A stretch of DNA of 64,000 nucleotides from Candidatus Bathyarchaeia archaeon (lineage in GTDB: Archaea > Thermoproteota > Bathyarchaeia > Bathyarchaeales > Bathycorpusculaceae): assembly GCA_049515895.1 (NCBI GenBank), contig JBEKTQ010000008.1:45241-109240 (forward strand). The letters are read 5' to 3'. The notes below the pieces were generated by a model. It was not told where the DNA came from. It did no database searches and saw only the letters and a list, made by a program, of their open reading frames with translations. The translations under genes were made by a program, and so were the position numbers. This document shows, in pieces, positions 1 to 64,000 of this stretch. The stretch's first letter is position 1. The number at the start of each line of letters is the position of its first letter.

Positions 1-30
1 GGTTCGCAACAATAAAAGTTTGCTCAGGTT

Positions 31-1134
31 TTAGCTTGCCTGGAAGAAATGTGTCAGCTGCTTCTGACGTCGCTCTTCCCTGCTGAACCCTGAGACTTTA
101 ACACCAACCCTTCGAACTTCGAGCGGGGTTTCATCTAAGAATTTTTCAAACAATTCCCCCACGTTTCTGTCGATTGTTACTTTGTCTTTGGCTGGTTGCT
201 CAAGCGTTACGGATCTAGTTTTGCTGCTTAAGTCGGTAAGAACAACGTAGATCGCCACCTGCCTAAAACTCAAATTCCTCACTGCAACGTCTTTCGCGAC
301 GTCTTCGGTTAGCTCAGCGGTTTTCTGGAGGATAAAAGCCAGGTCACGAGAATCCTGCTTCAAGGTACCGATTCTACTTATGGATTCAGCTTCGCCCTGC
401 TCGTGAACAGGCTCATTATCAATAGCGTTGGCTGCGTTATGGAAGTAGACGCCCAGTATTTTTCCCCATATAGCCACGAGTCGCTGCACGTCAAAGATGG
501 CTAGGTCTCCAACTGTTTTGATGCCTAAAGACTCCATAACTGCTGAGGTCTTCTTCCCGACACCTAAGATTCGATCAACTGCTAACGGCGCAAGAAAAAT
601 CTTTGCTTCCTCAGGTCTCACTACGGTTAAGCCATCGGGTTTTTGGCTGTCGCAAGCAATTTTGGCCACAAGCTTGTTTGTTCCAACGCCAATTGAAAAA
701 GAAATTCCCACTTTACTCTTAACTTCATCTTTTATTATTTGCGCGTACTCCTTAGCCCTATCAAAACTGCCTTGAACCTGCTCCGTAACATCCAGGTATG
801 CCTCGTCAATGCTGACCTGCTCAAGGCTTGTTGCGTAGGTCTTGAGAATCTGCATGATGCGATTGCTTATTTGCTCGTAATATTCGTGGTCAACTGGCAG
901 GAAAACTGCGGTGGTTCCCTCAAGCTTCCGCTTAGCCATAAATAGCGGCATGCCTGACTTAACGGCGTATTTTCTGGCTATGTAGTTGCTGGTGCTAACG
1001 GCTCCGCTTTCTTCCGTACGTCCTGAGTAGACGCCAACAACAACGGGTTTATCTTTGAGGGTTGGGTTGCGGAGCTCCTCGCATTGCGCAAAGAAATAGT
1101 CGAAATCCACAAGCATAACCACACGGTTCTGCAT
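31..1134 (-). CDS. dinB: DNA polymerase IV (Y-family, DinB/Dbh)
   Basis: VDFDYFFAQ, STSNYIARKY, SIDEAYLD Y-family motifs; C-terminal QKQLTHFF PIP box. Confidence 0.95.
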   Translation of the reverse strand: MQNRVVMLVDFDYFFAQCEELRNPTLKDKPVVVGVYSGRTEESGAVSTSNYIARKYAVKSGMPLFMAKRKLEGTTAVFLPVDHEYYEQISNRIMQILKTYATSLEQVSIDEAYLDVTEQVQGSFDRAKEYAQIIKDEVKSKVGISFSIGVGTNKLVAKIACDSQKPDGLTVVRPEEAKIFLAPLAVDRILGVGKKTSAVMESLGIKTVGDLAIFDVQRLVAIWGKILGVYFHNAANAIDNEPVHEQGEAESISRIGTLKQDSRDLAFILQKTAELTEDVAKDVAVRNLSFRQVAIYVVLTDLSSKTRSVTLEQPAKDKVTIDRNVGELFEKFLDETPLEVRRVGVKVSGFSREERRQKQLTHFFQAS

Positions 1135-1139
1135 GAGCG

Positions 1140-2009
1140 TCAGGTCCCCTTCGCCTTAGGCATAAGCCAAGAACCATCGCATGGCGCAGTGTTTAACTCA
1201 GTTAAGCCTTCCCTGCAAACCCCAAACCTCATTCCATGAGCCACCGCCAAGTCACGGATACTTTTCAAAAGCTTGAACCTGACCTCTCTTGGCAAAAGCG
1301 TGTTGCCGCCGATTTTTTCGCCCTGTTGGAAATAGAGTGGTTTAAGCTTCTCCGCAACTTTTGGTAGTGCTTGGGTGAGCCGTATCCAATTGTCTGGTTT
1401 GGCCTTGTAAGTTGAACAAGTTAAATGTTTGACGCCTATGCACTCCAAATCCGCGATAAGTTCTTCCGGCTGATCATTCACGAGAGGTATGATAGGGTCT
1501 AACCTTACGGATACGGGTATGCCTGCTTTTACCAAGTCCTGAGCTGCCCTGAGGCGCAAAGAAGGCAAGGGCGCAAACGGCTCGATAAGCCTCGCTAAAT
1601 GCTCGTCTTCGGTTGTTATGGTCAACGCAACAGTTGACGGCATATTGCTGAGTAAATCGTTATCTCGTGTTACCAAGTTGCTTTTTGTAATTATTTGAAT
1701 TTTGCACTTGCTCCCGGCGAGGATTTCGAGACTTCGCCTAGTCAGGCCTTCTGAAGCTTCCACGCGTGGGTAAGGGTCTGAAGAGTTGGATAACGATATG
1801 GTTTCGCCATTAAGCTTCGCCGCTTCTCGCTTCAAAATGGTAAGTAAGTCCTTTTTCGGCTTGCAATCCTTGAAGTTTGGAATGTAGCTGGAGGCGTAGC
1901 AGTAGATGCATTTGTGGTCGCATCCTGTGTAAGGGTTAAAGGTAAGTTTTGGCGGGCAAGTACACAGTCCACTTTGCCATGGATCAAACTTCGCGATTAA
2001 CGGCACCAT
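1140..2009 (-). CDS. Radical SAM protein, spore photoproduct lyase-like family
   Basis: NPYTGCDHKCIYCYA (CxxxCxxC), SDPYP, ITKS motifs; 5 bp from dinB. Confidence 0.85.
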   Translation of the reverse strand: MVPLIAKFDPWQSGLCTCPPKLTFNPYTGCDHKCIYCYASSYIPNFKDCKPKKDLLTILKREAAKLNGETISLSNSSDPYPRVEASEGLTRRSLEILAGSKCKIQIITKSNLVTRDNDLLSNMPSTVALTITTEDEHLARLIEPFAPLPSLRLRAAQDLVKAGIPVSVRLDPIIPLVNDQPEELIADLECIGVKHLTCSTYKAKPDNWIRLTQALPKVAEKLKPLYFQQGEKIGGNTLLPREVRFKLLKSIRDLAVAHGMRFGVCREGLTELNTAPCDGSWLMPKAKGT

Positions 2010-2025
2010 TTTCCCTTACGGTTAC

Positions 2026-2181
2026 TTATGCGATTGAGGTAAACAAAAAGGATTCGCAACAAGAACGAGGTTTGAAGCCCAAAACCGCTTGCTTAAGTTC
2101 AGATGGGGAACCGCCAGTTATAATCTTGCCGTGGTTGATGATGGAGAGTTGCCGGCAGAGTCTGTCTGCCTCCTCCAGGTA
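2026..2181 (-). pseudogene. Fragment of ABC transporter ATP-binding subunit (H-loop to C-terminal part)
   Basis: Manual translation YLEEADRLCRQLSIINHGKIITGGSPSELK aligns with YIEEADQLCQRVAMINKGKIVALDGPQKLK of the ORF at 36489-37469; no start codon, upstream stop. Confidence 0.75.
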
Positions 2182-2231
2182 CCATTTACATTCGCTGAAA
2201 CAATAATGTCAAAAAATCCGACAAAATCTTC

Positions 2232-2654
2232 TTATGGACAACATTTGCCTTTAGGGATGGGGTGCCCATGGGGGCATTTTGTCGGATGGTTTAACAACGT
2301 GCACAAGGCGTCCATGAACTCTTCATCCATGTGATGTTCCATGCCACAGACAGTTTCTTCTCGAATATCCGTCTTCAAGGTTTCTTTCATCAGCACTTCG
2401 GTTAGTCTATGAGCTCGAATTATTCTCCGCGCTATTTTTCGTCCTTTGTCGGTAAGTTCGATACCTTGTCTTACTTTGTAAATTACGAGACCCTCTTTCT
2501 CGAGCTTTTTCAGCATTTCCAGCGCGCTTGGAGCTGCAACTCCCAGATGATCTGCTATCCAGGTTAGGTGTGTAATTTTTTCTCCGTGTTCTTCTGATAT
2601 CCAGAGTGTTTCTAAGTATTCTTCTACACTTTCAGAGATGCACATTTGAGTCAA
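2232..2654 (-). CDS. DtxR/MntR family metal-dependent repressor
   Basis: EEYLETL, HRLTE, GMEHH, CPHGHPIP motifs. Confidence 0.93.
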   Translation of the reverse strand: MTQMCISESVEEYLETLWISEEHGEKITHLTWIADHLGVAAPSALEMLKKLEKEGLVIYKVRQGIELTDKGRKIARRIIRAHRLTEVLMKETLKTDIREETVCGMEHHMDEEFMDALCTLLNHPTKCPHGHPIPKGKCCP

Positions 2655-2727
2655 TTAGTAGAGTGTTCTCGCTTGTCATATAAGTTTTGACTTATGCATT
2701 TCTTTGCGGTTCTGTTGATTGCGAAAG

Positions 2728-2782
2728 ACTTAGGAACACCTAAATGTTAATATTCAAGCGTGTGACTTAGGTAAACCTAAGT
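2728..2782. promoter_or_regulatory. Two DtxR-type operators (TTAGG-N4-CCTAA) between the regulator and NRAMP
   Basis: TTAGGAACACCTAA at 2730-2743 and ACTTAGGTAAACCTAAGT at 2765-2782 flank an AT-rich TATA-like segment and match the DtxR/IdeR box core TTAGGTTAGCCTAA. Confidence 0.85.
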
Positions 2783-2793
2783 GAGTGGGAAAT

Positions 2794-3981
2794 ATGAACC
2801 AAAAAGTGAGCGACTGGCTAAAAAACTTCGGACCAGCATGGATCGTAATGATAGCAGACGTAGACGTCGCCTCCATCATCACCGGGCTCCAAGCAGGCGC
2901 AAGCTGGGGCTACAGAATGATCTTTATACTGATAGTCTTAATTTTCCCACTCTTCATAATACAGGACGCAGCAGGCCGCCTCGGAATCGCCTCAGGCAGA
3001 GGGCTCGGAGAACAAATAAGAAACAACTTTGGAAAAAAAGCCGCGGTTTTGGCTGCTATCCCAATGGGTTTAAGCGACTTTTTGGAGTATATTGCACAGT
3101 ATGCGGGCATCGCAATCGGCTTCGCATTGATAGGTTTCCCAGTGATTTTGGGGCTCCTCATGGTGTTCGGGATCCACACGCTAATCGTTTTCGGGCGCCA
3201 GTACCATCAAGCCGAGAAGGTGCTCATACCTGTCAGCTTCTTGCTGATGATCGCAATTGTCAGCTCAACGTTTGTTTTCCACGTCAACTTTGGATCGTTT
3301 GTTACGCTGGGTCTTTCGCCCCTGCAACCCTACGGAAACCCTTCCTTCGCTTATCTGCTTGCAGCCAGCGTCGGTGCAGTCATCATGCCGTGGATGCTCT
3401 ATTTCCATTCAGGTGCAGATTCCCGAAGACACAAGGAGGTTAAAGATCTAAAAAACGAACGCTTAGAAACTTTAATCGGCGCAGTAGTTTCCGAAATCCT
3501 CATGATAATACTTGTCGTGGTTGGGTTAAACGTTTTCAGCGGAGATCGACTGATCAACGTTAACGAACTGTCGAAAGTGCTTCCTGTGTTTGGCAACTAC
3601 GCCGTACCGATAATGGGAATGGGATTCATCTTCGCAGGCTTTCTAGCCCTCGTTGTGGTATCTCTCGGTTCAGCTTGGGGTGTCCTCGAAGCAACGGGAC
3701 GTGCAAATTCAAGAACTTCTTTTCTCACAATATACATCTTTGAAAGCCTTCCAGCGCTCATTTTAGTTGCTGTCGTCACTGGTTACATTCAATTGATGCT
3801 TAACATGATGTTCATCTTCCCCATCGTTCTAATACCTTCCTTGTATTTCTTGGGCAGGCTTGTAACAAAAAAGGAAGTAATGAACGGGAACCAATACAAG
3901 AGATACGAGAAATACGCCTTCTGGATAGCCACGCTAATAGTGGTTGCTGGGGGACTACTTGGACTATTCAGCGTGCTTTGA
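2794..3981 (+). CDS. NRAMP family divalent metal (Mn/Fe) transporter
   Basis: GPAWIVMIADVD, GAVIMPW motifs; many TM segments; divergent from the DtxR gene. Confidence 0.9.
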   Translation: MNQKVSDWLKNFGPAWIVMIADVDVASIITGLQAGASWGYRMIFILIVLIFPLFIIQDAAGRLGIASGRGLGEQIRNNFGKKAAVLAAIPMGLSDFLEYIAQYAGIAIGFALIGFPVILGLLMVFGIHTLIVFGRQYHQAEKVLIPVSFLLMIAIVSSTFVFHVNFGSFVTLGLSPLQPYGNPSFAYLLAASVGAVIMPWMLYFHSGADSRRHKEVKDLKNERLETLIGAVVSEILMIILVVVGLNVFSGDRLINVNELSKVLPVFGNYAVPIMGMGFIFAGFLALVVVSLGSAWGVLEATGRANSRTSFLTIYIFESLPALILVAVVTGYIQLMLNMMFIFPIVLIPSLYFLGRLVTKKEVMNGNQYKRYEKYAFWIATLIVVAGGLLGLFSVL

Positions 3982-4064
3982 AGGCTTCCCGTCAAGATGG
4001 CGAATTTGACCCTAAAACTTTTATTGCACCGAGCACCCATTCTCAATTTCTAAGCTGAACTGCC

Positions 4065-4913
4065 ATGACTATTATCCAGCTGCTGTACTCCATAATAATT
4101 GGGATCATCCAAGGCGTTTCCGAGTGGCTTCCGATAAGCAGTAAAACGCAGATTATTGTCTCCTCAACGTACCTGTTGAAGCTGACTTTTCAGCAGGCGT
4201 ACACTTTCGGCTTGTTCATGGAGGTCGGGACATTGACAGCGGCTATAATCTACTTCCGAAAGGATTTGGTTAAGCTCGTGCAGGTTTTATCGGGTTCGAA
4301 GGATGAAATGAAACGCAAACTTTTCTTTTACGTTCTCATCGTCACCTTGATTACAGCCGTGATTGCTGCTCCTCTGTACCTTATCGCTGATTCTATAACG
4401 GGAATAGCGGTTGGCGTTCCCATGCTGGTTATAGGCTTAGTTCTCATAGGCGACGCCGCCTTGATCAGGTACTCCAAAAAGAGACAGCAAAATGGGGTAG
4501 CTCCACGAAAACTGAAAAACCTCACAGTCAAAGATTACCTAGTAATAGGAATCACACAGGGTATATCGGCGCTGCCGGGCGTTAGCAGATCAGGAATTAC
4601 CACTAGCGCGATGCTTCTGCTGGGCATCGAACCCGACGAGGCGTTCAGATTGTCCTTTACTGCAGGGATTTTCGCTGCCTTGGGAGCTTTCGGGTTGACC
4701 TTAATCGCCAGCAAATCAAACGTTGCAGCATCAATCGCGAGTATAGGAATAACAGGTTTGATTGTGGCAATAATTACATCATTTATAATCAGCCTGTTTC
4801 TCATCGATTTTCTAATTAAATTTGCTGGAAAACAGAAAGTTACCTACCTAACGGCTGCGTTGGGAGTAATTGCCATAACCAGCGGCTTGTTGTACCTGGT
4901 TCTTGGGGTGTAG
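4065..4913 (+). CDS. uppP: Undecaprenyl-diphosphate phosphatase (BacA family)
   Basis: QGVSEWLPISS and LPGVSRSG motifs. Confidence 0.92.
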   Translation: MTIIQLLYSIIIGIIQGVSEWLPISSKTQIIVSSTYLLKLTFQQAYTFGLFMEVGTLTAAIIYFRKDLVKLVQVLSGSKDEMKRKLFFYVLIVTLITAVIAAPLYLIADSITGIAVGVPMLVIGLVLIGDAALIRYSKKRQQNGVAPRKLKNLTVKDYLVIGITQGISALPGVSRSGITTSAMLLLGIEPDEAFRLSFTAGIFAALGAFGLTLIASKSNVAASIASIGITGLIVAIITSFIISLFLIDFLIKFAGKQKVTYLTAALGVIAITSGLLYLVLGV

Positions 4914-5035
4914 GTCACTTCCACTAAAAATTGCAAATTTCAAACTTTTTCATTGGGTAAGTTTTCCAAGATGGCGCCTAGAACAGGAGCATAACTTAGA
5001 AACCATTAAATCCCTTTGCCTTCCACTATTAGCGC

Positions 5036-6442
5036 ATGAAGAATTTTTTGGATTTCCTCAAAGAAGAAAACATGAGCTTGTTCACGGATTTTTACGAGTT
5101 AACGATGTGCGCAAGCTACTTTGACAATGAAAACTTTGAGCAAGCTACTTTTGATTTGTTTATCCGGAGGTTGCCCGAAAACCGCTCGTATTTTCTGTTC
5201 GCAGGTCTCGAGCAGAGTCTCCAGTACCTGCAAAATATCAAGTTCACCGACGAGCATCTGGATTACCTTAAAGCGCAAGGTTTTAATGAGGATTTTCTGG
5301 ACTACCTCCATGGGTTCAAGTTTACGGGTGAAGTTTGGGCCGTTGCAGAAGGCTCGCTGGCTTTTCCAAATGAACCCTTAATCCGAGTTACGGCCCCGAT
5401 AATTGAAGCACAACTTGTTGAGACTTTCCTGCTTAACACAGTCAACCTGCAAACCATGATAGCCACCAAAGCCTCGCGGGTAGTGCATGCCGCTAAAGGC
5501 AGGCCAATAATCGAATTCGGATTAAGAAGGGAACAGGGCCTTGACGCTGGGATGAAGGTAGCACGGAGCAGCTATATCGCAGGTTGCCAGGGAACAAGCA
5601 ACGTTTTGGCAGGGCAGGTTTACGGCATTCCAGTTTTCGGAACAATGGCGCATTCGTTCATTATGTCTTATTCGAAGGAGATTGATGCATTCCGAGCCTT
5701 CACGGAAACTTTCCCGAACAAGTCGACGCTTCTTATAGACACTTACGATGATATATCAGGCGCAGAAAAAGCCGCAGTCATAGCCAAAGAACTTGAGGCA
5801 AAGGGCTGCAAGCTGGGTGGCGTTCGATTGGACAGCGGCGACTTGTCCAAGACTAGCAAGAAAATCCGAGAGTTTCTTGACGCACAAGGACTAAATTACC
5901 TAAAAATCTTTGCCAGCGGTGACCTAGATGAATTCAAAATTGAGGAACTCCTCGACAATGGCGCTCAAATCGATTCGTTCGGGGTGGGAACAAAAATGGG
6001 CACTTCAGCCGATAGACCTTACCTGGATGTGATTTACAAGCTATGCGAAACCATGAAAGCAGACGGTGGCTTTTCACCTATCATGAAGCTAAGCAAGGAC
6101 AAAATCACTCTTCCAGGCAGAAAGCAAGTTTACCGCTTCAAAGACGCCAAGGGCAATTTCGAGAAAGACACAATTGCTTTGGCGGATGAAAAAATCGAGG
6201 CTGAACCTTTGTTGATTAAAGTAATGGAAAAAGGAAAATTGACTTATGCCCTACCATCGCTAAGCCAAATCCGAGCCAATGCAGCTGTGAGCTTATCTAA
6301 GCTTCCAGATAAGTACAAGGCGTTGTCCAGTGCACCTGTTTACACGGTTGAGTTAAGCAAAAACCTGCTGAACCTAGTGAAAACTCTTAAGCGCCAACTA
6401 ACAATAAGCGAGATTAATGGTACTTCTTTTGTGCCTGCTTAG
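5036..6442 (+). CDS. pncB: Nicotinate phosphoribosyltransferase
   Basis: TDFYELTM, EFGLRR, GTMAHS, LIDTYD, RLDSGD. Confidence 0.95.
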   Translation: MKNFLDFLKEENMSLFTDFYELTMCASYFDNENFEQATFDLFIRRLPENRSYFLFAGLEQSLQYLQNIKFTDEHLDYLKAQGFNEDFLDYLHGFKFTGEVWAVAEGSLAFPNEPLIRVTAPIIEAQLVETFLLNTVNLQTMIATKASRVVHAAKGRPIIEFGLRREQGLDAGMKVARSSYIAGCQGTSNVLAGQVYGIPVFGTMAHSFIMSYSKEIDAFRAFTETFPNKSTLLIDTYDDISGAEKAAVIAKELEAKGCKLGGVRLDSGDLSKTSKKIREFLDAQGLNYLKIFASGDLDEFKIEELLDNGAQIDSFGVGTKMGTSADRPYLDVIYKLCETMKADGGFSPIMKLSKDKITLPGRKQVYRFKDAKGNFEKDTIALADEKIEAEPLLIKVMEKGKLTYALPSLSQIRANAAVSLSKLPDKYKALSSAPVYTVELSKNLLNLVKTLKRQLTISEINGTSFVPA

Positions 6443-6743
6443 TTTTTCTTTGTTTTGGCGCTTTTCTCTTGAGTCACCCGCATAACTGTTTCTCCTTGTG
6501 CATGCTGTGGCGGAATTTATCACATTGCTTTAAGTGCTTGGATCATGGGCGAGCCCATCTATTTTTTTAGTGAAGAGCAGTAAGCAAATCCTTTACTTTC
6601 CCCAAGCAATCTTCCTATAGAAGAGATAAGTCGATTTTGCATGTTGTAATCACCTTTTCTCGCGTTTTTAGTGTGAAATATGGCAAACACTTAATAGCCT
6701 TTTCAGAAGAGGTTAAGTGCTACAGTAAAGGGAAGGCAGCATC

Positions 6744-7949
6744 TTGCAAAATCGACCAGCCATTGTTGCTGTTGGCAGAACCAAGTTCGGGGAGCATTAT
6801 GGCAAAGAACCCGAGAAACTTATTGAGGAAGCTTGGCTTGCCGCTTCAAACGAATGCAGTTTAGAACGGAAGGACCTTGAAGCCTGCTATATGTCAGATT
6901 GTTTTCTCCCGATTACGAACAAGTTGGGTTTGGAAGAGGGCTTTCTTTCAGAGCTCACCGAGTTGCATGTGCCCATGGAGGTAACCCGTTCTTTCAGTGC
7001 TGCACTGTTAACCGCCTGCCACGCGATTCAGGCAGGAGTTTACAACACTGTCCTCGTCGGGGGCATCGAAAAAATGACGGATCGCTGGGACAAAATACGG
7101 GACGACCTTATGCTGCTGGAAGATCCGTGGAGCTACTTTGCAGGCGGCACTCCGGAAGCCAATCATGAACTGCTGTTAAGAGCCTACATAAAGAAGCATC
7201 ACATAACAGGCGAAAACCTGAACAAGCTCAACATCGCCTTAGCACAAGTTTCTGTAAAAAACCATGCGAACGCAACCAAAAACAAGTACGCACAGTATCA
7301 AAGACCAATCACGGTTGACCAAGTCTTGAACGCGAGGAAAACAGAGCATAAACCTTTAGGCATGTATGATTTTGCCCCGGTTTCCGATGGTGCCTCGGCG
7401 TTGATTCTGACAAGTGAAAGTACCGCCAAGAAGCGATGTGATAAACCAGTTTACGTTTTAGCGTGCACTTCAGCCACTGACTACTTGAACTACTCGGCGA
7501 GGGAGGATTTGTCTCGTTTTGTGGCGGGCGAAATCGCGATGAAGAATGCTGTTCAAGTAGCTAAGACTGCCTTGTCTGATATACAGGTTATCGAAATAAA
7601 TGACCAGTCTACGATGATGGAGCTTGTTTCGCTTGAAGATTTAGGCTTCATTGAGTCAGGGAGCGCGTGGAAAAACATCTATGAAAGCTACGTGAACAAT
7701 AGGAATTCTTATGAGGTAAACGGTAAGCAGCTTTTCGTTAATACTGATGGGGGGTTAAAAGCCGATGGGAACCCGTTTGGGGCCACTGGCGGGGCTCAGG
7801 TTTTTGAAGTCTATCGCCAGCTAAAAGGTCAGGCTGGAGCCCGGCAGGTTAGCTTCGTTGATGGTTCACCGAAGACTGGTTGCGTTTCGGAGTTTGAAGG
7901 CTTCGGAACGAAGGCTTACGCGACTATCTTAGGAGAGAAGAAAGATTGA
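6744..7949 (+). CDS. Thiolase-fold protein (archaeal/SCP2-type) with degenerate catalytic motifs
   Basis: VGRTKFG, VGGIEKM, PVSDGASALIL, NTDGGLKADGNPFGATG; nucleophile Cys motif absent. Confidence 0.85.
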   Translation: MQNRPAIVAVGRTKFGEHYGKEPEKLIEEAWLAASNECSLERKDLEACYMSDCFLPITNKLGLEEGFLSELTELHVPMEVTRSFSAALLTACHAIQAGVYNTVLVGGIEKMTDRWDKIRDDLMLLEDPWSYFAGGTPEANHELLLRAYIKKHHITGENLNKLNIALAQVSVKNHANATKNKYAQYQRPITVDQVLNARKTEHKPLGMYDFAPVSDGASALILTSESTAKKRCDKPVYVLACTSATDYLNYSAREDLSRFVAGEIAMKNAVQVAKTALSDIQVIEINDQSTMMELVSLEDLGFIESGSAWKNIYESYVNNRNSYEVNGKQLFVNTDGGLKADGNPFGATGGAQVFEVYRQLKGQAGARQVSFVDGSPKTGCVSEFEGFGTKAYATILGEKKD

Positions 7950-9454
7950 GTAGTGAACCGATAGAGCGACGGGTTTCATATTTAGGTGACAGGTTACGCG
8001 CTAGCCAATGCCAGTGCTGCGGCAAAGAATATTTTGAAGTTAGAGATTACTGCAGCAACTGCGGCAGAAAAAGCTATGGAAAAATGGATAGCATAGACCT
8101 GTTTTATGACAGGGGAAAACTTGAATTATGCACATTCATCAATGAACCCACCAACAAGTTCATGAAGCTTTCAAGCTACGTTTACGGGATAATTTCTTTT
8201 CACAACGGCAAAATTCGTGTACCAGGAAGATTAACTGACCAGCTAATAGCGGACGGCAAGGATGTTGACTTGGCAAGCCTTGAAGGGAGAGAAGTAGTTC
8301 CCCGTTTCCGCAGGCGTTACTCGGTGGGAAAAAGCGAAGTCGTTCCAACGATTTCGTTGGCTTTCACTTTAGCCGATGAGTATTACCCACACCAAGAATA
8401 TCGCATAACCGCACCCAACAAAGAGTATGAGTTACCGGGAGTCGTTGGCTACGGCGTTTACTCTTCCAGGTTCCGAATAAAAGAAGCAGGATTAGAACGC
8501 GCTGTCCCATTCGTTGATGAAGACTCGGTAACGGCGGCTGTGGAGGCAGGAAAACTCGCCTTGATTCATTCAGGCATTGACAGCAGGCTAGTTGGCAAAG
8601 TTTATGTCGGTTCAGAATCCAACCCGTATTCAGTTAAGCCTATCGCGTCTAAGGTAGCTCAGGTGCTTAAGCTCGGCGAAGAAGACGGCGATGTTCAAGG
8701 CGTCGACGCAGTTGACACCGAGTTCGCGTGTAAAGCAGCTACAAGCATGTTTAAGGATGCTTGCGCCCTCGTCAGTTACCCACGTTCAGGCGTAAAATAT
8801 GCAATAGTTATTGGCGCCGATAATGCCCAAGCAGCGCCAAGAGGCTGCCCAGGAGGCGAATTGGACACGTTTGTCGGTTATGGTGGTGCCGCGTTCATTT
8901 TCGGAAAAAGCGACGTAATAGCTCAGGTGGAAGGGTGGTATTCCTGCACTTCTGATACACCTGATTTCTGGCGTCGGGATGGCGAACCTTTCCCGATGCA
9001 TGGCGGAAGATTCACAGGCGACCCTGCCTACTTCAAGCATGTCCGCAAGGCAACGTGTAAACTTATGGAGCGGCATAACCTCAAAGCAAACGATATCGGT
9101 TATTTCGTTGCTCATCAGCCTAACCCTCAGTTCCCAGCTAGAATAGCTAAGGAGCTTGGGTTTAGGGATGAACAGTATTTGCCTGGGCTTATGATTAACA
9201 AATTCGGCAACACCTACTCCGGCTGTGTGCCCCTGAGTTTAGCGGCCGTCCTTGACATAGCGAAACCTGAAGAGCTTATTTTAGTCGGTAGCTACGGTTC
9301 AGGAGCTGGAAGCGACGCATACCTGCTTAGAACCACAAGCCAGCTTGTCGACAAGCGAAAACAGCAGAAGGTAAACGTCAAATTTCAATCTGAAAACCCA
9401 TTCATTGAATATGTAGATTACACGACCTATCGGCGTCTTAAACTTGGGATGTAA
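7946..9454 (+). CDS. DUF35 (Zn-ribbon/OB)-hydroxymethylglutaryl-CoA synthase fusion
   Basis: N-terminal CQCC...CSNC plus OB region; C-terminal GSESNPY, EFACKAAT, AHQPN, GNTYSG, SYGSGAGSD. Confidence 0.88.
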   Translation: MSSEPIERRVSYLGDRLRASQCQCCGKEYFEVRDYCSNCGRKSYGKMDSIDLFYDRGKLELCTFINEPTNKFMKLSSYVYGIISFHNGKIRVPGRLTDQLIADGKDVDLASLEGREVVPRFRRRYSVGKSEVVPTISLAFTLADEYYPHQEYRITAPNKEYELPGVVGYGVYSSRFRIKEAGLERAVPFVDEDSVTAAVEAGKLALIHSGIDSRLVGKVYVGSESNPYSVKPIASKVAQVLKLGEEDGDVQGVDAVDTEFACKAATSMFKDACALVSYPRSGVKYAIVIGADNAQAAPRGCPGGELDTFVGYGGAAFIFGKSDVIAQVEGWYSCTSDTPDFWRRDGEPFPMHGGRFTGDPAYFKHVRKATCKLMERHNLKANDIGYFVAHQPNPQFPARIAKELGFRDEQYLPGLMINKFGNTYSGCVPLSLAAVLDIAKPEELILVGSYGSGAGSDAYLLRTTSQLVDKRKQQKVNVKFQSENPFIEYVDYTTYRRLKLGM

Positions 9455-9505
9455 CAAATACTTTAATAAACAACAGTGAAACACACATAGCGAGGAACCA
9501 AGAGA

Positions 9506-10759
9506 TTGCTTCTTAATGACCTCGCACAAGTAGTCTATGCACCTTCAAAAGCCTTTAAGAAAATTATTGAAAACCCCAAATACCTGGGTGCCCTTTTGGT
9601 TCTGCTCCTTTTTGTCGGCTTGGCTATCGGCTTTGAGTTTGTCCAGTTTTCGAGGATTTACACTGAGAACACCGTGCCTCAGGTTGGCCAGCTACAGGAT
9701 TTCCTTAACTCGACATCTTGGAGGAGCAGTTCAAACGTGGCTCTAAGCGACAATTTCGCTGACCCATTCAACTACAGCATCTTCGTCGCTGCACTAAATA
9801 CCAATTACAGCATGTTTGGAAACAGCAGCCTCGAAATGGGTGCTATCCACACTAACAACATAACGACGGCGTTAGGCAACGTGTTCAACGTCGATTGCAA
9901 CCCGTCGGGCTTCCAAAACCTTTCTATTACCATAAAACAGGTGGCACCCTCTTCCGCACCTCAAAATGCAGCTTTGACTTTGTTCTCCCTTAGCGATACG
10001 AGTTTTTACACTTATGACCTAACTTCGTCCCTAAACTCAGCCCCCGTTGGCGCGTGGAACAACTTAACCATCCCTCTAGGACCCAAATCGTCAGGTTGGA
10101 CGACAACAGGTACCCCGTCATGGGGTAACGTTACCGCTTTACAGTTAAGCCTAAATTATCCAGCTAATTCAAACATCACCGCCCGCATCGGCGCTTTGTT
10201 CTTCCGAGGACAATACCAGACACCTGTGCAAACTGACAGCCTTGGTCTTGTTGAACAGTTTCTGTCGTCGTATGGTTTCGAGTTCATTTTAGTCTGGTTC
10301 GTGTTAACTGGAATAATCTACCTGTTCTTTTACGGAATGAAAACCTCTCACGTTTGGAAACCACTCTTTGTCGCCACTGGTTACGCGTTGATCGTATTGG
10401 ACATCAGAGCATTGATTAACATTATTGCAGCAGCCACTTTGCCAACCCTCTATTATCCCTTCGACATAACGCTTGGAGTTCGCTTCAACTTTTATGGAGC
10501 AACAGTCTATGCAGGAGCAGCAAGCAGCTTAACAACGCAGTCCCACGCCATCCTCAACAGCATCAACACCGCAACCGCTGGCTTCGGAACCATAGTTTTC
10601 CTGATGTTCGCCGTCTCCTACATCTGGATAGGCTTCTTATCCACAATAATAGTAGGAACACTAAAACCAGAGTTCTCAATGACAAAGCGAATTACAATCG
10701 CCGTAGTCAGCGTCGCCGCAACGGTCTTCCTGTCTCTTCTGCTAGTAGGACTGGTTTAA
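9506..10759 (+). CDS. YIP1-like membrane protein with large extracellular loop
   Basis: PSKAFKKI N-terminus followed by a TM, an N/S/T-rich loop and several C-terminal TMs. Confidence 0.65.
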   Translation: MLLNDLAQVVYAPSKAFKKIIENPKYLGALLVLLLFVGLAIGFEFVQFSRIYTENTVPQVGQLQDFLNSTSWRSSSNVALSDNFADPFNYSIFVAALNTNYSMFGNSSLEMGAIHTNNITTALGNVFNVDCNPSGFQNLSITIKQVAPSSAPQNAALTLFSLSDTSFYTYDLTSSLNSAPVGAWNNLTIPLGPKSSGWTTTGTPSWGNVTALQLSLNYPANSNITARIGALFFRGQYQTPVQTDSLGLVEQFLSSYGFEFILVWFVLTGIIYLFFYGMKTSHVWKPLFVATGYALIVLDIRALINIIAAATLPTLYYPFDITLGVRFNFYGATVYAGAASSLTTQSHAILNSINTATAGFGTIVFLMFAVSYIWIGFLSTIIVGTLKPEFSMTKRITIAVVSVAATVFLSLLLVGLV

Positions 10760-10905
10760 AACAAAGATGAAATGCCTTTTTCCGCGGCTTTTTGCTTGCT
10801 TTCCTTGCTGTTTAGCGCTCAGGTTATTTCTTAAGCAAGATTTATATGATTGAAATTCACCTTTGCAATTGAAAACCTTAGCGAAGAACATAGTTTAGGT
10901 GATTT

Positions 10906-11202
10906 GTGTTGACGGCAATTAAAGATTTGCAAAATGGGATGAAACGGGTGAGCGTTGAAGCCAAAGTTGTTGAAAAAGGCGAGCCCCGCGAAGTTAAATC
11001 CCGCTTCAAAGACGAAACCTACCGCATCGTGGACGCTGTGGTTGCAGACGAGACAGGCAGCATCAAGCTGACGCTGTGGAACGAGCAGATTGATCAGGTC
11101 AACGTTGGCGACAACATAAAAATAGACAATGGCTACATAACCAGTTTCAAAAGCGAAATCCAACTTAACGTCGGCAAATTCGGCACACTAAAAGTCTCAT
11201 AA
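10906..11202 (+). CDS. Single OB-fold ssDNA-binding protein (SSB/RPA-like)
   Basis: VADETGSIKLTLW, LNVGKFG. Confidence 0.88.
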   Translation: MLTAIKDLQNGMKRVSVEAKVVEKGEPREVKSRFKDETYRIVDAVVADETGSIKLTLWNEQIDQVNVGDNIKIDNGYITSFKSEIQLNVGKFGTLKVS

Positions 11203-11359
11203 GGTACCAAGCACTTGACCATCGGTTTTTCTTGAAAGATTAGACGCTCTTCTTAATAACATAATTCGTAAGCTAAAGAATGGGAACAGTGAATAGACTA
11301 TTTTTAGAACAGCCATTCTATTGCGAAGGATTAAGAGTTTTAGGAACTATACCTTACTT

Positions 11360-11971
11360 ATGGCAAACCCTAGCCAAAAGGCAAATCAATTCAACAAGAA
11401 AAACAAATTAATCATCGCCGCATTGGCGATCGTTGCAGTTTTATTGGCTTCATTTTGGGTAACACAACAAATCTCCTTTTGGCCATCCAATGCTGTCAAA
11501 CCCGATGTTACAGCGGTGCCGCCCATCACCGGGTACTACTTGAACTTCCAAGGCAACACCACCAAGATATTTGTTGGTTCGGCAACCGTGAGTTCTGGTT
11601 CTTACCCTTACCCCACACGCTCAGCTCTTGGGAGCAAATCAGGCAGCCCGCCAGTAGTGGAGAAGGGTGAGCCATGCGTCATAATCAATGTTACAATTCG
11701 CAATGATTATTCTGAACAGTCACCAGTGCCTGACCATTTTCCAGGTCATCCAACTTTGGCATATGTTTTCTTGACCGCAAAAATATTCAACGGAGACAAA
11801 CAAATCAATTCAGTCGATTTAACGCATGTAGGTCTGCCCCCTGATGCCTGGTCATTGGCAGGTTTACAAGGTGGGGAAAACGAGACCATTTCCATTTACC
11901 TGGCGACCACAAGCAGAACGGAAATAACGGGTTTCGAGATTGTTCCCATGTTGATCGGTGGGCTTCCGTAG
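11360..11971 (+). CDS. Membrane-anchored hypothetical protein
   Basis: N-terminal hydrophobic helix; long open frame. Confidence 0.6.
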   Translation: MANPSQKANQFNKKNKLIIAALAIVAVLLASFWVTQQISFWPSNAVKPDVTAVPPITGYYLNFQGNTTKIFVGSATVSSGSYPYPTRSALGSKSGSPPVVEKGEPCVIINVTIRNDYSEQSPVPDHFPGHPTLAYVFLTAKIFNGDKQINSVDLTHVGLPPDAWSLAGLQGGENETISIYLATTSRTEITGFEIVPMLIGGLP

Positions 11972-12108
11972 GCATAATTACTAAACTGTACGGTAACCTC
12001 CTTTTAGGCATCTATGACACGTGTCATGAATTATACTGAACCTGAGAAAAAACCTTATTAGTTGAAACAGTTGGGTTCATTTCTTAGAAGGGTGTTGGAG
12101 AAGCTAAA

Positions 12109-14052
12109 TTGCAGTTTGAACTTATCGCTCCATACAAAATGTCGCCTGGACAGGCTGAAGCCGTTGAAAAGCTAGCCGCCAACATCCCCAAGAAACAGAA
12201 GCAAACCCTTCTCGGCATCACAGGCAGCGGCAAAACCTTCATCATGGCAAACTTGATCAACCGCCTCCAAAAGCCGACATTGATTATTGCGCACAACAAG
12301 ATTTTGGCGGCTCAACTTTACGGCGAGCTAAGAGAGCTTTTCCCCCACAATCGAGTTGAATTTTTCATTTCGTTCTACGATTTTTATCAGCCTGAATCTT
12401 ATTTGCCGGCTCAGGACATGTACATTGAAAAGGACTCTGACGTGAACGAGGAGATCGAGAAGATGCGTATGCACGCCGTGTCCAGCCTGGTAAGCCGGAA
12501 CGACACGATAATTGTTGCCAGCATCAGCTGCATTTACAGCCTTGGAAACCCAGAAGACTTCAGAAGTATGGCGCTGTACCTGTCGGTTGGAAAGCAAATC
12601 GGAAGGCAAGAGCTCATCCGCTCGCTAGTTGAGATGCAGTATGAACGCAACGACATGGAGCTTGAGCCAGGCAGGTTCCGTGTGCGAGGCAACACAATTG
12701 ATGTTGTGCCCTCCTACGAGAACGACATTTTACGCATTGAACTCGACGGAAACACTATTGGCAAACTCAAAGAAGTCCACCAAATAACAGGCGACGTAAA
12801 AGTTGCGGTCGACAGGCTAACGCTTTACCCTGCACGCCAATACGTTGTTCCAGAAGAGAAACATGCACTTGCACTTGAACACATCAAGCAGGAGCTGGAG
12901 CAGAGGCTTCCCGACCTACCGCCGCTCGAAGCACAAAGGCTTAAACAACGCACAAATTATGATTTGGAGATGATTAGGGAAATCGGTTTCTGCGCAGGCA
13001 TGGAAAACTACAGCCGACACTTCGACGGACGCAGACCAGGCGAACCGCCCTTCACCTTGATGGATTACTTCCCTAAAGATTACCTGCTAATCATCGACGA
13101 GAGCCACCAGACGATTCCCCAATCCCGTGCCATGTACAACGGCGACTACGCAAGAAAAAAGAACCTTGTAGACTTCGGCTTCCGACTTCCCAGCGCACTC
13201 GACAACAGACCTCTCAAGTTTGACGAGTTCGAGGGCAAAATGGGCAAAGTCCTCTTCGTCTCCGCAACCCCAGCTGAGTACGAGTTGGAAAAGAGCGGTT
13301 CACCCGTCGAATTAATCACGCGGCCAACAGGCCTTTTGGACCCTGAAGTTGAGGTTCACCCCATTGTTGGGCAAATGCAGCATCTGATGGCTGAAGCAAA
13401 GAAAACCATCGAGCGGGGAGATCGAATCCTAATCACAACCCTCACAAAGCGAATGGCTGAGGATCTGGCGGATTATCTAGTTAAGGAAGGCTTCCGCGTT
13501 AGGTATATGCACTCTGACATCGACAGTTTAGACCGCATTGAGCTTGTGCGGCAGCTTCGAGTGGGCGACTTTGACATTTTAGTTGGAATCAACCTGCTGC
13601 GTGAAGGCTTAGACATCCCCGAGGTCGCAACCATCTTCATTTTAGACGCCGACAAGGAAGGGTTCTTGCGGGACGAACGGAGCCTCATCCAAACTATCGG
13701 ACGGGCAGCGAGAAACGTAAACGGCAGAGTCATCCTGTACGCCGACATTGAAACAAGCTCGATAAAGCGAGCCATAGAAATAACCAATTACCGCCGCGCC
13801 TTCCAGAAACGCTACAACCAAATCCACAACATCACCCCCACGACCATAATTAAAAGCGTCTCACTCAAGGAAGGAACCATCAAAGGCACAAAGCACCTTC
13901 CCAAGTCAGACATTAGACGGCAAATAATCGAGTTGGATGCTAAAATGAGAGAAGCCGCTGAAAAACTCGATTTCGAACGGGCTATTGAATTGCGGGACAC
14001 GATTGCCCAGTTGAATTCGGCTTTGGCTAGGAAGATGGAAATTGAAAGCTAG
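12109..14052 (+). CDS. uvrB: Excinuclease ABC subunit B
   Basis: GITGSGKT, YQPESY, IDESH, QTIGRAARN, C-terminal UVR domain. Confidence 0.97.
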   Translation: MQFELIAPYKMSPGQAEAVEKLAANIPKKQKQTLLGITGSGKTFIMANLINRLQKPTLIIAHNKILAAQLYGELRELFPHNRVEFFISFYDFYQPESYLPAQDMYIEKDSDVNEEIEKMRMHAVSSLVSRNDTIIVASISCIYSLGNPEDFRSMALYLSVGKQIGRQELIRSLVEMQYERNDMELEPGRFRVRGNTIDVVPSYENDILRIELDGNTIGKLKEVHQITGDVKVAVDRLTLYPARQYVVPEEKHALALEHIKQELEQRLPDLPPLEAQRLKQRTNYDLEMIREIGFCAGMENYSRHFDGRRPGEPPFTLMDYFPKDYLLIIDESHQTIPQSRAMYNGDYARKKNLVDFGFRLPSALDNRPLKFDEFEGKMGKVLFVSATPAEYELEKSGSPVELITRPTGLLDPEVEVHPIVGQMQHLMAEAKKTIERGDRILITTLTKRMAEDLADYLVKEGFRVRYMHSDIDSLDRIELVRQLRVGDFDILVGINLLREGLDIPEVATIFILDADKEGFLRDERSLIQTIGRAARNVNGRVILYADIETSSIKRAIEITNYRRAFQKRYNQIHNITPTTIIKSVSLKEGTIKGTKHLPKSDIRRQIIELDAKMREAAEKLDFERAIELRDTIAQLNSALARKMEIES

Positions 14053-14147
14053 CCCAGAAAATGAGGGATTTGCGGCAAAAAGGTTCTAATCTCTCCTACT
14101 CAAACAAGTTACAATTTACAGAAGCGGAGAAGGAAACTGGTTTCGTT

Positions 14148-17051
14148 ATGAGAGACAGCATCTCGATAAAGGGTGCAAGAGAGCATAACCTCAAAAACAT
14201 TGATGTAGAGTTGCCCAGAAACAAGTTCATAGTCATTACTGGGCTGTCAGGTTCAGGAAAATCCACCCTTGCATTTGACACTATCTACGCTGAAGGACAA
14301 CGAAGGTACGTGGAGAGCCTATCCGCTTATGCGCGACAATTCCTCGGCTTAATGGACAAACCCGACGTTGACTCAATCGAAGGGTTATCTCCCGCAATCT
14401 CGATTGAGCAGAAAAGCACAAGTAAAAACCCACGCTCAACCGTTGGCACAGTCACTGAAATATACGATTACCTAAGACTCCTCTACGCGCGGATCGGCAC
14501 ACATCACTGCCCAAAATGCGGCAGCTCAATTCACCCACAGAGCCCCGAAAACATAACCAGCCTCATCATGTCCGAAAAAGAGAAAACACTCATTTTCTTA
14601 GCCCCGATAATCCGTGGCATAAAAGGGACACACGAACAAGTTTTCGACGACCTCAAAAAGCAGGGTTACACCAAAATAAGGGCGGACCAGAAAATCTACG
14701 ATTCCGATAGCATCAAGGAAGAAGTTAAACTTGTTCGGTACGAGAAGCACTGGATTGAAGCTGTCATCGACACAGTAAAAATCGCGGATGAAGAACGAAG
14801 CCGCATCAGTGAAGCCGTGGAGCAGGCACTTCAATTCGGCAAGGGAACAATGATAGTTATCGACGCCCAAAAGGAAGCTGAGGCGGAAAAGAAAAAGGAG
14901 CTTGAACGCTTCCAGGACGAAACCATGTACAGCACCTTCGGAGCATGCCCAAACCATCCCGAAATCGTTTTCGAAAGCCTTGAGCCACGGATGTTCTCAT
15001 TCAATTCGCCTTTCGGTGCTTGCCCAACATGCCACGGTCTCGGAGAGATAACGGAAATTTCAGAAGACAAAGTAATCCCTAACAGAAACCTCTCCATCAT
15101 AGACGGAGCACTCGCAGTCTACGGCAGCATGGACCTTAGCTGGCGTGCCCAACAGCTTGCTATGGTCGGCAAAAAGCACGGGTTCGACGTTTTCACTCCG
15201 ATTAAAGATTTCACTGAACCGCAACTGCACGTGCTCATGTATGGTGACAGGGAACCTTTGAATGGTCAATGGTCCAATGGAGCGAGCATGTGGATGCGGG
15301 ATGGCTGGGAAGGCGTAATCCCACAAACCATGAGGCTTTATCGTCAGACTGAAAGTGAATGGCGAAAAGAAGACATTGAAAAATTCATGACATCCAGACC
15401 ATGCAACGCATGCAAAGGAAAAAAACTGCAGCCCGTTGTGCTCGCAGTTAAAATTTTAGATAAAAGTATCATTGACGCAACTGACCTTTCAATCGAAGAA
15501 GCGGTTGACTTCTTTCAAAACTTACCTGCGCAACTCAACGAAAAAGAATTAGCCATAGCCAAGCAGGTGCTCAAGGAAGTCAACGAGCGGCTGGGCTTTT
15601 TGAAGAATGTCGGTTTAGGTTATCTTTCGCTTTCAAGAGCGGCGAAGACTCTTTCAGGCGGCGAAGCACAGAGAATTCGTTTAGCCACGCAGATCGGCAG
15701 CAACCTTATGGGTGTTCTGTACATTTTGGATGAACCCAGCATTGGCTTGCACCAACGGGACAACGCTAAACTGATCAGTACTCTACATCGCTTACGCGAC
15801 TTAGGCAACACATTGATTGTGGTTGAGCATGATGAGGAAACCATACGGAAAGCTGACTACATTATTGATATGGGACCAGGCGCAGGAGTCCACGGAGGAC
15901 ACGTTGTAGCCGAAGGTCCGCCAGATGAAATAATGGCTAACAAGCGAAGCCTCACAGGCAAATACCTCTCGGGCGAACTGAAAATTGAGGTGCCAGAGTC
16001 AAGGCGCAAACCATTAGGCTGCATCACAGTTAAAGGCGCAGAAGAAAACAACCTCAAACACCTCAACTTGCAATTACCGCTGGGAGTATTGTGTGGGGTC
16101 ACAGGGGTTTCAGGCTCGGGCAAAAGCACACTGATGAATTTGACCGTTATTCCCAAGTTGCGGGAGATGTTCGGGGAGAAAATCGACAAAATTGGCAAAC
16201 ATGAATCAATCAATTTCCCTTCGTTTGTCAGAAACGTAATAGTAATCGACCAAGATCCGATTGGCAGAACACCGAGAAGCAACCCAGCAACCTACACCAA
16301 GCTTTTCGACGAGATTAGACGCATTTTTGCTTCAACCAAAGAGGCAAAAGCCCGCGGCTACAAAGAGGGACGTTTCAGCTTTAATGTGAAAGGCGGCAGA
16401 TGCGAAACCTGCCAGGGCGACGGCGTCTTGCGCATAGAGATGAACTTTTTGCCAGACGTTTACGTGCAATGCAGCGACTGTAAGGGTAAACGTTACAACA
16501 AAGAAACCCTAAGCATCCTCTTCAAGGGTAAGAACATAGCTGAAGTTCTGGATATGACCGTGGAGGAAGCAGCTAAATTTTTTGAGAATACACCGCGGAT
16601 TTCGCGCAAATTAACCACCCTTCTTGATGTCGGCTTAGGCTACATTAAACTTGGGCAAAGCTCAACGACTCTGTCGGGAGGAGAAAGCCAACGTATCAAA
16701 ATCACCCGCGAACTAAGCAAAAACAAGTCAGGCCACGTTGTCTACATGCTTGATGAGCCAACCACAGGTCTACACTTTGATGACACTAAACGCCTCATCA
16801 GGGTGCTGAACAGGCTAGTTGACAACGGCAACACCGTTTACATAATCGAACACAACTTAGACGTCATAAAAAGCTGCGACTACCTTGTGGATTTAGGTCC
16901 TGAAGGCGGAGCCGCAGGAGGCGAACTGCTGGCACAGGGAACACCTGAAGAAGTCGCGGAAATCAACTCATCGTATACCGGCAAATTCTTGCAGAAAATA
17001 CTTAACCGCCCACAACAAGAAATAGGTTTGGCAGTGAAGCAGACTGCATGA
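14148..17051 (+). CDS. uvrA: Excinuclease ABC subunit A (ATG 14148 preferred over 14061)
   Basis: GAREHNLKN, two ABC cassettes, Zn fingers. Confidence 0.97.
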   Translation: MRDSISIKGAREHNLKNIDVELPRNKFIVITGLSGSGKSTLAFDTIYAEGQRRYVESLSAYARQFLGLMDKPDVDSIEGLSPAISIEQKSTSKNPRSTVGTVTEIYDYLRLLYARIGTHHCPKCGSSIHPQSPENITSLIMSEKEKTLIFLAPIIRGIKGTHEQVFDDLKKQGYTKIRADQKIYDSDSIKEEVKLVRYEKHWIEAVIDTVKIADEERSRISEAVEQALQFGKGTMIVIDAQKEAEAEKKKELERFQDETMYSTFGACPNHPEIVFESLEPRMFSFNSPFGACPTCHGLGEITEISEDKVIPNRNLSIIDGALAVYGSMDLSWRAQQLAMVGKKHGFDVFTPIKDFTEPQLHVLMYGDREPLNGQWSNGASMWMRDGWEGVIPQTMRLYRQTESEWRKEDIEKFMTSRPCNACKGKKLQPVVLAVKILDKSIIDATDLSIEEAVDFFQNLPAQLNEKELAIAKQVLKEVNERLGFLKNVGLGYLSLSRAAKTLSGGEAQRIRLATQIGSNLMGVLYILDEPSIGLHQRDNAKLISTLHRLRDLGNTLIVVEHDEETIRKADYIIDMGPGAGVHGGHVVAEGPPDEIMANKRSLTGKYLSGELKIEVPESRRKPLGCITVKGAEENNLKHLNLQLPLGVLCGVTGVSGSGKSTLMNLTVIPKLREMFGEKIDKIGKHESINFPSFVRNVIVIDQDPIGRTPRSNPATYTKLFDEIRRIFASTKEAKARGYKEGRFSFNVKGGRCETCQGDGVLRIEMNFLPDVYVQCSDCKGKRYNKETLSILFKGKNIAEVLDMTVEEAAKFFENTPRISRKLTTLLDVGLGYIKLGQSSTTLSGGESQRIKITRELSKNKSGHVVYMLDEPTTGLHFDDTKRLIRVLNRLVDNGNTVYIIEHNLDVIKSCDYLVDLGPEGGAAGGELLAQGTPEEVAEINSSYTGKFLQKILNRPQQEIGLAVKQTA

Positions 17052-18658
17052 TCCAAATAAAGTGCGCCTCAGATTTCAAAAGTTCTGACATACCAAGACA
17101 CCCTGGAGTTTACATCTTCAAAGACGAGCATGGCGAAATCCTCTACATCGGCAAGGCTAAAAACCTACGTTCCCGAGTCAAAAGCTACTTCTTAAATAAG
17201 GATCAGCCAGCAAAAACGAGACAGCTGGTTTCCAGAATCCGCGGCATCGACTGGATAATTGTAAACAACGAGGTTGAAGCTCTACTTTTGGAGAACAAGC
17301 TGGTTAAGCAGCACACGCCCAAGTACAACATTGACCTTAAAGACGCTAAAACCTTCGCTTACATCTCTCTGACAAGGGAACCTTACCCTCGGGTGCTTAC
17401 CAGCCGTAAAGTGGCACGCAAACTCGAATCGTTCGGACCTTACACCGAAGGCTTCATACGGCAAGACCTTCAACGTCTCGTCGTCCGCGTGTTTAAGCTG
17501 CGCACATGCAAAACCATGCATAAACGCGCCTGCCTGAACTATCACATACACCTCTGCACCGCCCCATGCATTGGAAAAGTCACCGCCGAAGAGTACGGCG
17601 AGCAAATCAAGCAGGCGCGATCCTTCCTGAACGGAAATTACCAGCAAACCATAAAACAACTCAACTCCCAGATGGAACAAGCCTCCCAAGGCCAGAAATA
17701 CGAAACTGCCCTTGAACTTCGCAACCAAATCGCCTCCATCAGGCTTGTCACTGAACACCAGATTGTAGACCAAGAACGGCGATTCGACCAAGACATCTTA
17801 GCCTTCAAGCAGGTCGGCGACAAAATGCTCGCTGTCCAAATGGGAGTCAGGAGAGGCGTGCTACTTGGGAAAAAACAGTTCAGCGTTGACCTGCAGCCTC
17901 AAGTTGAACAGGAATTCCTAAAGGCTTTCTATGCGAGCAATCGAATCCCACGAGAAATCCTCCTAAACAAGCCTTGCTGGCAAGAACCCGAAGAAAAGAA
18001 GGCTCTCGAAGAATTCCTATCGACAAAACGGTTAGCGCCAGTCTCTTTGATCATCCCCAGAAAAGCAAACAAACTTGCCCTAGTCCAGTTGGCAGAGAAA
18101 AACCTTGAGTCAACCTTGGAAGTTGACAGCTCACTGGTCGATCTGCAAAACGAACTTAAACTTCCAACCCTCCCGCGGATAATCGAATGCTTTGACATCT
18201 CCAATTTGGGGCAGGAACATGTTGTTTCAGGCATGGTCAGCTTCAAAGACGCCAAACCCGACAAGAAAAACTATCGGCGATTCAAAATCAAAACCTTCAC
18301 TGGGCAGGATGACTTCGCCGCCGTCAACGAAGTTGTGGCACGAAGGTACAGGCGGTTGCTTGAAGAAAAAACCCAGCTGCCCGACTTGGTGCTTATAGAC
18401 GGCGGACCCGGGCAAGTTAAAGCGGCAAAAGCGGCGCTCCAAACTGTCGGCTTAAATCTCCCGGTGATGGGGTTAGCGAAGGAGCATGAAGAAATATATT
18501 TGCCAGGAGACTCAGCGCCCAAAGTCTTCGACAAGAACAGCCGAATGATGCTTTTGCTTAGAAAGATCCGTGATGCAGCGCACGACTTCTCTCTGGGTTA
18601 TAACCTGAAGCGGCGGCAAATGAAAACAAGAGAAGAATTCAAACAAGCCAAAAAGTAA
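17048..18658 (+). CDS. uvrC: Excinuclease ABC subunit C (no C-terminal HhH visible)
   Basis: GIY-YIG (GVY..YIGKA), UVR domain, ECFDIS, LIDGG. Confidence 0.95.
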   Translation: MIQIKCASDFKSSDIPRHPGVYIFKDEHGEILYIGKAKNLRSRVKSYFLNKDQPAKTRQLVSRIRGIDWIIVNNEVEALLLENKLVKQHTPKYNIDLKDAKTFAYISLTREPYPRVLTSRKVARKLESFGPYTEGFIRQDLQRLVVRVFKLRTCKTMHKRACLNYHIHLCTAPCIGKVTAEEYGEQIKQARSFLNGNYQQTIKQLNSQMEQASQGQKYETALELRNQIASIRLVTEHQIVDQERRFDQDILAFKQVGDKMLAVQMGVRRGVLLGKKQFSVDLQPQVEQEFLKAFYASNRIPREILLNKPCWQEPEEKKALEEFLSTKRLAPVSLIIPRKANKLALVQLAEKNLESTLEVDSSLVDLQNELKLPTLPRIIECFDISNLGQEHVVSGMVSFKDAKPDKKNYRRFKIKTFTGQDDFAAVNEVVARRYRRLLEEKTQLPDLVLIDGGPGQVKAAKAALQTVGLNLPVMGLAKEHEEIYLPGDSAPKVFDKNSRMMLLLRKIRDAAHDFSLGYNLKRRQMKTREEFKQAKK

Positions 18659-18698
18659 ACGCGGCTTTCCCGTTTATGCAAACCGTTTTAGCGTTTGA

Positions 18699-19376
18699 AT
18701 GCTTAAATCTATATTCTCCTTAAGACAAACTGTATCCTGCACGTTAGAGGTCAATATTGTGGCTGAGGAAAAGGAAAGATCGACGCCGAAATCCCGCATA
18801 GAAACTCTATCCGACTTGATTTTCGGGTTAGCCCTCTCCATAGGCGCCCTTACTTTAATTGGGCAGGCGCCAAGCAGCTTTGAGGATTTGGTTGTATCTA
18901 TAGGGTATTACGCGTTTAGTTTTCTCATACTCATCAGCGTCTGGTACGGGTACACTCGCATTATGTCAAACGTGCGCATCGAAACGCGAAGAGAAGTTGA
19001 ACTAAATATTCTGCTGTTGTTCTTGGTTTCAATTGAACCCTTCCTGTTTAACGAACTTAATTCTTCTAGCCTTCCAACACAATATGTTTCAATACTTTAC
19101 GCTTTGGACTTGGGAGGATTATTTGCAATCCAAGCGCTTCTTGCCAACTCCATTTTAGCTGACAAGAAAAGACCAGAAGAGTTGCTTCGTCATTATGTAG
19201 CGGTGAGAAACTCGCAGATAGTGGGTGCAGCAATCTTCTTCATTTCAGTCCTTCCCTTCTTTTGGAGCTTAGCAATACCTATAACCAGCAAAGCAAGCAT
19301 CCCCTCAAGATTCATTCTCTGGATAGCCCCCTTGTTCTTACGCTTTATCCGACGCTTGTGGGAGAAGCGCGGTTAA
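18699..19376 (+). CDS. TMEM175 family membrane protein (K+ channel-like); start may be the internal GTG
   Basis: RIETLSDLIFGLALSI resembles the RxxxFSD motif; about 6 TMs. Confidence 0.75.
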   Translation: MLKSIFSLRQTVSCTLEVNIVAEEKERSTPKSRIETLSDLIFGLALSIGALTLIGQAPSSFEDLVVSIGYYAFSFLILISVWYGYTRIMSNVRIETRREVELNILLLFLVSIEPFLFNELNSSSLPTQYVSILYALDLGGLFAIQALLANSILADKKRPEELLRHYVAVRNSQIVGAAIFFISVLPFFWSLAIPITSKASIPSRFILWIAPLFLRFIRRLWEKRG

Positions 19377-19427
19377 GCTTGAACCCAAAAAACGATTTAA
19401 CTCATGGACAAATAATAAGGTGGTTTT

Positions 19428-19505
19428 TGGCGGGCCCGACGGGAATTGAACCCGCGGCCTACGGATTAAGAGTCCGCCGCTCTGGCCTGACTGAGCTACG
19501 GGCCC
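19428..19505 (-). tRNA. tRNA-Lys(CTT), CCA encoded
   Basis: GGGCCCGTAGCTCAG...CT-CTT-AA...GGTTCAATTCC...CGGGCCCG-CCA cloverleaf. Confidence 0.95.
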
Positions 19506-19632
19506 GCATGGTTTGCTTTGAAAAAAGTTTCATTGGCTAATATAGAGCTTGCGGTATCGTTGTGACTGCAACCTGATGCAATCAAAAACTAATAACTACG
19601 TTCCCCTTTTATGTTTTTATGAGCGTGTTCTT

Positions 19633-20559
19633 ATGGCGAATTCTTTGAGCAAAGTTTTTGTTCTAAAAACAACCGATCGAACCTCAGGCATCCCGGCATT
19701 GCTTAAAAAATTCAATTTAGCCGACTACTCTGGAAAAGATGTGGCTTTGAAAGCGAACTATAACAGTGCTGACCCGTTTCCAGCGTCAACCCACCTTGAC
19801 ACGTTAAGAGCCTTAGTGCTTGGCTTGAAGGGCGCCGGAGTAAGCTGGATAACTTTGGCTGAACGCAGCGGCATGGGCGACACCAAACAGGTTCTGGAGG
19901 AAATGGGCGTTTTAGCCCTCGCAAAAGAAATGGGATTTAAAGCGGTTGTCTTAAACGACGTCGGCAAGCAAGATTGGGTAAAGATAGAGAAAAAGGGCAA
20001 TCACTGGCTCCGTGGATTTTACATTGCTAGAGTGTTCCGTGAGGCTAGCAAAGTGGTCCAAACGTGCTGCCTAAAAACGCACAGGTTCGGCGGTCACTTC
20101 ACGCTTTCATTGAAGAACTCAGTAGGCTTAGTTGCAAAAAAGGTTCCAGGCGGAATGTACGATTACATGTGGGAGTTGCATGGTTCACCGTATCAACGCC
20201 AGATGATCGCTGAGATAAACAGCCATTACAACGTGGATTTTGTTTTGATGGATGGAATAAAAGCCTTCGTCACGGGCGGACCTGAAAGTGGAACACTGGT
20301 TGAGCCGAAGCTTTTGCTTGCTAGCCGAGACCGTGTAGCCATTGACGCCGTCGGGGTAGCTATTCTCAAAATGCACGGTGCAAAAGGCAAGGTCGGCGAA
20401 GCAGGCGTTTTCGAGCAGGACCAACTCAAGCGGGCTTCAGAGCTGGGTTTGGGAGTAAAGTCAGTTGCTGAAATAAAGTTAACGCCGTTGAATGATGAGA
20501 GCCGTGTGGATACAGAAAAGATTGAACGGTTTTTGGACTCGCGGCGCCTTATGCGTTAG
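19633..20559 (+). CDS. DUF362 family (Fe-S-associated) protein
   Basis: LKANYN, LKTHRFGG.FTLSLKN, DRVAIDA. Confidence 0.8.
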   Translation: MANSLSKVFVLKTTDRTSGIPALLKKFNLADYSGKDVALKANYNSADPFPASTHLDTLRALVLGLKGAGVSWITLAERSGMGDTKQVLEEMGVLALAKEMGFKAVVLNDVGKQDWVKIEKKGNHWLRGFYIARVFREASKVVQTCCLKTHRFGGHFTLSLKNSVGLVAKKVPGGMYDYMWELHGSPYQRQMIAEINSHYNVDFVLMDGIKAFVTGGPESGTLVEPKLLLASRDRVAIDAVGVAILKMHGAKGKVGEAGVFEQDQLKRASELGLGVKSVAEIKLTPLNDESRVDTEKIERFLDSRRLMR

Positions 20560-21235
20560 GCTTGGGTTTAGCTTTCGTAAGTATGTCTGGTTTGTCGCTT
20601 GTGATGCCGTCCACGCCTTTCTTGGCGTACAATTCGACTTCCTCGGGGTTGTTTATGGTCCAAACTACCACTTTCAGACCGTTCTCGTGAGCTTTCTCAA
20701 CGTTAGCCGTATGCACGAACCGGTACAGAGCGACAAGATAGTTGGCTTTCAGATCCAGCGCCGCTTTTAGAGGATTCTTGTGTTTCGCGTAAATCAACCC
20801 CGTCTCTATGTCACCGTCTAATTCTCTGACTTTCCGGAGCGCATCTTCCAAGAAAGAAACGACCACAACGTTCTTCTCCAAGTTCCTATCGTGCACAACC
20901 GAGAGCACCTGTTTCTCAATGCCGTCTTCCTTCAACTCCACAAAAACTTTGACCTTCTTATCCAGAAAATCCAAAGCTTCCTCCAACGTCGGAATCTTCT
21001 CGCCACCCTCAGAGGAAAACTCCTTGATTTCCTTAAGCGTTAGCTCGCTCACCAAGCCTTCGCCGTTCGTTGTCCGCTTAACGTCTGCGTCGTGGATTAC
21101 GACAAGCTGGTTATCCTTTGTTTTCCTAACGTCTAACTCGACTGCGTCTACACCGATTTCAAGCGCTTTCCTGAAACTTGCCAGTGTGTTTTCAGGCGCA
21201 TAAGCTCTAGCGCCCCTGTGGCCAATACGTAACAT
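20549..21235 (-). CDS. Glycerophosphodiester phosphodiesterase
   Basis: GHRGA, PENTL, VELDV, IHD, WTIN. Confidence 0.93.
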   Translation of the reverse strand: MLRIGHRGARAYAPENTLASFRKALEIGVDAVELDVRKTKDNQLVVIHDADVKRTTNGEGLVSELTLKEIKEFSSEGGEKIPTLEEALDFLDKKVKVFVELKEDGIEKQVLSVVHDRNLEKNVVVVSFLEDALRKVRELDGDIETGLIYAKHKNPLKAALDLKANYLVALYRFVHTANVEKAHENGLKVVVWTINNPEEVELYAKKGVDGITSDKPDILTKAKPKPNA

Positions 21236-21355
21236 AATAGACTGTTTCAACAAGAAGGAATAATATGTTTTGGCGAACAAGAGTAGAGTTCCAACCTATA
21301 GGTCGAAAGCTTAAAATCTTGATTAATCAGTGAAAAGCATGGAGCAGAGCAACCG

Positions 21356-21805
21356 ATGTCTTCTCGGCAGGAAATGGTTTTGAGTCCAATCGGATATGTT
21401 AAAACCGACGCGGTCGGCAACGATGTTAAAGATAAAACGAGAGTTTCAAAAATCATACTCAACTCCGAGTTATTAGAAGCCTTGGATGGTATTGATGGCT
21501 TTTCACATGTGTTTGTGCTTTTTTGGCTCAACGAGGTAACCAGCCAGCATCGGGCTCTAAAGTTTCATCCAAGGGGTAGAATGGATATGCCTCTTCTGGG
21601 TGTTTTCGCGCTTAGAACTAACCAACGACCAAACCCAATCGGATTAACGCTTGTTGAACTCCTAAAGGTCGAAGGCAACATCTTGACTGTTCGCGGCTTG
21701 GACGCCTATAACGGAACGCCAGTCTTGGATATCAAACCCTTCGACTCTTGGGACTGCGCCGCAAACGCAAAGGTTCCTGACTGGTGGATTAAACTAAACC
21801 AGTAA
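21356..21805 (+). CDS. tsaA: TsaA/TrmO-like tRNA methyltransferase
   Basis: PIGYV, GVFALR..RPNPIGL, GTPVLDIKP. Confidence 0.88.
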   Translation: MSSRQEMVLSPIGYVKTDAVGNDVKDKTRVSKIILNSELLEALDGIDGFSHVFVLFWLNEVTSQHRALKFHPRGRMDMPLLGVFALRTNQRPNPIGLTLVELLKVEGNILTVRGLDAYNGTPVLDIKPFDSWDCAANAKVPDWWIKLNQ

Positions 21806-21814
21806 AAACCTAAA

Positions 21815-22321
21815 CTAAAGCAGACCTTCTATTCCATACTTTGCATCAAAAACCTTCAAAAGTTCTTTTCTAAGGTCTTCGCCCTTCAAATCTGCAGCCG
21901 CAACGCGCTCAAATTCGCTGGCAAGCTCAGAGTCCTTCCAAACATCTTTGAACCAGTTTCCAAAGTCGCCACGGTAAAAGTGGAACTCAATGGATTCAAC
22001 ACTGATCTGTTTGATAACTCTGTAAAACTGGTCAAGTGACTCAGCAGTAAATTCTGAAGGTCGATCGATACCGAAATAGAAGTGGAAGGCACTCTCTTTC
22101 GGAACAGGCGTGAAGACTTTAAGGGCTGCTTTTCCCTTTTGAGTTATCCCGTAGCCGCTTCCGACCTTCTGCAAAAAGCCCTCTTTAGCGAGCTCTTGGA
22201 TCTGATGGATAGCCTGGTCCGGGGTCGAATTGACTTTTTGAGCAAACATAGCCAAATCCATGCGGCTTGTGATTTCGCTCAGCGCTTTTAGAACTTTAAA
22301 CTGGTCTTCTTTCAAGAGCAT
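21815..22321 (-). CDS. wHTH plus DUF5752-like protein
   Basis: N-terminal wHTH; FHFY..AESL...SIEFH...DFGNW. Confidence 0.65.
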   Translation of the reverse strand: MLLKEDQFKVLKALSEITSRMDLAMFAQKVNSTPDQAIHQIQELAKEGFLQKVGSGYGITQKGKAALKVFTPVPKESAFHFYFGIDRPSEFTAESLDQFYRVIKQISVESIEFHFYRGDFGNWFKDVWKDSELASEFERVAAADLKGEDLRKELLKVFDAKYGIEGLL

Positions 22322-22538
22322 CCCTACTTGACAGTATGTCGAACGGAAATTTAAACCTCTTAATCGCTCACTGCGTAAGAAAGATAAGTGTTCACATGGC
22401 TAGAGCTCATTTAAGAGCTTTCAGTCTAAGAGAAAATGAAATCAAAAGCAATAGAAAATAAAACACTATATAGATTACGCTGGGTACCCCTAAAAATCTC
22501 TACTCCTTCTTAAAGAACTAGAACAAGGAGGCAAAACC

Positions 22539-22673
22539 ATGTGCAATTTACCAATCCAAATTCATGATGACACAGAAACAAGAATTGCTGCAAAAAAAGC
22601 GAAAACATCCAAACAAAACGATCTGGAGATTTCTATATCTCACCTAGTGACTCTGTACCCCGTAGTTAACTAG
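22539..22673 (+). CDS. Small 44-aa protein MCNLPIQIHDDTETRIAAKKAKTSKQNDLEISISHLVTLYPVVN (not in ORF track)
   Basis: GGAGG SD upstream, ATG start, oligo-T tract just downstream. Confidence 0.55.
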   Translation: MCNLPIQIHDDTETRIAAKKAKTSKQNDLEISISHLVTLYPVVN

Positions 22674-22800
22674 CATGCATTCTTATTTTTTTTAGCCCTG
22701 AACATTCGTCAAACATTTTTGGTGCTATAAGCGCCGGTGAGCTTCGGCAAACAGGTTTCTGAACATGTAAGTTTTTATCCCTAAAAATCGACTTTACCTA

Positions 22801-23136
22801 GTGAAAAGTATGAGCGATTACATCATCATATTGGTTACTGCGAAAGACAGGGAGGAAGCTGATAAGATTTCGCAGTTGCTTGTGAAGGAACGTTTGATCG
22901 CTTGCGCGAACATTGTTAATCCAGTGTCTTCGTTTTTTCATTGGGTTGGGAATATTGAGAAGGCGGAGGAGTGCTTGATTGTTATGAAGTCGCGCAGGGA
23001 TTTGTTTGCCGAGGTTGTAGGGCATGTTAAGCGTTTGCATAGTTATGAGGTTCCTGAGGTTTTGGCTGTTCCGATTGTTGATGGGTCGAAGGCGTATTTG
23101 GATTGGATGAGTGTTGTGCTTAAGCCCAAGCTATAA
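22801..23136 (+). CDS. cutA: Divalent-cation tolerance protein CutA
   Basis: LIACAN, HSYEVPE, YLDW. Confidence 0.93.
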   Translation: MKSMSDYIIILVTAKDREEADKISQLLVKERLIACANIVNPVSSFFHWVGNIEKAEECLIVMKSRRDLFAEVVGHVKRLHSYEVPEVLAVPIVDGSKAYLDWMSVVLKPKL

Positions 23137-23211
23137 TGTACGTTTTTGTGCAGATAAGCCTTAAATAATACATTGAAGTATGTTTCTGAACCATAGGGAG
23201 CTCAAATCTAA

Positions 23212-23259
23212 ATGAGGAATTACATTTGGCGCAGCCGCCACACAAACCAAACCAGCTAA
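23212..23259 (+). CDS. trpE leader u[18 protein letters not shown] containing one Trp codon; the trpE frame is +1 relative to it
   Basis: ATG AGG AAT TAC ATT TGG CGC...TAA; GGGAG upstream; first ATG after the TATA-like box near 23160. Confidence 0.6.
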   Translation: MRNYIWRSRHTNQTS

Positions 23260-24625
23260 CCCCCTAAAAATAAAGAAAATCACCCTAAAAGAGCAACCCC
23301 TCGAAATATTCTCAAGACTCCAAAAAAAATACCGAACAGCCTATCTTTTGGAGTCAATCGAAGGACCGAAAAAGCTTGCACAGTACTCATTCATCGGGTT
23401 CGACCCAAAAATAACCATAATAGCCAAAAACGGCAAAGCCAAAATCAAAAACGAAAAAACAGGCGAAACAACCACTGAGAAAACAAGCGACCCACTCCAA
23501 ACTTTAGAACGCCTCCTCAAAGAAGAAGCGGTTCCAAACACAGAATTCCGATTTGTAGGCGGAGCAGTCGGCTACATTTCTTATGACTCCGTCCGTTACT
23601 GGGAACGCCTGCCCCAGACCAGCGTGGATGACCTCTGCTTTCCCGACTTGGAAATGGGCATATTTGACAACGGCTTTGTTTTCAATCATGTAGAGAAACA
23701 GGCCTTTTACTATTACCGTGGCGAGAATCGGCTGACTGAAGTTGAAGGACTACTCAGGCAACAAATCGATCCGGAGCAGTTGTGGTACACGCAACCTAAA
23801 GTAAACATTAAAAAAGAAACGTATGAAGCCGCGGTGGAAAAAGCGAAGCAATACATAACGGCAGGCGATATTTTCCAAGTTGTCCCATCAAAAAGATACC
23901 AGTTCCAAATAAAGGGTAACCTAATCCCGTTCTACCAGACGTTAAGAACCATTAACCCTTCGCCATACATGTATTACTACACTTCAGGCGAACGCCAAAT
24001 TGTTGGCGCTAGTCCAGAAATGCTTGTCCGCGTCGAGAAAAGAACCGTCGAAACCTTCCCGATTGCAGGCACCCGACCTGTCGTCGAGAACCCAGACGAG
24101 AATAGTAAGTTGGTCGCTGAGTTGCTTGCCGACCCCAAGGAACGCGCCGAACACGTCATGCTTGTCGATTTGGCACGCAACGACGTCGGAAGAATCAGCA
24201 AATATGGAAGCGTCCACGTACCCGAGTTCATGCAGGTCCACCAGTACAGTCACGTGCAACATATAGTCTCCCGAGTAGTGGGGCACCTCAAGGACGGCCT
24301 TCAAAGCTACGATGCCTTACGCGCTGTTTTTCCAGCGGGAACAGTTTCTGGAGCTCCAAAGGTGCGAGCAATGGAAATCATCGATGAACTTGAACCAGTG
24401 AGGCGTGGGCCATACGCTGGAGCCGTTGGCTACTTCTCCTACAACGGCAACGCAGATTTTGCCATAACAATCCGAACCCTCTTCGCACAAAAGAACCAAG
24501 CGTACATTCAAGCAGGCGGTGGAATCGTGGCTGACTCAGTGCCTGAGCAGGAGTGGTTTGAAACCGAGCACAAAGCAAGGGCGCTGATGCAGGCGCTGGA
24601 GCAGGCTGGAGGCACAGGACAATGA
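23216..24625 (+). CDS. trpE: Anthranilate synthase component I (frame open from 23216; no ATG/GTG/TTG before 23348)
   Basis: [36 protein letters not shown]. Confidence 0.95.
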
Positions 24626-25209
24626 AGGTGCTAGTAATTGACAATTACGATTCGTTTGTTTACAACCTTGTTCAGTACATCGGCGAACTAGGCGGTGAAC
24701 CTGTGGTCTATAGAAACGACAAGGTAACCTTGGACCAGTTGAATGCGCTTAAATCTGACAGAATTGTGATTTCGCCAGGTCCAGGCATGCCTGAAGACGA
24801 GCGTTACTTTGGGGTCTGCACAAGAATCCTGCAAACCATGAGTCGAACAACGCCGACCTTGGGAGTGTGTCTTGGCCATCAGGGAATAATCCACGCTTAC
24901 GGCGGAAAAATCATCCATGCCAAACGTCTCATGCACGGAAAAACCTGCACTATAAAGCATGACCAAAAGGGGATCTTCGCAGATGTCCGCAACCCCTTCA
25001 CTTCGATACGGTACCATTCGCTTGCTGGAGAACGCTACTCTTTGCCGTCGTGCCTGAAAATTTCGGCAGAGTGCGTTGAAGACGGGGAAATAATGGGTGT
25101 CCGCCACGTCAAGTACCCGATTAACGGCGTCCAGTTCCACCCTGAATCAATCCTATGTGAGGACGGCAAGCTCATTATCAAGAACTTCTTGGAGGGCAAT
25201 CAGCTATGA
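24622..25209 (+). CDS. trpG: Anthranilate synthase component II (glutamine amidotransferase)
   Basis: IDNYDSF, SPGPG, GVCLGHQ, QFHPES. Confidence 0.96.
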   Translation: MKVLVIDNYDSFVYNLVQYIGELGGEPVVYRNDKVTLDQLNALKSDRIVISPGPGMPEDERYFGVCTRILQTMSRTTPTLGVCLGHQGIIHAYGGKIIHAKRLMHGKTCTIKHDQKGIFADVRNPFTSIRYHSLAGERYSLPSCLKISAECVEDGEIMGVRHVKYPINGVQFHPESILCEDGKLIIKNFLEGNQL

Positions 25210-26267
25210 TTCGGGAAGGCATTCAGAAACTCATCGAAGGCATCAGCTTAACCAGCGTCGAGTCAGGCGAAATCATGCGTGAAGTCATGTCGGGGCAGGC
25301 AACAAACTCACAAACCGCCGCGTTCTTGACCGCTCTACGGATAAAGGGTGAGGCAGTCGAAGAGCTTATCGCCTTTGCGTCAGTCATGCGTGAACAAAGC
25401 ACTCAAATTCATCCCTGTGTGATGGGCCGCCTCGTGGATACCTGCGGGACGGGCGGAGATAAAATAAAAACTTTCAACGTGAGCACGGCAGCTGCCTTCG
25501 TGATTGCTGGAGCAGGTGTTTCGGTTGCCAAGCATGGAAACAGGTCAGTGACCAGTAAATGCGGAAGTGCCGATGTGCTGGAAAAACTTGGGTTAAACCT
25601 GTTTTCCGAGCCTAAAGTGGTCGAAGCCATGATTGAAAAGGTCGGGGTTGGCTTCATGTTTGCGCCAGCATTCCATCCAGCCATGAAGTACGCGGCTGAG
25701 ACCAGACGGGAAATTGGCATCCGAACCGTATTCAACCTTCTCGGACCATTAACAAACCCCGCAAGCGCCAACGCTCAACTACTCGGTGTGTACGACCCCA
25801 AACTCACCGTTCCTCTGGCATACGCGTTGGGTCGGCTAGGATGCGAAGAAGCCATGGTTGTCCACGGGTTAGATGGTCTGGACGAGATTTCAACTGTTGG
25901 TAAGACGGCGGTTGCGTGGTTGAAGGATGGCAAAGTCACGGAACTGGAAACTTCTCCACGAGACTTTGGCGTAAAGCAGGCAAGCGTCGCCGATTTGAAG
26001 GTGTCCTCAGCTGAGGAAAGCGCGGACGCATTCTTCAGAATACTAAGCGGCAAAGTAGTAGCCGACGACTCGAAAATGGAGTTTGTGCTCGTTAACAGTG
26101 CGGCGGGAATTATCTTGGGCGGGAAAGCGGATGACTTCTTGGGCGGCATGGAGATAGCCCGCAAGTCAATAATGAGCGGCGCAGCCTACGACAGGCTAAA
26201 AAAGTTGATTGAGGCTTCGGGCGGAAACCCTTCTAAACTTGAGGAGTATGAAGCCAAGTATGAGTGA
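25206..26267 (+). CDS. trpD: Anthranilate phosphoribosyltransferase
   Basis: DTCGTGGD, KHGNRS, GLDE. Confidence 0.96.
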   Translation: MIREGIQKLIEGISLTSVESGEIMREVMSGQATNSQTAAFLTALRIKGEAVEELIAFASVMREQSTQIHPCVMGRLVDTCGTGGDKIKTFNVSTAAAFVIAGAGVSVAKHGNRSVTSKCGSADVLEKLGLNLFSEPKVVEAMIEKVGVGFMFAPAFHPAMKYAAETRREIGIRTVFNLLGPLTNPASANAQLLGVYDPKLTVPLAYALGRLGCEEAMVVHGLDGLDEISTVGKTAVAWLKDGKVTELETSPRDFGVKQASVADLKVSSAEESADAFFRILSGKVVADDSKMEFVLVNSAAGIILGGKADDFLGGMEIARKSIMSGAAYDRLKKLIEASGGNPSKLEEYEAKYE

Positions 26268-27039
26268 CTACCTTGATGTATTGGCGCGTGTCGCCCAAGT
26301 AACCATTGATAGCGAATACTACGAGATGGCAAAATCCGCAGACACTATGCACCTGAGCCTGCGCAAAGCGATTTTGCAAAGCCAAAACGTGCCGGTTATA
26401 GCAGAAATCAAAGCTGCTTCCCCTTCAGCAGGGGTAATCAAGAAGGACCTTAATCCCGGCGAGGTTGCGCGAGCGATGCAGAGAGGCGGAGCGGTAGCTT
26501 TGTCAGTTTTAACTGAGCCGAAACATTTCGACGGTAGTTTGGAAGCTTTAGCCGCTGCAAGAGAAGCAGTGGAAATTCCGCTTCTAATGAAAGACATTGT
26601 TCTCAGCCCCGTGCAGGTTTATGCTGCAGGGAAAATGGGAGCCAACGCGGTCCTTCTGATTAAGGCGCTTTTTGACCGTGGCTACTGCGAAAAAACCCTC
26701 GACGAAATGATTGATGGAGCCCACATCCTGGGGCTTGAGGTTCTGCTTGAAACCCACACTGAGGCAGAGTTTCAATCAGCTGTGAAGGCAAACGCGGATT
26801 TGATTGGAATAAATAACCGTGACCTTGCGACCTTTAAGGTAGATTTGAACGTGACAAAAAACATTTTAGAGAAAAACGGTTCAAACGGCAAACCAGTGAT
26901 AAGTGAAAGCGGAATAAAAACACCTGCCGACATACATTTCCTCCGTGAAAGCGGCGCCAGTGCTTTCCTAGTTGGATCAGCTATCATGTCAAGCAGCAAC
27001 GTGGAAGGAAAAGTCAAGGAGTTTGTAGAGGCAAAATGA
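26260..27039 (+). CDS. trpC: Indole-3-glycerol phosphate synthase
   Basis: [27 protein letters not shown]. Confidence 0.95.
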
Positions 27040-28232
27040 AGTTAACCGAATATCCAGTAGACGGAAAATACGGCAAGTACGGCGGACGCTTCGTTCCCGA
27101 AATCCTAATGGAAGCAATCAAGGAGCTTGAAGAAGCCTATGAAAAAGCGAAAAAAGACCCCGCCTTCCACAAACAGCTCGATTATTACCTGGCAGATTTC
27201 GCTGGGCGACCCACACCGCTGTACTACGCTGAAAACCTATCGAGGGAACTGGGCGGCGCCAAAATCTACTTAAAACGCGAAGACCTCGCCCACGGCGGCG
27301 CACACAAAATCAACAACACTTTGGGGCAGGCGCTGCTAGCTAAGCGAATGGGCAAGACGCGAGTAATCGCTGAGACAGGAGCAGGTCAGCATGGCGTGGC
27401 AACCGCCATTGCGTGCGCTGCCTTAGGGTTGCGGGCTGAAGTTTATATGGGCACAGAAGACTGCGAGCGTCAGCGTCTGAACGTTTTCCGTATGAAGCTT
27501 CTTAACGCGCAGGTACATCCTGTGGAGACAGGCTCAAAAACGCTTAAAGACTCGATAAACGAAGCCTTCCGCGATTGGGTAACCAACTTGGAAAGCACCT
27601 ATTACCTGATCGGCTCCGTCGTCGGACCTCACCCGTACCCGATGATGGTTCGAGATTTCCAAAGCGTCATAGGCAAGGAACTCAAAGATCAATTCCAAAG
27701 AAAAGAAGGCGGCCTTCCAAACGCGCTGGTCGCATGCGTGGGCGGCGGAAGCAACGCAATAGGCACGTTCTACCCGTTCGAAGACGACTTGGAAGTTGCG
27801 CTGTACGGGGTGGAAGCGGCAGGTGAAGGTTTGGAAACGGGCAAGCACGCGGCGTCTCTTGGCGCTGGAGCCGAAGGGGTCTTCCACGGCATGCTAACCT
27901 ATGTTTTGCAGGACAGCAACGGGCAAATCCAGAACACAAGCAGCGTTTCAGCGGGCTTAGATTACCCAGGCGTTGGACCCGAACTCTCCTTCCTCAAAAC
28001 ACTCAAAAGAGCACAGTACACTTCAGCCACTGACAAGGAAGCCGTGGAAGCTTTCCTGACCCTATCCAGAGAAGAGGGAATCCTACCGGCTTTAGAGTCA
28101 GCGCACGCCGTAGCTTACGCAATGAAACTTGCCTCGAAAATGAAGAAGAACCAATCAATCGTAGTGACTCTTTCCGGACGCGGGGATAAGGATGTCGAAA
28201 CAATCGCTGACTACATAGGTGCGAAAATATGA
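27036..28232 (+). CDS. trpB: Tryptophan synthase beta (TrpB1)
   Basis: [25 protein letters not shown]. Confidence 0.97.
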
Positions 28233-29047
28233 ACGCGATTGCAAAGGCATTCCAAAAAACCAAAGAAGGGGGAAACGGCGCCCTAATCGGCTACGTCACC
28301 GCAGGAGACCCCACACCCGAGTTGACACCCAAAATCGCTGACGCCCTAATCCAAGGCGGAGTAGACATCTTGGAACTCGGGTTACCGTTTTCTGACCCTA
28401 TAGCCGATGGACCCACAATTCAGGCGGCGAGCGTTCGAGCACTGGTTGCGGGAACAACGCCCCTAAAAGTGCTGCAGATTGCAAAAGAGATACGCAAAAG
28501 CCACGAGACGCCAATTGTAATAATGACCTACTACAATCCAGTCTTCAGAACTGGGTTGGAGAAATTTTGTCGTCTATCCAAGGAATTCATGGTGGACGGT
28601 GTCATTGTTCCCGACTTGCCGGTTGAAGAATCCGGCGACTACAAAAAGGCAGCGGCAAAGTTTGGGTTGGACACGATTTTCTTGGCCGCGCCGTCCACAA
28701 CCCCTGAGCGGCTTAAGGCTATTGTTCAGTGTTCCTCGGGCTTTCTTTACCTTGTTTCTCACTTTGGCGTGACGGGAGCCAAAACTGCAGTAGAAGATTC
28801 AACAATTCAACTCATCAAACGAGTTCTGCCAGTTACTTCAGGAAAGATCAATCTGGCAGTCGGCTTCGGAGTCTCAAAACCGCAACATGTAAAACGAATC
28901 GTTGCCGCAGGAGCTGACGGCGTAATCGTTGGAAGCGCCTTCATCGACCTAATCCAAAAAACCCAGGACGACACTGTCGCCATGCTTAAGGAGTTGGAGG
29001 CAGTAGCCTCAGAAATGAAAAAAGCCACAAAAATATTGGAAAAGTAA
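28229..29047 (+). CDS. trpA: Tryptophan synthase alpha
   Basis: [27 protein letters not shown]. Confidence 0.97.
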
Positions 29048-29055
29048 AGAGCCGC

Positions 29056-31554
29056 TTAAGTTTTCTGGCTGGCGACTAGGGGCTGATATTCCGCAACGAA
29101 GTGAACATTTGGGAACTGTGTCAACGCTCTACCCGCTCCTTCGGAAGGCAGAACCCTTAGGTTTTCCACTTTGCAGGCGCCGCAAATGTCCACTAACCCG
29201 TTTCTGATCGCTTCGGCTGCCGATTCTTCACCAGCGTAAACCTTTAGGATTTTGACGGGTGTGTTGAGGGGCATGCGTTTTTCTGCTTTTTCCCGTCGAA
29301 CTTCGCCGATTAATCCCAGAACGATGTTGCCTTGCTTTTCCGCTTGCTCATCAACCATTGACTGGTTGCATTGAGGCCAAGGAGAAACGTGGAGGCTACC
29401 AAAGCCCATTGCCTTGGCGTAAATGCATTGGTATATCTCTTCAGTCAAGTGGGGAACAACAGGCGACAGAAGTTGCAGTACACGATACAAGACGTTGTAA
29501 AGGACGTGTTGAGCGGCGACTTTTTGGGCTTGCCCACCCAACTCGGGTCTGTAGAGCCTGTCTTTGACAGCTTCCAAGTAGGAATCGCAGAGCATATGCC
29601 AGGTGAAGTTGCGGATTTCTTCGACTGCAATGTTGAATTGGCATTTCTCGTAGGCTTCAGTTACTCTTTTAATGACGTTTTCAGCTTGGCTAATCATCCA
29701 TCGATCCAGAAGCTGCAAATCCATTGGCGCCTCGTTGCTGGGTTGGTAATCGCTTAGGAGTTTACTTGCGAAGCCCGATGCATTCCACAGCTTAACCAAA
29801 AATCTTCTGCCATATTCGACGTCCTGCATTCGATAGGGAATGTCAGAGCCCGTTGCGCCTCCGGCTGCTGCCCACTGTCGAATAGCGTCAGCACCATACT
29901 TGTTGAGGGCTTCAGGTGCCGCCACGTAATTCTTGAGGGATTTGCTCATTTTTCTGCCATCTTGGCCCAGCACCATCCCGTTGATGAGAACGCTTTTGAA
30001 AGGCGTTTCATCGAACAGCGCCAAATGCCTAACCATGAGATAGTAAGCCCAAGTTCGGATGATGTCAGTACCTGAAGGATGCATGCTGGCGGGAAAAAGC
30101 CGGTGCCAATCCGCGCGGTCTGGCCAACCTGCGTGCACAGCGCAGGTTATCGAGGAATCCATCCACGTATCGAAAACGTCAGGTTCGGGGGCGAATTCTT
30201 TTCCACCGCATTTGGGGCATCCGCTGATGCGCGGGACTTCAAGCTTGGGGTCGATAGGCACCCATTGCTCATCAGCGAGGATCAGTTCTCCGCATTTTTT
30301 GCAGTACCAAACTGGGATCGGTGTTGCGAAAATCCGTTGGCGGCTGATGACCCAATCCCAATCAAGCGATTTTGCCCAGTCGACAAGTCTGTTCTTCATG
30401 AAGTCAGGGTACCAATCAATCTCGTTCGCCGTTTTCTCAACTGCATCTGTCAGTTTGCGCGTTTCCATAAACCACTGCTTCCGCTCAAGGATCTCCACTT
30501 GGGCTTTGCAGCGATCGCAAACCCCGATCTCCTGACTGATTTTCTCGGTTTTCTCAATCAGGCCAGCGACCGTCAAGTCTTGGACAATGGCGGCCCGTGC
30601 TTGTTTTGTAGTTAAGCCCTGGTATTTGCCGCCGTTTTCGTTGATGCGGCCGTTCTCGGTCAGCAGTGTGATGACTGGAAGCTTGTTCTGGAGTACCGTT
30701 TTGACGTCTTCTTTGTCGCCGTAGGTGCAGATCATGACCACGCCGGTGCCGAACACTGGGTCCACACATTCATCGGAAATAACCGTTACGGGGCGATTTA
30801 CAATGGGAACGGTAATCTTCTTGCCGACGTACTTGCAATATCGCTCATCTTTCGGGTTCACTTCAATCGCCACGCAGGCGGGTATGAACTCGGGCCGTGA
30901 GGTGGCAATAGTCAGAAAATCCTGCGTTTTCGCAACTTGGAAGCGGATGTAGTGCAGAACGCCGTCGCGTTTAATGTAGTCCACTTCGGCGTCGGCTATG
31001 GCTGTTTCGTCGTGGGGGCACCAGTTGACCGGATGTGTGCCCTGGTACATGAAGCCTTTCTTATGGAGAAGAATGAAACTGAGTTGGGTTCGGCGCCAGT
31101 AGTCTGGGTCCATGGTGCGGTACTCTGTGGTCCAGTCGATGCTGCAGCCCAACTTGAGGATGCCGTCTTTCATCATGGCAATGTACTTCTCAACGAGTGC
31201 AATGCACATTTGTCGGAACTGATCGGTCGGCAATTCTCTTTTGCGTATGTTATGTGTTTTTTCAACTTGGATTTCTATTCCTAAACCGTGGCAATCCCAG
31301 CCCTGGGGAAAATGGACGTTGAACCCACGCATCCGCTTGTAGCGGGCGACCATGTCGAAGTAGGTCCAATTTAGAACGTTACCCATATGCAACTCACCCG
31401 AGGGGTAGGGCGGAGGAGTGTCTATGCTGAATGGAACACGCCGGGTGTCTTTCCAGTCGTAGCGGAAAATGCCTGTTTCGTCCCATTTCTGCTGCCATTT
31501 ACGCTCTATCTCGAGGAAATTGTATTCTTTAGGCAAGGGTTGCATCGGTTTCAC
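29056..31554 (-). CDS. valS: Valine--tRNA ligase
   Basis: DTPPPYPSG.LHMGN, DWVISRQR, KMSKS. Confidence 0.95.
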   Translation of the reverse strand: MKPMQPLPKEYNFLEIERKWQQKWDETGIFRYDWKDTRRVPFSIDTPPPYPSGELHMGNVLNWTYFDMVARYKRMRGFNVHFPQGWDCHGLGIEIQVEKTHNIRKRELPTDQFRQMCIALVEKYIAMMKDGILKLGCSIDWTTEYRTMDPDYWRRTQLSFILLHKKGFMYQGTHPVNWCPHDETAIADAEVDYIKRDGVLHYIRFQVAKTQDFLTIATSRPEFIPACVAIEVNPKDERYCKYVGKKITVPIVNRPVTVISDECVDPVFGTGVVMICTYGDKEDVKTVLQNKLPVITLLTENGRINENGGKYQGLTTKQARAAIVQDLTVAGLIEKTEKISQEIGVCDRCKAQVEILERKQWFMETRKLTDAVEKTANEIDWYPDFMKNRLVDWAKSLDWDWVISRQRIFATPIPVWYCKKCGELILADEQWVPIDPKLEVPRISGCPKCGGKEFAPEPDVFDTWMDSSITCAVHAGWPDRADWHRLFPASMHPSGTDIIRTWAYYLMVRHLALFDETPFKSVLINGMVLGQDGRKMSKSLKNYVAAPEALNKYGADAIRQWAAAGGATGSDIPYRMQDVEYGRRFLVKLWNASGFASKLLSDYQPSNEAPMDLQLLDRWMISQAENVIKRVTEAYEKCQFNIAVEEIRNFTWHMLCDSYLEAVKDRLYRPELGGQAQKVAAQHVLYNVLYRVLQLLSPVVPHLTEEIYQCIYAKAMGFGSLHVSPWPQCNQSMVDEQAEKQGNIVLGLIGEVRREKAEKRMPLNTPVKILKVYAGEESAAEAIRNGLVDICGACKVENLRVLPSEGAGRALTQFPNVHFVAEYQPLVASQKT

Positions 31555-31684
31555 TCTTCTTTTTTAATAAGTCAAGGTAAGATAATATAAACACTATATT
31601 AAGTCACCTTAGAGTTTCTCATCTCAGAATTAAGACCCGAAAGTGAATTTTGCACGAATTGTCCAAAAGGTTGCGAAGCGAAAA

Positions 31685-31760
31685 TGGAGCCTAGGAGGGG
31701 AATTGAACCCCTGTAAAATCGCTCTGCAGGCGATTGCTTATGCGACTCGGCCACCTAGGC
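31685..31760 (-). tRNA. tRNA-Cys(GCA) copy 1; CCA encoded; atypical D arm
   Basis: GCCTAGG TG GCCG AGTCGCAT AAGC A ATCGC CTGCAGA GCGAT TTTAC AGGGG TTCAATT CCCCT CCTAGGC T CCA. Confidence 0.88.
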
Positions 31761-31889
31761 TTAGCCTGCCATCAAATCTTTCTCAGTCTTTTATTTAAGC
31801 TTGTTCAGACTACGTTTGCGAAAAGGACAATCTAAATTCATCCAAGAAATTCCAGAAAATTAAATTGTCTCGCCGATTCTTGGGGTTTA

Positions 31890-31918
31890 TGCCAAAAAGC
31901 TGGGGATGGGAATTGAAC
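31890..31918 (-). repeat. att site: duplicated 3' end of tRNA-Cys copy 2
   Basis: TGCCAAAAAGCTGGGGATGGGAATTGAAC vs TGCCAAAGAGCTGGGGATGGGAATTGAAC at 51742-51770 (28/29 identical). Confidence 0.9.
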
Positions 31919-32106
31919 TCTCAGCCAGTGGAGAAATCACCCGCAAAACCCCATTTCTTTTTTTGTGTAAATGAATCTCAAGCTGAAATTATTGTGTATA
32001 AGCTTTTATACCCTGTCCCATGGCGACACCTTTGGCATCTCCCGCACAACCCCTCCTTTTTCTTTAAGCTCATAACTTGACTGAAAACAACGAGGAGACA
32101 TAAACA

Positions 32107-32400
32107 TTGGAACCCAAGATCATTGATTGCCCGCATTGCGGCAAAATCATCCCTGAGTACGTTCTCAAAGGGGGATCAATGAGAACTACCGTAACCTGCC
32201 CTGATTGCGGCAGCCGAAGAAACTACAAGAACGGGATGAGGTACACCCGATCTGGGCAAATTCAGACTTACGTATGCCGCCACTGTTACCGCAGGTTTTC
32301 GTGACCACTCAAAATTCTCTGTTTTTTTTTGCCGCTTCATTCTCACGAGTTACTGCATTACGAGGTGAAAGACAAGTTTGGGCGGAGGCGGAAACTTAGG
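32107..32400 (+). pseudogene. Zn-ribbon ORF / decayed 5' part of a second integrase
   Basis: CPDCGSRRNYKNG...YVCRHCYRRFS resembles the integrase N-terminus CPECRSTKLFRDG...WLCRECGYRFS; downstream out-of-frame RQVWAEAE resembles NQICALEAKN. Confidence 0.65.
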
Positions 32401-32523
32401 TCAAATCAAGGCGGCTTGCACTGCGCAAAAATTCGGGCAAACCTTCGGAGGGCGGGCGAGACAATAGTCATTCGAAGTGATCCGAGGGATTTTTTTCTAA
32501 TACTGGAAGGAGAGAATGAGCAT

Positions 32524-32859
32524 TCAGTTGGAATGACCCCGCTCAATCTCTCTTACCTTAATTACAGCAGAAGGCCCCAGCAAATATGAAATGAAACCCA
32601 AAGCAAGACCGACGGCCACACCAATTAATCCACCCACAAAAAATCCCCCGATTGGCCAACCGAAAGTAATAGCAATAATTAACCACTTAATTTTTCGGTT
32701 TCCCTCGAAGAACTCTCGTCGTTTTTCCCAGTTTAAAGAATCTTTAAATGCGATATAATCAATCAAAGTCTTAGATTTATTCTTCGCCAAGTTTCCGCAT
32801 TTTGGACAGGGCCCAGTGTAATCCGATGCCATAATTTCGCCACATTTGCTGCAGACCAC
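32524..32859 (-). CDS. Small Zn-ribbon membrane protein
   Basis: CSKC..CPKC plus two TMs. Confidence 0.6.
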   Translation of the reverse strand: MVCSKCGEIMASDYTGPCPKCGNLAKNKSKTLIDYIAFKDSLNWEKRREFFEGNRKIKWLIIAITFGWPIGGFFVGGLIGVAVGLALGFISYLLGPSAVIKVREIERGHSN

Positions 32860-33122
32860 CTTCGTTTCTAGCTCTTTACTCGATTTTCAGGTCCCTCATG
32901 CATTCCTTAGATAGGCATTGATCATGTGTTAAGATAATAAGAGGGTTAAATGACAAATTTAAGGTTAGCATTTCGCGGCGGGCGGGGAAGGATCCGATCC
33001 TACGCCCTGCAAGCGATTTCACCCAAGAATTCCTCTTTTTCATTAATAATGTGAAGCGCGCTTGCCCTGCCCGAAAAGGATGAGCATATATTATTATTTA
33101 ATTATGACAATATAACATTTGG

Positions 33123-34484
33123 TTGTCAGGATTGTTTACTATGAAAAAGTCTAATTATGCCCTCGTCATTTTTACTTTTGTTTTGACTTTATCAGCGTTT
33201 TTCTGTCTTGTATTGTCTCCAGCGGCACTTGCATCCGGTAATTCTTCCTCGGCTGATTGGCCGATGTTTCACCATGATCTTACTCATTCAGGTTACTCAA
33301 CCAGCACGCCAACTGCAACTAACGCCACTTTACTATGGAACTATACGACCAACAACCCAGTTGGCGCTTCGCCTGCAATCGCCAACGGTCGCGTATATAT
33401 AGGTTCTGACGGTGGAATCGCCTACTGCCTTAATGCCTCAAGCGGGTCCGAAATATGGAATTTCACAGTCGTTACTACAAGCAGAGGGCTTCAAGGCGAG
33501 GGAGTCCCAGCAATTAGTTCTTCGATGGCTGTTGCTAATGGTTACGTCTATTTTGGATGTTACGACCGAAACGTGTATTGCCTGAACGCTTTAACTGGCG
33601 AAAAGGTTTGGAATTTCACAACCGGAAATGCTGTGGAGTCTTGCCCCTCAGCCGCTAATGGGTACCTATATGTGGGGTCATGGGATGGGAATGTTTACTG
33701 TTTTGATGCTACTACTGGTGCCAAAATATGGAATTATTCAACGGGTGGACTTGTAGAGTCTTCACCCGCATATGTGGGCGGTCACATCTATGTTGGTTCA
33801 ATAAATGGTAATGTTTATTGTCTTGACGCTTTATCTGGCGCGAAAATTTGGAACTATACCACTGGGAACGTTGTACAGTCTTCTCCTGCGGTTGTTGACG
33901 GTCGCCTCTATATAGGATCAGAGGACGATAATGTCTATTGCCTTAATGCGTCAAATGGAATTAAAATATGGAGCTATCCAACTCAGGGTTGGGTTGACTC
34001 TTCCCCTGCAGTTGTCAATGGGTATGTTTACGTTGGGACTGGAGAGTCTGCGAACCCGGACAAAAATGTTTACTGCCTCAACGCGTTAACTGGGACGAAA
34101 ATCTGGAACTATACTACGCAAGACGGGGTAGATTCCTCTCCTGCAGTGGCTGGCGACTATGTTTACGTTGGAGGGTGGGATGGAAATGTTTATTGTCTAA
34201 ACGCATCCACTGGGGCAAATATTTGGACCTACACCACTGGAAATCACGTGAGTTCTTCTCCTGCTGTTTGGAACGGGATCGTTTATGTCGGATCATGGGA
34301 CCATCATGTTTACGCTTTCGGCAACCCGCTGGTAACGTCCACACCTTCGTCAGGAATGCTCTCGCTTACAGCAGAAATCATTTACATAGCAGTTGTTGCA
34401 ATCGTCGTTGTAGTCATCGCTGCGGCAGTAATAATGCTTCGACACAAAAAACAGTCCATTAGCGAGAAACAAGCTATCCATTGA
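33123..34484 (+). CDS. Secreted PQQ-like beta-propeller repeat protein with C-terminal TM anchor
   Basis: About 8 repeats of SSPAV..G.VYVGS.D.NVYCLNA.TG..IWNYTT; signal peptide. Confidence 0.9.
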   Translation: MSGLFTMKKSNYALVIFTFVLTLSAFFCLVLSPAALASGNSSSADWPMFHHDLTHSGYSTSTPTATNATLLWNYTTNNPVGASPAIANGRVYIGSDGGIAYCLNASSGSEIWNFTVVTTSRGLQGEGVPAISSSMAVANGYVYFGCYDRNVYCLNALTGEKVWNFTTGNAVESCPSAANGYLYVGSWDGNVYCFDATTGAKIWNYSTGGLVESSPAYVGGHIYVGSINGNVYCLDALSGAKIWNYTTGNVVQSSPAVVDGRLYIGSEDDNVYCLNASNGIKIWSYPTQGWVDSSPAVVNGYVYVGTGESANPDKNVYCLNALTGTKIWNYTTQDGVDSSPAVAGDYVYVGGWDGNVYCLNASTGANIWTYTTGNHVSSSPAVWNGIVYVGSWDHHVYAFGNPLVTSTPSSGMLSLTAEIIYIAVVAIVVVVIAAAVIMLRHKKQSISEKQAIH

Positions 34485-34519
34485 ACAGGTCAAAAACTTA
34501 CTAACCTCTGACCGGAAAA

Positions 34520-34849
34520 CTAAGTCGTCCAGAAAGAAAAAATCTCCAAGTTCTCTTTTTCAAACTCTTTCTTTAGAATAACCTTGACTTCGTCTTCATC
34601 TAGGTTCCAGAGACCATTTTTGCCTTTGCGCAAAGGAATCCCTGTCTCTCTCAGAGACTGACCTTTGGGGAAATCCAGAAAAATGTAGTACCGCTTGTCA
34701 TGCATCAATATTATTCTTAATGTTGTAAGTTCTTTGTTTGGAGAGAGAGCATTTTGCTCAAGAATATAGACTATCGATTTCGGCTTCTTTTCCCTAACTA
34801 AGCGTTTGAATTCCTCCCAGCTTCTAACCCTGATATGACCTTCACTCAT
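34520..34849 (-). CDS. Hypothetical protein
   Basis: Overlaps the arsC stop; operonic. Confidence 0.6.
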   Translation of the reverse strand: MSEGHIRVRSWEEFKRLVREKKPKSIVYILEQNALSPNKELTTLRIILMHDKRYYIFLDFPKGQSLRETGIPLRKGKNGLWNLDEDEVKVILKKEFEKENLEIFSFWTT

Positions 34850-35237
34850 TTTCTTCGATTAACCTTTTGACCTTGTGCTCAATTTCGTCTCTAATTTCTC
34901 GTACTAACGTTAGGGGCTTTCCTTTAGGATCCTGAAGTTTCCAGTCAATTGTTGGCTTGAAGAAGGGACCAGGGCAGATCTCCTGATCATTACAACCCAT
35001 TGTGACAATCAAGTCTACATCTAGAGCCATTTTGGCAGTGAGTAATTTTGGTTTGTTATTAGATATGTCAATGCCAACCTCTTTCATTGCTTCCACAACC
35101 ACAGGGTTAACGTTGCTTGCAGGTTTGTTGCCTGCACTAAACACCTCAAACTTGTCCTTTCCAAACTTTTTGGCAAAAGCCTCAGCCATTTGACTCCTAC
35201 CTGCATTTTCAACACAGACAAAAAGGATTTTCTTCAT
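34842..35237 (-). CDS. arsC: Arsenate reductase ArsC (LMW-PTP fold)
   Basis: CVENAGRSQMAE, MGC...CP, W.L.DP. Confidence 0.9.
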   Translation of the reverse strand: MKKILFVCVENAGRSQMAEAFAKKFGKDKFEVFSAGNKPASNVNPVVVEAMKEVGIDISNNKPKLLTAKMALDVDLIVTMGCNDQEICPGPFFKPTIDWKLQDPKGKPLTLVREIRDEIEHKVKRLIEENE

Positions 35238-35300
35238 CTTACTTCCTCACTGATCAATCAGTACTACTTTCTATGGGTTAAAGAAAATAGTAAGCTGAAA

Positions 35301-35585
35301 TTAGGTTTTGTCTTCTTTTATTTTGGTTATTATCTTCTGTGTTTCCTCCTCCGAGGGATGAGTGATAGCACCGGTAGGACAAATGTCCTCACAACCTCTG
35401 CAAAATACAACACATCTGTTTGGGTTTACCACAGTTCGTTTTTCACCATCTTTTTCCTCTATTCTAAAGGCACTCGTATGGCAAAAATCAACGCATTTTC
35501 CGCATGTTACACACTTTTCATAATCTATCTTTGGGTCCCAAGGTATTTTGCCTCTGGGGATACCTTCGTATGTTTCCTCGGACAT
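35301..35585 (-). CDS. 2x[4Fe-4S] ferredoxin
   Basis: CVTCGKCVDFC and CVVFCRGCEDICP. Confidence 0.88.
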   Translation of the reverse strand: MSEETYEGIPRGKIPWDPKIDYEKCVTCGKCVDFCHTSAFRIEEKDGEKRTVVNPNRCVVFCRGCEDICPTGAITHPSEEETQKIITKIKEDKT

Positions 35586-35752
35586 TTTTCGCTCTTCCCT
35601 TGTTCGTCGAGTAATAATTAATGGTAGTCAATTATTTTATGCTTAACTCTTTCCTAGCGGCTGGCCTTTAGTTCTTCTTTGCAAAACGACAACACATGAT
35701 AATTGAGACAATGGCGCGCGCGTTTACATAACGACTAGCCACATTTGTGCTC

Positions 35753-36496
35753 TTATTCGATCCTTTTCTTGAGTACGGCAGTGGCTATCGTGAGAAATAT
35801 AACAGTAAACACGAATAAGGCGGCTATATCGATAAGGTAAATGTTGGTAACTGCAGAACTAGATATGCATTTTTGTAGGGCTTCAATGGAGTAAGTGAGT
35901 GGAAGGAAACGGGCAACAACTTGCAGCGGTAGAGGGTAAGTTGTCAAAGCTACAAAAGTTCCGGAAAGAAAAGTCATTGGGAACCTCAAAAAATTAGCAT
36001 ACATCTGCGCGTCCGGAACCCACTTTGCATAAACAGAAGTTATTATCCCGAGCGCCGAAAACGCCATCGAGGCAAAGGCAATTGCCACTACAGCGAGCGA
36101 TGGATTCATTACAGTTACTTCTGCAAAAGCCGCTAGTGGAAAAATCGTTACGGCGGCAAGTATGAGCCCAAAGAAGAAACCTGCTATTGTTTTTCCCAAG
36201 ATTATTGTAAACAATGAAACCGGCGCTACCAGTAACCTGTCAAAGGTTCCTGTCTGTTTTTCCAAGACAACCGCAACTGCTTCGATAGAAGTTGTGCCGA
36301 AAAGCATTGATAGCGAAGAAAGCCCAGCCACTATCAGAACTGGACTTATATTCCCAGCCATACTAAACGCTAAGAATAGCGAAATTGGAATCAAAAGTCC
36401 AAATGTAAAGTTCGGTGCCTTGAAGTAGTAAACCTTCGCATCTTTCACTGCAATGTAAAATGCTTTAATTAACGGGTCAGCCCACGATCTAGCCAA
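35753..36496 (-). CDS. ABC-2 type permease
   Basis: 6 TMs, EKQTGT.RLL.AP, FLSG.F, LPLTY. Confidence 0.88.
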   Translation of the reverse strand: MARSWADPLIKAFYIAVKDAKVYYFKAPNFTFGLLIPISLFLAFSMAGNISPVLIVAGLSSLSMLFGTTSIEAVAVVLEKQTGTFDRLLVAPVSLFTIILGKTIAGFFFGLILAAVTIFPLAAFAEVTVMNPSLAVVAIAFASMAFSALGIITSVYAKWVPDAQMYANFLRFPMTFLSGTFVALTTYPLPLQVVARFLPLTYSIEALQKCISSSAVTNIYLIDIAALFVFTVIFLTIATAVLKKRIE

Positions 36497-37469
36497 GGTT
36501 CGCCGCCTTCTTTCCTTGTTCCTTCTCAGTCTTCATGACTTCTGCGCTTAGCCCTGTCAATTCCACAAAAACATCCTCTAAACTCGGGTTTAAGGTGTTT
36601 ATCGAGACAATTTTTAGGTCATTCTCTTTGGCGAAATCAACTATCAGAGGGATTGCTTCTGAAGTGCTCTTAAAGTGAAGTCTGAATTTGTCTCCAAACT
36701 GCGCCACCTTTTCCATGTCTCTTAAGCTTGTCAGTTTGTTTTCGAGACTTTTTGTCTGATCAAAAGATACTTCAACGATTGGATGCTTTTCAATTGAAGC
36801 TTTCAGTTTCTGTGGACCGTCTAAAGCAACTATTTTGCCTTTGTTAATCATGGCGACGCGTTGACATAGCTGGTCGGCTTCTTCAATGTAATGCGTAGTC
36901 AGAAAGACAGTAACACCTGTCTCATTGAGGTCTTTAATCAATTTTCTTATCATGCGAGAACTTTGGACATCTAACCCCGAAGTAGGTTCATCCAAAAAGA
37001 GTAAGCTAGGTGAATGAACTAGAGCCGCTGCTATTGTTAATCTTCTCTTCATGCCCTTAGAAAAGACTCCCGTCCGATCCCTTCGACGTTCATAGAGTTC
37101 GAAGAGTTCCAGCAGCTCCTTTGCCTTTTTTTCTCTCTCATTCTTGGCCACTCTGTAAAGTTGCGCAGCAAAAATCAAGTTGTCCCAAGCGCTCATCTCA
37201 TCATAGACGTTCGAGTTTTCAGGCACGACACCTATGGAACTCTTCGCCTCAACCGGTTGCCGAAGCATATCTAAGCCTGCAACCATAAGGGTTCCTGAAG
37301 ATGGATTGGTTTGTCCAGTAAGCATCTTAGTTGTCGTCGTTTTACCAGCACCATTGGGACCTAAGAAGCCGAAGATTTCGCCTTTCTTTACCTGAAAACT
37401 TATGTGGTCCACTGCCAAAAAGTTGGCATAATATTTCGTTAAATCTTTAACCTCTATCGCTTCAGTCAT
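36489..37469 (-). CDS. ABC transporter ATPase (DrrA-like)
   Basis: GPNGAGKTT, SKGM, LDEPT, TTH. Confidence 0.92.
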   Translation of the reverse strand: MTEAIEVKDLTKYYANFLAVDHISFQVKKGEIFGFLGPNGAGKTTTTKMLTGQTNPSSGTLMVAGLDMLRQPVEAKSSIGVVPENSNVYDEMSAWDNLIFAAQLYRVAKNEREKKAKELLELFELYERRRDRTGVFSKGMKRRLTIAAALVHSPSLLFLDEPTSGLDVQSSRMIRKLIKDLNETGVTVFLTTHYIEEADQLCQRVAMINKGKIVALDGPQKLKASIEKHPIVEVSFDQTKSLENKLTSLRDMEKVAQFGDKFRLHFKSTSEAIPLIVDFAKENDLKIVSINTLNPSLEDVFVELTGLSAEVMKTEKEQGKKAANLG

Positions 37470-37684
37470 GGTTCTATGCCTTATTTAATCCGTTGACTTC
37501 AAAAGTTTGTAAGGTCTGAGGCTTTTATTAGACTATTGCTAACAAAAAAGCATGGCAGTCTAATCTTTCTCAGCACGATAGCCTTCACCTTTGTCATTAA
37601 GCGAAAACTAAAATACCATAATTCGACCGATCGAAAAAGAGTAAAGAAACAAAAAAAGAACGTAAGAGGGTAAACCTTAACGGT

Positions 37685-37897
37685 TTAGCAGTTGTCGTGA
37701 CTGCAACTGCAGTTTTGACTTGACGAGTTACCGCCGATGTATTTTTGGGGGTTTGCTTCGAAGGATTTTTTGCATCCTGGAGCACAGAAATAGTAGTATT
37801 TGCCTTGGTAGATTGTTTTGTATTTTGCAGTTTTCTCATCAACTTCCATATTACATACTAAATCTTTAGCCATAACTTTTTCACCTCCCACCAACAT
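37685..37897 (-). CDS. YHS-domain metallochaperone
   Basis: KDLVCNMEV, YYFCAPGC, Cys/His tail. Confidence 0.85.
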   Translation of the reverse strand: MLVGGEKVMAKDLVCNMEVDEKTAKYKTIYQGKYYYFCAPGCKKSFEANPQKYIGGNSSSQNCSCSHDNC

Positions 37898-37914
37898 TGC
37901 TTAATTTTTTATGA

Positions 37915-40332
37915 TTATATTTTAGGTCTAAATCTCCTAAGGAGTGAAGCGTTGGTAACTACTGTTACTGAGCTGCTTGCCATGGCCGCTGCCGCGTACA
38001 CTGGATTAAATAGCACATGTAAGATGGGGTAGAATGCACCTGCTGCCAAGGGAACGAGGATGATGTTGTAGAAGAATGCCCAGAATAGGTTCTGCCGGAT
38101 TTTCTTCATCGTGGCGCGGCTCAACTGAATAGCTACAACTACATCCCTCAAATCATTCTTAATCAAGACAATGTCCCCTGTTTCAATAGCTACATCTGTT
38201 CCGCTGCCAACAGCAATTCCAATGTTTGCTTGCGCCAAAGCCGGAGCATCGTTTATTCCGTCTCCAACCATAGCAACAACTTTGCCTTCGGATTGCAGCC
38301 GCTTTATCTCGGTGCTTTTTTCACTAGGAAGAACCTCGGAGAACACGCCATTAACACCCAATTGTTTTGCTATAGCGTTGGCTGTTCTTTGATTATCACC
38401 TGTAATCATGATGACCTCCAGGCCCATTTGCTGAAGGGTTTTTACGGCATCACCAGAGTGTTCTTTTAAGGTGTCAGCCACGGCTAATAATCCTGCAAGC
38501 TGAGTGTCAACTGCAAGGAGCATTGCGGTTTTTCCTTCTTCCTCAAGCTCCTTCATTTTAACTTCAAACGAGCCAATGTCAAGGTTGTTTGCTTCCATGA
38601 GTCTGCGGTTGCCTAGCAATATTTTAGTGCCTTTATGCCCTACTTCCACGCCATATCCCGGGAGGGCGTTGAAGATGTCAGGCTCATCAATTTGGAGGCC
38701 TTTCGCTTTTGCCTTTTTTACAATAGCTTCACCAAGTGGGTGCTCAGAGTTTTTCTCTGCGATGCTGGCTAGCTGTAAAAGTTGGTCTTCCTTGAACGCT
38801 TCTGTTGGGATAATATCTGTGACTTCAGGCTCGCCTTTTGTGAGTGTTCCTGTTTTATCAAAAACTACCGTTTGAAGCTTATAAGCCGCTTCCAATGTTT
38901 CGCCGTTTTTAATTAAAATTCCGTTTTCTGCTCCTTTCCCAACCCCAACCATAATGGCCGTGGGGGTAGCAAGTCCAAGAGCGCAGGGACAAGCAACAAT
39001 TAACACAGCGATGAAAACTGTAAGGGCAAAAATGAAGGTCGCGCCAGTTATGAAATACCATGCCAACGCTGAGATCGTGGCAGTTATTATGATAATTGGA
39101 ACAAAATAACCTGACGCGATATCTGCCAGTCTTTGAATAGGTGCTTTGGAACTTAAAGCATCTTCAACCATGCTTATGATCTGGGCAAGAACTGTGTCTT
39201 TGCCGACTTTGGTGGCTTTGAATTTCAGCACCCCAGTTTTATTCATGGTGGCACCCACCACTTGGTCGCCGCTCTTTTTTTCAATGGGGATACTTTCGCC
39301 CGTGATGACTTTCTCATCTACTGCTGAGTAGCCTTCGGTAACGATGCCGTCAACAGGGATTTTTTCTCCTGGTCTAACAACCACAATATCGCCTACTTGG
39401 ACCTCTTCGATAGGGATTTCCTGTTCTAGGCCATTTCTGATTACTCTGGCAGTCTTTGCTTGGAGCCCCATGATTTTTCTGATGGCTTCTGAGGTTCTGC
39501 CTTTTGCTATGGCATCTAAGAGTTTTCCCAGCAAAATGAAGCTCATAATCATTGTAGCTGTATCGAAGAATACTCCTGCGCCTGGAAAGGTGCTTGGTGC
39601 AAAAGTAACTGCGGTGCTGTAGAGCCAAGCGGTGGATGTTCCCATAGCAATTAAGGTATCCATGTTAGTGGTTTTGTTTCTCAAGCCCTTGTATGCGCCT
39701 ACGTAGAAGGTCCATCCGACAATGAATTGTACTGGAGTTGCTAGGATAAACATCAAAATGTTGTTTTGTTCCTTGGGCAAAACGGGGAACCACATCAAGA
39801 GGATGATAGGGATAGTCAATGCAACACTTGCTGTCAAAAGGATTTTTAGCCGTTGAATGTGGCGTTGGCGCTCTTTGCCTTCAGCATCCTGAACGGTTTT
39901 TTCGGGTTCAATGACTTGATATCCAACGTCTTGTACGGTTTTGCTGATTCCAGCGAGGCTTATTTGCTCTGGGTTATATTCAACTGAGACTTTTTCCGTT
40001 GCAAAGTTGACCGTTGCATTATAGACACCCTCTTTGCTGTTTAATGCTTTTTCTATGCTTTGGGCGCAGTTAACGCAGCTCATTCCGCCTACTTGAAGCA
40101 TGATTTTCTCATGGATAACTCGGTATCCTGCTTCAACGACGGTATTTTCTATGGTTTTCTGGTCAACGAGGTCTGGGTTGTATTCTATGATTGCTTTCTC
40201 GGCGGCAAAGTTAACGGTGGCGTGTTTTACGCCATTTAATTTAGAGAGCGCCTTCTCTATGGTAAGTGAGCAGTTTATGCAGCTCATGCCGCCGATGTTA
40301 AGAGTGATTTTTTTGTTTTTTTCTCGGCTCAT
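37915..40332 (-). CDS. copA: Cu(I)-translocating P1B ATPase
   Basis: Two GMSCxxC HMA domains, CPC, DKTGT, GDGIND, YN and MxxSS. Confidence 0.95.
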
Positions 40333-40400
40333 ATATTGTTTGCCTTCACTTGAGTCTTTTTTGCGTTTAACTTGGTCAAGTCCATTTTTAGATAATGCTG

Positions 40401-41381
40401 TCATTCGAGCTGGTAAATATTTCCAACGCTACTGCAAGCAAAGGCATTTGGGAACGTTTGAGCTATCGAGATTATTGCTCGCCATCCCGTGCAATGCGAG
40501 GGTACGATTAATTCAGGATTAATGTCTTTTAGCTCTTCTATCGTAGGTTCAATTCTCTTCTCAAATTCTTTTCCAGCTAAATGAAAGCCGCCCAATATCG
40601 CGTGAACCTTTGTTAATCCGGTAATCTGTTGAGCATATCGTACAGTGTTAATAATGCCAGCGTGAGCACACCCAGAAATGATAACTAAGCCCTTGTCCTT
40701 GATATTAATGACTAAGGCACGGTCATCCAGAACTAACGGATCGGGTAGCCAAGAATTATCACTATAGATTTTATTTTGCATTAAACCCTTTTCAAAAGTC
40801 ACTTTTCTCGGAATTTCTCCGGTGATGCAAACCAAATCATTGGCAATTAAACACGGTTTTTTTGTGTTTACAATTTTTGCTGGAGTTAGCTGTTCTGAAC
40901 TCGGAAAAAGTGGATACTCTCTTATATCTCCGCTAAAACTGGCGGTTCCTCTACGTTTAACCATATCTTCGTGAGTTATTATTGGTAGGTCGATTTTGTT
41001 AACAGCTTCAACTATTGCTTGTAATCCGCCAAAATGATCATAATGACCATGGGAAAGGACAACATAAGAAACTTCGCTTAAGTCAATGCCCATACGCTTA
41101 GCATTTATAACGACTCCGTTAGAACTGATGCCGGTGTCAAAAAGAATTGTGCACGTTTCTTGATTTCGAAAAACTCTAACAAGCATACAAAAACCGTGCT
41201 CTGCAAACGGCAACTCTGTATGCGCCTGAGCCCATTCCGATCCATATTGCTCTTTAGTCCAGTGTCGAAGCGATTGCACTTCTTTTCTAACATTGCTTGA
41301 AAGAAAATCTACATTGTTGTCCACTAAGGAAACAATTTCCAGCTTTGATGCTTCTTTCAAGTCCACGGTTTCTATCGCCAA
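40401..41381 (-). CDS. MBL-fold metallo-hydrolase (COG1237-like)
   Basis: SHGHYDH, GCAHAG, GGFHL, HCTG. Confidence 0.85.
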
Positions 41382-41393
41382 ATACTAACCCAA

Positions 41394-41981
41394 CTATAGA
41401 GTTCCTCGGTAATGTTCTGTGCTTGGGCAGCCAACACATTTTTGAATCTCGTATCGGTTGCATGGGTCGCAATCAACATTGCACGGTGAAACCTTGTTTT
41501 CTTTATGTGCAAGCTGTTCCCTTATCTGAAGGAACGGTGAAAAGTAAGTTTCGCTTACAGGGTAGAATTCTGAACGGCGTATGCCTCTGCTGCATCTGAG
41601 AGAGCATTTTTCCATGGAAATGCTTTCAAGCGTTTCTTCAGTTTCTGCCACCACGAGCGCAATAAGGTTGTAGCCGCCCACTGTTTTGAAAATCTGAACT
41701 ATTCTGGGGCACTGCTCAAACCGTTTTAGGAGTTCCTGCATTGCTTCTGCGCTTTCCATTTCGAGCATTACTATTGCCGGGTGAAGCTTGAGTACGCTTG
41801 GGTTGATTAGAGCTGACACTTTGATTGTGCCTTTTTTTAGTAGTCGCTCTAGTCTTTTCTTGGTTCCCATACTTGTGAAGTTTATGGATTTTGCTAGTTC
41901 TTTCAGGGTCATACGTCCGTCCACTTGAAGTTGTGAGATTATTTTCTTATCGATTTCATCCATTTTGCTCATTTCGGCCAT
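41394..41981 (-). CDS. Lrp/AsnC regulator with Cys-rich C-terminal extension
   Basis: DEIDKKII..LQ.DGR HTH; tail CNVDCDPCNRYEIQKCVGC. Confidence 0.88.
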   Translation of the reverse strand: MAEMSKMDEIDKKIISQLQVDGRMTLKELAKSINFTSMGTKKRLERLLKKGTIKVSALINPSVLKLHPAIVMLEMESAEAMQELLKRFEQCPRIVQIFKTVGGYNLIALVVAETEETLESISMEKCSLRCSRGIRRSEFYPVSETYFSPFLQIREQLAHKENKVSPCNVDCDPCNRYEIQKCVGCPSTEHYRGTL

Positions 41982-41994
41982 TTGACAATCACTT

Positions 41995-42040
41995 GTTTAT
42001 TTTATAAACAAAAAGTATTAATAAGGTTTACGTATTAAAC
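41995..42040. promoter_or_regulatory. Double operator GTTTA-N5-TAAAC flanking TATTAATA (copy 1)
   Basis: GTTTATTTTATAAAC at 41995-42009; TATTAATA at 42016-42023; GTTTACGTATTAAAC at 42026-42040. Confidence 0.85.
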
Positions 42041-42064
42041 TGACTCACATTCCAGCATGGTGAA

Positions 42065-42157
42065 ATGAAAAGTATAATCAATCAAGCTAACACTTCAGAG
42101 CAATGCGAAGCTGAATGCGATTCCTGCCTAAGGAATCAGGACCCTGAAAGGAGGTGA
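42065..42157 (+). CDS. 30-aa micropeptide MKSIINQANTSEQCEAECDSCLRNQDPERR with CxxxCxxC (not in ORF track)
   Basis: GGTGA just upstream; stop overlaps the GGAGGTGA SD of the next gene. Confidence 0.5.
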   Translation: MKSIINQANTSEQCEAECDSCLRNQDPERR

Positions 42158-42161
42158 GTGA

Positions 42162-42539
42162 TTGACAGATAGAGTAGTAGTTCCAGTCGAAGATCAAAAA
42201 GGCTTGGATGCTTGTTTAGCACAGCATTTTGGAAGAGCTCCTTACTATGCAATCGTTGACTTAGACGAAAACGGAAATGTTTCAAACGTTAAAACCGTTC
42301 CAAATACGGGTGAACACTTTGGCGGCACCGCAGATGCTCATAGCCAGCTCTTGGAACTGAAGCCAAACGCAATAGTAGCTTACGGAATGGGACCCCGAGG
42401 ATTAAATAGTTTTCAAAGCGCTGGAATTTCAGTGCTTCAAACAACCGCAAACACAGTTGCTGAAGTGGTTAACGCCTACAAAGAAGATAAGCTCCCAGAC
42501 CTTACAAAAGGCTGCGAACATGCACATCACCACCACTAA
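42162..42539 (+). CDS. NifB/NifX family cluster-binding protein
   Basis: HFGRAPY, GMGPRG, CEHAHHHH tail. Confidence 0.88.
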   Translation: MTDRVVVPVEDQKGLDACLAQHFGRAPYYAIVDLDENGNVSNVKTVPNTGEHFGGTADAHSQLLELKPNAIVAYGMGPRGLNSFQSAGISVLQTTANTVAEVVNAYKEDKLPDLTKGCEHAHHHH

Positions 42540-42622
42540 ATTAGAGAATCGCTTCTAAACCAATTTACTAAAATCTTTCTTTTATTTTACAAATACTCAA
42601 AAGGGAACCATGAGGTCCATAA

Positions 42623-43879
42623 ATGGTCGAAAAAAGGGTAACCCTTAAAAAAGGCGAGGATGCAGCAAGACTTTCCACTATTGTTGTTCTAGTGCTCAGT
42701 ATTCTGAGAGGCATTGTTTCCGTCGCAAGTGGCAGCGTTGCGCTTTTGGCAGGCACAATCGACTCATTCTCGGATGTTTTTTCTTCTGCAGCCGTTTGGG
42801 CAGGTCTTAATATTGCCAAGAAGAAACCGACCGAGAGGTTTCCTTATGGATACTTTAAGGCAGAAACTTTTGCTTTGCTAATAGTAGCCTTGATACTTAT
42901 GGCTTCCAGCGTTTTGATTATCTGGGAGTCTTTTCAGAAGTTGTTTGAGGTATATGTTATCTCATTTTCCAACGTCGCGCTAGGAATTGCAGCCTTCTCA
43001 GCGGTCGTTTATTATCTGCTTGGCAAATTCAAGGGCAGAGTGGGACGCCAGATTGGTTCCCAGGCTCTGATAAGTGAGGGTATGCATTCTATGGTTGATG
43101 TCTACGCTTCTTTATTGGTTTTTGTCGGCGTTTTTCTTGGAGTACTCGGTTTTCACTTCGGTGAGGCCCTTATTGGCTTCATTATTGGTGTCTATGTTCT
43201 AATCAGGGGCTTACTTTTCGGAAAAGACGCAGCGTTGGTCTTGATGGATGTTTCGCCAAACCCGCAAATGGTTAACAAAATGAAAGCGATAGCTGAAAGT
43301 GTTCCCGGAGTTAGAGGGAGCCACGATATTAGAATGAGAAAATCTGGACCCGTGTTTTTCGGGGAAATGCATATCGAACTACAAGAGGGTCTTTCTTTAG
43401 AAAGAGCCCATGTGATATCAGAGGATGTAGAGACAAGAATCAAGGAAAATTTCAAAGACATTGAATTAGTAACCGTTCACGTAGGGCTTGCGCATAAGAA
43501 AAAAATTCTAATTGCGACTCCTATAATGGAAGACAAAGGATTGGACTCGCTAACTAGTACCCATTTTGGCAGTGCTCCTTACTTTGGCTTCACACAGGTT
43601 GAAGAAAGTCAAGTATTAAGCTTCTATGTTAAGGAGAATAAAGGAGCAAAGTTACAGCACAAAAAGGGGATACAGGCCGCAGATTTATTGGTTGAAGAGA
43701 AAGTAGACGTTTTACTCACGGTAGACGTTGGCGAAGGTCCCTTCCACGTTCTGGGAAATAACTTGATACAGATTTATCAAATTCAAAGACCCCTTAAAAT
43801 CCGTGAAGCAGTAAATCTTTTTAGTGAACGTTCGTTGGAAAAACTAGTAGCACCGACCGAGGAGGATACGACTGAATAA
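42623..43879 (+). CDS. CDF cation transporter fused to a NifX-like domain
   Basis: DSFSD, FPYGY.K.E, HSMVD; C-terminal HFGSAPYF. Confidence 0.88.
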   Translation: MVEKRVTLKKGEDAARLSTIVVLVLSILRGIVSVASGSVALLAGTIDSFSDVFSSAAVWAGLNIAKKKPTERFPYGYFKAETFALLIVALILMASSVLIIWESFQKLFEVYVISFSNVALGIAAFSAVVYYLLGKFKGRVGRQIGSQALISEGMHSMVDVYASLLVFVGVFLGVLGFHFGEALIGFIIGVYVLIRGLLFGKDAALVLMDVSPNPQMVNKMKAIAESVPGVRGSHDIRMRKSGPVFFGEMHIELQEGLSLERAHVISEDVETRIKENFKDIELVTVHVGLAHKKKILIATPIMEDKGLDSLTSTHFGSAPYFGFTQVEESQVLSFYVKENKGAKLQHKKGIQAADLLVEEKVDVLLTVDVGEGPFHVLGNNLIQIYQIQRPLKIREAVNLFSERSLEKLVAPTEEDTTE

Positions 43880-44025
43880 ATGTTAATCTTTTGTCTTATC
43901 CTGACGAAGTTCAATTATGGAGCTTTTAGTTTCAGGATCATTTATTTCGCCACTTAACATTCAACAAAAAATGATTTTAGTCAGGGTTTAAAAAAAGAAT
44001 TTGGTAACATCTTTTATATTAATTG

Positions 44026-44071
44026 GTTTATTTTATAAACGCAAGATATTAATATCGTTTAGCAATTAAAC
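44026..44071 (+). promoter_or_regulatory. Double operator flanking TATA (copy 2) upstream of cdhA
   Basis: GTTTATTTTATAAAC at 44026-44040; TATTAATA at 44047-44054; GTTTAGCAATTAAAC at 44057-44071. Confidence 0.85.
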
Positions 44072-44093
44072 TACCTTCCAATGAGGGTTTAAC

Positions 44094-46442
44094 TTGACAA
44101 GCAAAAATGTACATTTAAAAATTGGCGAACTTAACACTAACATTGGTCAAGTAAAGAATTTAGAATTATCCGTTGGAAGAATTATTAACGATTCATGGGA
44201 AGAGCAGATGGGACCAACTCCAATGCCTGGTCTAACAACCTTGCGGAGTTGGGACATGAAACTTCTTAACAAATACAGACCATTCTACATGCCTGATTGC
44301 GACGTCTGCTGTTTATGCACTTATGGTAAGTGTGATTTGACGGCAGGGAAACGTGGAGCCTGTGGACTGGATATGGCCGCGCAGTCATCCCGCATAGTTC
44401 TTTTAGCTTGCAGTATAGGCGCGGCAACCCACACTGGTCACGCTCGACATGTAGTTGATCACTTAATCGAGAAATATGGTCGACGGTATCCATTAGATGT
44501 AGGTGGATTAAACGTTAAAGTAGAAGCTCCAGTTATCAGGCTTGTTACCGGAATAAAACCTGAAACTCTCGGTGACTTAGACGAAGTTTTGGAATATTGC
44601 GAGAAGCAAATTACTCATTTACTATCTGTTGCACACACTGGTCAAGAAGCAAATAACTTGGATTTTGAATCTAAGGCATTACATGCAGGGAGAATCGACC
44701 AAGTAGGCATGGAAGTTGCAGATGTTGCTCAAATCTCAACACTAAATTTTCCAAAAGCTGATCCCGAAGCACCGCTCATTAAAATGGGAATCGGATCAGT
44801 TGACATAACCAAACCTGTTATCATGTGCATCGGTCACAATGTTGTTCCCTCGGTTGGAATTATCGATTACATGAAAGAAAGCAAGCTGGATGATAAGATG
44901 GAAGTCGTGGGGCTATGTTGCACCGCCTTCGACAACACCCGATATTACGATAGGGCAAAAATCGTTGGTCCAATCTCTTGGCAATTAAGATTCATACGCG
45001 GCGGATTTGCAGACGTAGTTGTACTCGATGAGCAATGCGTCCGCACCGACTGCTATGACGAAGCTCAAAAAGTCCGTGCTCCGGTAATCGCTGCCTCGGA
45101 AAAGAACTGCGTCGGCTTCCAGGATCGCACAAACGATCCAGCCGATGAAATCGTCGCCGACCTCGTAAGCGGAAAAGTTGCTGGTGTATTGATTCTTAAT
45201 CCAGAAAAAGTCGGTGAAGTAGCAGTTAAAGTTGCAAAGCAAATTGCCCCTATTCGCAAGAAGATGAAAAATCTTCCAAGTTTGGATGAAATTAAACAAA
45301 TAGCCAAAACATGCAGACAATGCAACCTTTGCCAAAGAAGTTGTCCACAAGACCTCAAAATTCCTCCAGCTCTAAAGGCAGCAGCCGAAGGAAACATCGG
45401 GCCACTAACAGAATTATATGAAGAATGCATCGGATGCGGACGCTGTGAAGAAGCATGCCCACAAAAAATCATGATCCACAGCCTCATCGTTAAAGCAGGC
45501 GAAAAATTCATGCTATCAGAATCTAACTTATGCCGTGCAGGCAGAGGAGCAGTGCAAGACATAGAAATACGCACTGTCGGTAGCCCAATCGTTTTAGGTG
45601 AAATCCCGGGCATACTTGCAGTTGTTGGCTGCGCCAATTACCCTCATGGCGGCAGAGACGTATACGAAATATGCAGAGAATTTGCCAATCGACGCTTGAT
45701 CGTTGTAACATCAGGATGCTCAGCCATGTCTGCAGGCAGTTACCGAAATAACGAAGGTAAAACACTTTACGAGGAATTTCCAGGCGGCTTCGAGGCTGGA
45801 GGAGTTCTTAACGTTGGTTCATGTGTTGCAAATAGCCATATTGCAGGCGCAGCCATAAAAGTCGCTAGCATCTTTGCAAAGAGAAACCTGAGAGGTAACT
45901 ACGAGGAAATCGCTGATTATATTCACAACCGCGTCGGTGCAGTGGGCTTAGCATGGGGTGCATACTCACAGAAAGCTGCATCAATCGCATCAGGTTTCTG
46001 GAGTCTAGGCGTTCCAGTTCTTGTTGGGCCTCATGGGAGTAAATACCGTCGTATGCTTTTGGGCAGAGAAGACAAACCCGAAGGCTGGGAAGTCTATGAT
46101 GCACGCACAGGCGACAAAGTTAACGTTGGTCCAGCACCTGAACACTTGTTCCAAACGGTTGAAACACCACAAGAAGCAATGGTGTATATCGCAAAACTAT
46201 GCATCAGACCAAATGATACATGGAAGGGACGCAGCATAAAGCTAAGCCACTATATTGACCTGCACAAACGTTACTATGGATGCATGCCCAAAGACTTGCA
46301 CTTGTTCGTTAGAACAATGGCTGACGTACCAATGACCATGAAAGATGAATTCGCTAAGATCCTTGAAGCTCATGACTGGAAAGAAACAGTAATTCCGGAC
46401 CCAACTTTGCTTCCAAGAATGGTCCGTAAAATGAAGGAGTGA
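44094..46442 (+). CDS. cdhA: ACDS/CO dehydrogenase alpha subunit
   Basis: CDVCCLCTYGKC, CIGHN, GLCCT, DEQC, two ferredoxin motifs, GSCVANSH. Confidence 0.96.
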   Translation: MTSKNVHLKIGELNTNIGQVKNLELSVGRIINDSWEEQMGPTPMPGLTTLRSWDMKLLNKYRPFYMPDCDVCCLCTYGKCDLTAGKRGACGLDMAAQSSRIVLLACSIGAATHTGHARHVVDHLIEKYGRRYPLDVGGLNVKVEAPVIRLVTGIKPETLGDLDEVLEYCEKQITHLLSVAHTGQEANNLDFESKALHAGRIDQVGMEVADVAQISTLNFPKADPEAPLIKMGIGSVDITKPVIMCIGHNVVPSVGIIDYMKESKLDDKMEVVGLCCTAFDNTRYYDRAKIVGPISWQLRFIRGGFADVVVLDEQCVRTDCYDEAQKVRAPVIAASEKNCVGFQDRTNDPADEIVADLVSGKVAGVLILNPEKVGEVAVKVAKQIAPIRKKMKNLPSLDEIKQIAKTCRQCNLCQRSCPQDLKIPPALKAAAEGNIGPLTELYEECIGCGRCEEACPQKIMIHSLIVKAGEKFMLSESNLCRAGRGAVQDIEIRTVGSPIVLGEIPGILAVVGCANYPHGGRDVYEICREFANRRLIVVTSGCSAMSAGSYRNNEGKTLYEEFPGGFEAGGVLNVGSCVANSHIAGAAIKVASIFAKRNLRGNYEEIADYIHNRVGAVGLAWGAYSQKAASIASGFWSLGVPVLVGPHGSKYRRMLLGREDKPEGWEVYDARTGDKVNVGPAPEHLFQTVETPQEAMVYIAKLCIRPNDTWKGRSIKLSHYIDLHKRYYGCMPKDLHLFVRTMADVPMTMKDEFAKILEAHDWKETVIPDPTLLPRMVRKMKE

Positions 46443-46448
46443 TAAGAT

Positions 46449-47018
46449 ATGTCATGTGAACCTTGGCAATGTGCAGAAATAGCCGCAACTAAAAAAGCAA
46501 ACCCAATTCAAAAACCTGAGATAGCAGTAGCAATGATCAAAAAAGCCCAACGTCCCCTTCTCATTGTGGGAAGCAACGCAACTGAAAGGTACATGGAAGG
46601 CAAACAATTAATCGAATACCTAATCGACTTCGCTAACGCCTCCAAAGTACCGATTGTAGCCACAGCTCACATGGTTGGCGAATTCCTAAAGCGCGGCTAC
46701 CAACCAGCAGATTTCATGCCCGCAACGGATATCGGCAATAGGCTTGTAGACCCAGACTGGCAAGGGATCGATGGAAATGGACACCCTGACTTGGTGTTAT
46801 TCGTCGGACTGCCATATTATATGGAAGCTTTAATCTTATCCGGTCTAAAGCACTTTGCACCAAACCTCAAAACCATGACCATAGACAACTTATATCATCC
46901 GCATGCAAGCTGGTCTTTCCCAAATGCAACTCTCGAGGAATGGGCCTCAAATCTCAAAGTCATAACCTCAAAGTTCGAAGAAGCGTCCGAAAACATTTTG
47001 AAAAGCTCGCTAAGGTAA
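46449..47018 (+). CDS. cdhB: ACDS/CO dehydrogenase epsilon subunit
   Basis: KKAQRPLLIVG, DPDWQGIDG.G..DL, LKHFAP, HPHA.WSF.N. Confidence 0.93.
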   Translation: MSCEPWQCAEIAATKKANPIQKPEIAVAMIKKAQRPLLIVGSNATERYMEGKQLIEYLIDFANASKVPIVATAHMVGEFLKRGYQPADFMPATDIGNRLVDPDWQGIDGNGHPDLVLFVGLPYYMEALILSGLKHFAPNLKTMTIDNLYHPHASWSFPNATLEEWASNLKVITSKFEEASENILKSSLR

Positions 47019-47259
47019 AAGTGGAGTGTGTGAATTAGCGCAATCGCTACTCGACGATATGAACTTAGCTCGACTGGTGCTGATTGCCACAAAACCTTGG
47101 AAAAGAAATTTTTAATTCCCCCTTTATCTTTAAAACAAAATTTTATCGGATAAAAAGCATGTGCAAATCCTTTTGCGATCTGCAATTTGTGGCCAGACAA
47201 CAGCAATTGCTATTTAAATTAAACATAAAGAAACTTTAAGGAAGGCGCTATTGCAAAGT

Positions 47260-47305
47260 GTTTACTTTATAAACAAAACCTATTAATAGCGTTTACGCAC
47301 CAAAC
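47260..47305 (+). promoter_or_regulatory. Double operator flanking TATA (copy 3) upstream of the OsmC gene
   Basis: GTTTACTTTATAAAC at 47260-47274; TATTAATA at 47281-47288; GTTTACGCACCAAAC at 47291-47305. Confidence 0.85.
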
Positions 47306-47347
47306 ATTATAGTCAACTAAACACGAAAAGAACAGAAATAAATTGAA

Positions 47348-47776
47348 TTGGTGAGTAAAATGCCAAAAATTAAAGCAAAAGCAACATGGGTTGAAAATGT
47401 GCGTTCAAAGGTTGATAATCAAAGAAACCATAGCGTAGAATGTGATCTCTCGACTGCTGCAGGCGGAACTGATTGTGGTCCAACCGCGGTTGAACTTAGT
47501 TTAATGGCGCTAGCCGATTGCGGAGTTACAATTTTCGCGGATGTTTGCAAAAAAAGCAACATAAAATTGACCAAGGTTGAAGTAATTGCCGAAGCCGATA
47601 AATCTCCGGATTCGCCGATTATTAGCGGCGTTACCATGAAGGTCAACGCTTCCTCAAACGCTAGAAAAGAACTGCTGGAGGCAGCATGGCGAAGAACCGA
47701 AGCAAACTGTCCGGTTTTGTACATTTTCAAAGACCCAATTCCCGTAAAAGTTGAATTCGAAGGAAAATCAGAATAA
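47348..47776 (+). CDS. OsmC family protein
   Basis: GGTD.GPT..EL...LA.C and CPV. Confidence 0.87.
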   Translation: MVSKMPKIKAKATWVENVRSKVDNQRNHSVECDLSTAAGGTDCGPTAVELSLMALADCGVTIFADVCKKSNIKLTKVEVIAEADKSPDSPIISGVTMKVNASSNARKELLEAAWRRTEANCPVLYIFKDPIPVKVEFEGKSE

Positions 47777-47819
47777 ACATCTGATTTTGCTTATTCAAGA
47801 AAAAATGGGAGGTGATTCA

Positions 47820-48104
47820 GTGTTATTTGAGGCAACACATAAACACAAAGCGTCTCAGTGCCCACTGCTGACATCTGAAGGCAAAGGCATGCTCAAAAAA
47901 CTGTTTTCCGAAGAGAACGCCAAGAACGCAGGGGTCAAAATAGTCGCGGGCTACATGAGCTGCCCGAAAGACACAGCGGATGATCACAAAGGTTTCTTCA
48001 CGTTAGAGGCGGACACCCCTAATGCAGTTTCAAAATTTTTCGGTCAGATGGCTGTTGAAGTGAGGCCAGTTCAACCCTTGAGCGAAGTTGCAAAAAATCT
48101 ATAA
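47820..48104 (+). CDS. Small alpha/beta protein with HxH...CP motif
   Basis: GGAGGTGA SD before GTG 47820; HKHKASQCP, H.GFF..EAD. Confidence 0.65.
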   Translation: MLFEATHKHKASQCPLLTSEGKGMLKKLFSEENAKNAGVKIVAGYMSCPKDTADDHKGFFTLEADTPNAVSKFFGQMAVEVRPVQPLSEVAKNL

Positions 48105-48689
48105 CAAGACAAAACACAATTGCCACTCCTTTTACCGAGCAAGCATACCAATATCCAAACAATCCCTCACCCATCAAGCCATCGATGGCGTGGTAAAAGT
48201 AAAGTGCGAACAGGCGGAATGTGCGATGCGTCTTTAGGGCTTTAAGGTGCGTACTTACTTTAAACATATTAGACTTCAAATAAGCTTAATCTGGGCGGCC
48301 AGGCTCCCACATCTGGTCCAGAATTCCCTTTGCCAGAAAATCGGTCGAATATTTAAGCAGCTCAACTGGGTTAAGGTCTAAAGTTGGAGTCGACCATCGC
48401 TTGGTCTGCAACGTTTGCACCCTAGTGCTGAACGCGTCATACCATCGATGGTTTGGCATAAAGCAACAGTAGCGTCTTTTGCAAAATATGCCTTTAAGTG
48501 ATGGGTAATCATGCGCTTTGAGGCTTGGCCTGGTACTGCTTCTACGATATCATCGATGATATGGCACAAAGTAGTGTAAGTAATTTTGTGCTTTCGAATG
48601 TTGGTGCAATGGAACGCTATCCTCTATGGCGTACTATAAGCCAACAAGCGGGAGAATTGGGGTCTGATTGTTCATCTGCATAACGACTG

Positions 48690-49403
48690 TTACTCAATTT
48701 CTGGGTGCTGTATCTGCATTTTTGCCTTTAGCCGCCTTGCGTCTTCTTGTTCAAGTATCCTTGTTAATTCTGATACTGTCCTTGGATGCTTATACAAGAA
48801 ATCCCACATAGTCATGAATTCGCGCACTAAATTATTAATTTGATTCTGAAGAATATCCGGCAGTTCTTCATCTTTGACCAAACGAGCAAAAACCGTTGGA
48901 TCTGTTAACGGCTGGAGACAAGCTTTCACTAGCGCATCATATTGTTTGTAAAAGGTCTTCATTTCTTTCTTGCTAATCTTTCTGTTAAGGATGTTATTGA
49001 TCGCTGTGACAAATGCTTCATCGTTGTCTTCATCGTTATAATGAGTCTTTGAATCAATTTCACGCCAAACTTGATTGTATATATGTTCCGTCATTTCCTT
49101 GGATTCAGCGATGGACTTGCCAAGAGCTTCTATTATGTAATTGCCGATAAGGCCAAATTGGCCCTTTGTCTTCTTATATTCTTCACTAAGCTTGTAAACC
49201 ACTTGTCCGTGGCCTTTTTCAATTCTTTCAAGTTTGCCTTGTAGCCTCAAAATACTCAATCGCCTCCAAGCTGTCCGTTTTTCATTTTCTTCAAACTTGT
49301 TGACGATAATGCTGGCTGCAAACTCCTCACTTTCATTTTCTCCAGTCCATAATTGGAGAATTTCCTTGTCTAATTTGCTCCCGCGCAAACTTTTTGACCT
49401 CAA
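48690..49403 (-). CDS. Hypothetical protein with wHTH-like N-terminus (possible element regulator)
   Basis: RRLSILRLQGKLERI...YKLS; divergent from the integrase operon. Confidence 0.55.
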   Translation of the reverse strand: MRSKSLRGSKLDKEILQLWTGENESEEFAASIIVNKFEENEKRTAWRRLSILRLQGKLERIEKGHGQVVYKLSEEYKKTKGQFGLIGNYIIEALGKSIAESKEMTEHIYNQVWREIDSKTHYNDEDNDEAFVTAINNILNRKISKKEMKTFYKQYDALVKACLQPLTDPTVFARLVKDEELPDILQNQINNLVREFMTMWDFLYKHPRTVSELTRILEQEDARRLKAKMQIQHPEIE

Positions 49404-49606
49404 TTTGGATGTACTGACATATACAAACTTATAAAAAAACTACATTGTCATCAGAAGGCTAATGGGTTGGCTTAGAAACAAGGAATTTTCTGAATTAACC
49501 ATGTTTCCATAGCTTTCAAGTATCTTCAAGTGTCAAGTAAACAATTTGTAATATATACAAAATGTCAGAGAATGTTTGTATATTTAATGAATAAAATTAG
49601 TAATCA

Positions 49607-50083
49607 GTGACTAAAATGCAAAAAAGTAATGAAACAAACGAACAAGAAGTTCCCATTATCTTTGTGGTAGCCGAAGTGCCTGAAAAGAAAAAACCCGAGA
49701 GACGATTTGTTTGCTGTTTAGAAGGCAGGCCCTTTGAAAAAATGAGTATCGGAAACCTGCTTACATTACCGTTTATCTACATTAACAAAACAACGGATGA
49801 ATGCTCAGCAGGGCATCGTTGCTTAAACCTGTCCTGTTATTATAACAAAACGACGTTTGATAGCTATGCTGACTTCCATAATGAACCAGTAGCTTGCAGA
49901 CCAAAACTTTTGAAAAAATGGCCTAAATTAACGCAAAACGGACAAGACCTTATTCAAGCGGCGGAAAAATGCAAAGAAGCGCACGCCAAAAACCCGAATA
50001 TTCGCGTTTTTTGTGTTAGAAACGGTGTACTGCTAGAGACTAAAACGTCGGTAAAAAAAGCGACCAACCAAAAGAAGGCTTGA
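49607..50083 (+). CDS. Hypothetical Cys-containing protein
   Basis: Open frame at the head of the integrase operon. Confidence 0.5.
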   Translation: MTKMQKSNETNEQEVPIIFVVAEVPEKKKPERRFVCCLEGRPFEKMSIGNLLTLPFIYINKTTDECSAGHRCLNLSCYYNKTTFDSYADFHNEPVACRPKLLKKWPKLTQNGQDLIQAAEKCKEAHAKNPNIRVFCVRNGVLLETKTSVKKATNQKKA

Positions 50084-50085
50084 AT

Positions 50086-50515
50086 ATGGAAGAAGGTGTT
50101 CATAAACAGCTCCAGTGGGTTCATTATTGAAATGGCCAAAAATCTCCAATTGCGTGGCTATAAAGAGGTAACAATTGATAATTACAGATTCGACGTTGTA
50201 TGGCGAAAACGTGCAGATTCTTGTCCATTCGCAGTTTTTGAAATTAGCTCAGTTCGTGACATTTCCATAGCTGTTGCTCGATTAAGAGCTGCAAGAATTA
50301 AATTTGGAAATCCATTACTCTATCTGGTTATCGAAAAGGAAGACATTGAAAAAGCACAACAAATAATCGCAAATTCTTTCGCCGAACTATTGAATCAACT
50401 TAAAGTTCTAACGACTAAAGACATTCTAACATATAGCAAGTTGCTATCGCAATACGATGACATGATGGGCAGGATATTTCCTGAAAAACCAACTCTGTGG
50501 TTTAGAAGAAAATGA
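50086..50515 (+). pseudogene. PD-(D/E)XK-like nuclease domain, apparently frameshifted at 50116-50120
   Basis: ATG 50086 gives MEEGVHKQLQW; the +1 frame continues FIIEMAK...FDVVW...FAVFEI. Confidence 0.55.
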
Positions 50516-50530
50516 CAACCTTAAGAAATA

Positions 50531-51709
50531 ATGGTCCGGCTAGCTGACCGTAAAATGTCTAGTTTCGCCCCCGCCCCCTTTTGCCCCGAATGCAGATCAA
50601 CAAAGCTCTTTAGGGACGGTTTTCGTACTCTTAAAAATGCTATTAAAGTTCAGCGTTGGCTCTGCAGAGAATGTGGTTACAGATTTAGCAAGCCTTTACG
50701 CTTACGAAAAATTCAGCAACGGCGGTTAAATACGGCAGATGCTCTACAGTTTAGCAACCAAATATGCGCGTTAGAGGCGAAAAATTTGGAACCGCAAACA
50801 GAAATCAATACTGTTGCGGGTGAAAATCTCCAAGACAACAAAGGCAAAATCATTGAATTCGCTTGGTGGATGAAAAAACAAGGCTACAAGGAAGGCACTG
50901 TTGTATGCAGGTCAAAACTCCTTAAAGTCATGGTGAAAAGAGGTGCAAACCTGTATGATCCCGAAACAATCAAAGACGTTATTGCGAAACAAACCTGGTC
51001 TGAAGGCAGAAAAGAAAACGCAGTAAACGCTTACTCCACATTTCTAAAAATGATAGGAGGAACATGGAGCCCACCCATCTACGGAAGAATACAAAAACTC
51101 CCCTTCATACCAAAAGAAGAAGAAATTGACGCACTAATAGCAAGCTGCGCACCAAAAGCGGCAACACTACTTCAAACCCTTAAGGAAACAGCGGCCAGAG
51201 TTGGAGAAGCATGGGCGCTTCAGTGGACAGATGTTGACATTGAAAATAGAACGCTAAGAATTACACCAGAAAAAGGAAGCAATCCTCGTATATTCAAAAT
51301 TAGTCCGAAACTGATGTCAATGCTGTTAGCACTGCCACGTAAAGGCAACTGCATATTCGGAAGCTACCCTCTTCGCGGCTACAGAACGTGCTTTACAAGG
51401 CAACGCAAAAAAGCTGCGAGGAAGCTGGGGAATCCACGCTTGCTACAGATAACATTTCACACCTTTAGACATTGGAAGGCCACAATGGAATACCACAAAA
51501 CCAAAGACATCCTTTACGTAATGAAACTATTAGGGCATAAGAGCATTAAGAACACTTTGATCTACACACAACTGATAGAATTTGATGACAACGATCAATT
51601 TGTCTGCAAAGTTGCCAAGACTGTTAAAGAAGCCAGCGAACTAATAGAAAGCGGCTTTGAGTATGTCTGTGCAATGGACGACGCCAAGCTATTTAAAAAA
51701 CGTAAATAA
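50531..51709 (+). CDS. Tyrosine recombinase/integrase with N-terminal Zn ribbon
   Basis: AARVGE (R), EKGS (K), HTFRH, LLGH, IY catalytic set; ends 40 bp from the tRNA 3' end. Confidence 0.93.
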   Translation: MVRLADRKMSSFAPAPFCPECRSTKLFRDGFRTLKNAIKVQRWLCRECGYRFSKPLRLRKIQQRRLNTADALQFSNQICALEAKNLEPQTEINTVAGENLQDNKGKIIEFAWWMKKQGYKEGTVVCRSKLLKVMVKRGANLYDPETIKDVIAKQTWSEGRKENAVNAYSTFLKMIGGTWSPPIYGRIQKLPFIPKEEEIDALIASCAPKAATLLQTLKETAARVGEAWALQWTDVDIENRTLRITPEKGSNPRIFKISPKLMSMLLALPRKGNCIFGSYPLRGYRTCFTRQRKKAARKLGNPRLLQITFHTFRHWKATMEYHKTKDILYVMKLLGHKSIKNTLIYTQLIEFDDNDQFVCKVAKTVKEASELIESGFEYVCAMDDAKLFKKRK

Positions 51710-51749
51710 ACTGAAGTTATCCGCCGAGAAGCTGAGGATTCTGCCAAAG

Positions 51750-51822
51750 AGCTGGGGATGGGAATTGAACCCACATATAACAGCTCTGCAGGCTGTCGCC
51801 TGAACCGTTCGGCCACCCCAGC
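51750..51822 (-). tRNA. tRNA-Cys(GCA) copy 2 (integration target; CCA not encoded)
   Basis: GCTGGGG TG GCCG AACGGTTC AGGC G ACAGC CTGCAGA GCTGT TATAT GTGGG TTCAATT CCCAT CCCCAGC T. Confidence 0.93.
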
Positions 51823-51986
51823 ACAGAATTCTAGGGTTGTGTCCCTCATAAAAATATTGGGGGCTTCGTTTTTTTGTTTGTGCAGTTTTGCGCTTGATGC
51901 GTACGCTTTATTTCAGATATAACGTTGTTATAAAGATTGCTAAACCCTTAAATAATTTTTGACTCTTGTATTTTTCCCGTGTAAGA

Positions 51987-53411
51987 ATGACCGAACCACC
52001 GAAAATAATTCTTTTTAACACTTTAACCCGCAGAAAAGAACCCTTCATGCCGTTGGAGACAGGCAAAGTGAAAATTTACACCTGCGGACCCACAGTTTAC
52101 GATTACGCGCATATCGGGAATTTTCGTGCTTTCCTTTTTGAGGATTTGCTGAAACGTTGGCTTATGCAGCGGGGTTTCAAGGTTACGCATGTGATGAACC
52201 TCACTGACGTGGATGACAAGACCATTAAGGGCAGCCAAAAGCAGGGCTTGCCGCTTAGGCAGTTCACAGGCTTTTACATCAAAGCTTTCTTTGAAGACCT
52301 CAAAGCCCTGAACATTCAGCCAGCTGACGTCTACCCACGAGCCACCGACAATATACCAGAAATGGTCACGTTAATCAAGACCCTAATAGTTAAAGGCTAC
52401 GCGTACCGAAGCGAAGACGCCTCAATCTACTACGCCATCAACAAGTTCCCAGACTATGGTAAGCTTTCAAAACTGAAATCTGTCGAACTTAGAGCCGGCG
52501 CACGAGTCAGTCAAGACGAATACGCAAAGGAAGAAGCGCAAGATTTCGCGTTATGGAAAGCCTGGACGCCTCAAGACGGTGACACCCACTGGGAAACAGA
52601 ACTTGGCAAAGGCAGACCCGGCTGGCATGTCGAATGCTCAGCGATGTCTATGAAATATCTTGGCGAAACCTTCGATATCCACTGCGGCGGCGTAGACAAC
52701 ATCTTCCCGCATCACGAGAACGAGATTGCGCAGAGCGAAGCGGCAACAGGCAAGAAGTTTGTCAACTATTGGCTGCACAACGAGCATTTGCAGGTTGAAG
52801 GCAAAAAAATGTCCAAAAGCTTCGGCAACTACTACACGCTCCGCGACCTTCTTGCCAAAGATTGCGACCCAATTGCGATTCATTTCTTGCTGATGTCTGT
52901 GCATTATCGGCAGCAGTTCAACTTCACCTTTGAAGCCTTGGAATCTGCGAAAAGCGCAGTGAGCAGGCTACGCAACTTTGTGCGACGACTACATGAGGTC
53001 GACGACGGCAAGGACAGCAAGGGGAAAGTCGCCACCCTATCCGAGAAGATGGAAGCCCGCTTTGGCCGCTCAATGGATGATGACCTCGACATCGGAACAG
53101 CGGTCGCGTCGCTGTTTGATTTCGTGCGGGAAATAAACAATCTGCTTGATGAGAACATGGTGAGTAAGCAGGAGGCATCGGACGTTGGCGGTCTAATGAT
53201 GCGGGTGGATGAGGTTTTAGGTGTCATAGGCAAAGTGGAAGGTGAAGAAGAGCTATCGACGGACATTGACGCCTTGGTGCAGAAGCGGGAACAAGCGCGG
53301 AAAGCGAAGAACTGGAAAGAATCCGACGCCATAAGAGCGCAACTGAAAGCAATGGGCATAATGCTTGAAGATACGGCTCAAGGCGTAAAGTGGCACAAAG
53401 AAAAAGCTTAA
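51987..53411 (+). CDS. cysS: Cysteine--tRNA ligase
   Basis: CGPTVY, HIGN, PGWHVEC, FPHHENE, KMSKS. Confidence 0.97.
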   Translation: MTEPPKIILFNTLTRRKEPFMPLETGKVKIYTCGPTVYDYAHIGNFRAFLFEDLLKRWLMQRGFKVTHVMNLTDVDDKTIKGSQKQGLPLRQFTGFYIKAFFEDLKALNIQPADVYPRATDNIPEMVTLIKTLIVKGYAYRSEDASIYYAINKFPDYGKLSKLKSVELRAGARVSQDEYAKEEAQDFALWKAWTPQDGDTHWETELGKGRPGWHVECSAMSMKYLGETFDIHCGGVDNIFPHHENEIAQSEAATGKKFVNYWLHNEHLQVEGKKMSKSFGNYYTLRDLLAKDCDPIAIHFLLMSVHYRQQFNFTFEALESAKSAVSRLRNFVRRLHEVDDGKDSKGKVATLSEKMEARFGRSMDDDLDIGTAVASLFDFVREINNLLDENMVSKQEASDVGGLMMRVDEVLGVIGKVEGEEELSTDIDALVQKREQARKAKNWKESDAIRAQLKAMGIMLEDTAQGVKWHKEKA

Positions 53412-53438
53412 CGTCCTGCCATGGAACCCTATGATGCT

Positions 53439-54596
53439 TCAGACGCCGTATTTACTTAAAATTTCTTTAAACGCATTAACGACTTTCTTCAAATCGTCTT
53501 CTTTCAGCATGAACGTCGACATCTTGAAGTTTTTCGTCAATCCAGGCTTAATGCCCACTATCCCCCTCTCTTTTAAATCAGAATGCAGGAAATAACCTCG
53601 TTTAGGATGAGTCTGCGAGATTTCAAAGAACTTAGCCGACTCAACAAACATCAGGTCATGATTATGCGGTTTTTCACCCAACTGCTTAAGCCCCAAATTT
53701 TCAATTTCGCCAGAGAACCATCTTGCTTTCTTGACTTCCTCTGGCCAATTCTTAACTCTTTCAGCTACATATGGAAAGCTAGCCATCAGAGTTATCAATG
53801 AAGCGCCTCTTGCGGTGCAACCTAAGAGCTCCACTTCTTTGACTTTGTAAAACTTAGACCGACGCAGGATTTTTCCTTCGTACTCCTTCTTCAATCCTAA
53901 GACGCCAACGGGTCCACAAGCCGACATGCTTTTGTGCCCGGAGCCAACAATGAAATCACAACCCAGTTCTCGCACCGAGATGGGCATTCTTCCGATGCCG
54001 TAGGCGGCGTTAACCAAAAATGGGATGCCATATTGATGCGAGATTTCAGCGACCCGTTTTGCGTCGACCAAGTTCCCGTAGGCGCCATCCGGGTACGTCA
54101 AGAGAGTTAGGGTTGGGAGTTTGCCTGTGTTTTTCTTGACTTCTTCTATTGCCTCAATGTATTTTTCAGGGTCAATCTTGAATTCAGGGTATCCGCTGTT
54201 AAGAACCTCCTGCACATTCAGATGGTTTCTTTCCAAGGCAACGTAAGTTGTGTAGTGCGCATTTTTGTCTATTACAACTGTGTCGCCGGGACTGCACATG
54301 GAATGCATAACCGTGTCGATTCCTTCCCTTGCGCCGTTTGTTACTCTTGCAATGTCAACTTCTAGAAATTTAGGTAAAATGCAATAAACGAAATCGTAAA
54401 TTGGCGGGTTCTTTATTTGATCGAGCCTTCCGCCGCAGAAGTCGCATACAGAGTAGCCGTCGCCCCAATTCTGCAGCGCCACTTTGGATTCTGGATAGAG
54501 TTTGCCGCCTGTCTGCAGTGGATCAACGTTGATAAAGCCTTCTCTTTCACGGCACAAATTCTTCAGTATAGAAGTGTCAAGAGATTCAGTAGTCAT
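53439..54596 (-). CDS. pscS: Sep-tRNA:Cys-tRNA synthase (SepCysS)
   Basis: INVDPLQTGG, GYSVCDFC, GAREG, SGHKS (PLP Lys), LLGCT. Confidence 0.95.
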   Translation of the reverse strand: MTTESLDTSILKNLCREREGFINVDPLQTGGKLYPESKVALQNWGDGYSVCDFCGGRLDQIKNPPIYDFVYCILPKFLEVDIARVTNGAREGIDTVMHSMCSPGDTVVIDKNAHYTTYVALERNHLNVQEVLNSGYPEFKIDPEKYIEAIEEVKKNTGKLPTLTLLTYPDGAYGNLVDAKRVAEISHQYGIPFLVNAAYGIGRMPISVRELGCDFIVGSGHKSMSACGPVGVLGLKKEYEGKILRRSKFYKVKEVELLGCTARGASLITLMASFPYVAERVKNWPEEVKKARWFSGEIENLGLKQLGEKPHNHDLMFVESAKFFEISQTHPKRGYFLHSDLKERGIVGIKPGLTKNFKMSTFMLKEDDLKKVVNAFKEILSKYGV

Positions 54597-54688
54597 ATAA
54601 TCATCATTAGCTAACTTGTTAGGAATGCTTTTATAATTATCTCCATTCATAGGTTTTTGAAGATTAGAGTAAAAACCTCTTAACTTAG

Positions 54689-56281
54689 TTGAGAATCAAA
54701 GTTGGGATTTGTTTGGTAAAATTTAATGTTCACAAAATCAAGAAGGATGCTGAACTGGACTACGAAAAGACCTGGCTAGAAACAGCCAACTTGCTGAAGC
54801 AGGAAGGACGCTACTTCAACCTGCAAAACAAAAGAAAAGAAAACGACCTAGTAAGCCTCATTTTCAAGGTGAGAAACACCCTTTTAGACATAGGCTTCAC
54901 TGAAGCCATCGTACCCGTCATAATTGAAAAAGGCGAAGTCTATCTTCAGTATGGTCCTGAAGCGCCAGTGATTTTGGACAGAATATTTTTCTTGGCTGGC
55001 CTCGACAGACCCGATATAGGTGTCAGCGAGAAGAGGATTGAAGAAATCAAAAAAATAGTTCCCAGCTTCAAAGATATAGAAAAGCTGCAAGGAATCTTCC
55101 GGAAATACAAGAAAGGCAAGATTGCCTCGGATGACTTAGTGGAAAGAATGGTTAACGAATTGAAGATTAAGGAGGAGCAGGCGACAAGGCTACTTAACGA
55201 GGTTTTTAAGGAACTGAAGGATCTGCAGCCTTTGCCTCTGAGCATGACGTTAAGGAGCCACACGACGGCGGGTTGGTTCGGTGTCTTGCAAGAGTACCAA
55301 AACAGGGAGCCTTTGCCGATACAGTTGTTCTCGATTGGACCGAAATATAGACGGGAGCAGAAGCTTGATGCAACCCACCTTTACGATTCACAAACTGCTT
55401 CGATTGTAATAATGGCTGACGAGTTCAGCGTGGAAGACGGACTCGAGGTCGTTAGGCAAATATTTGCGAAACTTGGATTTGAAAAAGTCAGCTTCACCAG
55501 AAAAACTGCAACATCCAAGTATTATGCCCCGCAGACAGAATACGAGATTTTCGTTAAGCACCCACACATGGAAAAAATGCTGGAAATAGGAGACGCTGGA
55601 TTCTACAGCCCAGTTCCCCTCAGCAAATACAAGATTACCCATCCCGTGTGGAACTTCGGCTTCGGGCTTGAAAGAATGCTTATGATCCTTTCTGGCGAAA
55701 ACGACATAAGAAAAGTCGTTTACCCATACATGTATCAGACCAAGATGTTCAGTTCTCAAGAAGTAGCCAACTCTATAAAAATGATAGATACCCCCAAATC
55801 GAACGAAGGCAAAAACCTAGCAAACCTCATTTACGAAACTGCAGTGAAACATGCGAATGATCCCACCCCAGCAAAAGTAACAGCTTTTGACGGGAAAATC
55901 ATGAACAAGAAACTGATAGTAAAAATAGTCAAGAATGAAGAGAAAAAACGGCTTCTCGGACCTGCGGCTCTCAACCCAATTGTGGTGAAAGATTCTAACA
56001 TCATCGGGGCAATGCCGAACAAAATTCCTGAGGACGCCCTAAAGACTCCTTACAGCTACATGATGGGACTGGCAAACAAGGCAGCCTACGAAATAGAGCA
56101 AGCCGCCGCAAAAGGCGAAAAGGAAGTCGTGGTGGAAGCAAAGATGATTCGAAGTCTGACGGATGTGAACATGGAGATTGACGACGCGATTAGAAGATTC
56201 CTGCGTTCAAACAAGAAGACGATAAACGTGATCGGGCCCATGTTCGTCTGGGTCACCGCAAAAATCGAAGACCACAATTAG
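54689..56281 (+). CDS. sepS: O-phosphoserine--tRNA(Cys) ligase (SepRS); start may be near 54713
   Basis: QYGPEA..ILDR.F.LAGL.RPD.G, LRSHTTAGWF, RREQ..D.THL, GLERM, L.GPA..N. Confidence 0.95.
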   Translation: MRIKVGICLVKFNVHKIKKDAELDYEKTWLETANLLKQEGRYFNLQNKRKENDLVSLIFKVRNTLLDIGFTEAIVPVIIEKGEVYLQYGPEAPVILDRIFFLAGLDRPDIGVSEKRIEEIKKIVPSFKDIEKLQGIFRKYKKGKIASDDLVERMVNELKIKEEQATRLLNEVFKELKDLQPLPLSMTLRSHTTAGWFGVLQEYQNREPLPIQLFSIGPKYRREQKLDATHLYDSQTASIVIMADEFSVEDGLEVVRQIFAKLGFEKVSFTRKTATSKYYAPQTEYEIFVKHPHMEKMLEIGDAGFYSPVPLSKYKITHPVWNFGFGLERMLMILSGENDIRKVVYPYMYQTKMFSSQEVANSIKMIDTPKSNEGKNLANLIYETAVKHANDPTPAKVTAFDGKIMNKKLIVKIVKNEEKKRLLGPAALNPIVVKDSNIIGAMPNKIPEDALKTPYSYMMGLANKAAYEIEQAAAKGEKEVVVEAKMIRSLTDVNMEIDDAIRRFLRSNKKTINVIGPMFVWVTAKIEDHN

Positions 56282-56448
56282 CCACATCTAAGCATATCCT
56301 AAACCTGATGCACCCAAGCTGCCGATTAGAGATATTTGGTATTAATCTTCTCTTATTCGTGCAGCGCTCTTTTTCGCTTCCAATGAACCTACGTCGTCCA
56401 AACTTGGGTTTGTAATGTTGTTGGAGTTATTAGGTCTTAATGAAGTTA

Positions 56449-57708
56449 TTATTGAGCGTTCAAGTTCTTAGGGTGCCCAAGTCTTTTTACATAAACCGAT
56501 ATTGCTACTGCAAACGCTATTACTAAACCAGCGATTAAGGCAATTACGTAGTTTTCCTCGAAAATAGGTTTTGGCGTGGCGGTGGGAGTGGGTGTAGATT
56601 GGGTTGTTGCGGGGGTTGATTGTGTGGGAGATGGTATCGGTGAAGTGGTTGATGTGGGGTTTGTTGGGTTTTGTGTTGGTGAAGCCGTGGGTGTTGCGTT
56701 GGGGGAAGCGGTCGGAAACGTTAATCCGTTGATTACTTTAACGAATGTGTCAAATGCTTGTTTCTGATTCCCATTATTGTCAAAAAGACCAAAATTAGAA
56801 TTTGGGATAGCCGTATAGTTATCGCTGAGTTCGTACCATATATAAGCCTTAACGCCTAAGCTTTGGAACAGGGTGTAGCTTTGTGCAAGGAAGGTTGATT
56901 GTTGGGTTTCTGTGGCGGCCCAGGTTGTGCTGTAGGATTCTTGCCCTATTTCTGTGACCCAGATAGGTTTGTTGCACAATTGATTGTACTGCTGCAGATT
57001 GCTGGTGAATAATGCTCCGGCTATTGCGGGGTAATATTGTCCGTAGGGGTAAGCGTGGACAGATATGGCGTCGCAAAATGATATGCCGCCTAATTGCACG
57101 ACTTGCTGCGCCCAAACGTATGCTTGCATAGCATATGTGTCGTTTAGAGTTGGGTTGTCACTTGTGTAAAGTGGCATGCCGCCCAAGCCAATTACGGTGT
57201 CTGATGAGGCAATGGCTTTTATGTCATTGTAGGCTACTTGAAGCATGCTAACGTATGCTTGTGCAGTTCCATTAAAGTAGCCCAAGTCGTTTTCGTAGTA
57301 GTTGGGTTCGTTCCATATTTCCCAAGTTTTAACGACACTTCCAAACGCAACTACTGCCTGTGTTACCGCGTTGCTCCAATCAGTTAACGTAAAAGTATTG
57401 CTGTAATTCATGAGATGCTGGTCGAGAACACCGAGCAACGAGAGATGATATTGCTGCGCTAAAGAGTAAACCGTTTGCCAATTGCTAATGTCAGAACCGT
57501 TAAACGTTACGTCGCAGCTGACCCAAGTAATGTTCGAGGCTGCCAGCGTTTGAGCTTCAGCAGGAGTCATTCCATGCGCTAACACCCCGCTAACCATAGG
57601 TGAGCCGCCAACAGTTTGCCCTAAACTAGTCGTCTGCTGCAATCCGTTTGCAATCAAAGAAGCAAAAAGCAAGAACAACAAAATGCGGGATAGCCTATTG
57701 ATCTTCAA
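56449..57708 (-). CDS. Membrane-anchored GH-A clan glycoside hydrolase (GH5/GH39-like) with P/T/S linker
   Basis: WEIWNEPN acid/base and PIWVTEIG nucleophile motifs; signal peptide; C-terminal TM. Confidence 0.82.
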   Translation of the reverse strand: MKINRLSRILLFLLFASLIANGLQQTTSLGQTVGGSPMVSGVLAHGMTPAEAQTLAASNITWVSCDVTFNGSDISNWQTVYSLAQQYHLSLLGVLDQHLMNYSNTFTLTDWSNAVTQAVVAFGSVVKTWEIWNEPNYYENDLGYFNGTAQAYVSMLQVAYNDIKAIASSDTVIGLGGMPLYTSDNPTLNDTYAMQAYVWAQQVVQLGGISFCDAISVHAYPYGQYYPAIAGALFTSNLQQYNQLCNKPIWVTEIGQESYSTTWAATETQQSTFLAQSYTLFQSLGVKAYIWYELSDNYTAIPNSNFGLFDNNGNQKQAFDTFVKVINGLTFPTASPNATPTASPTQNPTNPTSTTSPIPSPTQSTPATTQSTPTPTATPKPIFEENYVIALIAGLVIAFAVAISVYVKRLGHPKNLNAQ

Positions 57709-57801
57709 GTTGCATTTTCCTGCTAACTACTTTCGCGATAGGCTTAAAATGATTAACTGTAAAAACATTCGTGATAAGAGTGTCTCTCACAATTTCAGAT
57801 G

Positions 57802-58860
57802 TTAGCTCTTAATTTTTGGGAATATCATATGCATCATCCATTTATTTTTGAAAAGTGAAGTTCCTGATCCTGCCAGTTTTTTCACCAATGGATTCGTGAA
57901 GCTTTTAACGAAGTTGTCGTAGTCGTCGTCCTCTGCAGAATCAAAGAACTTTCTTAAGAGTCCGAAGAACTCAAAATCTGCAAGAACTTTTTTACGAAGC
58001 AGACAATCATAGTCAAGCTTCTCATTTATCGCCTTTGCACAAACCTTGGCTGATTGTATCGCCCATTTCAAGCCATAACCAAAAGCAGGTTCAGTAAAAG
58101 ACCCTGCGTTTCCAACGACATACAAATTATCTTTAGCGTAGGAAGAAAAATCGTACCAATTCTCAAAATCGCTCCATCCGCCCTGTAACTCCCATTTTTT
58201 TAACTGTGCAAGCTCTTTAAGCCGGTCTGCGTAGGTTTCCCGATTTATTGCCACGCCCGTTGAAGCCGATACTAATGAGGCTTCATGCTTTGAGAAAGGA
58301 ATGATATAAGAATAGCCGCGATAAGAAAAATAATTGTCAAACCATACTTCAACCAATTCAGGGTCAAAGTCTCCTTTTACGGTAAAACCAACCGCAACCC
58401 CAACTCGTTTTGGCTCTTTTGAAACAATAAGTCCCGCTTCTTTCGCAATTGTGGAACGGTAACCGTCAGCGGCGACAATAATCTGAAACTCATCTTGAAG
58501 CTGGATTTTGCTCTCTATTTTCGTAGAATAGTGAATTGGCAGCAGTTTCTCAATATTCTTTCTAGCTCTTGCATCGATGCCATTTGTTCCCCCAACTTCA
58601 TAAAAGAAACCTAGATTTCCTTTGACGGAAGCTGTGACATTAGGCGAATGTAGCTCAATTTTTTTCATAAAGCAGTCAGGTTCTATTTGTGGAATGTTTT
58701 GAAGCAGATTGATGCTTCCTTCCATCTGTCTCGGTCTCGTTGATTTATCTTTTGCTGACATCTCAAAAATCTCTACTTCGTTGCCAAGTTTGCGTAGCTC
58801 ACGAGCGCATGTGGTACCTGCAATTCCAGCCCCAACTACAGCAATTTTCGTTTTCTCCAC
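57802..58860 (-). CDS. FAD-dependent oxidoreductase (geranylgeranyl reductase-like)
   Basis: VVGAGIAG, AADG, GYSYIIP, VGNAG...G.G. Confidence 0.8.
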   Translation of the reverse strand: MEKTKIAVVGAGIAGTTCARELRKLGNEVEIFEMSAKDKSTRPRQMEGSINLLQNIPQIEPDCFMKKIELHSPNVTASVKGNLGFFYEVGGTNGIDARARKNIEKLLPIHYSTKIESKIQLQDEFQIIVAADGYRSTIAKEAGLIVSKEPKRVGVAVGFTVKGDFDPELVEVWFDNYFSYRGYSYIIPFSKHEASLVSASTGVAINRETYADRLKELAQLKKWELQGGWSDFENWYDFSSYAKDNLYVVGNAGSFTEPAFGYGLKWAIQSAKVCAKAINEKLDYDCLLRKKVLADFEFFGLLRKFFDSAEDDDYDNFVKSFTNPLVKKLAGSGTSLFKNKWMMHMIFPKIKS

Positions 58861-59151
58861 CCTTTTTTCTTAATATTTGGTGGAATTAAAATTTAATCTT
58901 TCTCTCTTTCTGTGCTGAAACTAATTGCTAACCGTAACTGCTTTTACTTTTACTATACTACTAACCCTTAAGCACCCACGCCCTCAACACAACACTATAC
59001 GACACAACACAACAACCCACACATTCCTTAATGTTTGTCAGTCTGTCTGTTTGTCTTTGTCTTTGTCTTAGCTAATTTAAAATGGAGCATATTTTTTCAC
59101 ACAAAACCTTGAAACAGAGATGCTATATAAACGGACGCAAAAGAGAGAGTG

Positions 59152-60210
59152 CTAAGATTTAAGCTTAAAATATCTTTTCTTTAAGCTGAAAAGGGCTAAA
59201 GGATACATCGTTTGTTGCAATAGAGTATAATCATGCATTGAATAGATATTCTCAATAAGTTGCGGAAAGTTGATCAAGACTGAATAGTCGTTTTTTGATA
59301 GAATATTTTCCCACAGCCATCGATTAATAACTCCAGCTCTTAACCGCTTTCCAAAACGCTCGTCCGCGATTTTTTCGTAATCCTTTTTACAAATAACGCT
59401 TTGAGCCGCAAGGTAGCCAGAAGCAAAGGCAAATCTCATCCCGAAGCCCAAAAGAAAGTCCTGTAGCCCTGCGGCTTCACCTACGTACAATGTAACTCCT
59501 TTCTTAACAGTCCTCAATGAAAAACTACCAATACCGCCCACTTCTCTAATGAGCTCTATTTGGAAGCCAATTTTCTTTAAAAAGAACTCTTTTGTTCTTT
59601 CAAAATACCAATTAATTCTTCGTACATCATCTCGCCTCACTACAGTGCACAAACAGCCATATCCTTTCATAACTAGGAGATAGGAATAACCTTTGAAAGC
59701 CAATTCATCATTAAACGCTAGAATTGCAGTATCTTTGATATCTGTTTTAAAAACTATTCCCTTAACCATCCCAACAGCTTCATCGACGATGGGACCAATC
59801 GCTACGATGTTTGCTTCATTTTGGGCAAGCCCTTCTTGGAAGTGAATGTTCACGCCTGATTTCAGCGCTTGCGCCTTTAGACTATAGTCAATTGTTCCAG
59901 AAAAGGAACCTCGTCTTAATAGGTAAAATATTGGTTTTTTCCAACGGACTTCGCTACCTTTAGAGCCATTTGTAAGAATTACGCTGTAGAAAGGGGTGTA
60001 GTCAAAATCTACGTCCACATTAATTTCTCTCAATTCTTCAATAATGTCTTTCTTATCAGACCAGTTCTCCAAGCCTTGAATATCGCCGTTAAACCTCATG
60101 CCTACATCTTTGTTCTTTTCATAAACCTCAACCGTATAACCCGATTTTGCGAGATTTATTGCAGCGGTCAGACCTGAAAGACCAGCGCCCAAAATTTTTA
60201 TCTTTTTCAT
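59152..60210 (-). CDS. FAD-dependent oxidoreductase (geranylgeranyl reductase-like), paralog
   Basis: ILGAGLSG, KGYSYL, VGEAAGLQD..GFGM. Confidence 0.8.
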   Translation of the reverse strand: MKKIKILGAGLSGLTAAINLAKSGYTVEVYEKNKDVGMRFNGDIQGLENWSDKKDIIEELREINVDVDFDYTPFYSVILTNGSKGSEVRWKKPIFYLLRRGSFSGTIDYSLKAQALKSGVNIHFQEGLAQNEANIVAIGPIVDEAVGMVKGIVFKTDIKDTAILAFNDELAFKGYSYLLVMKGYGCLCTVVRRDDVRRINWYFERTKEFFLKKIGFQIELIREVGGIGSFSLRTVKKGVTLYVGEAAGLQDFLLGFGMRFAFASGYLAAQSVICKKDYEKIADERFGKRLRAGVINRWLWENILSKNDYSVLINFPQLIENIYSMHDYTLLQQTMYPLALFSLKKRYFKLKS

Positions 60211-60495
60211 GACATTGTTATTAATTGAGCGACCCAGACTTGAATAGCTTTTGTATTACTCTCAGAGCAACAACGCGCTGCAAAATAGTTCTCACACAAA
60301 TACGCTTCAACACCTTAGACAATGAGGTTTATGTGCTTTCGATAAAGCCCAGAATCATTGGGTCAGCACATTGCTGAAGGTTAAATCCGCGAGAACCACA
60401 CTTTGCTTTACATTCTAGCTCCAGTTTACAAATTGCGAGCGTTTGCTTTTTGAAAGCTGAAAAAAGGGAAAGGGAAGGCTTTGTTGCTTCCTTTT

Positions 60496-63207
60496 TTATG
60501 GTCGTTTTCTGCTGAGCATCAGCATGATTGCCGCGCCGATTATGACTATCACGATGATTATCGCGATTCCTATGTACATGACCGTGGTGTTTGAGGCTAA
60601 GCCGGTGAGCGGTGTTGCGGTCGGCGCAGGTGTCGCTCCTGCGGCGCTGGCGTAGAATCCTGTTGAAGCAGTGGATCCATAGTATGATTGTGTGCCTGCG
60701 AAAGTTGCGTATACGGTGTAGTTGCCTGTTATGTCGGGTTTCCATGTAAATGAGTAGTCGCCTAAACCGTTCGTGGTTGTCGAGCCGATTGTTCGGTAGT
60801 TGCCGTTAGAATCTATAACCGAGAATGTCACCGGAACACCAGTAACATTGTGTGGCATTGGCTGCTGCATGTAAACGCCTTCCATGAACGCTGTCATGCT
60901 TGCGTCGGATACGCATGGTAAGCCGTTGGGGAAGTTTGCTGCGACTGCTTCTTGCTGTGAACCAGCGGAGATATCCATCACTGACCCTGTTACGGTTATC
61001 GGTGTAGAAGTTGTGGCGCCAACATCTGGTGCAGTAACGGTAGTTTTGCTAGGTCCCATGCCAAAGCCGTATATCAGGTTGTCATAGTCGTTTATCGTTG
61101 TCATTACACCGTCTGAAATTGCTGGGGCACTCGTAATGTCGAAACCCAATATACTCCATGCCAGTTTCCCATTGGTACAGTTTACGGCAAGTTCACTAGC
61201 TCCACGGAATAACGGCGGACTGTACATGTGACCCTCTGGAACGAATAGTTCTCCACCAGCAACAGACCCGCAGGTGAAGGTCCACAGTGGCCACACACCA
61301 TAAGGAGTGTCAGACCCAGCAGGACCAGATAGGGTGTTAGTATTTGTCTGCCACTCGATGGCTCCTGTTGCCATGTTAATGGCCCATATGTCTCCTCCGA
61401 AGCCCCACAAGTAAAGTACTCCATTGGCAAGAACAGCTTGATAGCCTCCGATGCTGTCATAAGGATTAGCATTGCCAAGATTTGTTGTCCATATGCTCGT
61501 CCCTGTAGTCAAACTGTAACCAACAATTGTAGACGTCTCCTGGTTAAGTACAGTGTAGACTCCATCTCCAACTGCCGCAATATCTATCCTTGAGAATGAG
61601 GTTTCTGTTCTATTAGTTATCCATAGCTGCGCTCCAGTATTTGCATTGTAGCCTGCTTCAATTTCGAAGCCTGATTGGAAGTACGATTCTCCTGTGTAAC
61701 CTGCATCAACCATCAGTATAACGCCGCTATTGATTGAGGAAATCGCTAGAGTTCCAGGTAGTGTAGTCGAAGTCGATGGTAGAGGAACACCATTAAGAGT
61801 TGTAGGTAGTGGCTTTGTCCACATTATTCCAGCCGAGAATTGAATAGTGGATCCCATCACAGGCCTCCAAGACCAATTTTGGTAACCTGGAGCTTGACCA
61901 TTAGGGTACAGAATTGCTTGCGTCGAATTCCACATATTTAATGTTGGTGCATTTGGAGTAGTAGCGTTGACATAGTAGCCTATCAAGTCTCCACTTTGAT
62001 CTTCAACAATCGTCATTGGTGCAAGTCCGGATGCGCCAGGTGCGTTGACGATGGTCAGTATGGGTTCTCCAGTCATAGCATCTAGCATTCCATACGTAGT
62101 TCCGGTGTTCGGGGGTATTGCTGGCTCTTGAACCCAAAGGTATGCTAAGCTTCCATACTGATTGGGTGACACATAATCGTATATTTGACCGCACCTAAGT
62201 GTCGTAGTATAAGGTACTGCGCCTGAAGATGTTACGCCTCCTCCGGTCTCGAGCAAACCCTGTTGTAGAAGCGGCACTGTATAGTTAAGATTAGCATCAG
62301 TCCACAATGTTTGTCCAGTCTGTAAGTTCACGGCGGTAATACCTGCTGGATCTTGATTAGAGTTCGGGTACTCGGTGTAGTAGAGGATACCACTTATAAT
62401 TACTGGTGCAAATTTGGGTTCATACTGCGAGGTCGAGTAGAAATTGCTCGTTTCAGATCCGCCGAATTCTCCTCCAACTAGGCCTCCGAACGCCTCAGGC
62501 TTTGTCCATAGGATGTGAGCAGTCGTTGGCGCTGTAGTGTACGGATTATAGTTTCCAGTGATATTGTACTCTCCGGTGTTGGCAAATGTCGATGTACCGA
62601 AACCAAGCCAATTCCCACTAATACTATACCATAAGCCGTTTACTGATTCTATTGGGCGACTCCAGTAGCTTGTCGGAAGTGGAGTTTGGGGTATCGATGG
62701 TACTGGAGTTTGTTGCACTGCAAGCGTATATGTTGGGCTAGTGCTCGGTTCATAATAATCACCGATGAATGTCTTTGTTGCGGCAGTTGCTGTGGAGATA
62801 AGATTCGTTCCTGCTAATGTTTGCCCCGGAAAGGTCATCTGGAAAGTGTAGTTGCCGACTTGACTAGGTGTATAATCTGTATGTGTCCCTCCAGTATCGT
62901 CGGCTGTAAAGGTTCCTAGTTTTGTAGTGGTTCCATCAGGCAACTTGACTGTTACCGCCATACCGGTCCATCGATCGCCATAAACGCCGCTGGCGGTTGG
63001 TGTCGGCATGCCGAGCCAGAAGCCAACGTTAACTGTTTGGCCAACACCAGCGGGGTTAGGATTTACTTCAAGGTAAGCGTATGTTGGAATATTCCATGCA
63101 GGCGAATGCGCGTTTACGTTTGGTATTAGTACCATTGAAGCTGTCATTGAAAATATAAAGAATATACAAATCGTTATCGCTGCAATTTTGTTTTTCAGCA
63201 TTTTCAT
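60496..63207 (-). CDS. Large secreted PQQ-like beta-propeller protein with Ig-like flanks and C-terminal TM
   Basis: Signal peptide, PNP.GVGQ, repeated ..TG..LW motifs, GNYTVYATFAG, TM plus RKRP. Confidence 0.82.
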   Translation of the reverse strand: MKMLKNKIAAITICIFFIFSMTASMVLIPNVNAHSPAWNIPTYAYLEVNPNPAGVGQTVNVGFWLGMPTPTASGVYGDRWTGMAVTVKLPDGTTTKLGTFTADDTGGTHTDYTPSQVGNYTFQMTFPGQTLAGTNLISTATAATKTFIGDYYEPSTSPTYTLAVQQTPVPSIPQTPLPTSYWSRPIESVNGLWYSISGNWLGFGTSTFANTGEYNITGNYNPYTTAPTTAHILWTKPEAFGGLVGGEFGGSETSNFYSTSQYEPKFAPVIISGILYYTEYPNSNQDPAGITAVNLQTGQTLWTDANLNYTVPLLQQGLLETGGGVTSSGAVPYTTTLRCGQIYDYVSPNQYGSLAYLWVQEPAIPPNTGTTYGMLDAMTGEPILTIVNAPGASGLAPMTIVEDQSGDLIGYYVNATTPNAPTLNMWNSTQAILYPNGQAPGYQNWSWRPVMGSTIQFSAGIMWTKPLPTTLNGVPLPSTSTTLPGTLAISSINSGVILMVDAGYTGESYFQSGFEIEAGYNANTGAQLWITNRTETSFSRIDIAAVGDGVYTVLNQETSTIVGYSLTTGTSIWTTNLGNANPYDSIGGYQAVLANGVLYLWGFGGDIWAINMATGAIEWQTNTNTLSGPAGSDTPYGVWPLWTFTCGSVAGGELFVPEGHMYSPPLFRGASELAVNCTNGKLAWSILGFDITSAPAISDGVMTTINDYDNLIYGFGMGPSKTTVTAPDVGATTSTPITVTGSVMDISAGSQQEAVAANFPNGLPCVSDASMTAFMEGVYMQQPMPHNVTGVPVTFSVIDSNGNYRTIGSTTTNGLGDYSFTWKPDITGNYTVYATFAGTQSYYGSTASTGFYASAAGATPAPTATPLTGLASNTTVMYIGIAIIIVIVIIGAAIMLMLSRKRP

Positions 63208-63323
63208 TTTTCTCCTTATTTTTTTGTTGGGAAGAAGTAGCTTCGATAAATATTGTTGTTGCAAGAATAAGCAAATTAGCAGTTGGGATACTTCTTCCTA
63301 ACTATTCAATTTATGTCTTTTCA

Positions 63324-63357
63324 ATCTAAAAAGGTTTGTGATCTAAAAAGGTTTGTG
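63324..63357. repeat. Perfect 17-bp tandem duplication ATCTAAAAAGGTTTGTG x2
   Basis: 63324-63340 and 63341-63357. Confidence 0.9.
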
Positions 63358-63757
63358 AAGGTTTTGACCAGCGGACTGCAGACTAGCGTTTGGATACGTA
63401 GTTTAAGTAATCCACTATCTCTATTCTCAGCCCTTTTTTCCTTTTGCAACAAGCAAAAGGGATATTGCCTGATTTTCCTGTAGCCGTTTTTTGTCTGTGT
63501 GTGCTCCTGCTCGCCTGCATGCTCGCTTGCCTAGATGCATGCTTGCTTGCTCCTAGAGAGTGAGAGGGTAGGTAGGAGTAAGTGATTGAGTGACAGAGAA
63601 ATTGAGTGATCGAGTGGGAGTGAGTGATGCTCAGAGTCAGTGATGCAACAAGTGGGTGTAGCAGTAGGTTCGAGAGAGAGAGGATTAAATTTTAATACAC
63701 ACACACAAAAACATAAAATCGCCTTATGTCTATAGAGTCAGGATGTGGTGAGAAAGC

Positions 63758-63985
63758 ATGAAACTCCATTGTATGAAATGCGGCCATCTGTTGCCAAAAG
63801 ATGAGGGCGCAAAATCCTTGCTGCCGTTTGCCGTTTACCGCTGTCGGAAATGCGGGGATGGCATGCTTTTTGATATGACTACAAAAGAAGCTTATCTGAT
63901 TCCTAAAAGCCTAGGACTGTTTGAGATGACACTTGAAAAAGTCAAAAAGACAATCAACCAAATTCCGTATGATGAAGATTACTAA
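63758..63985 (+). CDS. Small Zn-ribbon protein
   Basis: CMKC...CRKC; GGTG SD upstream. Confidence 0.65.
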   Translation: MKLHCMKCGHLLPKDEGAKSLLPFAVYRCRKCGDGMLFDMTTKEAYLIPKSLGLFEMTLEKVKKTINQIPYDEDY

Positions 63986-64000
63986 ACTTCCTGCAAGCGT

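Follow-up and report, generated by a model that had tools for sequence, protein, structure and literature searches.

In bacterial trpL, a short leader ORF with one or more Trp codons gauges charged tRNA-Trp and sets the expression of trpE and the later genes. A change of reading frame is at work in bacterial prfB, which encodes release factor RF2: a short ORF1 without a functional product alone precedes a main ORF that lies in the +1 frame and has no start of its own, and scarcity of RF2, which reads the UGA stop codon in the A site, raises RF2 synthesis. The Shine-Dalgarno (SD)-like element of Escherichia coli prfB has a 3-nt spacing. The shift occurs at NUU_U, mostly CUU_U and in a minority UUU_U, where the peptidyl-tRNA re-pairs on UUU while a slow codon starting with UG occupies the A site; for CUU_U, a 2016 review gives the accompanying SD as GG_GGG or GG_AGG (PMC5009743).

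In the yeast cases Ty1 and ABP140 (CUU_AGG_C), the CUU peptidyl-tRNA slips +1 beside a hungry sense codon, slow in Ty1 on account of a rare tRNA-Arg, and the +1 codon of Ty1, GGC, is read by an abundant tRNA-Gly according to the same review (PMC5009743). In antizyme, as presented there, +1 frameshifting serves to sense a metabolite and feeds back negatively (PMC5009743); the system is eukaryotic and responds to polyamines at a stop codon, with the participation of RNA and nascent-peptide stimulators. Furthermore, the "hungry codon" work in E. coli that the review cites indicates that frameshifting is promoted when the A site stays empty for want of the amino acid (PMC5009743), and Trp shortage is reported to promote ribosomal frameshifting in human cells (PMC11425274). 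Such starved-codon events are errors or laboratory constructs, and with regard to starvation-specific trans-frame products the review states that "no examples are known" (PMC5009743).

The leader and the start of trpE

The window, a stretch of 64,000 nucleotides from a Bathyarchaeia archaeon, carries on its forward strand a trpE gene (anthranilate synthase component I) whose frame, as the earlier note had claimed and as re-reading of the sequence confirmed, is open from 23216 and contains no ATG, GTG or TTG before TTG 23348, a codon within the LLES motif. The 15-codon upstream ORF of the same note is likewise found in the sequence. The SD GGGAG (23196 to 23200) is followed 11 nt later by ATG 23212 to 23214, which opens ORF1, the frame-0 leader (23212 to 23259; MRNYIW...), ending with TAA 23257 to 23259; over this start, the trpE frame presents the codon TGA (23213 to 23215). 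The one Trp codon of ORF1, TGG 23227 to 23229 (codon 6), is preceded by ATT 23224 to 23226 and followed by C, giving the sequence ATT-TGG-C (23224 to 23230) that had been singled out as the slip site. Here, with UGG in the A site, the P-site tRNA could move from AUU to UUU, and GGC would be the +1 codon, so that trpE would be read from GGC 23228 to the stop ending at 24625. This re-pairing involves a first-position mismatch and is poorer than that of the CUU of most relatives. In addition, we noticed an internal SD-like element, GAGGAAT (23214 to 23220), with 3 nt between its end and the slip codon, which was not part of the earlier reading and makes the locus a close analogue of prfB.

The trpE frame contains both Pfam domains expected of TrpE, Anth_synt_I_N from residue 26 (7.6e-37) and Chorismate_bind at residues 200 to 453 (4.4e-98), and trpG lies next to it. 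The overlapping trpEGDCBA cluster that had been described is borne out by Pfam, with the order trpG, D, C, B, A after trpE and 4-nt overlaps at four of the five junctions. In particular, trpG (24622 to 25209; glutamine amidotransferase, GATase 2.6e-52) shares an ATGA with trpE, and trpD (25206 to 26267; anthranilate phosphoribosyltransferase, Glycos_transf_3 and Glycos_trans_3N) overlaps trpG by 4 nt. The start of trpC (26209 to 27039; indole-3-glycerol-phosphate synthase, IGPS 9.1e-71 from residue 43) is uncertain, the listed TTG giving a 59-nt overlap with trpD. The last two genes, trpB (27036 to 28232; tryptophan synthase beta-like PLP enzyme, PALP) and trpA (28229 to 29047; tryptophan synthase alpha, Trp_syntA 1.2e-88), each begin with a 4-nt overlap.

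Upstream of the leader, a BRE/TATA-like promoter element, ATAAGCC TTAAATA (23153 to 23167), is kept as AAGCC TTAAATA in relatives; among 85 related loci, 72 have the element beginning 45 to 57 nt 5' of the start codon, mostly at 48 to 52 nt. Two TGTACA-like boxes (TGTACG and TGTGCA, 23137 to 23152) stand just 5' of the promoter, and TGTAC or GTACA occurs within 30 nt upstream of the TATA-like box in 73 of the 85 related loci that have such a box. Control of the TrpY type involves repeated TGTACA boxes overlapping the trpE promoter. The boxes observed here, which may resemble TrpY operators, are a candidate operator at which a transcriptional regulator could act. Family f40, which is ammonia-oxidiser-like, has a TATA-like box beginning 29 to 30 nt before the start codon in 13 of its 14 loci, a spacing that suggests a leaderless mRNA.

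Conservation of the cassette and comparison with known systems

The elements described above constitute a cassette of about 20 nt, made up of a start codon, an SD-like element pairing with the 16S 3' tail, a spacer of 2 to 3 nt and NUU-UGG-N, which reads UUU-GGN in the trpE frame. The earlier note had suggested looking in other archaea for a conserved out-of-frame ATG and the (A)TT-TGG slip site; we found an out-of-frame start with an NTT-TGG slip site 5' of trpE in 134 of 148 loci (132 by script, and L121 and L232 by eye), both within the window's class and in other classes of the phylum. Ammonia-oxidiser-like genomes and complete single-contig genomes are among the carriers. The cassette is present in 28 of 29 loci of the same genus, in all 20 from other genera of the family and all 14 from other families of the order, in 33 of 40 from other orders of the class, in 34 of 40 from other classes of the phylum, and in the 5 named MAGs examined. 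Two records, L032 and L200, share the same motif and are apparently one; the contig search for related loci returned, among the matches listed, mostly bacteria, and the informative loci were L031, L032, L034, L035 and L039. Where the cassette is lacking, TrpE can start in frame: L013 (genome G006) shows a natural in-frame fusion, ATG AGG AAC CAC CTT GAT..., without TGG, and each of the 13 other cassette-less loci has, by eye, an in-frame canonical start 5' of the domain, with an SD noted for some.

The start codon of the 132 motif loci is ATG in 123, GTG in 5, TTG in 4 and CTG in none. The A of this codon coincides with the third base of differing trpE-frame codons (K, Q, L, T, S), the trpE-frame codon overlying the start is, depending on the genome, TGG or the stop TGA, and a trpE-frame stop is found at -3 in 49 of the 132. 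In the window's class (99 loci), a purine-rich G peak at -14 to -9 marks the SD 5' of the start. It follows from the codon choice, from the varied trpE-frame codons over it and from the SD before it that the conserved upstream start behaves as a start codon.

The slip codon is CTT in 73, GTT in 39, ATT in 13 and TTT in 7 of the 132 loci, with TGG next in all of them. The trpE-frame Phe codon at this site is always TTT, even though the ratio of TTC to TTT elsewhere in the fetched parts of trpE is 792:779. The frame of the TGG is always -1 relative to trpE, although anything from 32 to 46 codons separates the site from LLES in the 99 canonical loci. The leader after TGG is unconserved, and its total length ranges from 7 to 51 codons (median 16). 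The shift site is confined on one side by the trpE-frame TAG of seven genomes described below and on the other by the shortest leaders of the canonical 5-codon type, which have 7 codons, and TTTGG alone makes up the invariant bases of that interval. The commonest +1 codon is GGC (56 of 99 loci). The tRNAs with G34 for AUU, CUU, GUU and UUU are present in the window's genome, with two copies of tRNA-Gly(GCC), which reads GGC. However, ARAGORN, run with or without introns, did not find tRNA-Trp in this assembly, which counts against the frameshift reading.

The 16S rRNA gene was not found in the window's own genome, and the 3' tail was therefore taken from five complete relatives (four from the genus, one from the order), in which it is GGAUCACCUCCU. 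Predicted pairing with this tail, about -1.5 to -2 kcal/mol in the background, shows two minima along the loci: the first, in the windows from -17 to -14 (mean about -5.9 kcal/mol), corresponds to the real SD, and the second and deepest, in the window at +2 (mean -7.7 kcal/mol), to the SD-like element. The bases of the latter are G at +4 in 99, G at +5 in 92, A at +7 in 94 and T at +8 in 94 of the 99 loci. In variants with 6 to 9 leader codons, the spacing between the element and the slip codon is preserved and that between the element and the ATG is not, and the predicted duplexes finish 2 to 3 nt before the slip codon. The window's own element is weak (-5.6 kcal/mol), which, like the poorer re-pairing of its AUU, counts against the frameshift reading.

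The cassette is exclusive to trpE. The pattern ATG[AG]GG[AGT]AT....TTTGG has one match on both strands of the 3.18-Mb genome, which makes its occurrence at trpE more than chance. Moreover, 38 of 41 genomes of the genus have a match, and in the 30 with trpE coordinates 4 nt separate it from the trpE match that follows. The 10 extra matches in the genus, compared with 7 for a reversed-pattern control, can be ascribed to chance, since their +1 ORFs do not exceed 52 codons. A broader scan of the window's own genome, combining a start, an SD-like element, NTT-TNN and a long +1 ORF, gave 105 matches, mostly inside ORFs, with a cut-off of -6 kcal/mol that missed the trpE site itself and with stops at the codon adjoining the slip codon left unfiltered; the five best matches, encoding a Toprim protein, a PPK2, a DUF protein, a Pfam-less protein and a DDE transposase, did not include an amino-acid gene.

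When compared with prfB, the cassette shares the short ORF1 followed by a startless main ORF in the +1 frame, the NUU_U shift site (NTT_T in all 132 loci) with possible re-pairing on UUU, the slow A-site codon starting with UG and, by predicted pairing, an internal SD-like stimulator near the shift codon, which is GGGG or GAGG in the cassette and GG_GGG or GG_AGG in prfB as the review presents it (PMC5009743). The feedback logic, in which scarcity of the A-site reader raises synthesis, would also be common to both. However, the A-site codon is the sense codon UGG in all 132 loci instead of the stop UGA, GUU, AUU and UUU are frequent in the P site as well (59 of 132), and the slip site lies at leader codon 6. 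Furthermore, prfB is a bacterial decoding factor that senses its own product, whereas the trpE cassette precedes an archaeal biosynthetic enzyme and would sense charged tRNA-Trp. With neither UGA nor RF2 involved, the trpE cassette is not a member of the prfB family, although it appears to work alike.

The hungry sense codon and the slipping peptidyl-tRNA recall Ty1 and ABP140, which differ from the cassette in being eukaryotic, in having no SD-like element and, for Ty1, in a codon slowed by a rare tRNA-Arg rather than by the supply of the amino acid that the downstream gene makes. With trpL, the locus has in common a short Trp-codon leader before trpE and, in the proposal made here, the use of the ribosome as a tRNA-Trp gauge. 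However, trpL relies on a choice between terminator and antiterminator hairpins and not on a change of reading frame, the leader here overlaps the gene, and the tandem regulatory codons of trpL are replaced by a single TGG, only 3 of 99 leaders containing a further W. Alternative RNA structures are also lacking: we found 0 terminator-like sites between 22800 and 23500 and no significant fold in 23190 to 23300. The region 3' of the slip site is A/C-rich. A downstream RNA stimulator was rejected, the fold of 23190 to 23300 being no better than that of shuffled sequences (z = -0.94). A small hairpin at 23227 to 23240 is private to the window.

Competing explanations for the synthesis of TrpE

On comparative grounds, recoding at the slip site is very probably needed to make TrpE. 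In seven genomes of three families (L147, L149, L207, L210, L213, L214 and L217), a trpE-frame TAG directly precedes TTT-GGN, and hence the trpE frame is enterable there only at the slip site. Between the upstream stop and LLES, 39 of the 99 loci of the window's class do not contain any in-frame ATG, GTG or TTG. In the linker of about 25 codons after the site, the entropy by codon position is 0.94/0.86/1.02, compared with 0.37/0.19/0.95 in the enzyme domain; codon periodicity in the linker is almost absent, which counts against the frameshift reading and leaves the open and consistently kept frame, rather than selection on the protein, as the ground for regarding the linker as translated with trpE.

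A genuine +1 shift might nonetheless be constitutive, with UGG merely slow and the cassette acting as a fixed low setting of TrpE output or persisting as a frozen accident. The comparative data reveal the site and not its regulation, and the conserved TGTACA-like promoter boxes leave room for a Trp control that is wholly transcriptional; besides, the review describes +1 shifts at rare UGG_(A) in glass-sponge mitochondria, with no sensing role (PMC5009743). We consider such a constitutive shift unlikely, because across several classes the A-site codon of the 132 motif loci is never another slow codon or a stop, because the cassette occurs nowhere but at the gene that opens Trp synthesis, and because a fixed attenuator needs no codon tied to the end product of the pathway.

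Still less likely is that no frameshift occurs, ORF1 being independent and TrpE starting separately, with the SD-like element acting as its SD, at an AUH codon at -2 (ATT 23219 in the window) or at ATG or GTG at -1, -2 or -3. Such a bypass may be available in some relatives: the in-frame codon at -1 is ATG in 7 and GTG in 4 of 99 loci, with GAGG 4 nt 5' of that codon, L032 carries ATG at position -2, and in ammonia-oxidiser-like genomes the GGUG of the SD-like element creates an in-frame GTG at -3. An in-frame ATG at -7 occurs in three loci (L007, L025 and L028), yet only 1 to 2 nt after the SD. However, codon -1 is usually GCC, GTC or ACC, none of which is near-cognate, and in the seven TAG genomes codons -3 to -1 lie outside TrpE. 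The two rival starts raised in the earlier note, ATT 23219 and ATA 23270, are unlikely in view of these genomes and of the lack of any conserved non-AUG codon after the slip site. An independent leader would hardly hold one frame relation to trpE through the length changes between site and LLES, nor would it explain the constant TTT, never TTC; moreover, the L013 protein begins at the leader ATG. In the segment GG[AGT] AT[CTA], most of the variation lies at third positions of the trpE frame, and the G and I of "GIxFG" change mostly synonymously, which taken alone is also compatible with a translated G-I dipeptide; this reading is disfavoured by the TAG cases and by the SD-like pairing. A shift right after the ATG (AUG-RGG-A, giving M-GIxFG) and an AUH start at -2 were both rejected for the seven TAG genomes, and the SD-like pairing makes them unnecessary.

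That the frame is mended in the RNA, through slippage of the polymerase or editing at the TTT, is very improbable: we found no support for it beyond a run of three T's at the site, whereas polymerase slippage as known requires much longer homopolymer runs, and such a correction would leave no role for the conserved start, the SD-like element or the Trp codon. Contigs from three runs and three studies, one run of which may be the window's own source sample, cover 23101 to 23311 with 0 differences and 0 gaps, one of them reaching 23429, and this disposes of the indel that the earlier note had named as a possible cause. Thus, even though the window comes from a 53-contig assembly and trpE is in pieces in the relatives G004, G010, G012, G021 and G023, an assembly error, a private mutation or a pseudogene is refuted by these contigs and by the conservation in relatives, complete genomes included; besides, trpE is an undamaged ORF containing all its domains.

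Proposed mechanism and biological meaning

Taken together, the comparative data support the frameshift interpretation of the earlier note. We propose, with a probability of roughly 0.7, that a programmed +1 frameshift reports the supply of charged tRNA-Trp and gates trpEGDCBA. In this mechanism, ribosomes would initiate at ATG 23212 by means of the SD GGGAG and read M-R-N-Y-I, which would place AUU (23224 to 23226) in the P site and the leader's sole Trp codon, UGG (23227 to 23229), in the A site. With plentiful Trp-tRNA, UGG would be read, frame 0 kept and translation ended at TAA 23257, with no TrpE made. With an empty A site, the peptidyl-tRNA would slip from AUU to UUU, presumably helped by the pairing of GAGGAAU (23214 to 23220) with the 16S 3' tail 2 to 3 nt upstream; GGC would then be read and TrpE produced, and the overlapping stop/start junctions may carry translation on to trpG, D, C, B and A.

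A literature search at the level of titles and abstracts did not find a frameshift mechanism at trpE or at a Trp codon, and we know of no SD-like-stimulated +1 frameshift shown in archaea. We are inclined to think, with somewhat less confidence than in the mechanism itself, that this is the first natural case of hungry-codon +1 frameshifting used as an amino-acid sensor and the first regulatory +1 frameshift of archaea. It would be an ancient device kept across much of the phylum, in ammonia oxidisers as well as in archaea of peat and wetland, and a third translational principle of Trp sensing beside attenuation and the T-box/TRAP type.

For most archaea, the post-transcriptional control of amino-acid synthesis is largely unknown. 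In the lineages that carry the cassette, trpE will be truncated or given a wrong start by gene callers, and consequently the pathway may look broken in MAG-based reconstructions. The occurrence of the cassette in ammonia-oxidiser-like genomes, a group with cultured members, makes the proposal directly testable. If it is true, the ribosome measures charged tRNA-Trp and responds by a change of frame, and the design known from prfB, namely, an SD-like element, CUU_U and a slow codon, would have arisen or spread beyond bacteria and beyond stop codons.

Leader ORF and trpE frame in the window

In the window, a BRE/TATA-like promoter element (ATAAGCC TTAAATA, 23153-23167, + strand) and a Shine-Dalgarno (SD) sequence (GGGAG, 23196-23200, + strand) lie upstream of ATG 23212, which opens a leader ORF of 15 codons with its stop at 23257-23259 (+ strand). 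The trpE frame is located one base to the right of the leader frame: after TGA 23213-23215 it is open from 23216, and its first ATG, GTG or TTG is TTG 23348, within LLES, the conserved Trp-feedback motif of TrpE. The earlier note had described this leader ATG and start-less trpE frame, and its reading of the sequence was exact. Pfam places Anth_synt_I_N from residue 26 and Chorismate_bind at residues 200 to 453 of the trpE frame, and five genes follow in the order trpG, trpD, trpC, trpB and trpA, with 4-nt overlaps at four of the five junctions.

An assembly error at the leader/trpE junction is ruled out, since three metagenome runs, of three studies, have contigs that span 23101-23311 without any difference or gap and hence without the suspected indel (one run reaches 23429, and one may be the window's own source). 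All eleven runs listed as containing the stretch are of DNA, none of RNA, and come from metagenomes of peat, wetland or sediment. The other apparent frameshift to which the note had pointed, at 50116-50120, looks ordinary. There, ATG 50086 opens a 14-codon ORF, with TGG at 50116, overlapping an ORF (50096-50515) with in-frame starts of its own, GTG 50096 and ATG 50132; neither a slip site nor an SD-like element is evident in 50086-50515. No Pfam family was found for ORF 50096-50515, downstream of which lies a phage-type integrase (50531-51709).

Among the 132 motif loci, the leader starts with ATG in 123, GTG in 5 and TTG in 4. The first base of the start codon is the third position of differing trpE-frame codons, and the trpE-frame triplet over the leader start varies among genomes between TGG and the stop TGA, which argues that the ATG itself is kept, and not a tryptophan of TrpE; a stop occupies trpE-frame codon -3 in 49 of the 132 loci. 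Judging from these sequences, the upstream triplet is a start codon. Loci of the window's class have an SD before the leader start and, mostly 48-52 nt upstream, a TATA-like box. Of 14 loci in the ammonia-oxidiser-like family, 13 have such a box beginning 29-30 nt before the ATG; in the usual archaeal promoter geometry this spacing places the ATG at the mRNA's 5' end, so that the transcript would be leaderless.

Distribution of the cassette and loci without it

In a first survey, 41 relatives were searched and trpE was found in 28; the trpE 5' ends consist of an SD, about 10 nt and ATG RGG NAT NNN NTT TGG N, and at the shared site the trpE frame reads TTT-GGN, as in the window. The sample was widened to the class (401 genomes, of which 183 have trpE) and the phylum (401 genomes, of which 216 have trpE); 120 further 5' regions were taken, and five named MAG loci from a separate search were added to the locus set. 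The out-of-frame start followed by an NTT-TGG site before trpE, whose conservation the note had proposed to check, is present as a cassette (start codon, SD-like element, 2-3 nt spacer, NUU-UGG-N) in 134 of 148 trpE loci; 132 were detected by script, while L121 and L232, missed at sequence edges, were recognised by eye, and L032 and L200 are apparently one record. In particular, the cassette occurs in 28/29 loci of the same genus, 20/20 of other genera of the family, 14/14 of other families of the order, 33/40 of other orders of the class, 34/40 of other classes of the phylum and, among the matches listed, 5/5 of the named MAGs. Among the other classes is a family with complete genomes of about 1.6 Mb, whose cassette matches that of a Nitrosotenuis MAG; of the matches listed, the named records that come nearest are MAGs of 'Nitrososphaerota archaeon', Nitrososphaera and Nitrosotenuis.

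A tight cassette pattern has a single match in the window's own genome. A looser one matches in 38 of 41 genomes of the genus, and in each of the 30 with available trpE coordinates one of its matches lies 4 nt ahead of the trpE match; the three match-less genomes are G005 (trpE not found), G006 (fusion) and one that is 66% complete. The looser pattern yields 10 extra matches in the genus, against 7 for a reversed control pattern, and none of the 10 is followed by a +1 ORF of more than 52 codons in the 41 genomes.

Open frames over trpE of 664-668 aa in some relatives (G022, G349, G372, G334 and G348; L010) suggest fused TrpE-TrpG proteins. In G004, G010, G012, G021 and G023, of the same genus, trpE matches fall in two or three adjacent pieces, which we read as indels or broken genes.

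Among the loci without the cassette, L013 (G006:C193) is a natural fusion that joins the leader ATG in frame to trpE: it reads ATG AGG AAC CAC CTT GAT AAC..., lacks the TGG and, up to the common TTKQ, is shorter than its neighbour L012 by 10 nt. Here the leader ATG is plainly the trpE start, and the locus could be a variant that is constitutive, or one that arose in assembly. An in-frame canonical start upstream of the domain was recognised by eye in all 13 others (L152-156, L165, L180, L197, L198, L202, L203, L233 and L235), an SD before it being noted for some only. Since all 14 cassette-less loci possess an in-frame start, the cassette and an ordinary start are mutually exclusive, almost perfectly. 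Possible bypasses are an in-frame ATG or GTG at -1 (11 of 99 loci), ATG at -2 (L032), GTG at -3 (ammonia-oxidiser-like genomes) and ATG at -7 (three loci), each of which could give shift-independent TrpE in those genomes.

The proposed slip site and an internal SD-like element

In seven genomes of three families, a trpE-frame TAG stands immediately before TTT-GGN (L147, L149, L207, L210, L213, L214 and L217; e.g., ATG GGT GAT CTA GTT TGG), and the trpE ORFs are otherwise intact (open frames of 460 aa in G406 and 457 aa in G208). The shortest leaders of the canonical 5-codon form have 7 codons. It follows from the TAG loci and these short leaders that, if the site is common to all, the frame changes during decoding of leader codons 5-7, an interval in which TTTGG are the only invariant bases. 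The trpE-frame Phe codon at the site is TTT in every motif locus, and elsewhere in the fetched trpE parts Phe is encoded by TTC 792 times and by TTT 779 times; an invariant TTT is expected if its T is both the first base of the leader TGG and the last of the UUU paired by the P-site tRNA. The P-site codon (n = 132) is CTT in 73 loci, GTT in 39, ATT in 13 and TTT in 7, and G34 tRNAs reading all four are present in the genome. The distance from site to LLES is 32-46 codons across the 99 canonical loci, with a constant frame relation, and the linker after the site has almost no codon periodicity. Leaders span 7-51 codons (median 16) and are unconserved beyond TGG.

Leader codon 4 would occupy the E site at the slip. 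Of 99 loci, 70 have NGY there (CGC 26, CGT 15, TGC 12, AGT 8, AGC 7, GGC 1, TGT 1), whilst the window has TAC (23221-23223). In two loci of other classes, L209 (GTT TGG TAG) and L211 (CTT TGG TAA), the leader stops straight after the Trp codon and ends in W. L208 (G454, family f53) has three leader codons only, in ATG TGC CTT TGG, with an SD-like GGGGTAT directly before the ATG and a second ATG in the third frame; it is apparently 1 nt longer than the usual form.

Counted from the A of the ATG, positions +3 to +8 read RGGNAT (G+4 in 99/99, G+5 in 92/99, A+7 and T+8 each in 94/99). We predicted the pairing of 9-nt mRNA windows with the 16S 3' tail, which ends in ...GGAUCACCUCCU in five complete relatives; no 16S rRNA was found in the window's own 53-contig assembly (marker completeness 100%). 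One minimum, averaging about -5.9 kcal/mol, coincides with the real SD (windows -17 to -14), and a deeper one, with a mean of -7.7 kcal/mol, lies at +2, over a background of about -1.5 to -2. This SD-like pairing would account for the 'G-I' conservation in the trpE frame without its translation. The predicted duplexes end 2-3 nt upstream of the slip codon; in E. coli prfB, the bacterial release factor 2 gene, the spacing is 3 nt. In variants of the canonical 5-codon form that have 6, 7 or 8 leader codons, the spacing of a GGTGR-type element is fixed to the slip codon, not to the ATG (L034, L199, L209, L211, L212, L215-217). The cassette is a close copy of the prfB design, in which an SD-like GG_GGG or GG_AGG precedes CUU_U and a slow codon (PMC5009743). 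The window itself has a weak SD-like element, and its slip codon is AUU, not CUU.

A small hairpin (UGGCG-CAGC-CGCCA, 23227-23240) begins at the Trp codon; it is private to the window and unconserved in relatives. The whole region around the slip site in the window folds no better than shuffles.

Tryptophan as the proposed signal

Recoding at the NUU-UGG site is very probably required for TrpE production. In the proposed mechanism, a ribosome starting at the leader ATG would come to have NUU in its P site and UGG in its A site, with the SD-like element paired to the 16S tail behind. If Trp-tRNA is present, frame 0 would be kept and translation would terminate early; if the A site is empty, the peptidyl-tRNA would re-pair on UUU, GGN would be read and TrpE produced, and the overlapping gene junctions would hand the effect on to the downstream trp genes. 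The direction of control is right, since less Trp would give more enzyme, and the only A-site codon found among motif loci, UGG, depends for its decoding on the pathway's own product. ARAGORN found no tRNA-Trp in the window's genome among 35 tRNAs, or 46 with introns allowed. This result counts among the weak points of the model, as do the flat codon periodicity of the linker, the possible bypasses, and the window's weak SD-like element and AUU slip codon.

The commonest +1 codon is GGC (56 of 99 loci), and tRNA-Gly(GCC) has two gene copies, which we liken to the Ty1 frameshift at CUU_AGG_C, where the +1 codon GGC is read by an abundant tRNA-Gly (PMC5009743). Furthermore, starved codons promote frameshifting in E. 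coli constructs (cited in PMC5009743), as does Trp starvation in human cells (PMC11425274).

Two TGTACA-like boxes (23137-23152), about 10 nt apart, lie directly upstream of the trpE BRE/TATA element, and 73 of 85 loci have TGTAC or GTACA no more than 30 nt upstream of the TATA. They presumably resemble TrpY boxes and look like a candidate operator for a Trp-responsive transcription factor, which suggests an additional transcriptional layer that could carry the whole Trp control. Further [AG]TACA...GTAT motifs occur downstream of the trpE TATA (window and upstream regions of L001-L131).

The interpretation of the earlier note, a Trp-sensing +1 frameshift at the start of trpE, is supported by the comparative evidence, and we give the full model a probability of roughly 70%. 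Titles and abstract openings retrieved in a literature search mention no frameshift in trpE or at any trp-operon Trp codon, and a passage of a 2016 recoding review says of starvation-specific trans-frame products that 'no examples are known' (PMC5009743). The components, regulated +1 frameshifting and the sensing of tRNA charging by a leader peptide, are of known kinds; as far as we have found, what would be new is the combination of both, the use of a sense codon as sensor and the archaeal setting.

Follow-up and report, generated by a model that had tools for sequence, protein, structure and literature searches.

Which protein acts on the repeated palindromes in this stretch of archaeal DNA, which genes does it govern, and what signal does it answer? 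The window (the whole stretch analysed, 64,000 nucleotides) comes from the Bathyarchaeia, which are abundant and essentially uncultured; to our knowledge their gene regulation has hardly been studied, and the literature we searched returned no such work.

Three promoters share a double-box architecture

A sequence-only reading of the window had described three promoters with a common double-box layout. All three were confirmed, at 41995, 44026 and 47260, and the box starts are 31 bp apart in each:

41995-42040, + strand: composite site 1, between the divergent regulator operon and the nifX operon
44026-44071, + strand: composite site 2, laid out as site 1 and ending 22 nt 5' of the cdhA TTG start (44094)
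47260-47305, + strand: composite site 3, laid out as site 1, with OsmC downstream

In site 1, box 1 is GTTTATTTTATAAAC (41995-42009), followed by a 6-bp A-rich spacer (AAAAAG), the palindromic centre TATTAATA (42016-42023), 2 bp (AG), and box 2, GTTTACGTATTAAAC (42026-42040). Box 2 of site 3, GTTTACGCACCAAAC, has one mismatch, and an SD-like GAGGG (44083-44087) lies between site 2 and the cdhA start. The promoters had also been called identical, but only the architecture is common to them: over 61 nt, the regions of sites 2 and 3 match copy 1 at 75% and 67% identity. With up to three mismatches, the composite pattern matched three times in the window and never in any of 100 shuffles; the single box, one mismatch being allowed, matched nine times against a shuffle mean of 3.23, nine being reached in 2 of the 100 shuffles. 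Boxes at 34068 and 34188 fall inside 120-nt coding repeats of a PQQ propeller gene and were ruled out as promoters.

The gene order is as had been described, with the Lrp/AsnC, MBL, CopA and YHS genes running leftwards and the NifX-like, CDF-NifX, CdhA, CdhB and OsmC genes rightwards:

41394-41981, - strand: Lrp/AsnC-type regulator with a C-terminal five-Cys tail and invariant Cys91
40401-41381, - strand: MBL-fold hydrolase, conserved partner gene 3' of the regulator
37915-40404, - strand: CopA-type P1B ATPase with two HMA domains
37685-37897, - strand: YHS-domain small metal-binding protein, final gene of the leftward unit
42065-42157, + strand: 30-codon ORF, mrp/NBP35 remnant, N-terminal part of a deleted gene
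42162-42539, + strand: NifX-like (Nitro_FeMo-Co, 'Di-Nase') single-domain protein (Pfam, 57.7 bits)
42623-43879, + strand: CDF cation-efflux transporter with a fused NifX-like domain
44094-46442, + strand: CdhA, alpha subunit of CODH/ACS, extra copy (TIGR00314, 1152.8 bits)
46449-47018, + strand: CdhB, epsilon subunit
47348-47776, + strand: OsmC-like peroxiredoxin, likely start ATG 47360, after GGTGA
47820-48104, + strand: 94-aa conserved small protein, GTG start 47820, after GGAGGTGA

Given a 4-nt overlap between copA and the MBL stop, the two genes probably belong to one operon. In the 20 loci examined, an MBL gene adjoins 16 of the 19 regulator genes; for this partner, Atlas gave only generic 'MBL fold metallo-hydrolase' clusters. 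The 30-codon ORF had been taken for a dedicated micropeptide, but in an alignment by eye its product lines up with the Cys-rich N-termini of site-linked Mrp proteins in relatives, and it is instead what remains of the N-terminal part of a deleted mrp gene. For the CDF part, the best NCBIfam matches (FieF, MamB and MamM) were weak and all far under their cut-offs. OsmC orthologues are 138 aa long. The 94-aa protein matched no known family in Pfam or NCBIfam; homologues of 94 aa exist, and one has its own composite site upstream.

The composite site is rare and accompanies the regulator gene

Scans of the host genome and of its relatives showed that the motif is not a generic promoter element, which would have counted against the sequence-only reading. 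The host genome (53 contigs, 3,184,081 b) contains 19 exact boxes, five of them in the three composite promoters, and across its whole 3.18 Mb exactly three box pairs are spaced at 31 bp with at most three summed mismatches; the composite is thus confined to the three window promoters. With at most two mismatches, it matched in 24 of 61 related genomes (G000 included), and a reversed-pattern control in 0 of 61.

The site is linked to the regulator gene. Of 28 loci for which upstream DNA is available, 22 have both boxes, with at most one mismatch each, directly 5' of the orthologous regulator gene, a count that comes from the single-box search only and gives an unbiased view of conservation. 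The remaining six loci have one box (three) or zero (three), and all six of their regulators rank among the seven most divergent (49-57% identity, with a single one at 74%). Among 36 congeners, regulator and site occur together in 19, neither in 14, the regulator only in 1 and the site only in 2, counts that overstate the support because these genomes are related and not independent. The single regulator-only gene is cut at a contig end, and one of the two site-only congeners does carry the regulator, in frameshifted pieces.

An exact-pattern scan covered one genome per species in 185,579 species. The regulator is divergent on the box-1 side at 61 of the 80 sites listed, and the polarity never varies: box 1 is the one next to the regulator gene. 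Conservation across 42 unique sites covers the half-sites, TTTTA at the centre of box 1 and two A's of the spacer, and the flanks hold ~0.1-0.3 bits; the pattern used in this and the 61-genome scan fixes the half-sites and TATTAATA, so conservation there is partly circular. In 10 of 20 more distant homologues (34-45% identity), a perfect 5-N5-5 palindrome lies no more than 60 nt from the start. Their half-sites are clade-specific (GTTAC..GTAAC, GTTAA..TTAAC), and several of their upstream regions retain the box-TATA-box layout.

This comparative evidence (linkage, co-occurrence and covariation) supports the earlier proposal that the adjacent Lrp is the binder of the boxes, and the adjacent Lrp/AsnC regulator most likely binds the composite site. 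We regard it as very improbable that another factor binds the boxes, or that they form a lineage-specific core-promoter cassette spreading with these genes. Binding by the Lrp is a prediction from comparison, and the cassette was copied whole, putative TATA box included, before unrelated cargo; moreover, TATTAATA is scarce in the genome (41 copies against ~118 expected), so that the unit behaves as one module. However, presence and absence of the site track the regulator, the polarity towards its gene does not change, half-sites vary with regulator clade, and palindrome size and spacing suit Lrp dimers as passages of PMC2995911 describe them. The literature searched held no account of this regulator-operator system, as the phrase 'undescribed regulon' in the sequence-only reading had anticipated.

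The regulator carries a conserved cysteine tail

Most orthologues of the regulator are 189 aa long, so its start may be Met7 (ATG at 41963). Residues 7-54 match the AsnC-type winged HTH (PF13404, 40.3 bits against a cut-off of 27; PF13412, 45.9 bits against 21.9). By sequence the RAM domain falls below the cut-off (PF01037, 23 bits vs 25). The AF2 model (pLDDT 90.2) matched FL11 (2cyy) in Foldseek with E 4e-10 and TMt 0.80, and among the top matches ~145 columns align to FL11, PH0061, PH0140 and LrpA (TMt 0.80-0.86, E 4e-10 to 1e-7), which identifies a C-terminal RAM (alpha-beta sandwich) domain by structure.

The spacing of the tail cysteines, C-x3-C-x2-C-x7-C-x2-C, is as it had been read from the sequence. 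C91, C167, C171, C174, C182 and C185, one of which lies within the RAM domain, are present without exception in 29 sequences (25-93% identity). The tail is almost confined to Lrp-type proteins, with 58 representatives among 1.84 billion and an AsnC HTH in 14 of 16 checked. It matched no Pfam or NCBIfam family; phmmer against solved structures gave matches confined to residues 7-127, leaving the tail uncovered; Foldseek on the full-length model covered the Lrp part alone; and a tail-only model (pLDDT 80.8) had no match in Foldseek at E <=10 or in VIA at Z >=2. The six conserved cysteines provide the three or four ligands, or more, expected of an Fe-S-sensing regulator, which is a necessary and not a sufficient property, and since the tail matches no family or solved fold, they would fit a structural zinc site or direct metal sensing equally well. 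Distant family members adjoin peroxiredoxin, VIT1, CDF, DtxR-FeoA, OsmC and thioredoxin genes. Purely from the six invariant cysteines and the gene content, we infer that the sensed signal is probably Fe-S or redox state.

The cysteines might instead form a metal-free thiol-disulfide switch or a structural zinc knot, the effector in the latter case being a small molecule at the RAM domain; we judge this quite unlikely. Such an arrangement would fit the intact RAM-like fold (the ~145 columns shared with FL11 and relatives) and a tail that is modelled at pLDDT 85-92 within the full-length protein without any cofactor, and passages of PMC2995911 give amino acids as the classical Lrp effectors. 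Yet six invariant cysteines, one of them in the RAM domain, are more than a simple zinc knuckle needs, and the neighbourhood consists mostly of Fe-S, iron and peroxide genes, not of amino-acid metabolism.

Contig C38 of the host genome also encodes a paralogue of the regulator (29% identity), which lacks an obvious double box and adjoins fasciclin, SOUL haem-binding and ABC genes.

Iron-sulfur carrier genes are the predicted core targets

At the 80 listed sites in other genomes, the gene that comes first beyond box 2 is NifX-like in 38 cases, Mrp/NBP35 in 23 and MetK in 6; CdhA (3), OsmC (1) and the 94-aa small protein (1) are rarer, and 8 sites precede genes without identification. The core targets across the class, as predicted from site positions, are orange-protein-like Fe-S carrier genes (NifX-like, Mrp/NBP35), in place of the CODH-centred regulon of the sequence-only reading. 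Pfam searches of the relatives' loci found NUBPL-type ParA, Nitro_FeMo-Co, NifU_N, CbiA with Fer4 inserts, flavodoxin and OsmC, and a CDF transporter is a frequent target there. In loci such as L068, L070 and L076, Mrp/NBP35, single-domain NifX-like proteins and paired ferredoxin-motif MinD-type ATPases form an ORP-like set in one cluster. The set in the window is partial (NifX, CDF-NifX and the mrp stump), and the host genome has no Orp3/4-like gene at >=50% query coverage.

A second cdhA, on contig C29, is 82% identical to the window copy and is followed by cdhBCDE. No boxes were found upstream of this complete cdhABCDE, and complete cdh operons use another conserved upstream sequence, common to their promoters. 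On the island described below, one switch apparently serves genes for Fe-S handling, CO dehydrogenase and peroxide defence.

The copper and cation transporters raise the possibility, which we consider unlikely, that the regulator is a direct metal-ion sensor and a counterpart of CopR, its tail binding Cu(I), or Zn, Ni or Fe(II). Metal would then turn on efflux (CopA, CDF) together with Fe-S protein protection, a consequence that we likewise doubt. The presence of copA and YHS in the regulator's operon points towards copper, as does their position after the regulator in 3 of the 19 cases counted in the 20 loci examined; in one truncated relative locus copA also directly follows the regulator. 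The frequent CDF targets fit as well, and passages of PMC7830388 describe Pyrococcus furiosus CopR as an Lrp-family protein with a C-terminal Cys-rich metal domain, encoded beside copA. PF08394 (TRASH) had 0 matches in the host genome, against matches in 3 of 14 control genomes, so a copper-regulator role is vacant. Against a metal sensor, however, the tail is not a TRASH domain by Pfam (E <=0.01), its cysteine spacing differs from what we take to be the TRASH pattern, copA linkage is in the minority (absent from the other 16 regulator genes), and the conserved targets are Fe-S carrier genes.

The regulon lies on an element integrated at tRNA-Cys

That the unit is mobile had been proposed, and an integrase, a tRNA-Cys target and a flanking repeat were found:

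31881-31923, no strand: left attachment repeat, partial tRNA-Cys 3'-end copy, 37/43 identical to 51733-51775
50531-51709, + strand: tyrosine-recombinase integrase of the island (Phage_integrase, 63.9 bits)
51749-51822, - strand: tRNA-Cys(GCA), integration target, with its 3' end within the right attachment repeat 51733-51775

The whole regulator-target unit is on a ~19.85-kb element integrated at tRNA-Cys. Its attachment repeats are 19,852 bp apart from start to start, and its G+C is 0.40-0.45 inside vs 0.49-0.52 to the left. No integrase occurs within the 20 relatives' loci, so mobility applies to this window alone. An empty integration site was not found among 11 relatives' loci, where flanking synteny is lost; only one of the 11 has a tRNA-Cys beside cysS, and the DNA upstream of it corresponds to neither of the two flanks. 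Relatives also carry several partial tRNA-Cys 3' copies, which points to an integration hotspot.

A proposed switch around one TATA box

The explanation that we favour, and hold to be probable as a whole, is that an Fe-S/redox-responsive, Cys-tailed Lrp represses through paired boxes around a TATA box. The 41394-41981 product would be a member of a Bathyarchaeia-specific Lrp/AsnC subfamily that recognises the 15-bp palindrome GTTTA-N5-TAAAC, with two dimers, or one higher oligomer, sitting on two boxes three helical turns apart. The palindromic TATTAATA between them is most likely the TATA box, and at the regulator's own locus this single element would serve both directions. Box 1 would then lie between TATA and the regulator-MBL(-copA-YHS) operon and box 2 between TATA and the target operon; as the boxes flank TATA on both sides, occupancy most likely shuts transcription by excluding TFB or RNA polymerase, and the outcome would be autorepression together with target repression. 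Across the class, the ancestral targets would be the orange-protein-like Fe-S carrier genes (Mrp/NBP35, NifX-like, IscU-like NifU_N, MinD-type ATPases with ferredoxin inserts and CDF-NifX), with OsmC and flavodoxin in addition. The most likely signal is the Fe-S cluster state, or redox state, held by the six invariant cysteines, so that cluster damage or shortage would release repression. The window would carry a trimmed regulon, its promoter cassette placed before an extra cdhAB pair and OsmC.

Two features could alter this model. The centre of box 1, TTTATAAA, also resembles a TATA box, and the actual TATA box and transcription starts could therefore be others than those proposed. Further, Lrp-type proteins bound just 5' of BRE/TATA can activate (Ptr2, CopR), so repression is not assured.

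The regulator and operator are defined sharply enough as a pair for testing, and orange-protein-like Fe-S carrier genes now have a candidate regulator and a candidate physiological signal attached to them. The island copy indicates that a promoter cassette can draw foreign cargo into an existing regulon; if the model is right, an extra CODH alpha-epsilon pair and OsmC are wired into the regulator's status signal on the element. Should the Cys module hold a cluster, it would be a new sensor type for the Lrp family, and the regulator an archaeal IscR/SufR counterpart for the enigmatic orange-protein-type carrier system. The promoter itself could be a simple model for gating one TATA box in two directions. 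The joint reading, in which a six-Cys Lrp is a founding [4Fe-4S] sensor, the paired boxes a shared-TATA clamp and the cassette a portable device that wires in new cargo, is one that we offer tentatively and with some doubt.

Comparison with known systems

Passages of PMC2995911 report centre-to-centre spacings of two or three helical turns for archaeal Lrp regulators, describe autoregulation as common, and state that LrpA represses by blocking RNA polymerase. The regulator resembles LrpA, FL11, Ss-LrpB and Ptr2 in fold (Foldseek) and in palindromes set at whole helical turns, and autoregulation is predicted for it too. Unlike these classical archaeal Lrps, it has a C-terminal five-Cys module of ~45-65 residues and an invariant RAM-domain Cys, its predicted targets lie outside amino-acid metabolism, and its putative TATA box is exactly between the two sites.

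In Pyrococcus furiosus and Saccharolobus, CopR binds its own divergent promoter region, and wrapping by an octamer has been proposed, according to passages of PMC7830388. As CopR is described there, the two proteins share an Lrp/AsnC-type N-terminal HTH, a Cys-rich C-terminal extension as presumed sensor, and, at the locus in this window, linkage to copA. The CopR motif is semi-palindromic in a weakly conserved extended region in that description, whereas two sharp palindromes surround one TATA box in our model; nor does the regulator have a TRASH domain (Pfam), and its core targets are Fe-S carrier genes instead of copper genes.

The ORP system of Desulfovibrio is called 'putatively involved in cell division' in a passage of PMC6345978. 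As passages of the same source describe the D. vulgaris cluster (Orp3/4/5/8/9, MrpORP), the relatives' targets match it in including Mrp/NBP35, Di-Nase proteins and paired MinD-like ATPases with two ferredoxin motifs. The differences are that the candidate regulator is an Lrp-type factor, that Mrp and the NifX-like domain are in separate genes, and that the window retains NifX, CDF-NifX and an mrp stump only.

In the bacterial regulators IscR and SufR, a Cys-ligated cluster reports Fe-S status and controls assembly or carrier genes, with autoregulation. The regulator described here belongs to an unrelated protein family and its cluster is a predicted one, while the logic that we propose for it is alike.

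Composite sites at three promoters

Three promoters between 41300 and 48300 share one layout, in which a palindromic box, GTTTA-N5-TAAAC (box 1), is followed by 6 bp, the palindromic element TATTAATA, 2 bp and a second box, GTTTA-N5-(T/C)AAAC (box 2). The box starts are 31 bp apart in every case:

41995-42040: composite site 1
44026-44071: composite site 2
47260-47305: composite site 3, its last box with one mismatch

With up to three mismatches allowed, this pattern occurs three times in the window and not once in 100 shuffles, in agreement with the architecture described by the sequence-only reading. That reading had called the promoters identical, which they are not (75% and 67% identity across 61 nt). 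Single boxes with at most one mismatch number 9 in the window, against 3.23 expected. The whole assembly (3,184,081 bases) contains 19 exact boxes, of which five lie at these promoters; apart from these three, no box pair with 31-bp spacing stays within three summed mismatches. The motif is thus no generic genome-wide promoter element, the finding that had been named in advance as fatal to the idea of a regulon. TATTAATA itself is rarer than expected in the genome (41 copies versus about 118). In 42 unique sites, conservation extends to the box-1 centre, TTTTA, and two spacer A's, positions that had been left free in the search pattern, while the flanks hold only about 0.1-0.3 bits, so that the site boundaries are sharp.

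Extra boxes at 34068 and 34188 lie inside 120-nt coding repeats of a PQQ beta-propeller gene (33565-34312), which contains five such direct repeats, 60-72% identical. In another genome (locus L070), a propeller gene of 832 aa, related to this one, is preceded by a composite site.

The genes around the sites, with families assigned by Pfam and NCBIfam, are as follows:

41394-41981, minus strand: Lrp/AsnC regulator
Also leftward: MBL hydrolase; CopA with two HMA domains; YHS protein
Rightward: NifX-like; CDF transporter-NifX-like fusion; CdhA; CdhB; OsmC; 94-aa protein (no family in Pfam or NCBIfam)

The leftward genes are densely packed, with a 4-nt overlap between copA and the MBL stop.

Association of the regulator with the boxes

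We consider it very likely that the adjacent Lrp protein binds the boxes, judging from placement, co-occurrence, restriction with polarity, and covariation taken together. The regulator is highly conserved and patchily distributed. A homology search returned 1601 proteins; the best 120 listed are 79-96% identical, and where one of these names an organism, as a few do, it is Bathyarchaeota or Bathyarchaeia. It is present in 20/36 congeners, and in 81/301 genomes and 41/107 genera of the class. Both boxes (at most one mismatch each) stand directly upstream of the regulator gene in 22 of the 28 orthologous loci with upstream DNA, a count that, like that of co-occurrence, draws on related genomes as non-independent samples. 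The order at those 22 loci is box 2, TATTAATA, box 1, 9-19 nt and the start codon, and the 9-19 nt hold an SD-like GTGA or GGTG. Of the other six loci, three show a single box and three lack boxes altogether; their regulators all rank among the seven most divergent (49-57% identity, and one at 74%).

Among the 36 congeners, regulator and site are found together in 19 and are both absent from 14. One has the regulator only, its gene being cut by a contig end, and two have the site only; one of these does carry the regulator, in frameshifted pieces, and in the other the site has two mismatches and lies on a contig of 2.9 kb. The reversed pattern, used as a control, had zero matches in 61 genomes. 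A scan with the exact pattern across 185,579 prokaryotic species, each represented by a single genome, matched at least 128 stretches, and the 80 listed have Bathyarchaeia-type titles apart from a few older or broader archaeal labels and one labelled Nanoarchaeia. The regulator is divergent on the box-1 side in 61 of these 80 sites, and polarity is therefore fixed. In 10 of 20 distant homologues (34-45% identity), a perfect 5-N5-5 palindrome lies no more than 60 nt from the start, with half-sites that vary by clade (GTTAC..GTAAC, GTTAA..TTAAC), and several retain the succession of box, AT-rich TATA-like element and box.

One distant clade (loci L245, L246, L247 and L248) carries perfect palindromes, GTTAC-N5-GTAAC or GCTAC-N5-GTAGC, at a distance of 5 nt from a ATATATATA-like element, and an ArsP permease and thioredoxin pair adjoins two of the four loci, L245 and L248. 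This clade may represent a second regulon of the same design.

The regulator protein

The HTH of the regulator scores above the Pfam cut-offs and its RAM domain slightly below. An AF2 model (pLDDT 90.2) superposes on FL11, PH0061, PH0140 and LrpA over about 145 columns (TMt 0.80-0.86), and on this model the protein is a true Lrp/AsnC member. The translated sequence has the tail C-x3-C-x2-C-x7-C-x2-C, as first read. Sequence-family and structure searches matched no family or fold to the last ~65 residues. This part is rare, with 58 representatives among 1.84 billion, and is attached to an AsnC HTH in 14 of the 16 checked. C91, which is located inside the RAM domain, and C167, C171, C174, C182 and C185 are invariant in 29 sequences (25-93% identity). 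We regard the regulator as a member of a known family that carries a new candidate sensor module.

Lrp proteins with metal sensing are already known. Pfam found no TRASH domain in the regulator and the genome has no PF08394 protein, so the regulator is not a CopR. In two of the tail-bearing representatives checked, P0132 and P0144 (454 and 455 aa), a KaiC-like ATPase is N-terminal to the Lrp HTH and cysteine tail. A paralogue in the same genome (contig C38:5015-5560; L002:1447-2052) is 29% identical, has the same five-cysteine tail and is flanked by genes for a fasciclin and a SOUL haem-binding protein; its upstream DNA shows no double box of the GTTTA type.

Proposed mechanism

We propose that TATTAATA is a TATA box that would serve both directions at the regulator locus. 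Transcription is predicted to begin some 25-27 nt to either side of its centre. One start would coincide with the outer edge of box 1 and the opposite one would fall about 5 nt past box 2, leaving predicted leaders of 9-48 nt with SD-like motifs. As a caveat, box 1 could itself be the TATA box, its centre, TTTATAAA, being TATA-like. With TATTAATA in that role, each box would sit between the TATA box and a start site, and an occupied box would repress. Archaeal Lrp dimers are described as using sites two or three helical turns apart, with autoregulation usual and repression possible by exclusion of RNA polymerase (PMC2995911). We lean towards repression as the outcome of occupancy, a reading weakened by descriptions of Lrp proteins adjoining BRE/TATA that can also activate (PMC7830388, PMC2995911).

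Content of the regulon

In 20 loci fetched from 15 genomes, the conserved arrangement places MBL and the regulator on one side of the site and Fe-S carrier genes on the other: Mrp/NBP35 (NUBPL-type ParA), two NifX-like proteins, an IscU-like NifU_N protein, two MinD-like ATPases with ferredoxin inserts, and CDF-NifX. Additional sites precede a NifX-OsmC-flavodoxin unit and, occasionally, genes for a bacterial-type SAM synthetase, the 94-aa protein, a PQQ propeller and cdhAB.

First gene on the box-2 side of the 80 listed sites
NifX-like: 38
Mrp: 23
MetK: 6
CdhA: 3
OsmC: 1
94-aa protein: 1
Family not assigned: 8

From these counts, CO dehydrogenase is occasional cargo and not core, and the first reading overstated its place in the regulon. 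A complete cdhABCDE, with a CdhA 82% identical to the island copy, lies elsewhere in the genome; this housekeeping operon and six cdh operons of relatives have a common conserved upstream sequence without boxes.

That sequence spans roughly 100 nt (TTTTTACACAATTTTTC ... GGAAAGGTTTAAAAAG ... TAAACCTTTACAGAGGTT) and is found at contig C29:21780-22033 of the same genome, at L073:10250-10486 and in L069, L078, L080, L082 and L083, in each case ahead of cdhA. Unrelated to the double box, it could act as a regulatory element in its own right or as the leader of the acetyl-CoA synthase operon. MetK directly follows the regulator-proximal site in several relatives (e.g., L068:8476-9655, L079:6558-7799); it is split into two ORFs in one genome and reduced to a 5' stump in another.

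Lost from the island copy are mrp, one NifX, IscU and both ATPases, and a search of the genome at 50% query coverage or more gave no Orp3/4-like gene. A 30-codon ORF, 42065-42157 (MKSIINQANTSEQCEAECDSC...), which had been taken for a micropeptide, resembles by eye the Cys-rich N-termini (e.g., MASTIKQKKTNECTEECDSCNTSDQCND...) of the Mrp proteins behind the composite site in relatives, and on that alignment we read it as a gene stump of mrp.

An integrated element at tRNA-Cys

The regulator and its sites lie on an element of about 19.85 kb, with these features in or beside it:

31685-31760: tRNA-Cys(GCA)
31881-31923: 43-nt copy of the 3' end and flank of the other tRNA-Cys (37/43 identical), 137 nt right of the first
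50531-51709: integrase
51749-51822: second tRNA-Cys(GCA), adjoining the integrase and 71% identical to the first

Such a pattern is expected when an element integrates into a tRNA gene at its 3' part. G+C is 0.40-0.45 inside the element and 0.49-0.52 in the trp/valS region to its left. In congeners, the 3' half of the second tRNA-Cys recurs as several partial copies close together on single contigs, which suggests a recurrent integration hotspot. A clean empty site was not found in relatives because flanking synteny is not preserved, and the 20 loci of other genomes show no related integrase close to the regulon. Mobility, as first claimed, is thus well supported for the window only. Directly after the tRNA, cysS (CysRS), SepCysS and SepRS are adjacent (51966-56281), and the direct and indirect Cys-tRNA routes appear to be encoded together.

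Candidate signals and comparison with known systems

We tentatively favor iron-sulfur or redox status as the signal, a reading with not quite an even chance, because of the invariant cysteines, the iron-sulfur carrier targets, OsmC, flavodoxin and the neighbors of distant family members. Those neighbors are peroxiredoxin with cupin, VIT1, CDF, DtxR-FeoA, TauE with a PF04060 Fe-S protein, thioredoxin with ArsP, and OsmC. Direct, CopR-like metal sensing would fit copA and YHS within the regulator operon, and we regard it as unlikely; a thiol switch without metal, or zinc in a structural role combined with a different effector, seems less probable still. The Mrp N-terminus (C-x3-C-x2-C-x5-C) spaces its first three cysteines as the regulator tail does, and Nbp35 proteins are described as holding a stable [4Fe-4S] cluster in an N-terminal extension (PMC6345978); we take the likeness as resemblance only.

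Full-text searches of papers available without subscription gave no description of the regulator, the operator or an archaeal regulator of orange-protein (ORP)-like clusters, in keeping with the first reading of the regulon as undescribed. The operator design is unusually clean and the regulon is defined and testable. What is new is the operator definition, the clade-specific half-sites and a portable promoter cassette on an integrative element, all open to direct test. Among known systems, the closest kind to the regulator is CopR (PMC7830388). The conserved targets have the same gene composition as the ORP complex cluster of Desulfovibrio, where MrpORP is described as transferring Fe-S clusters to Orp3 and Orp4 and the operons as driven by a sigma-54-dependent promoter (PMC6345978).
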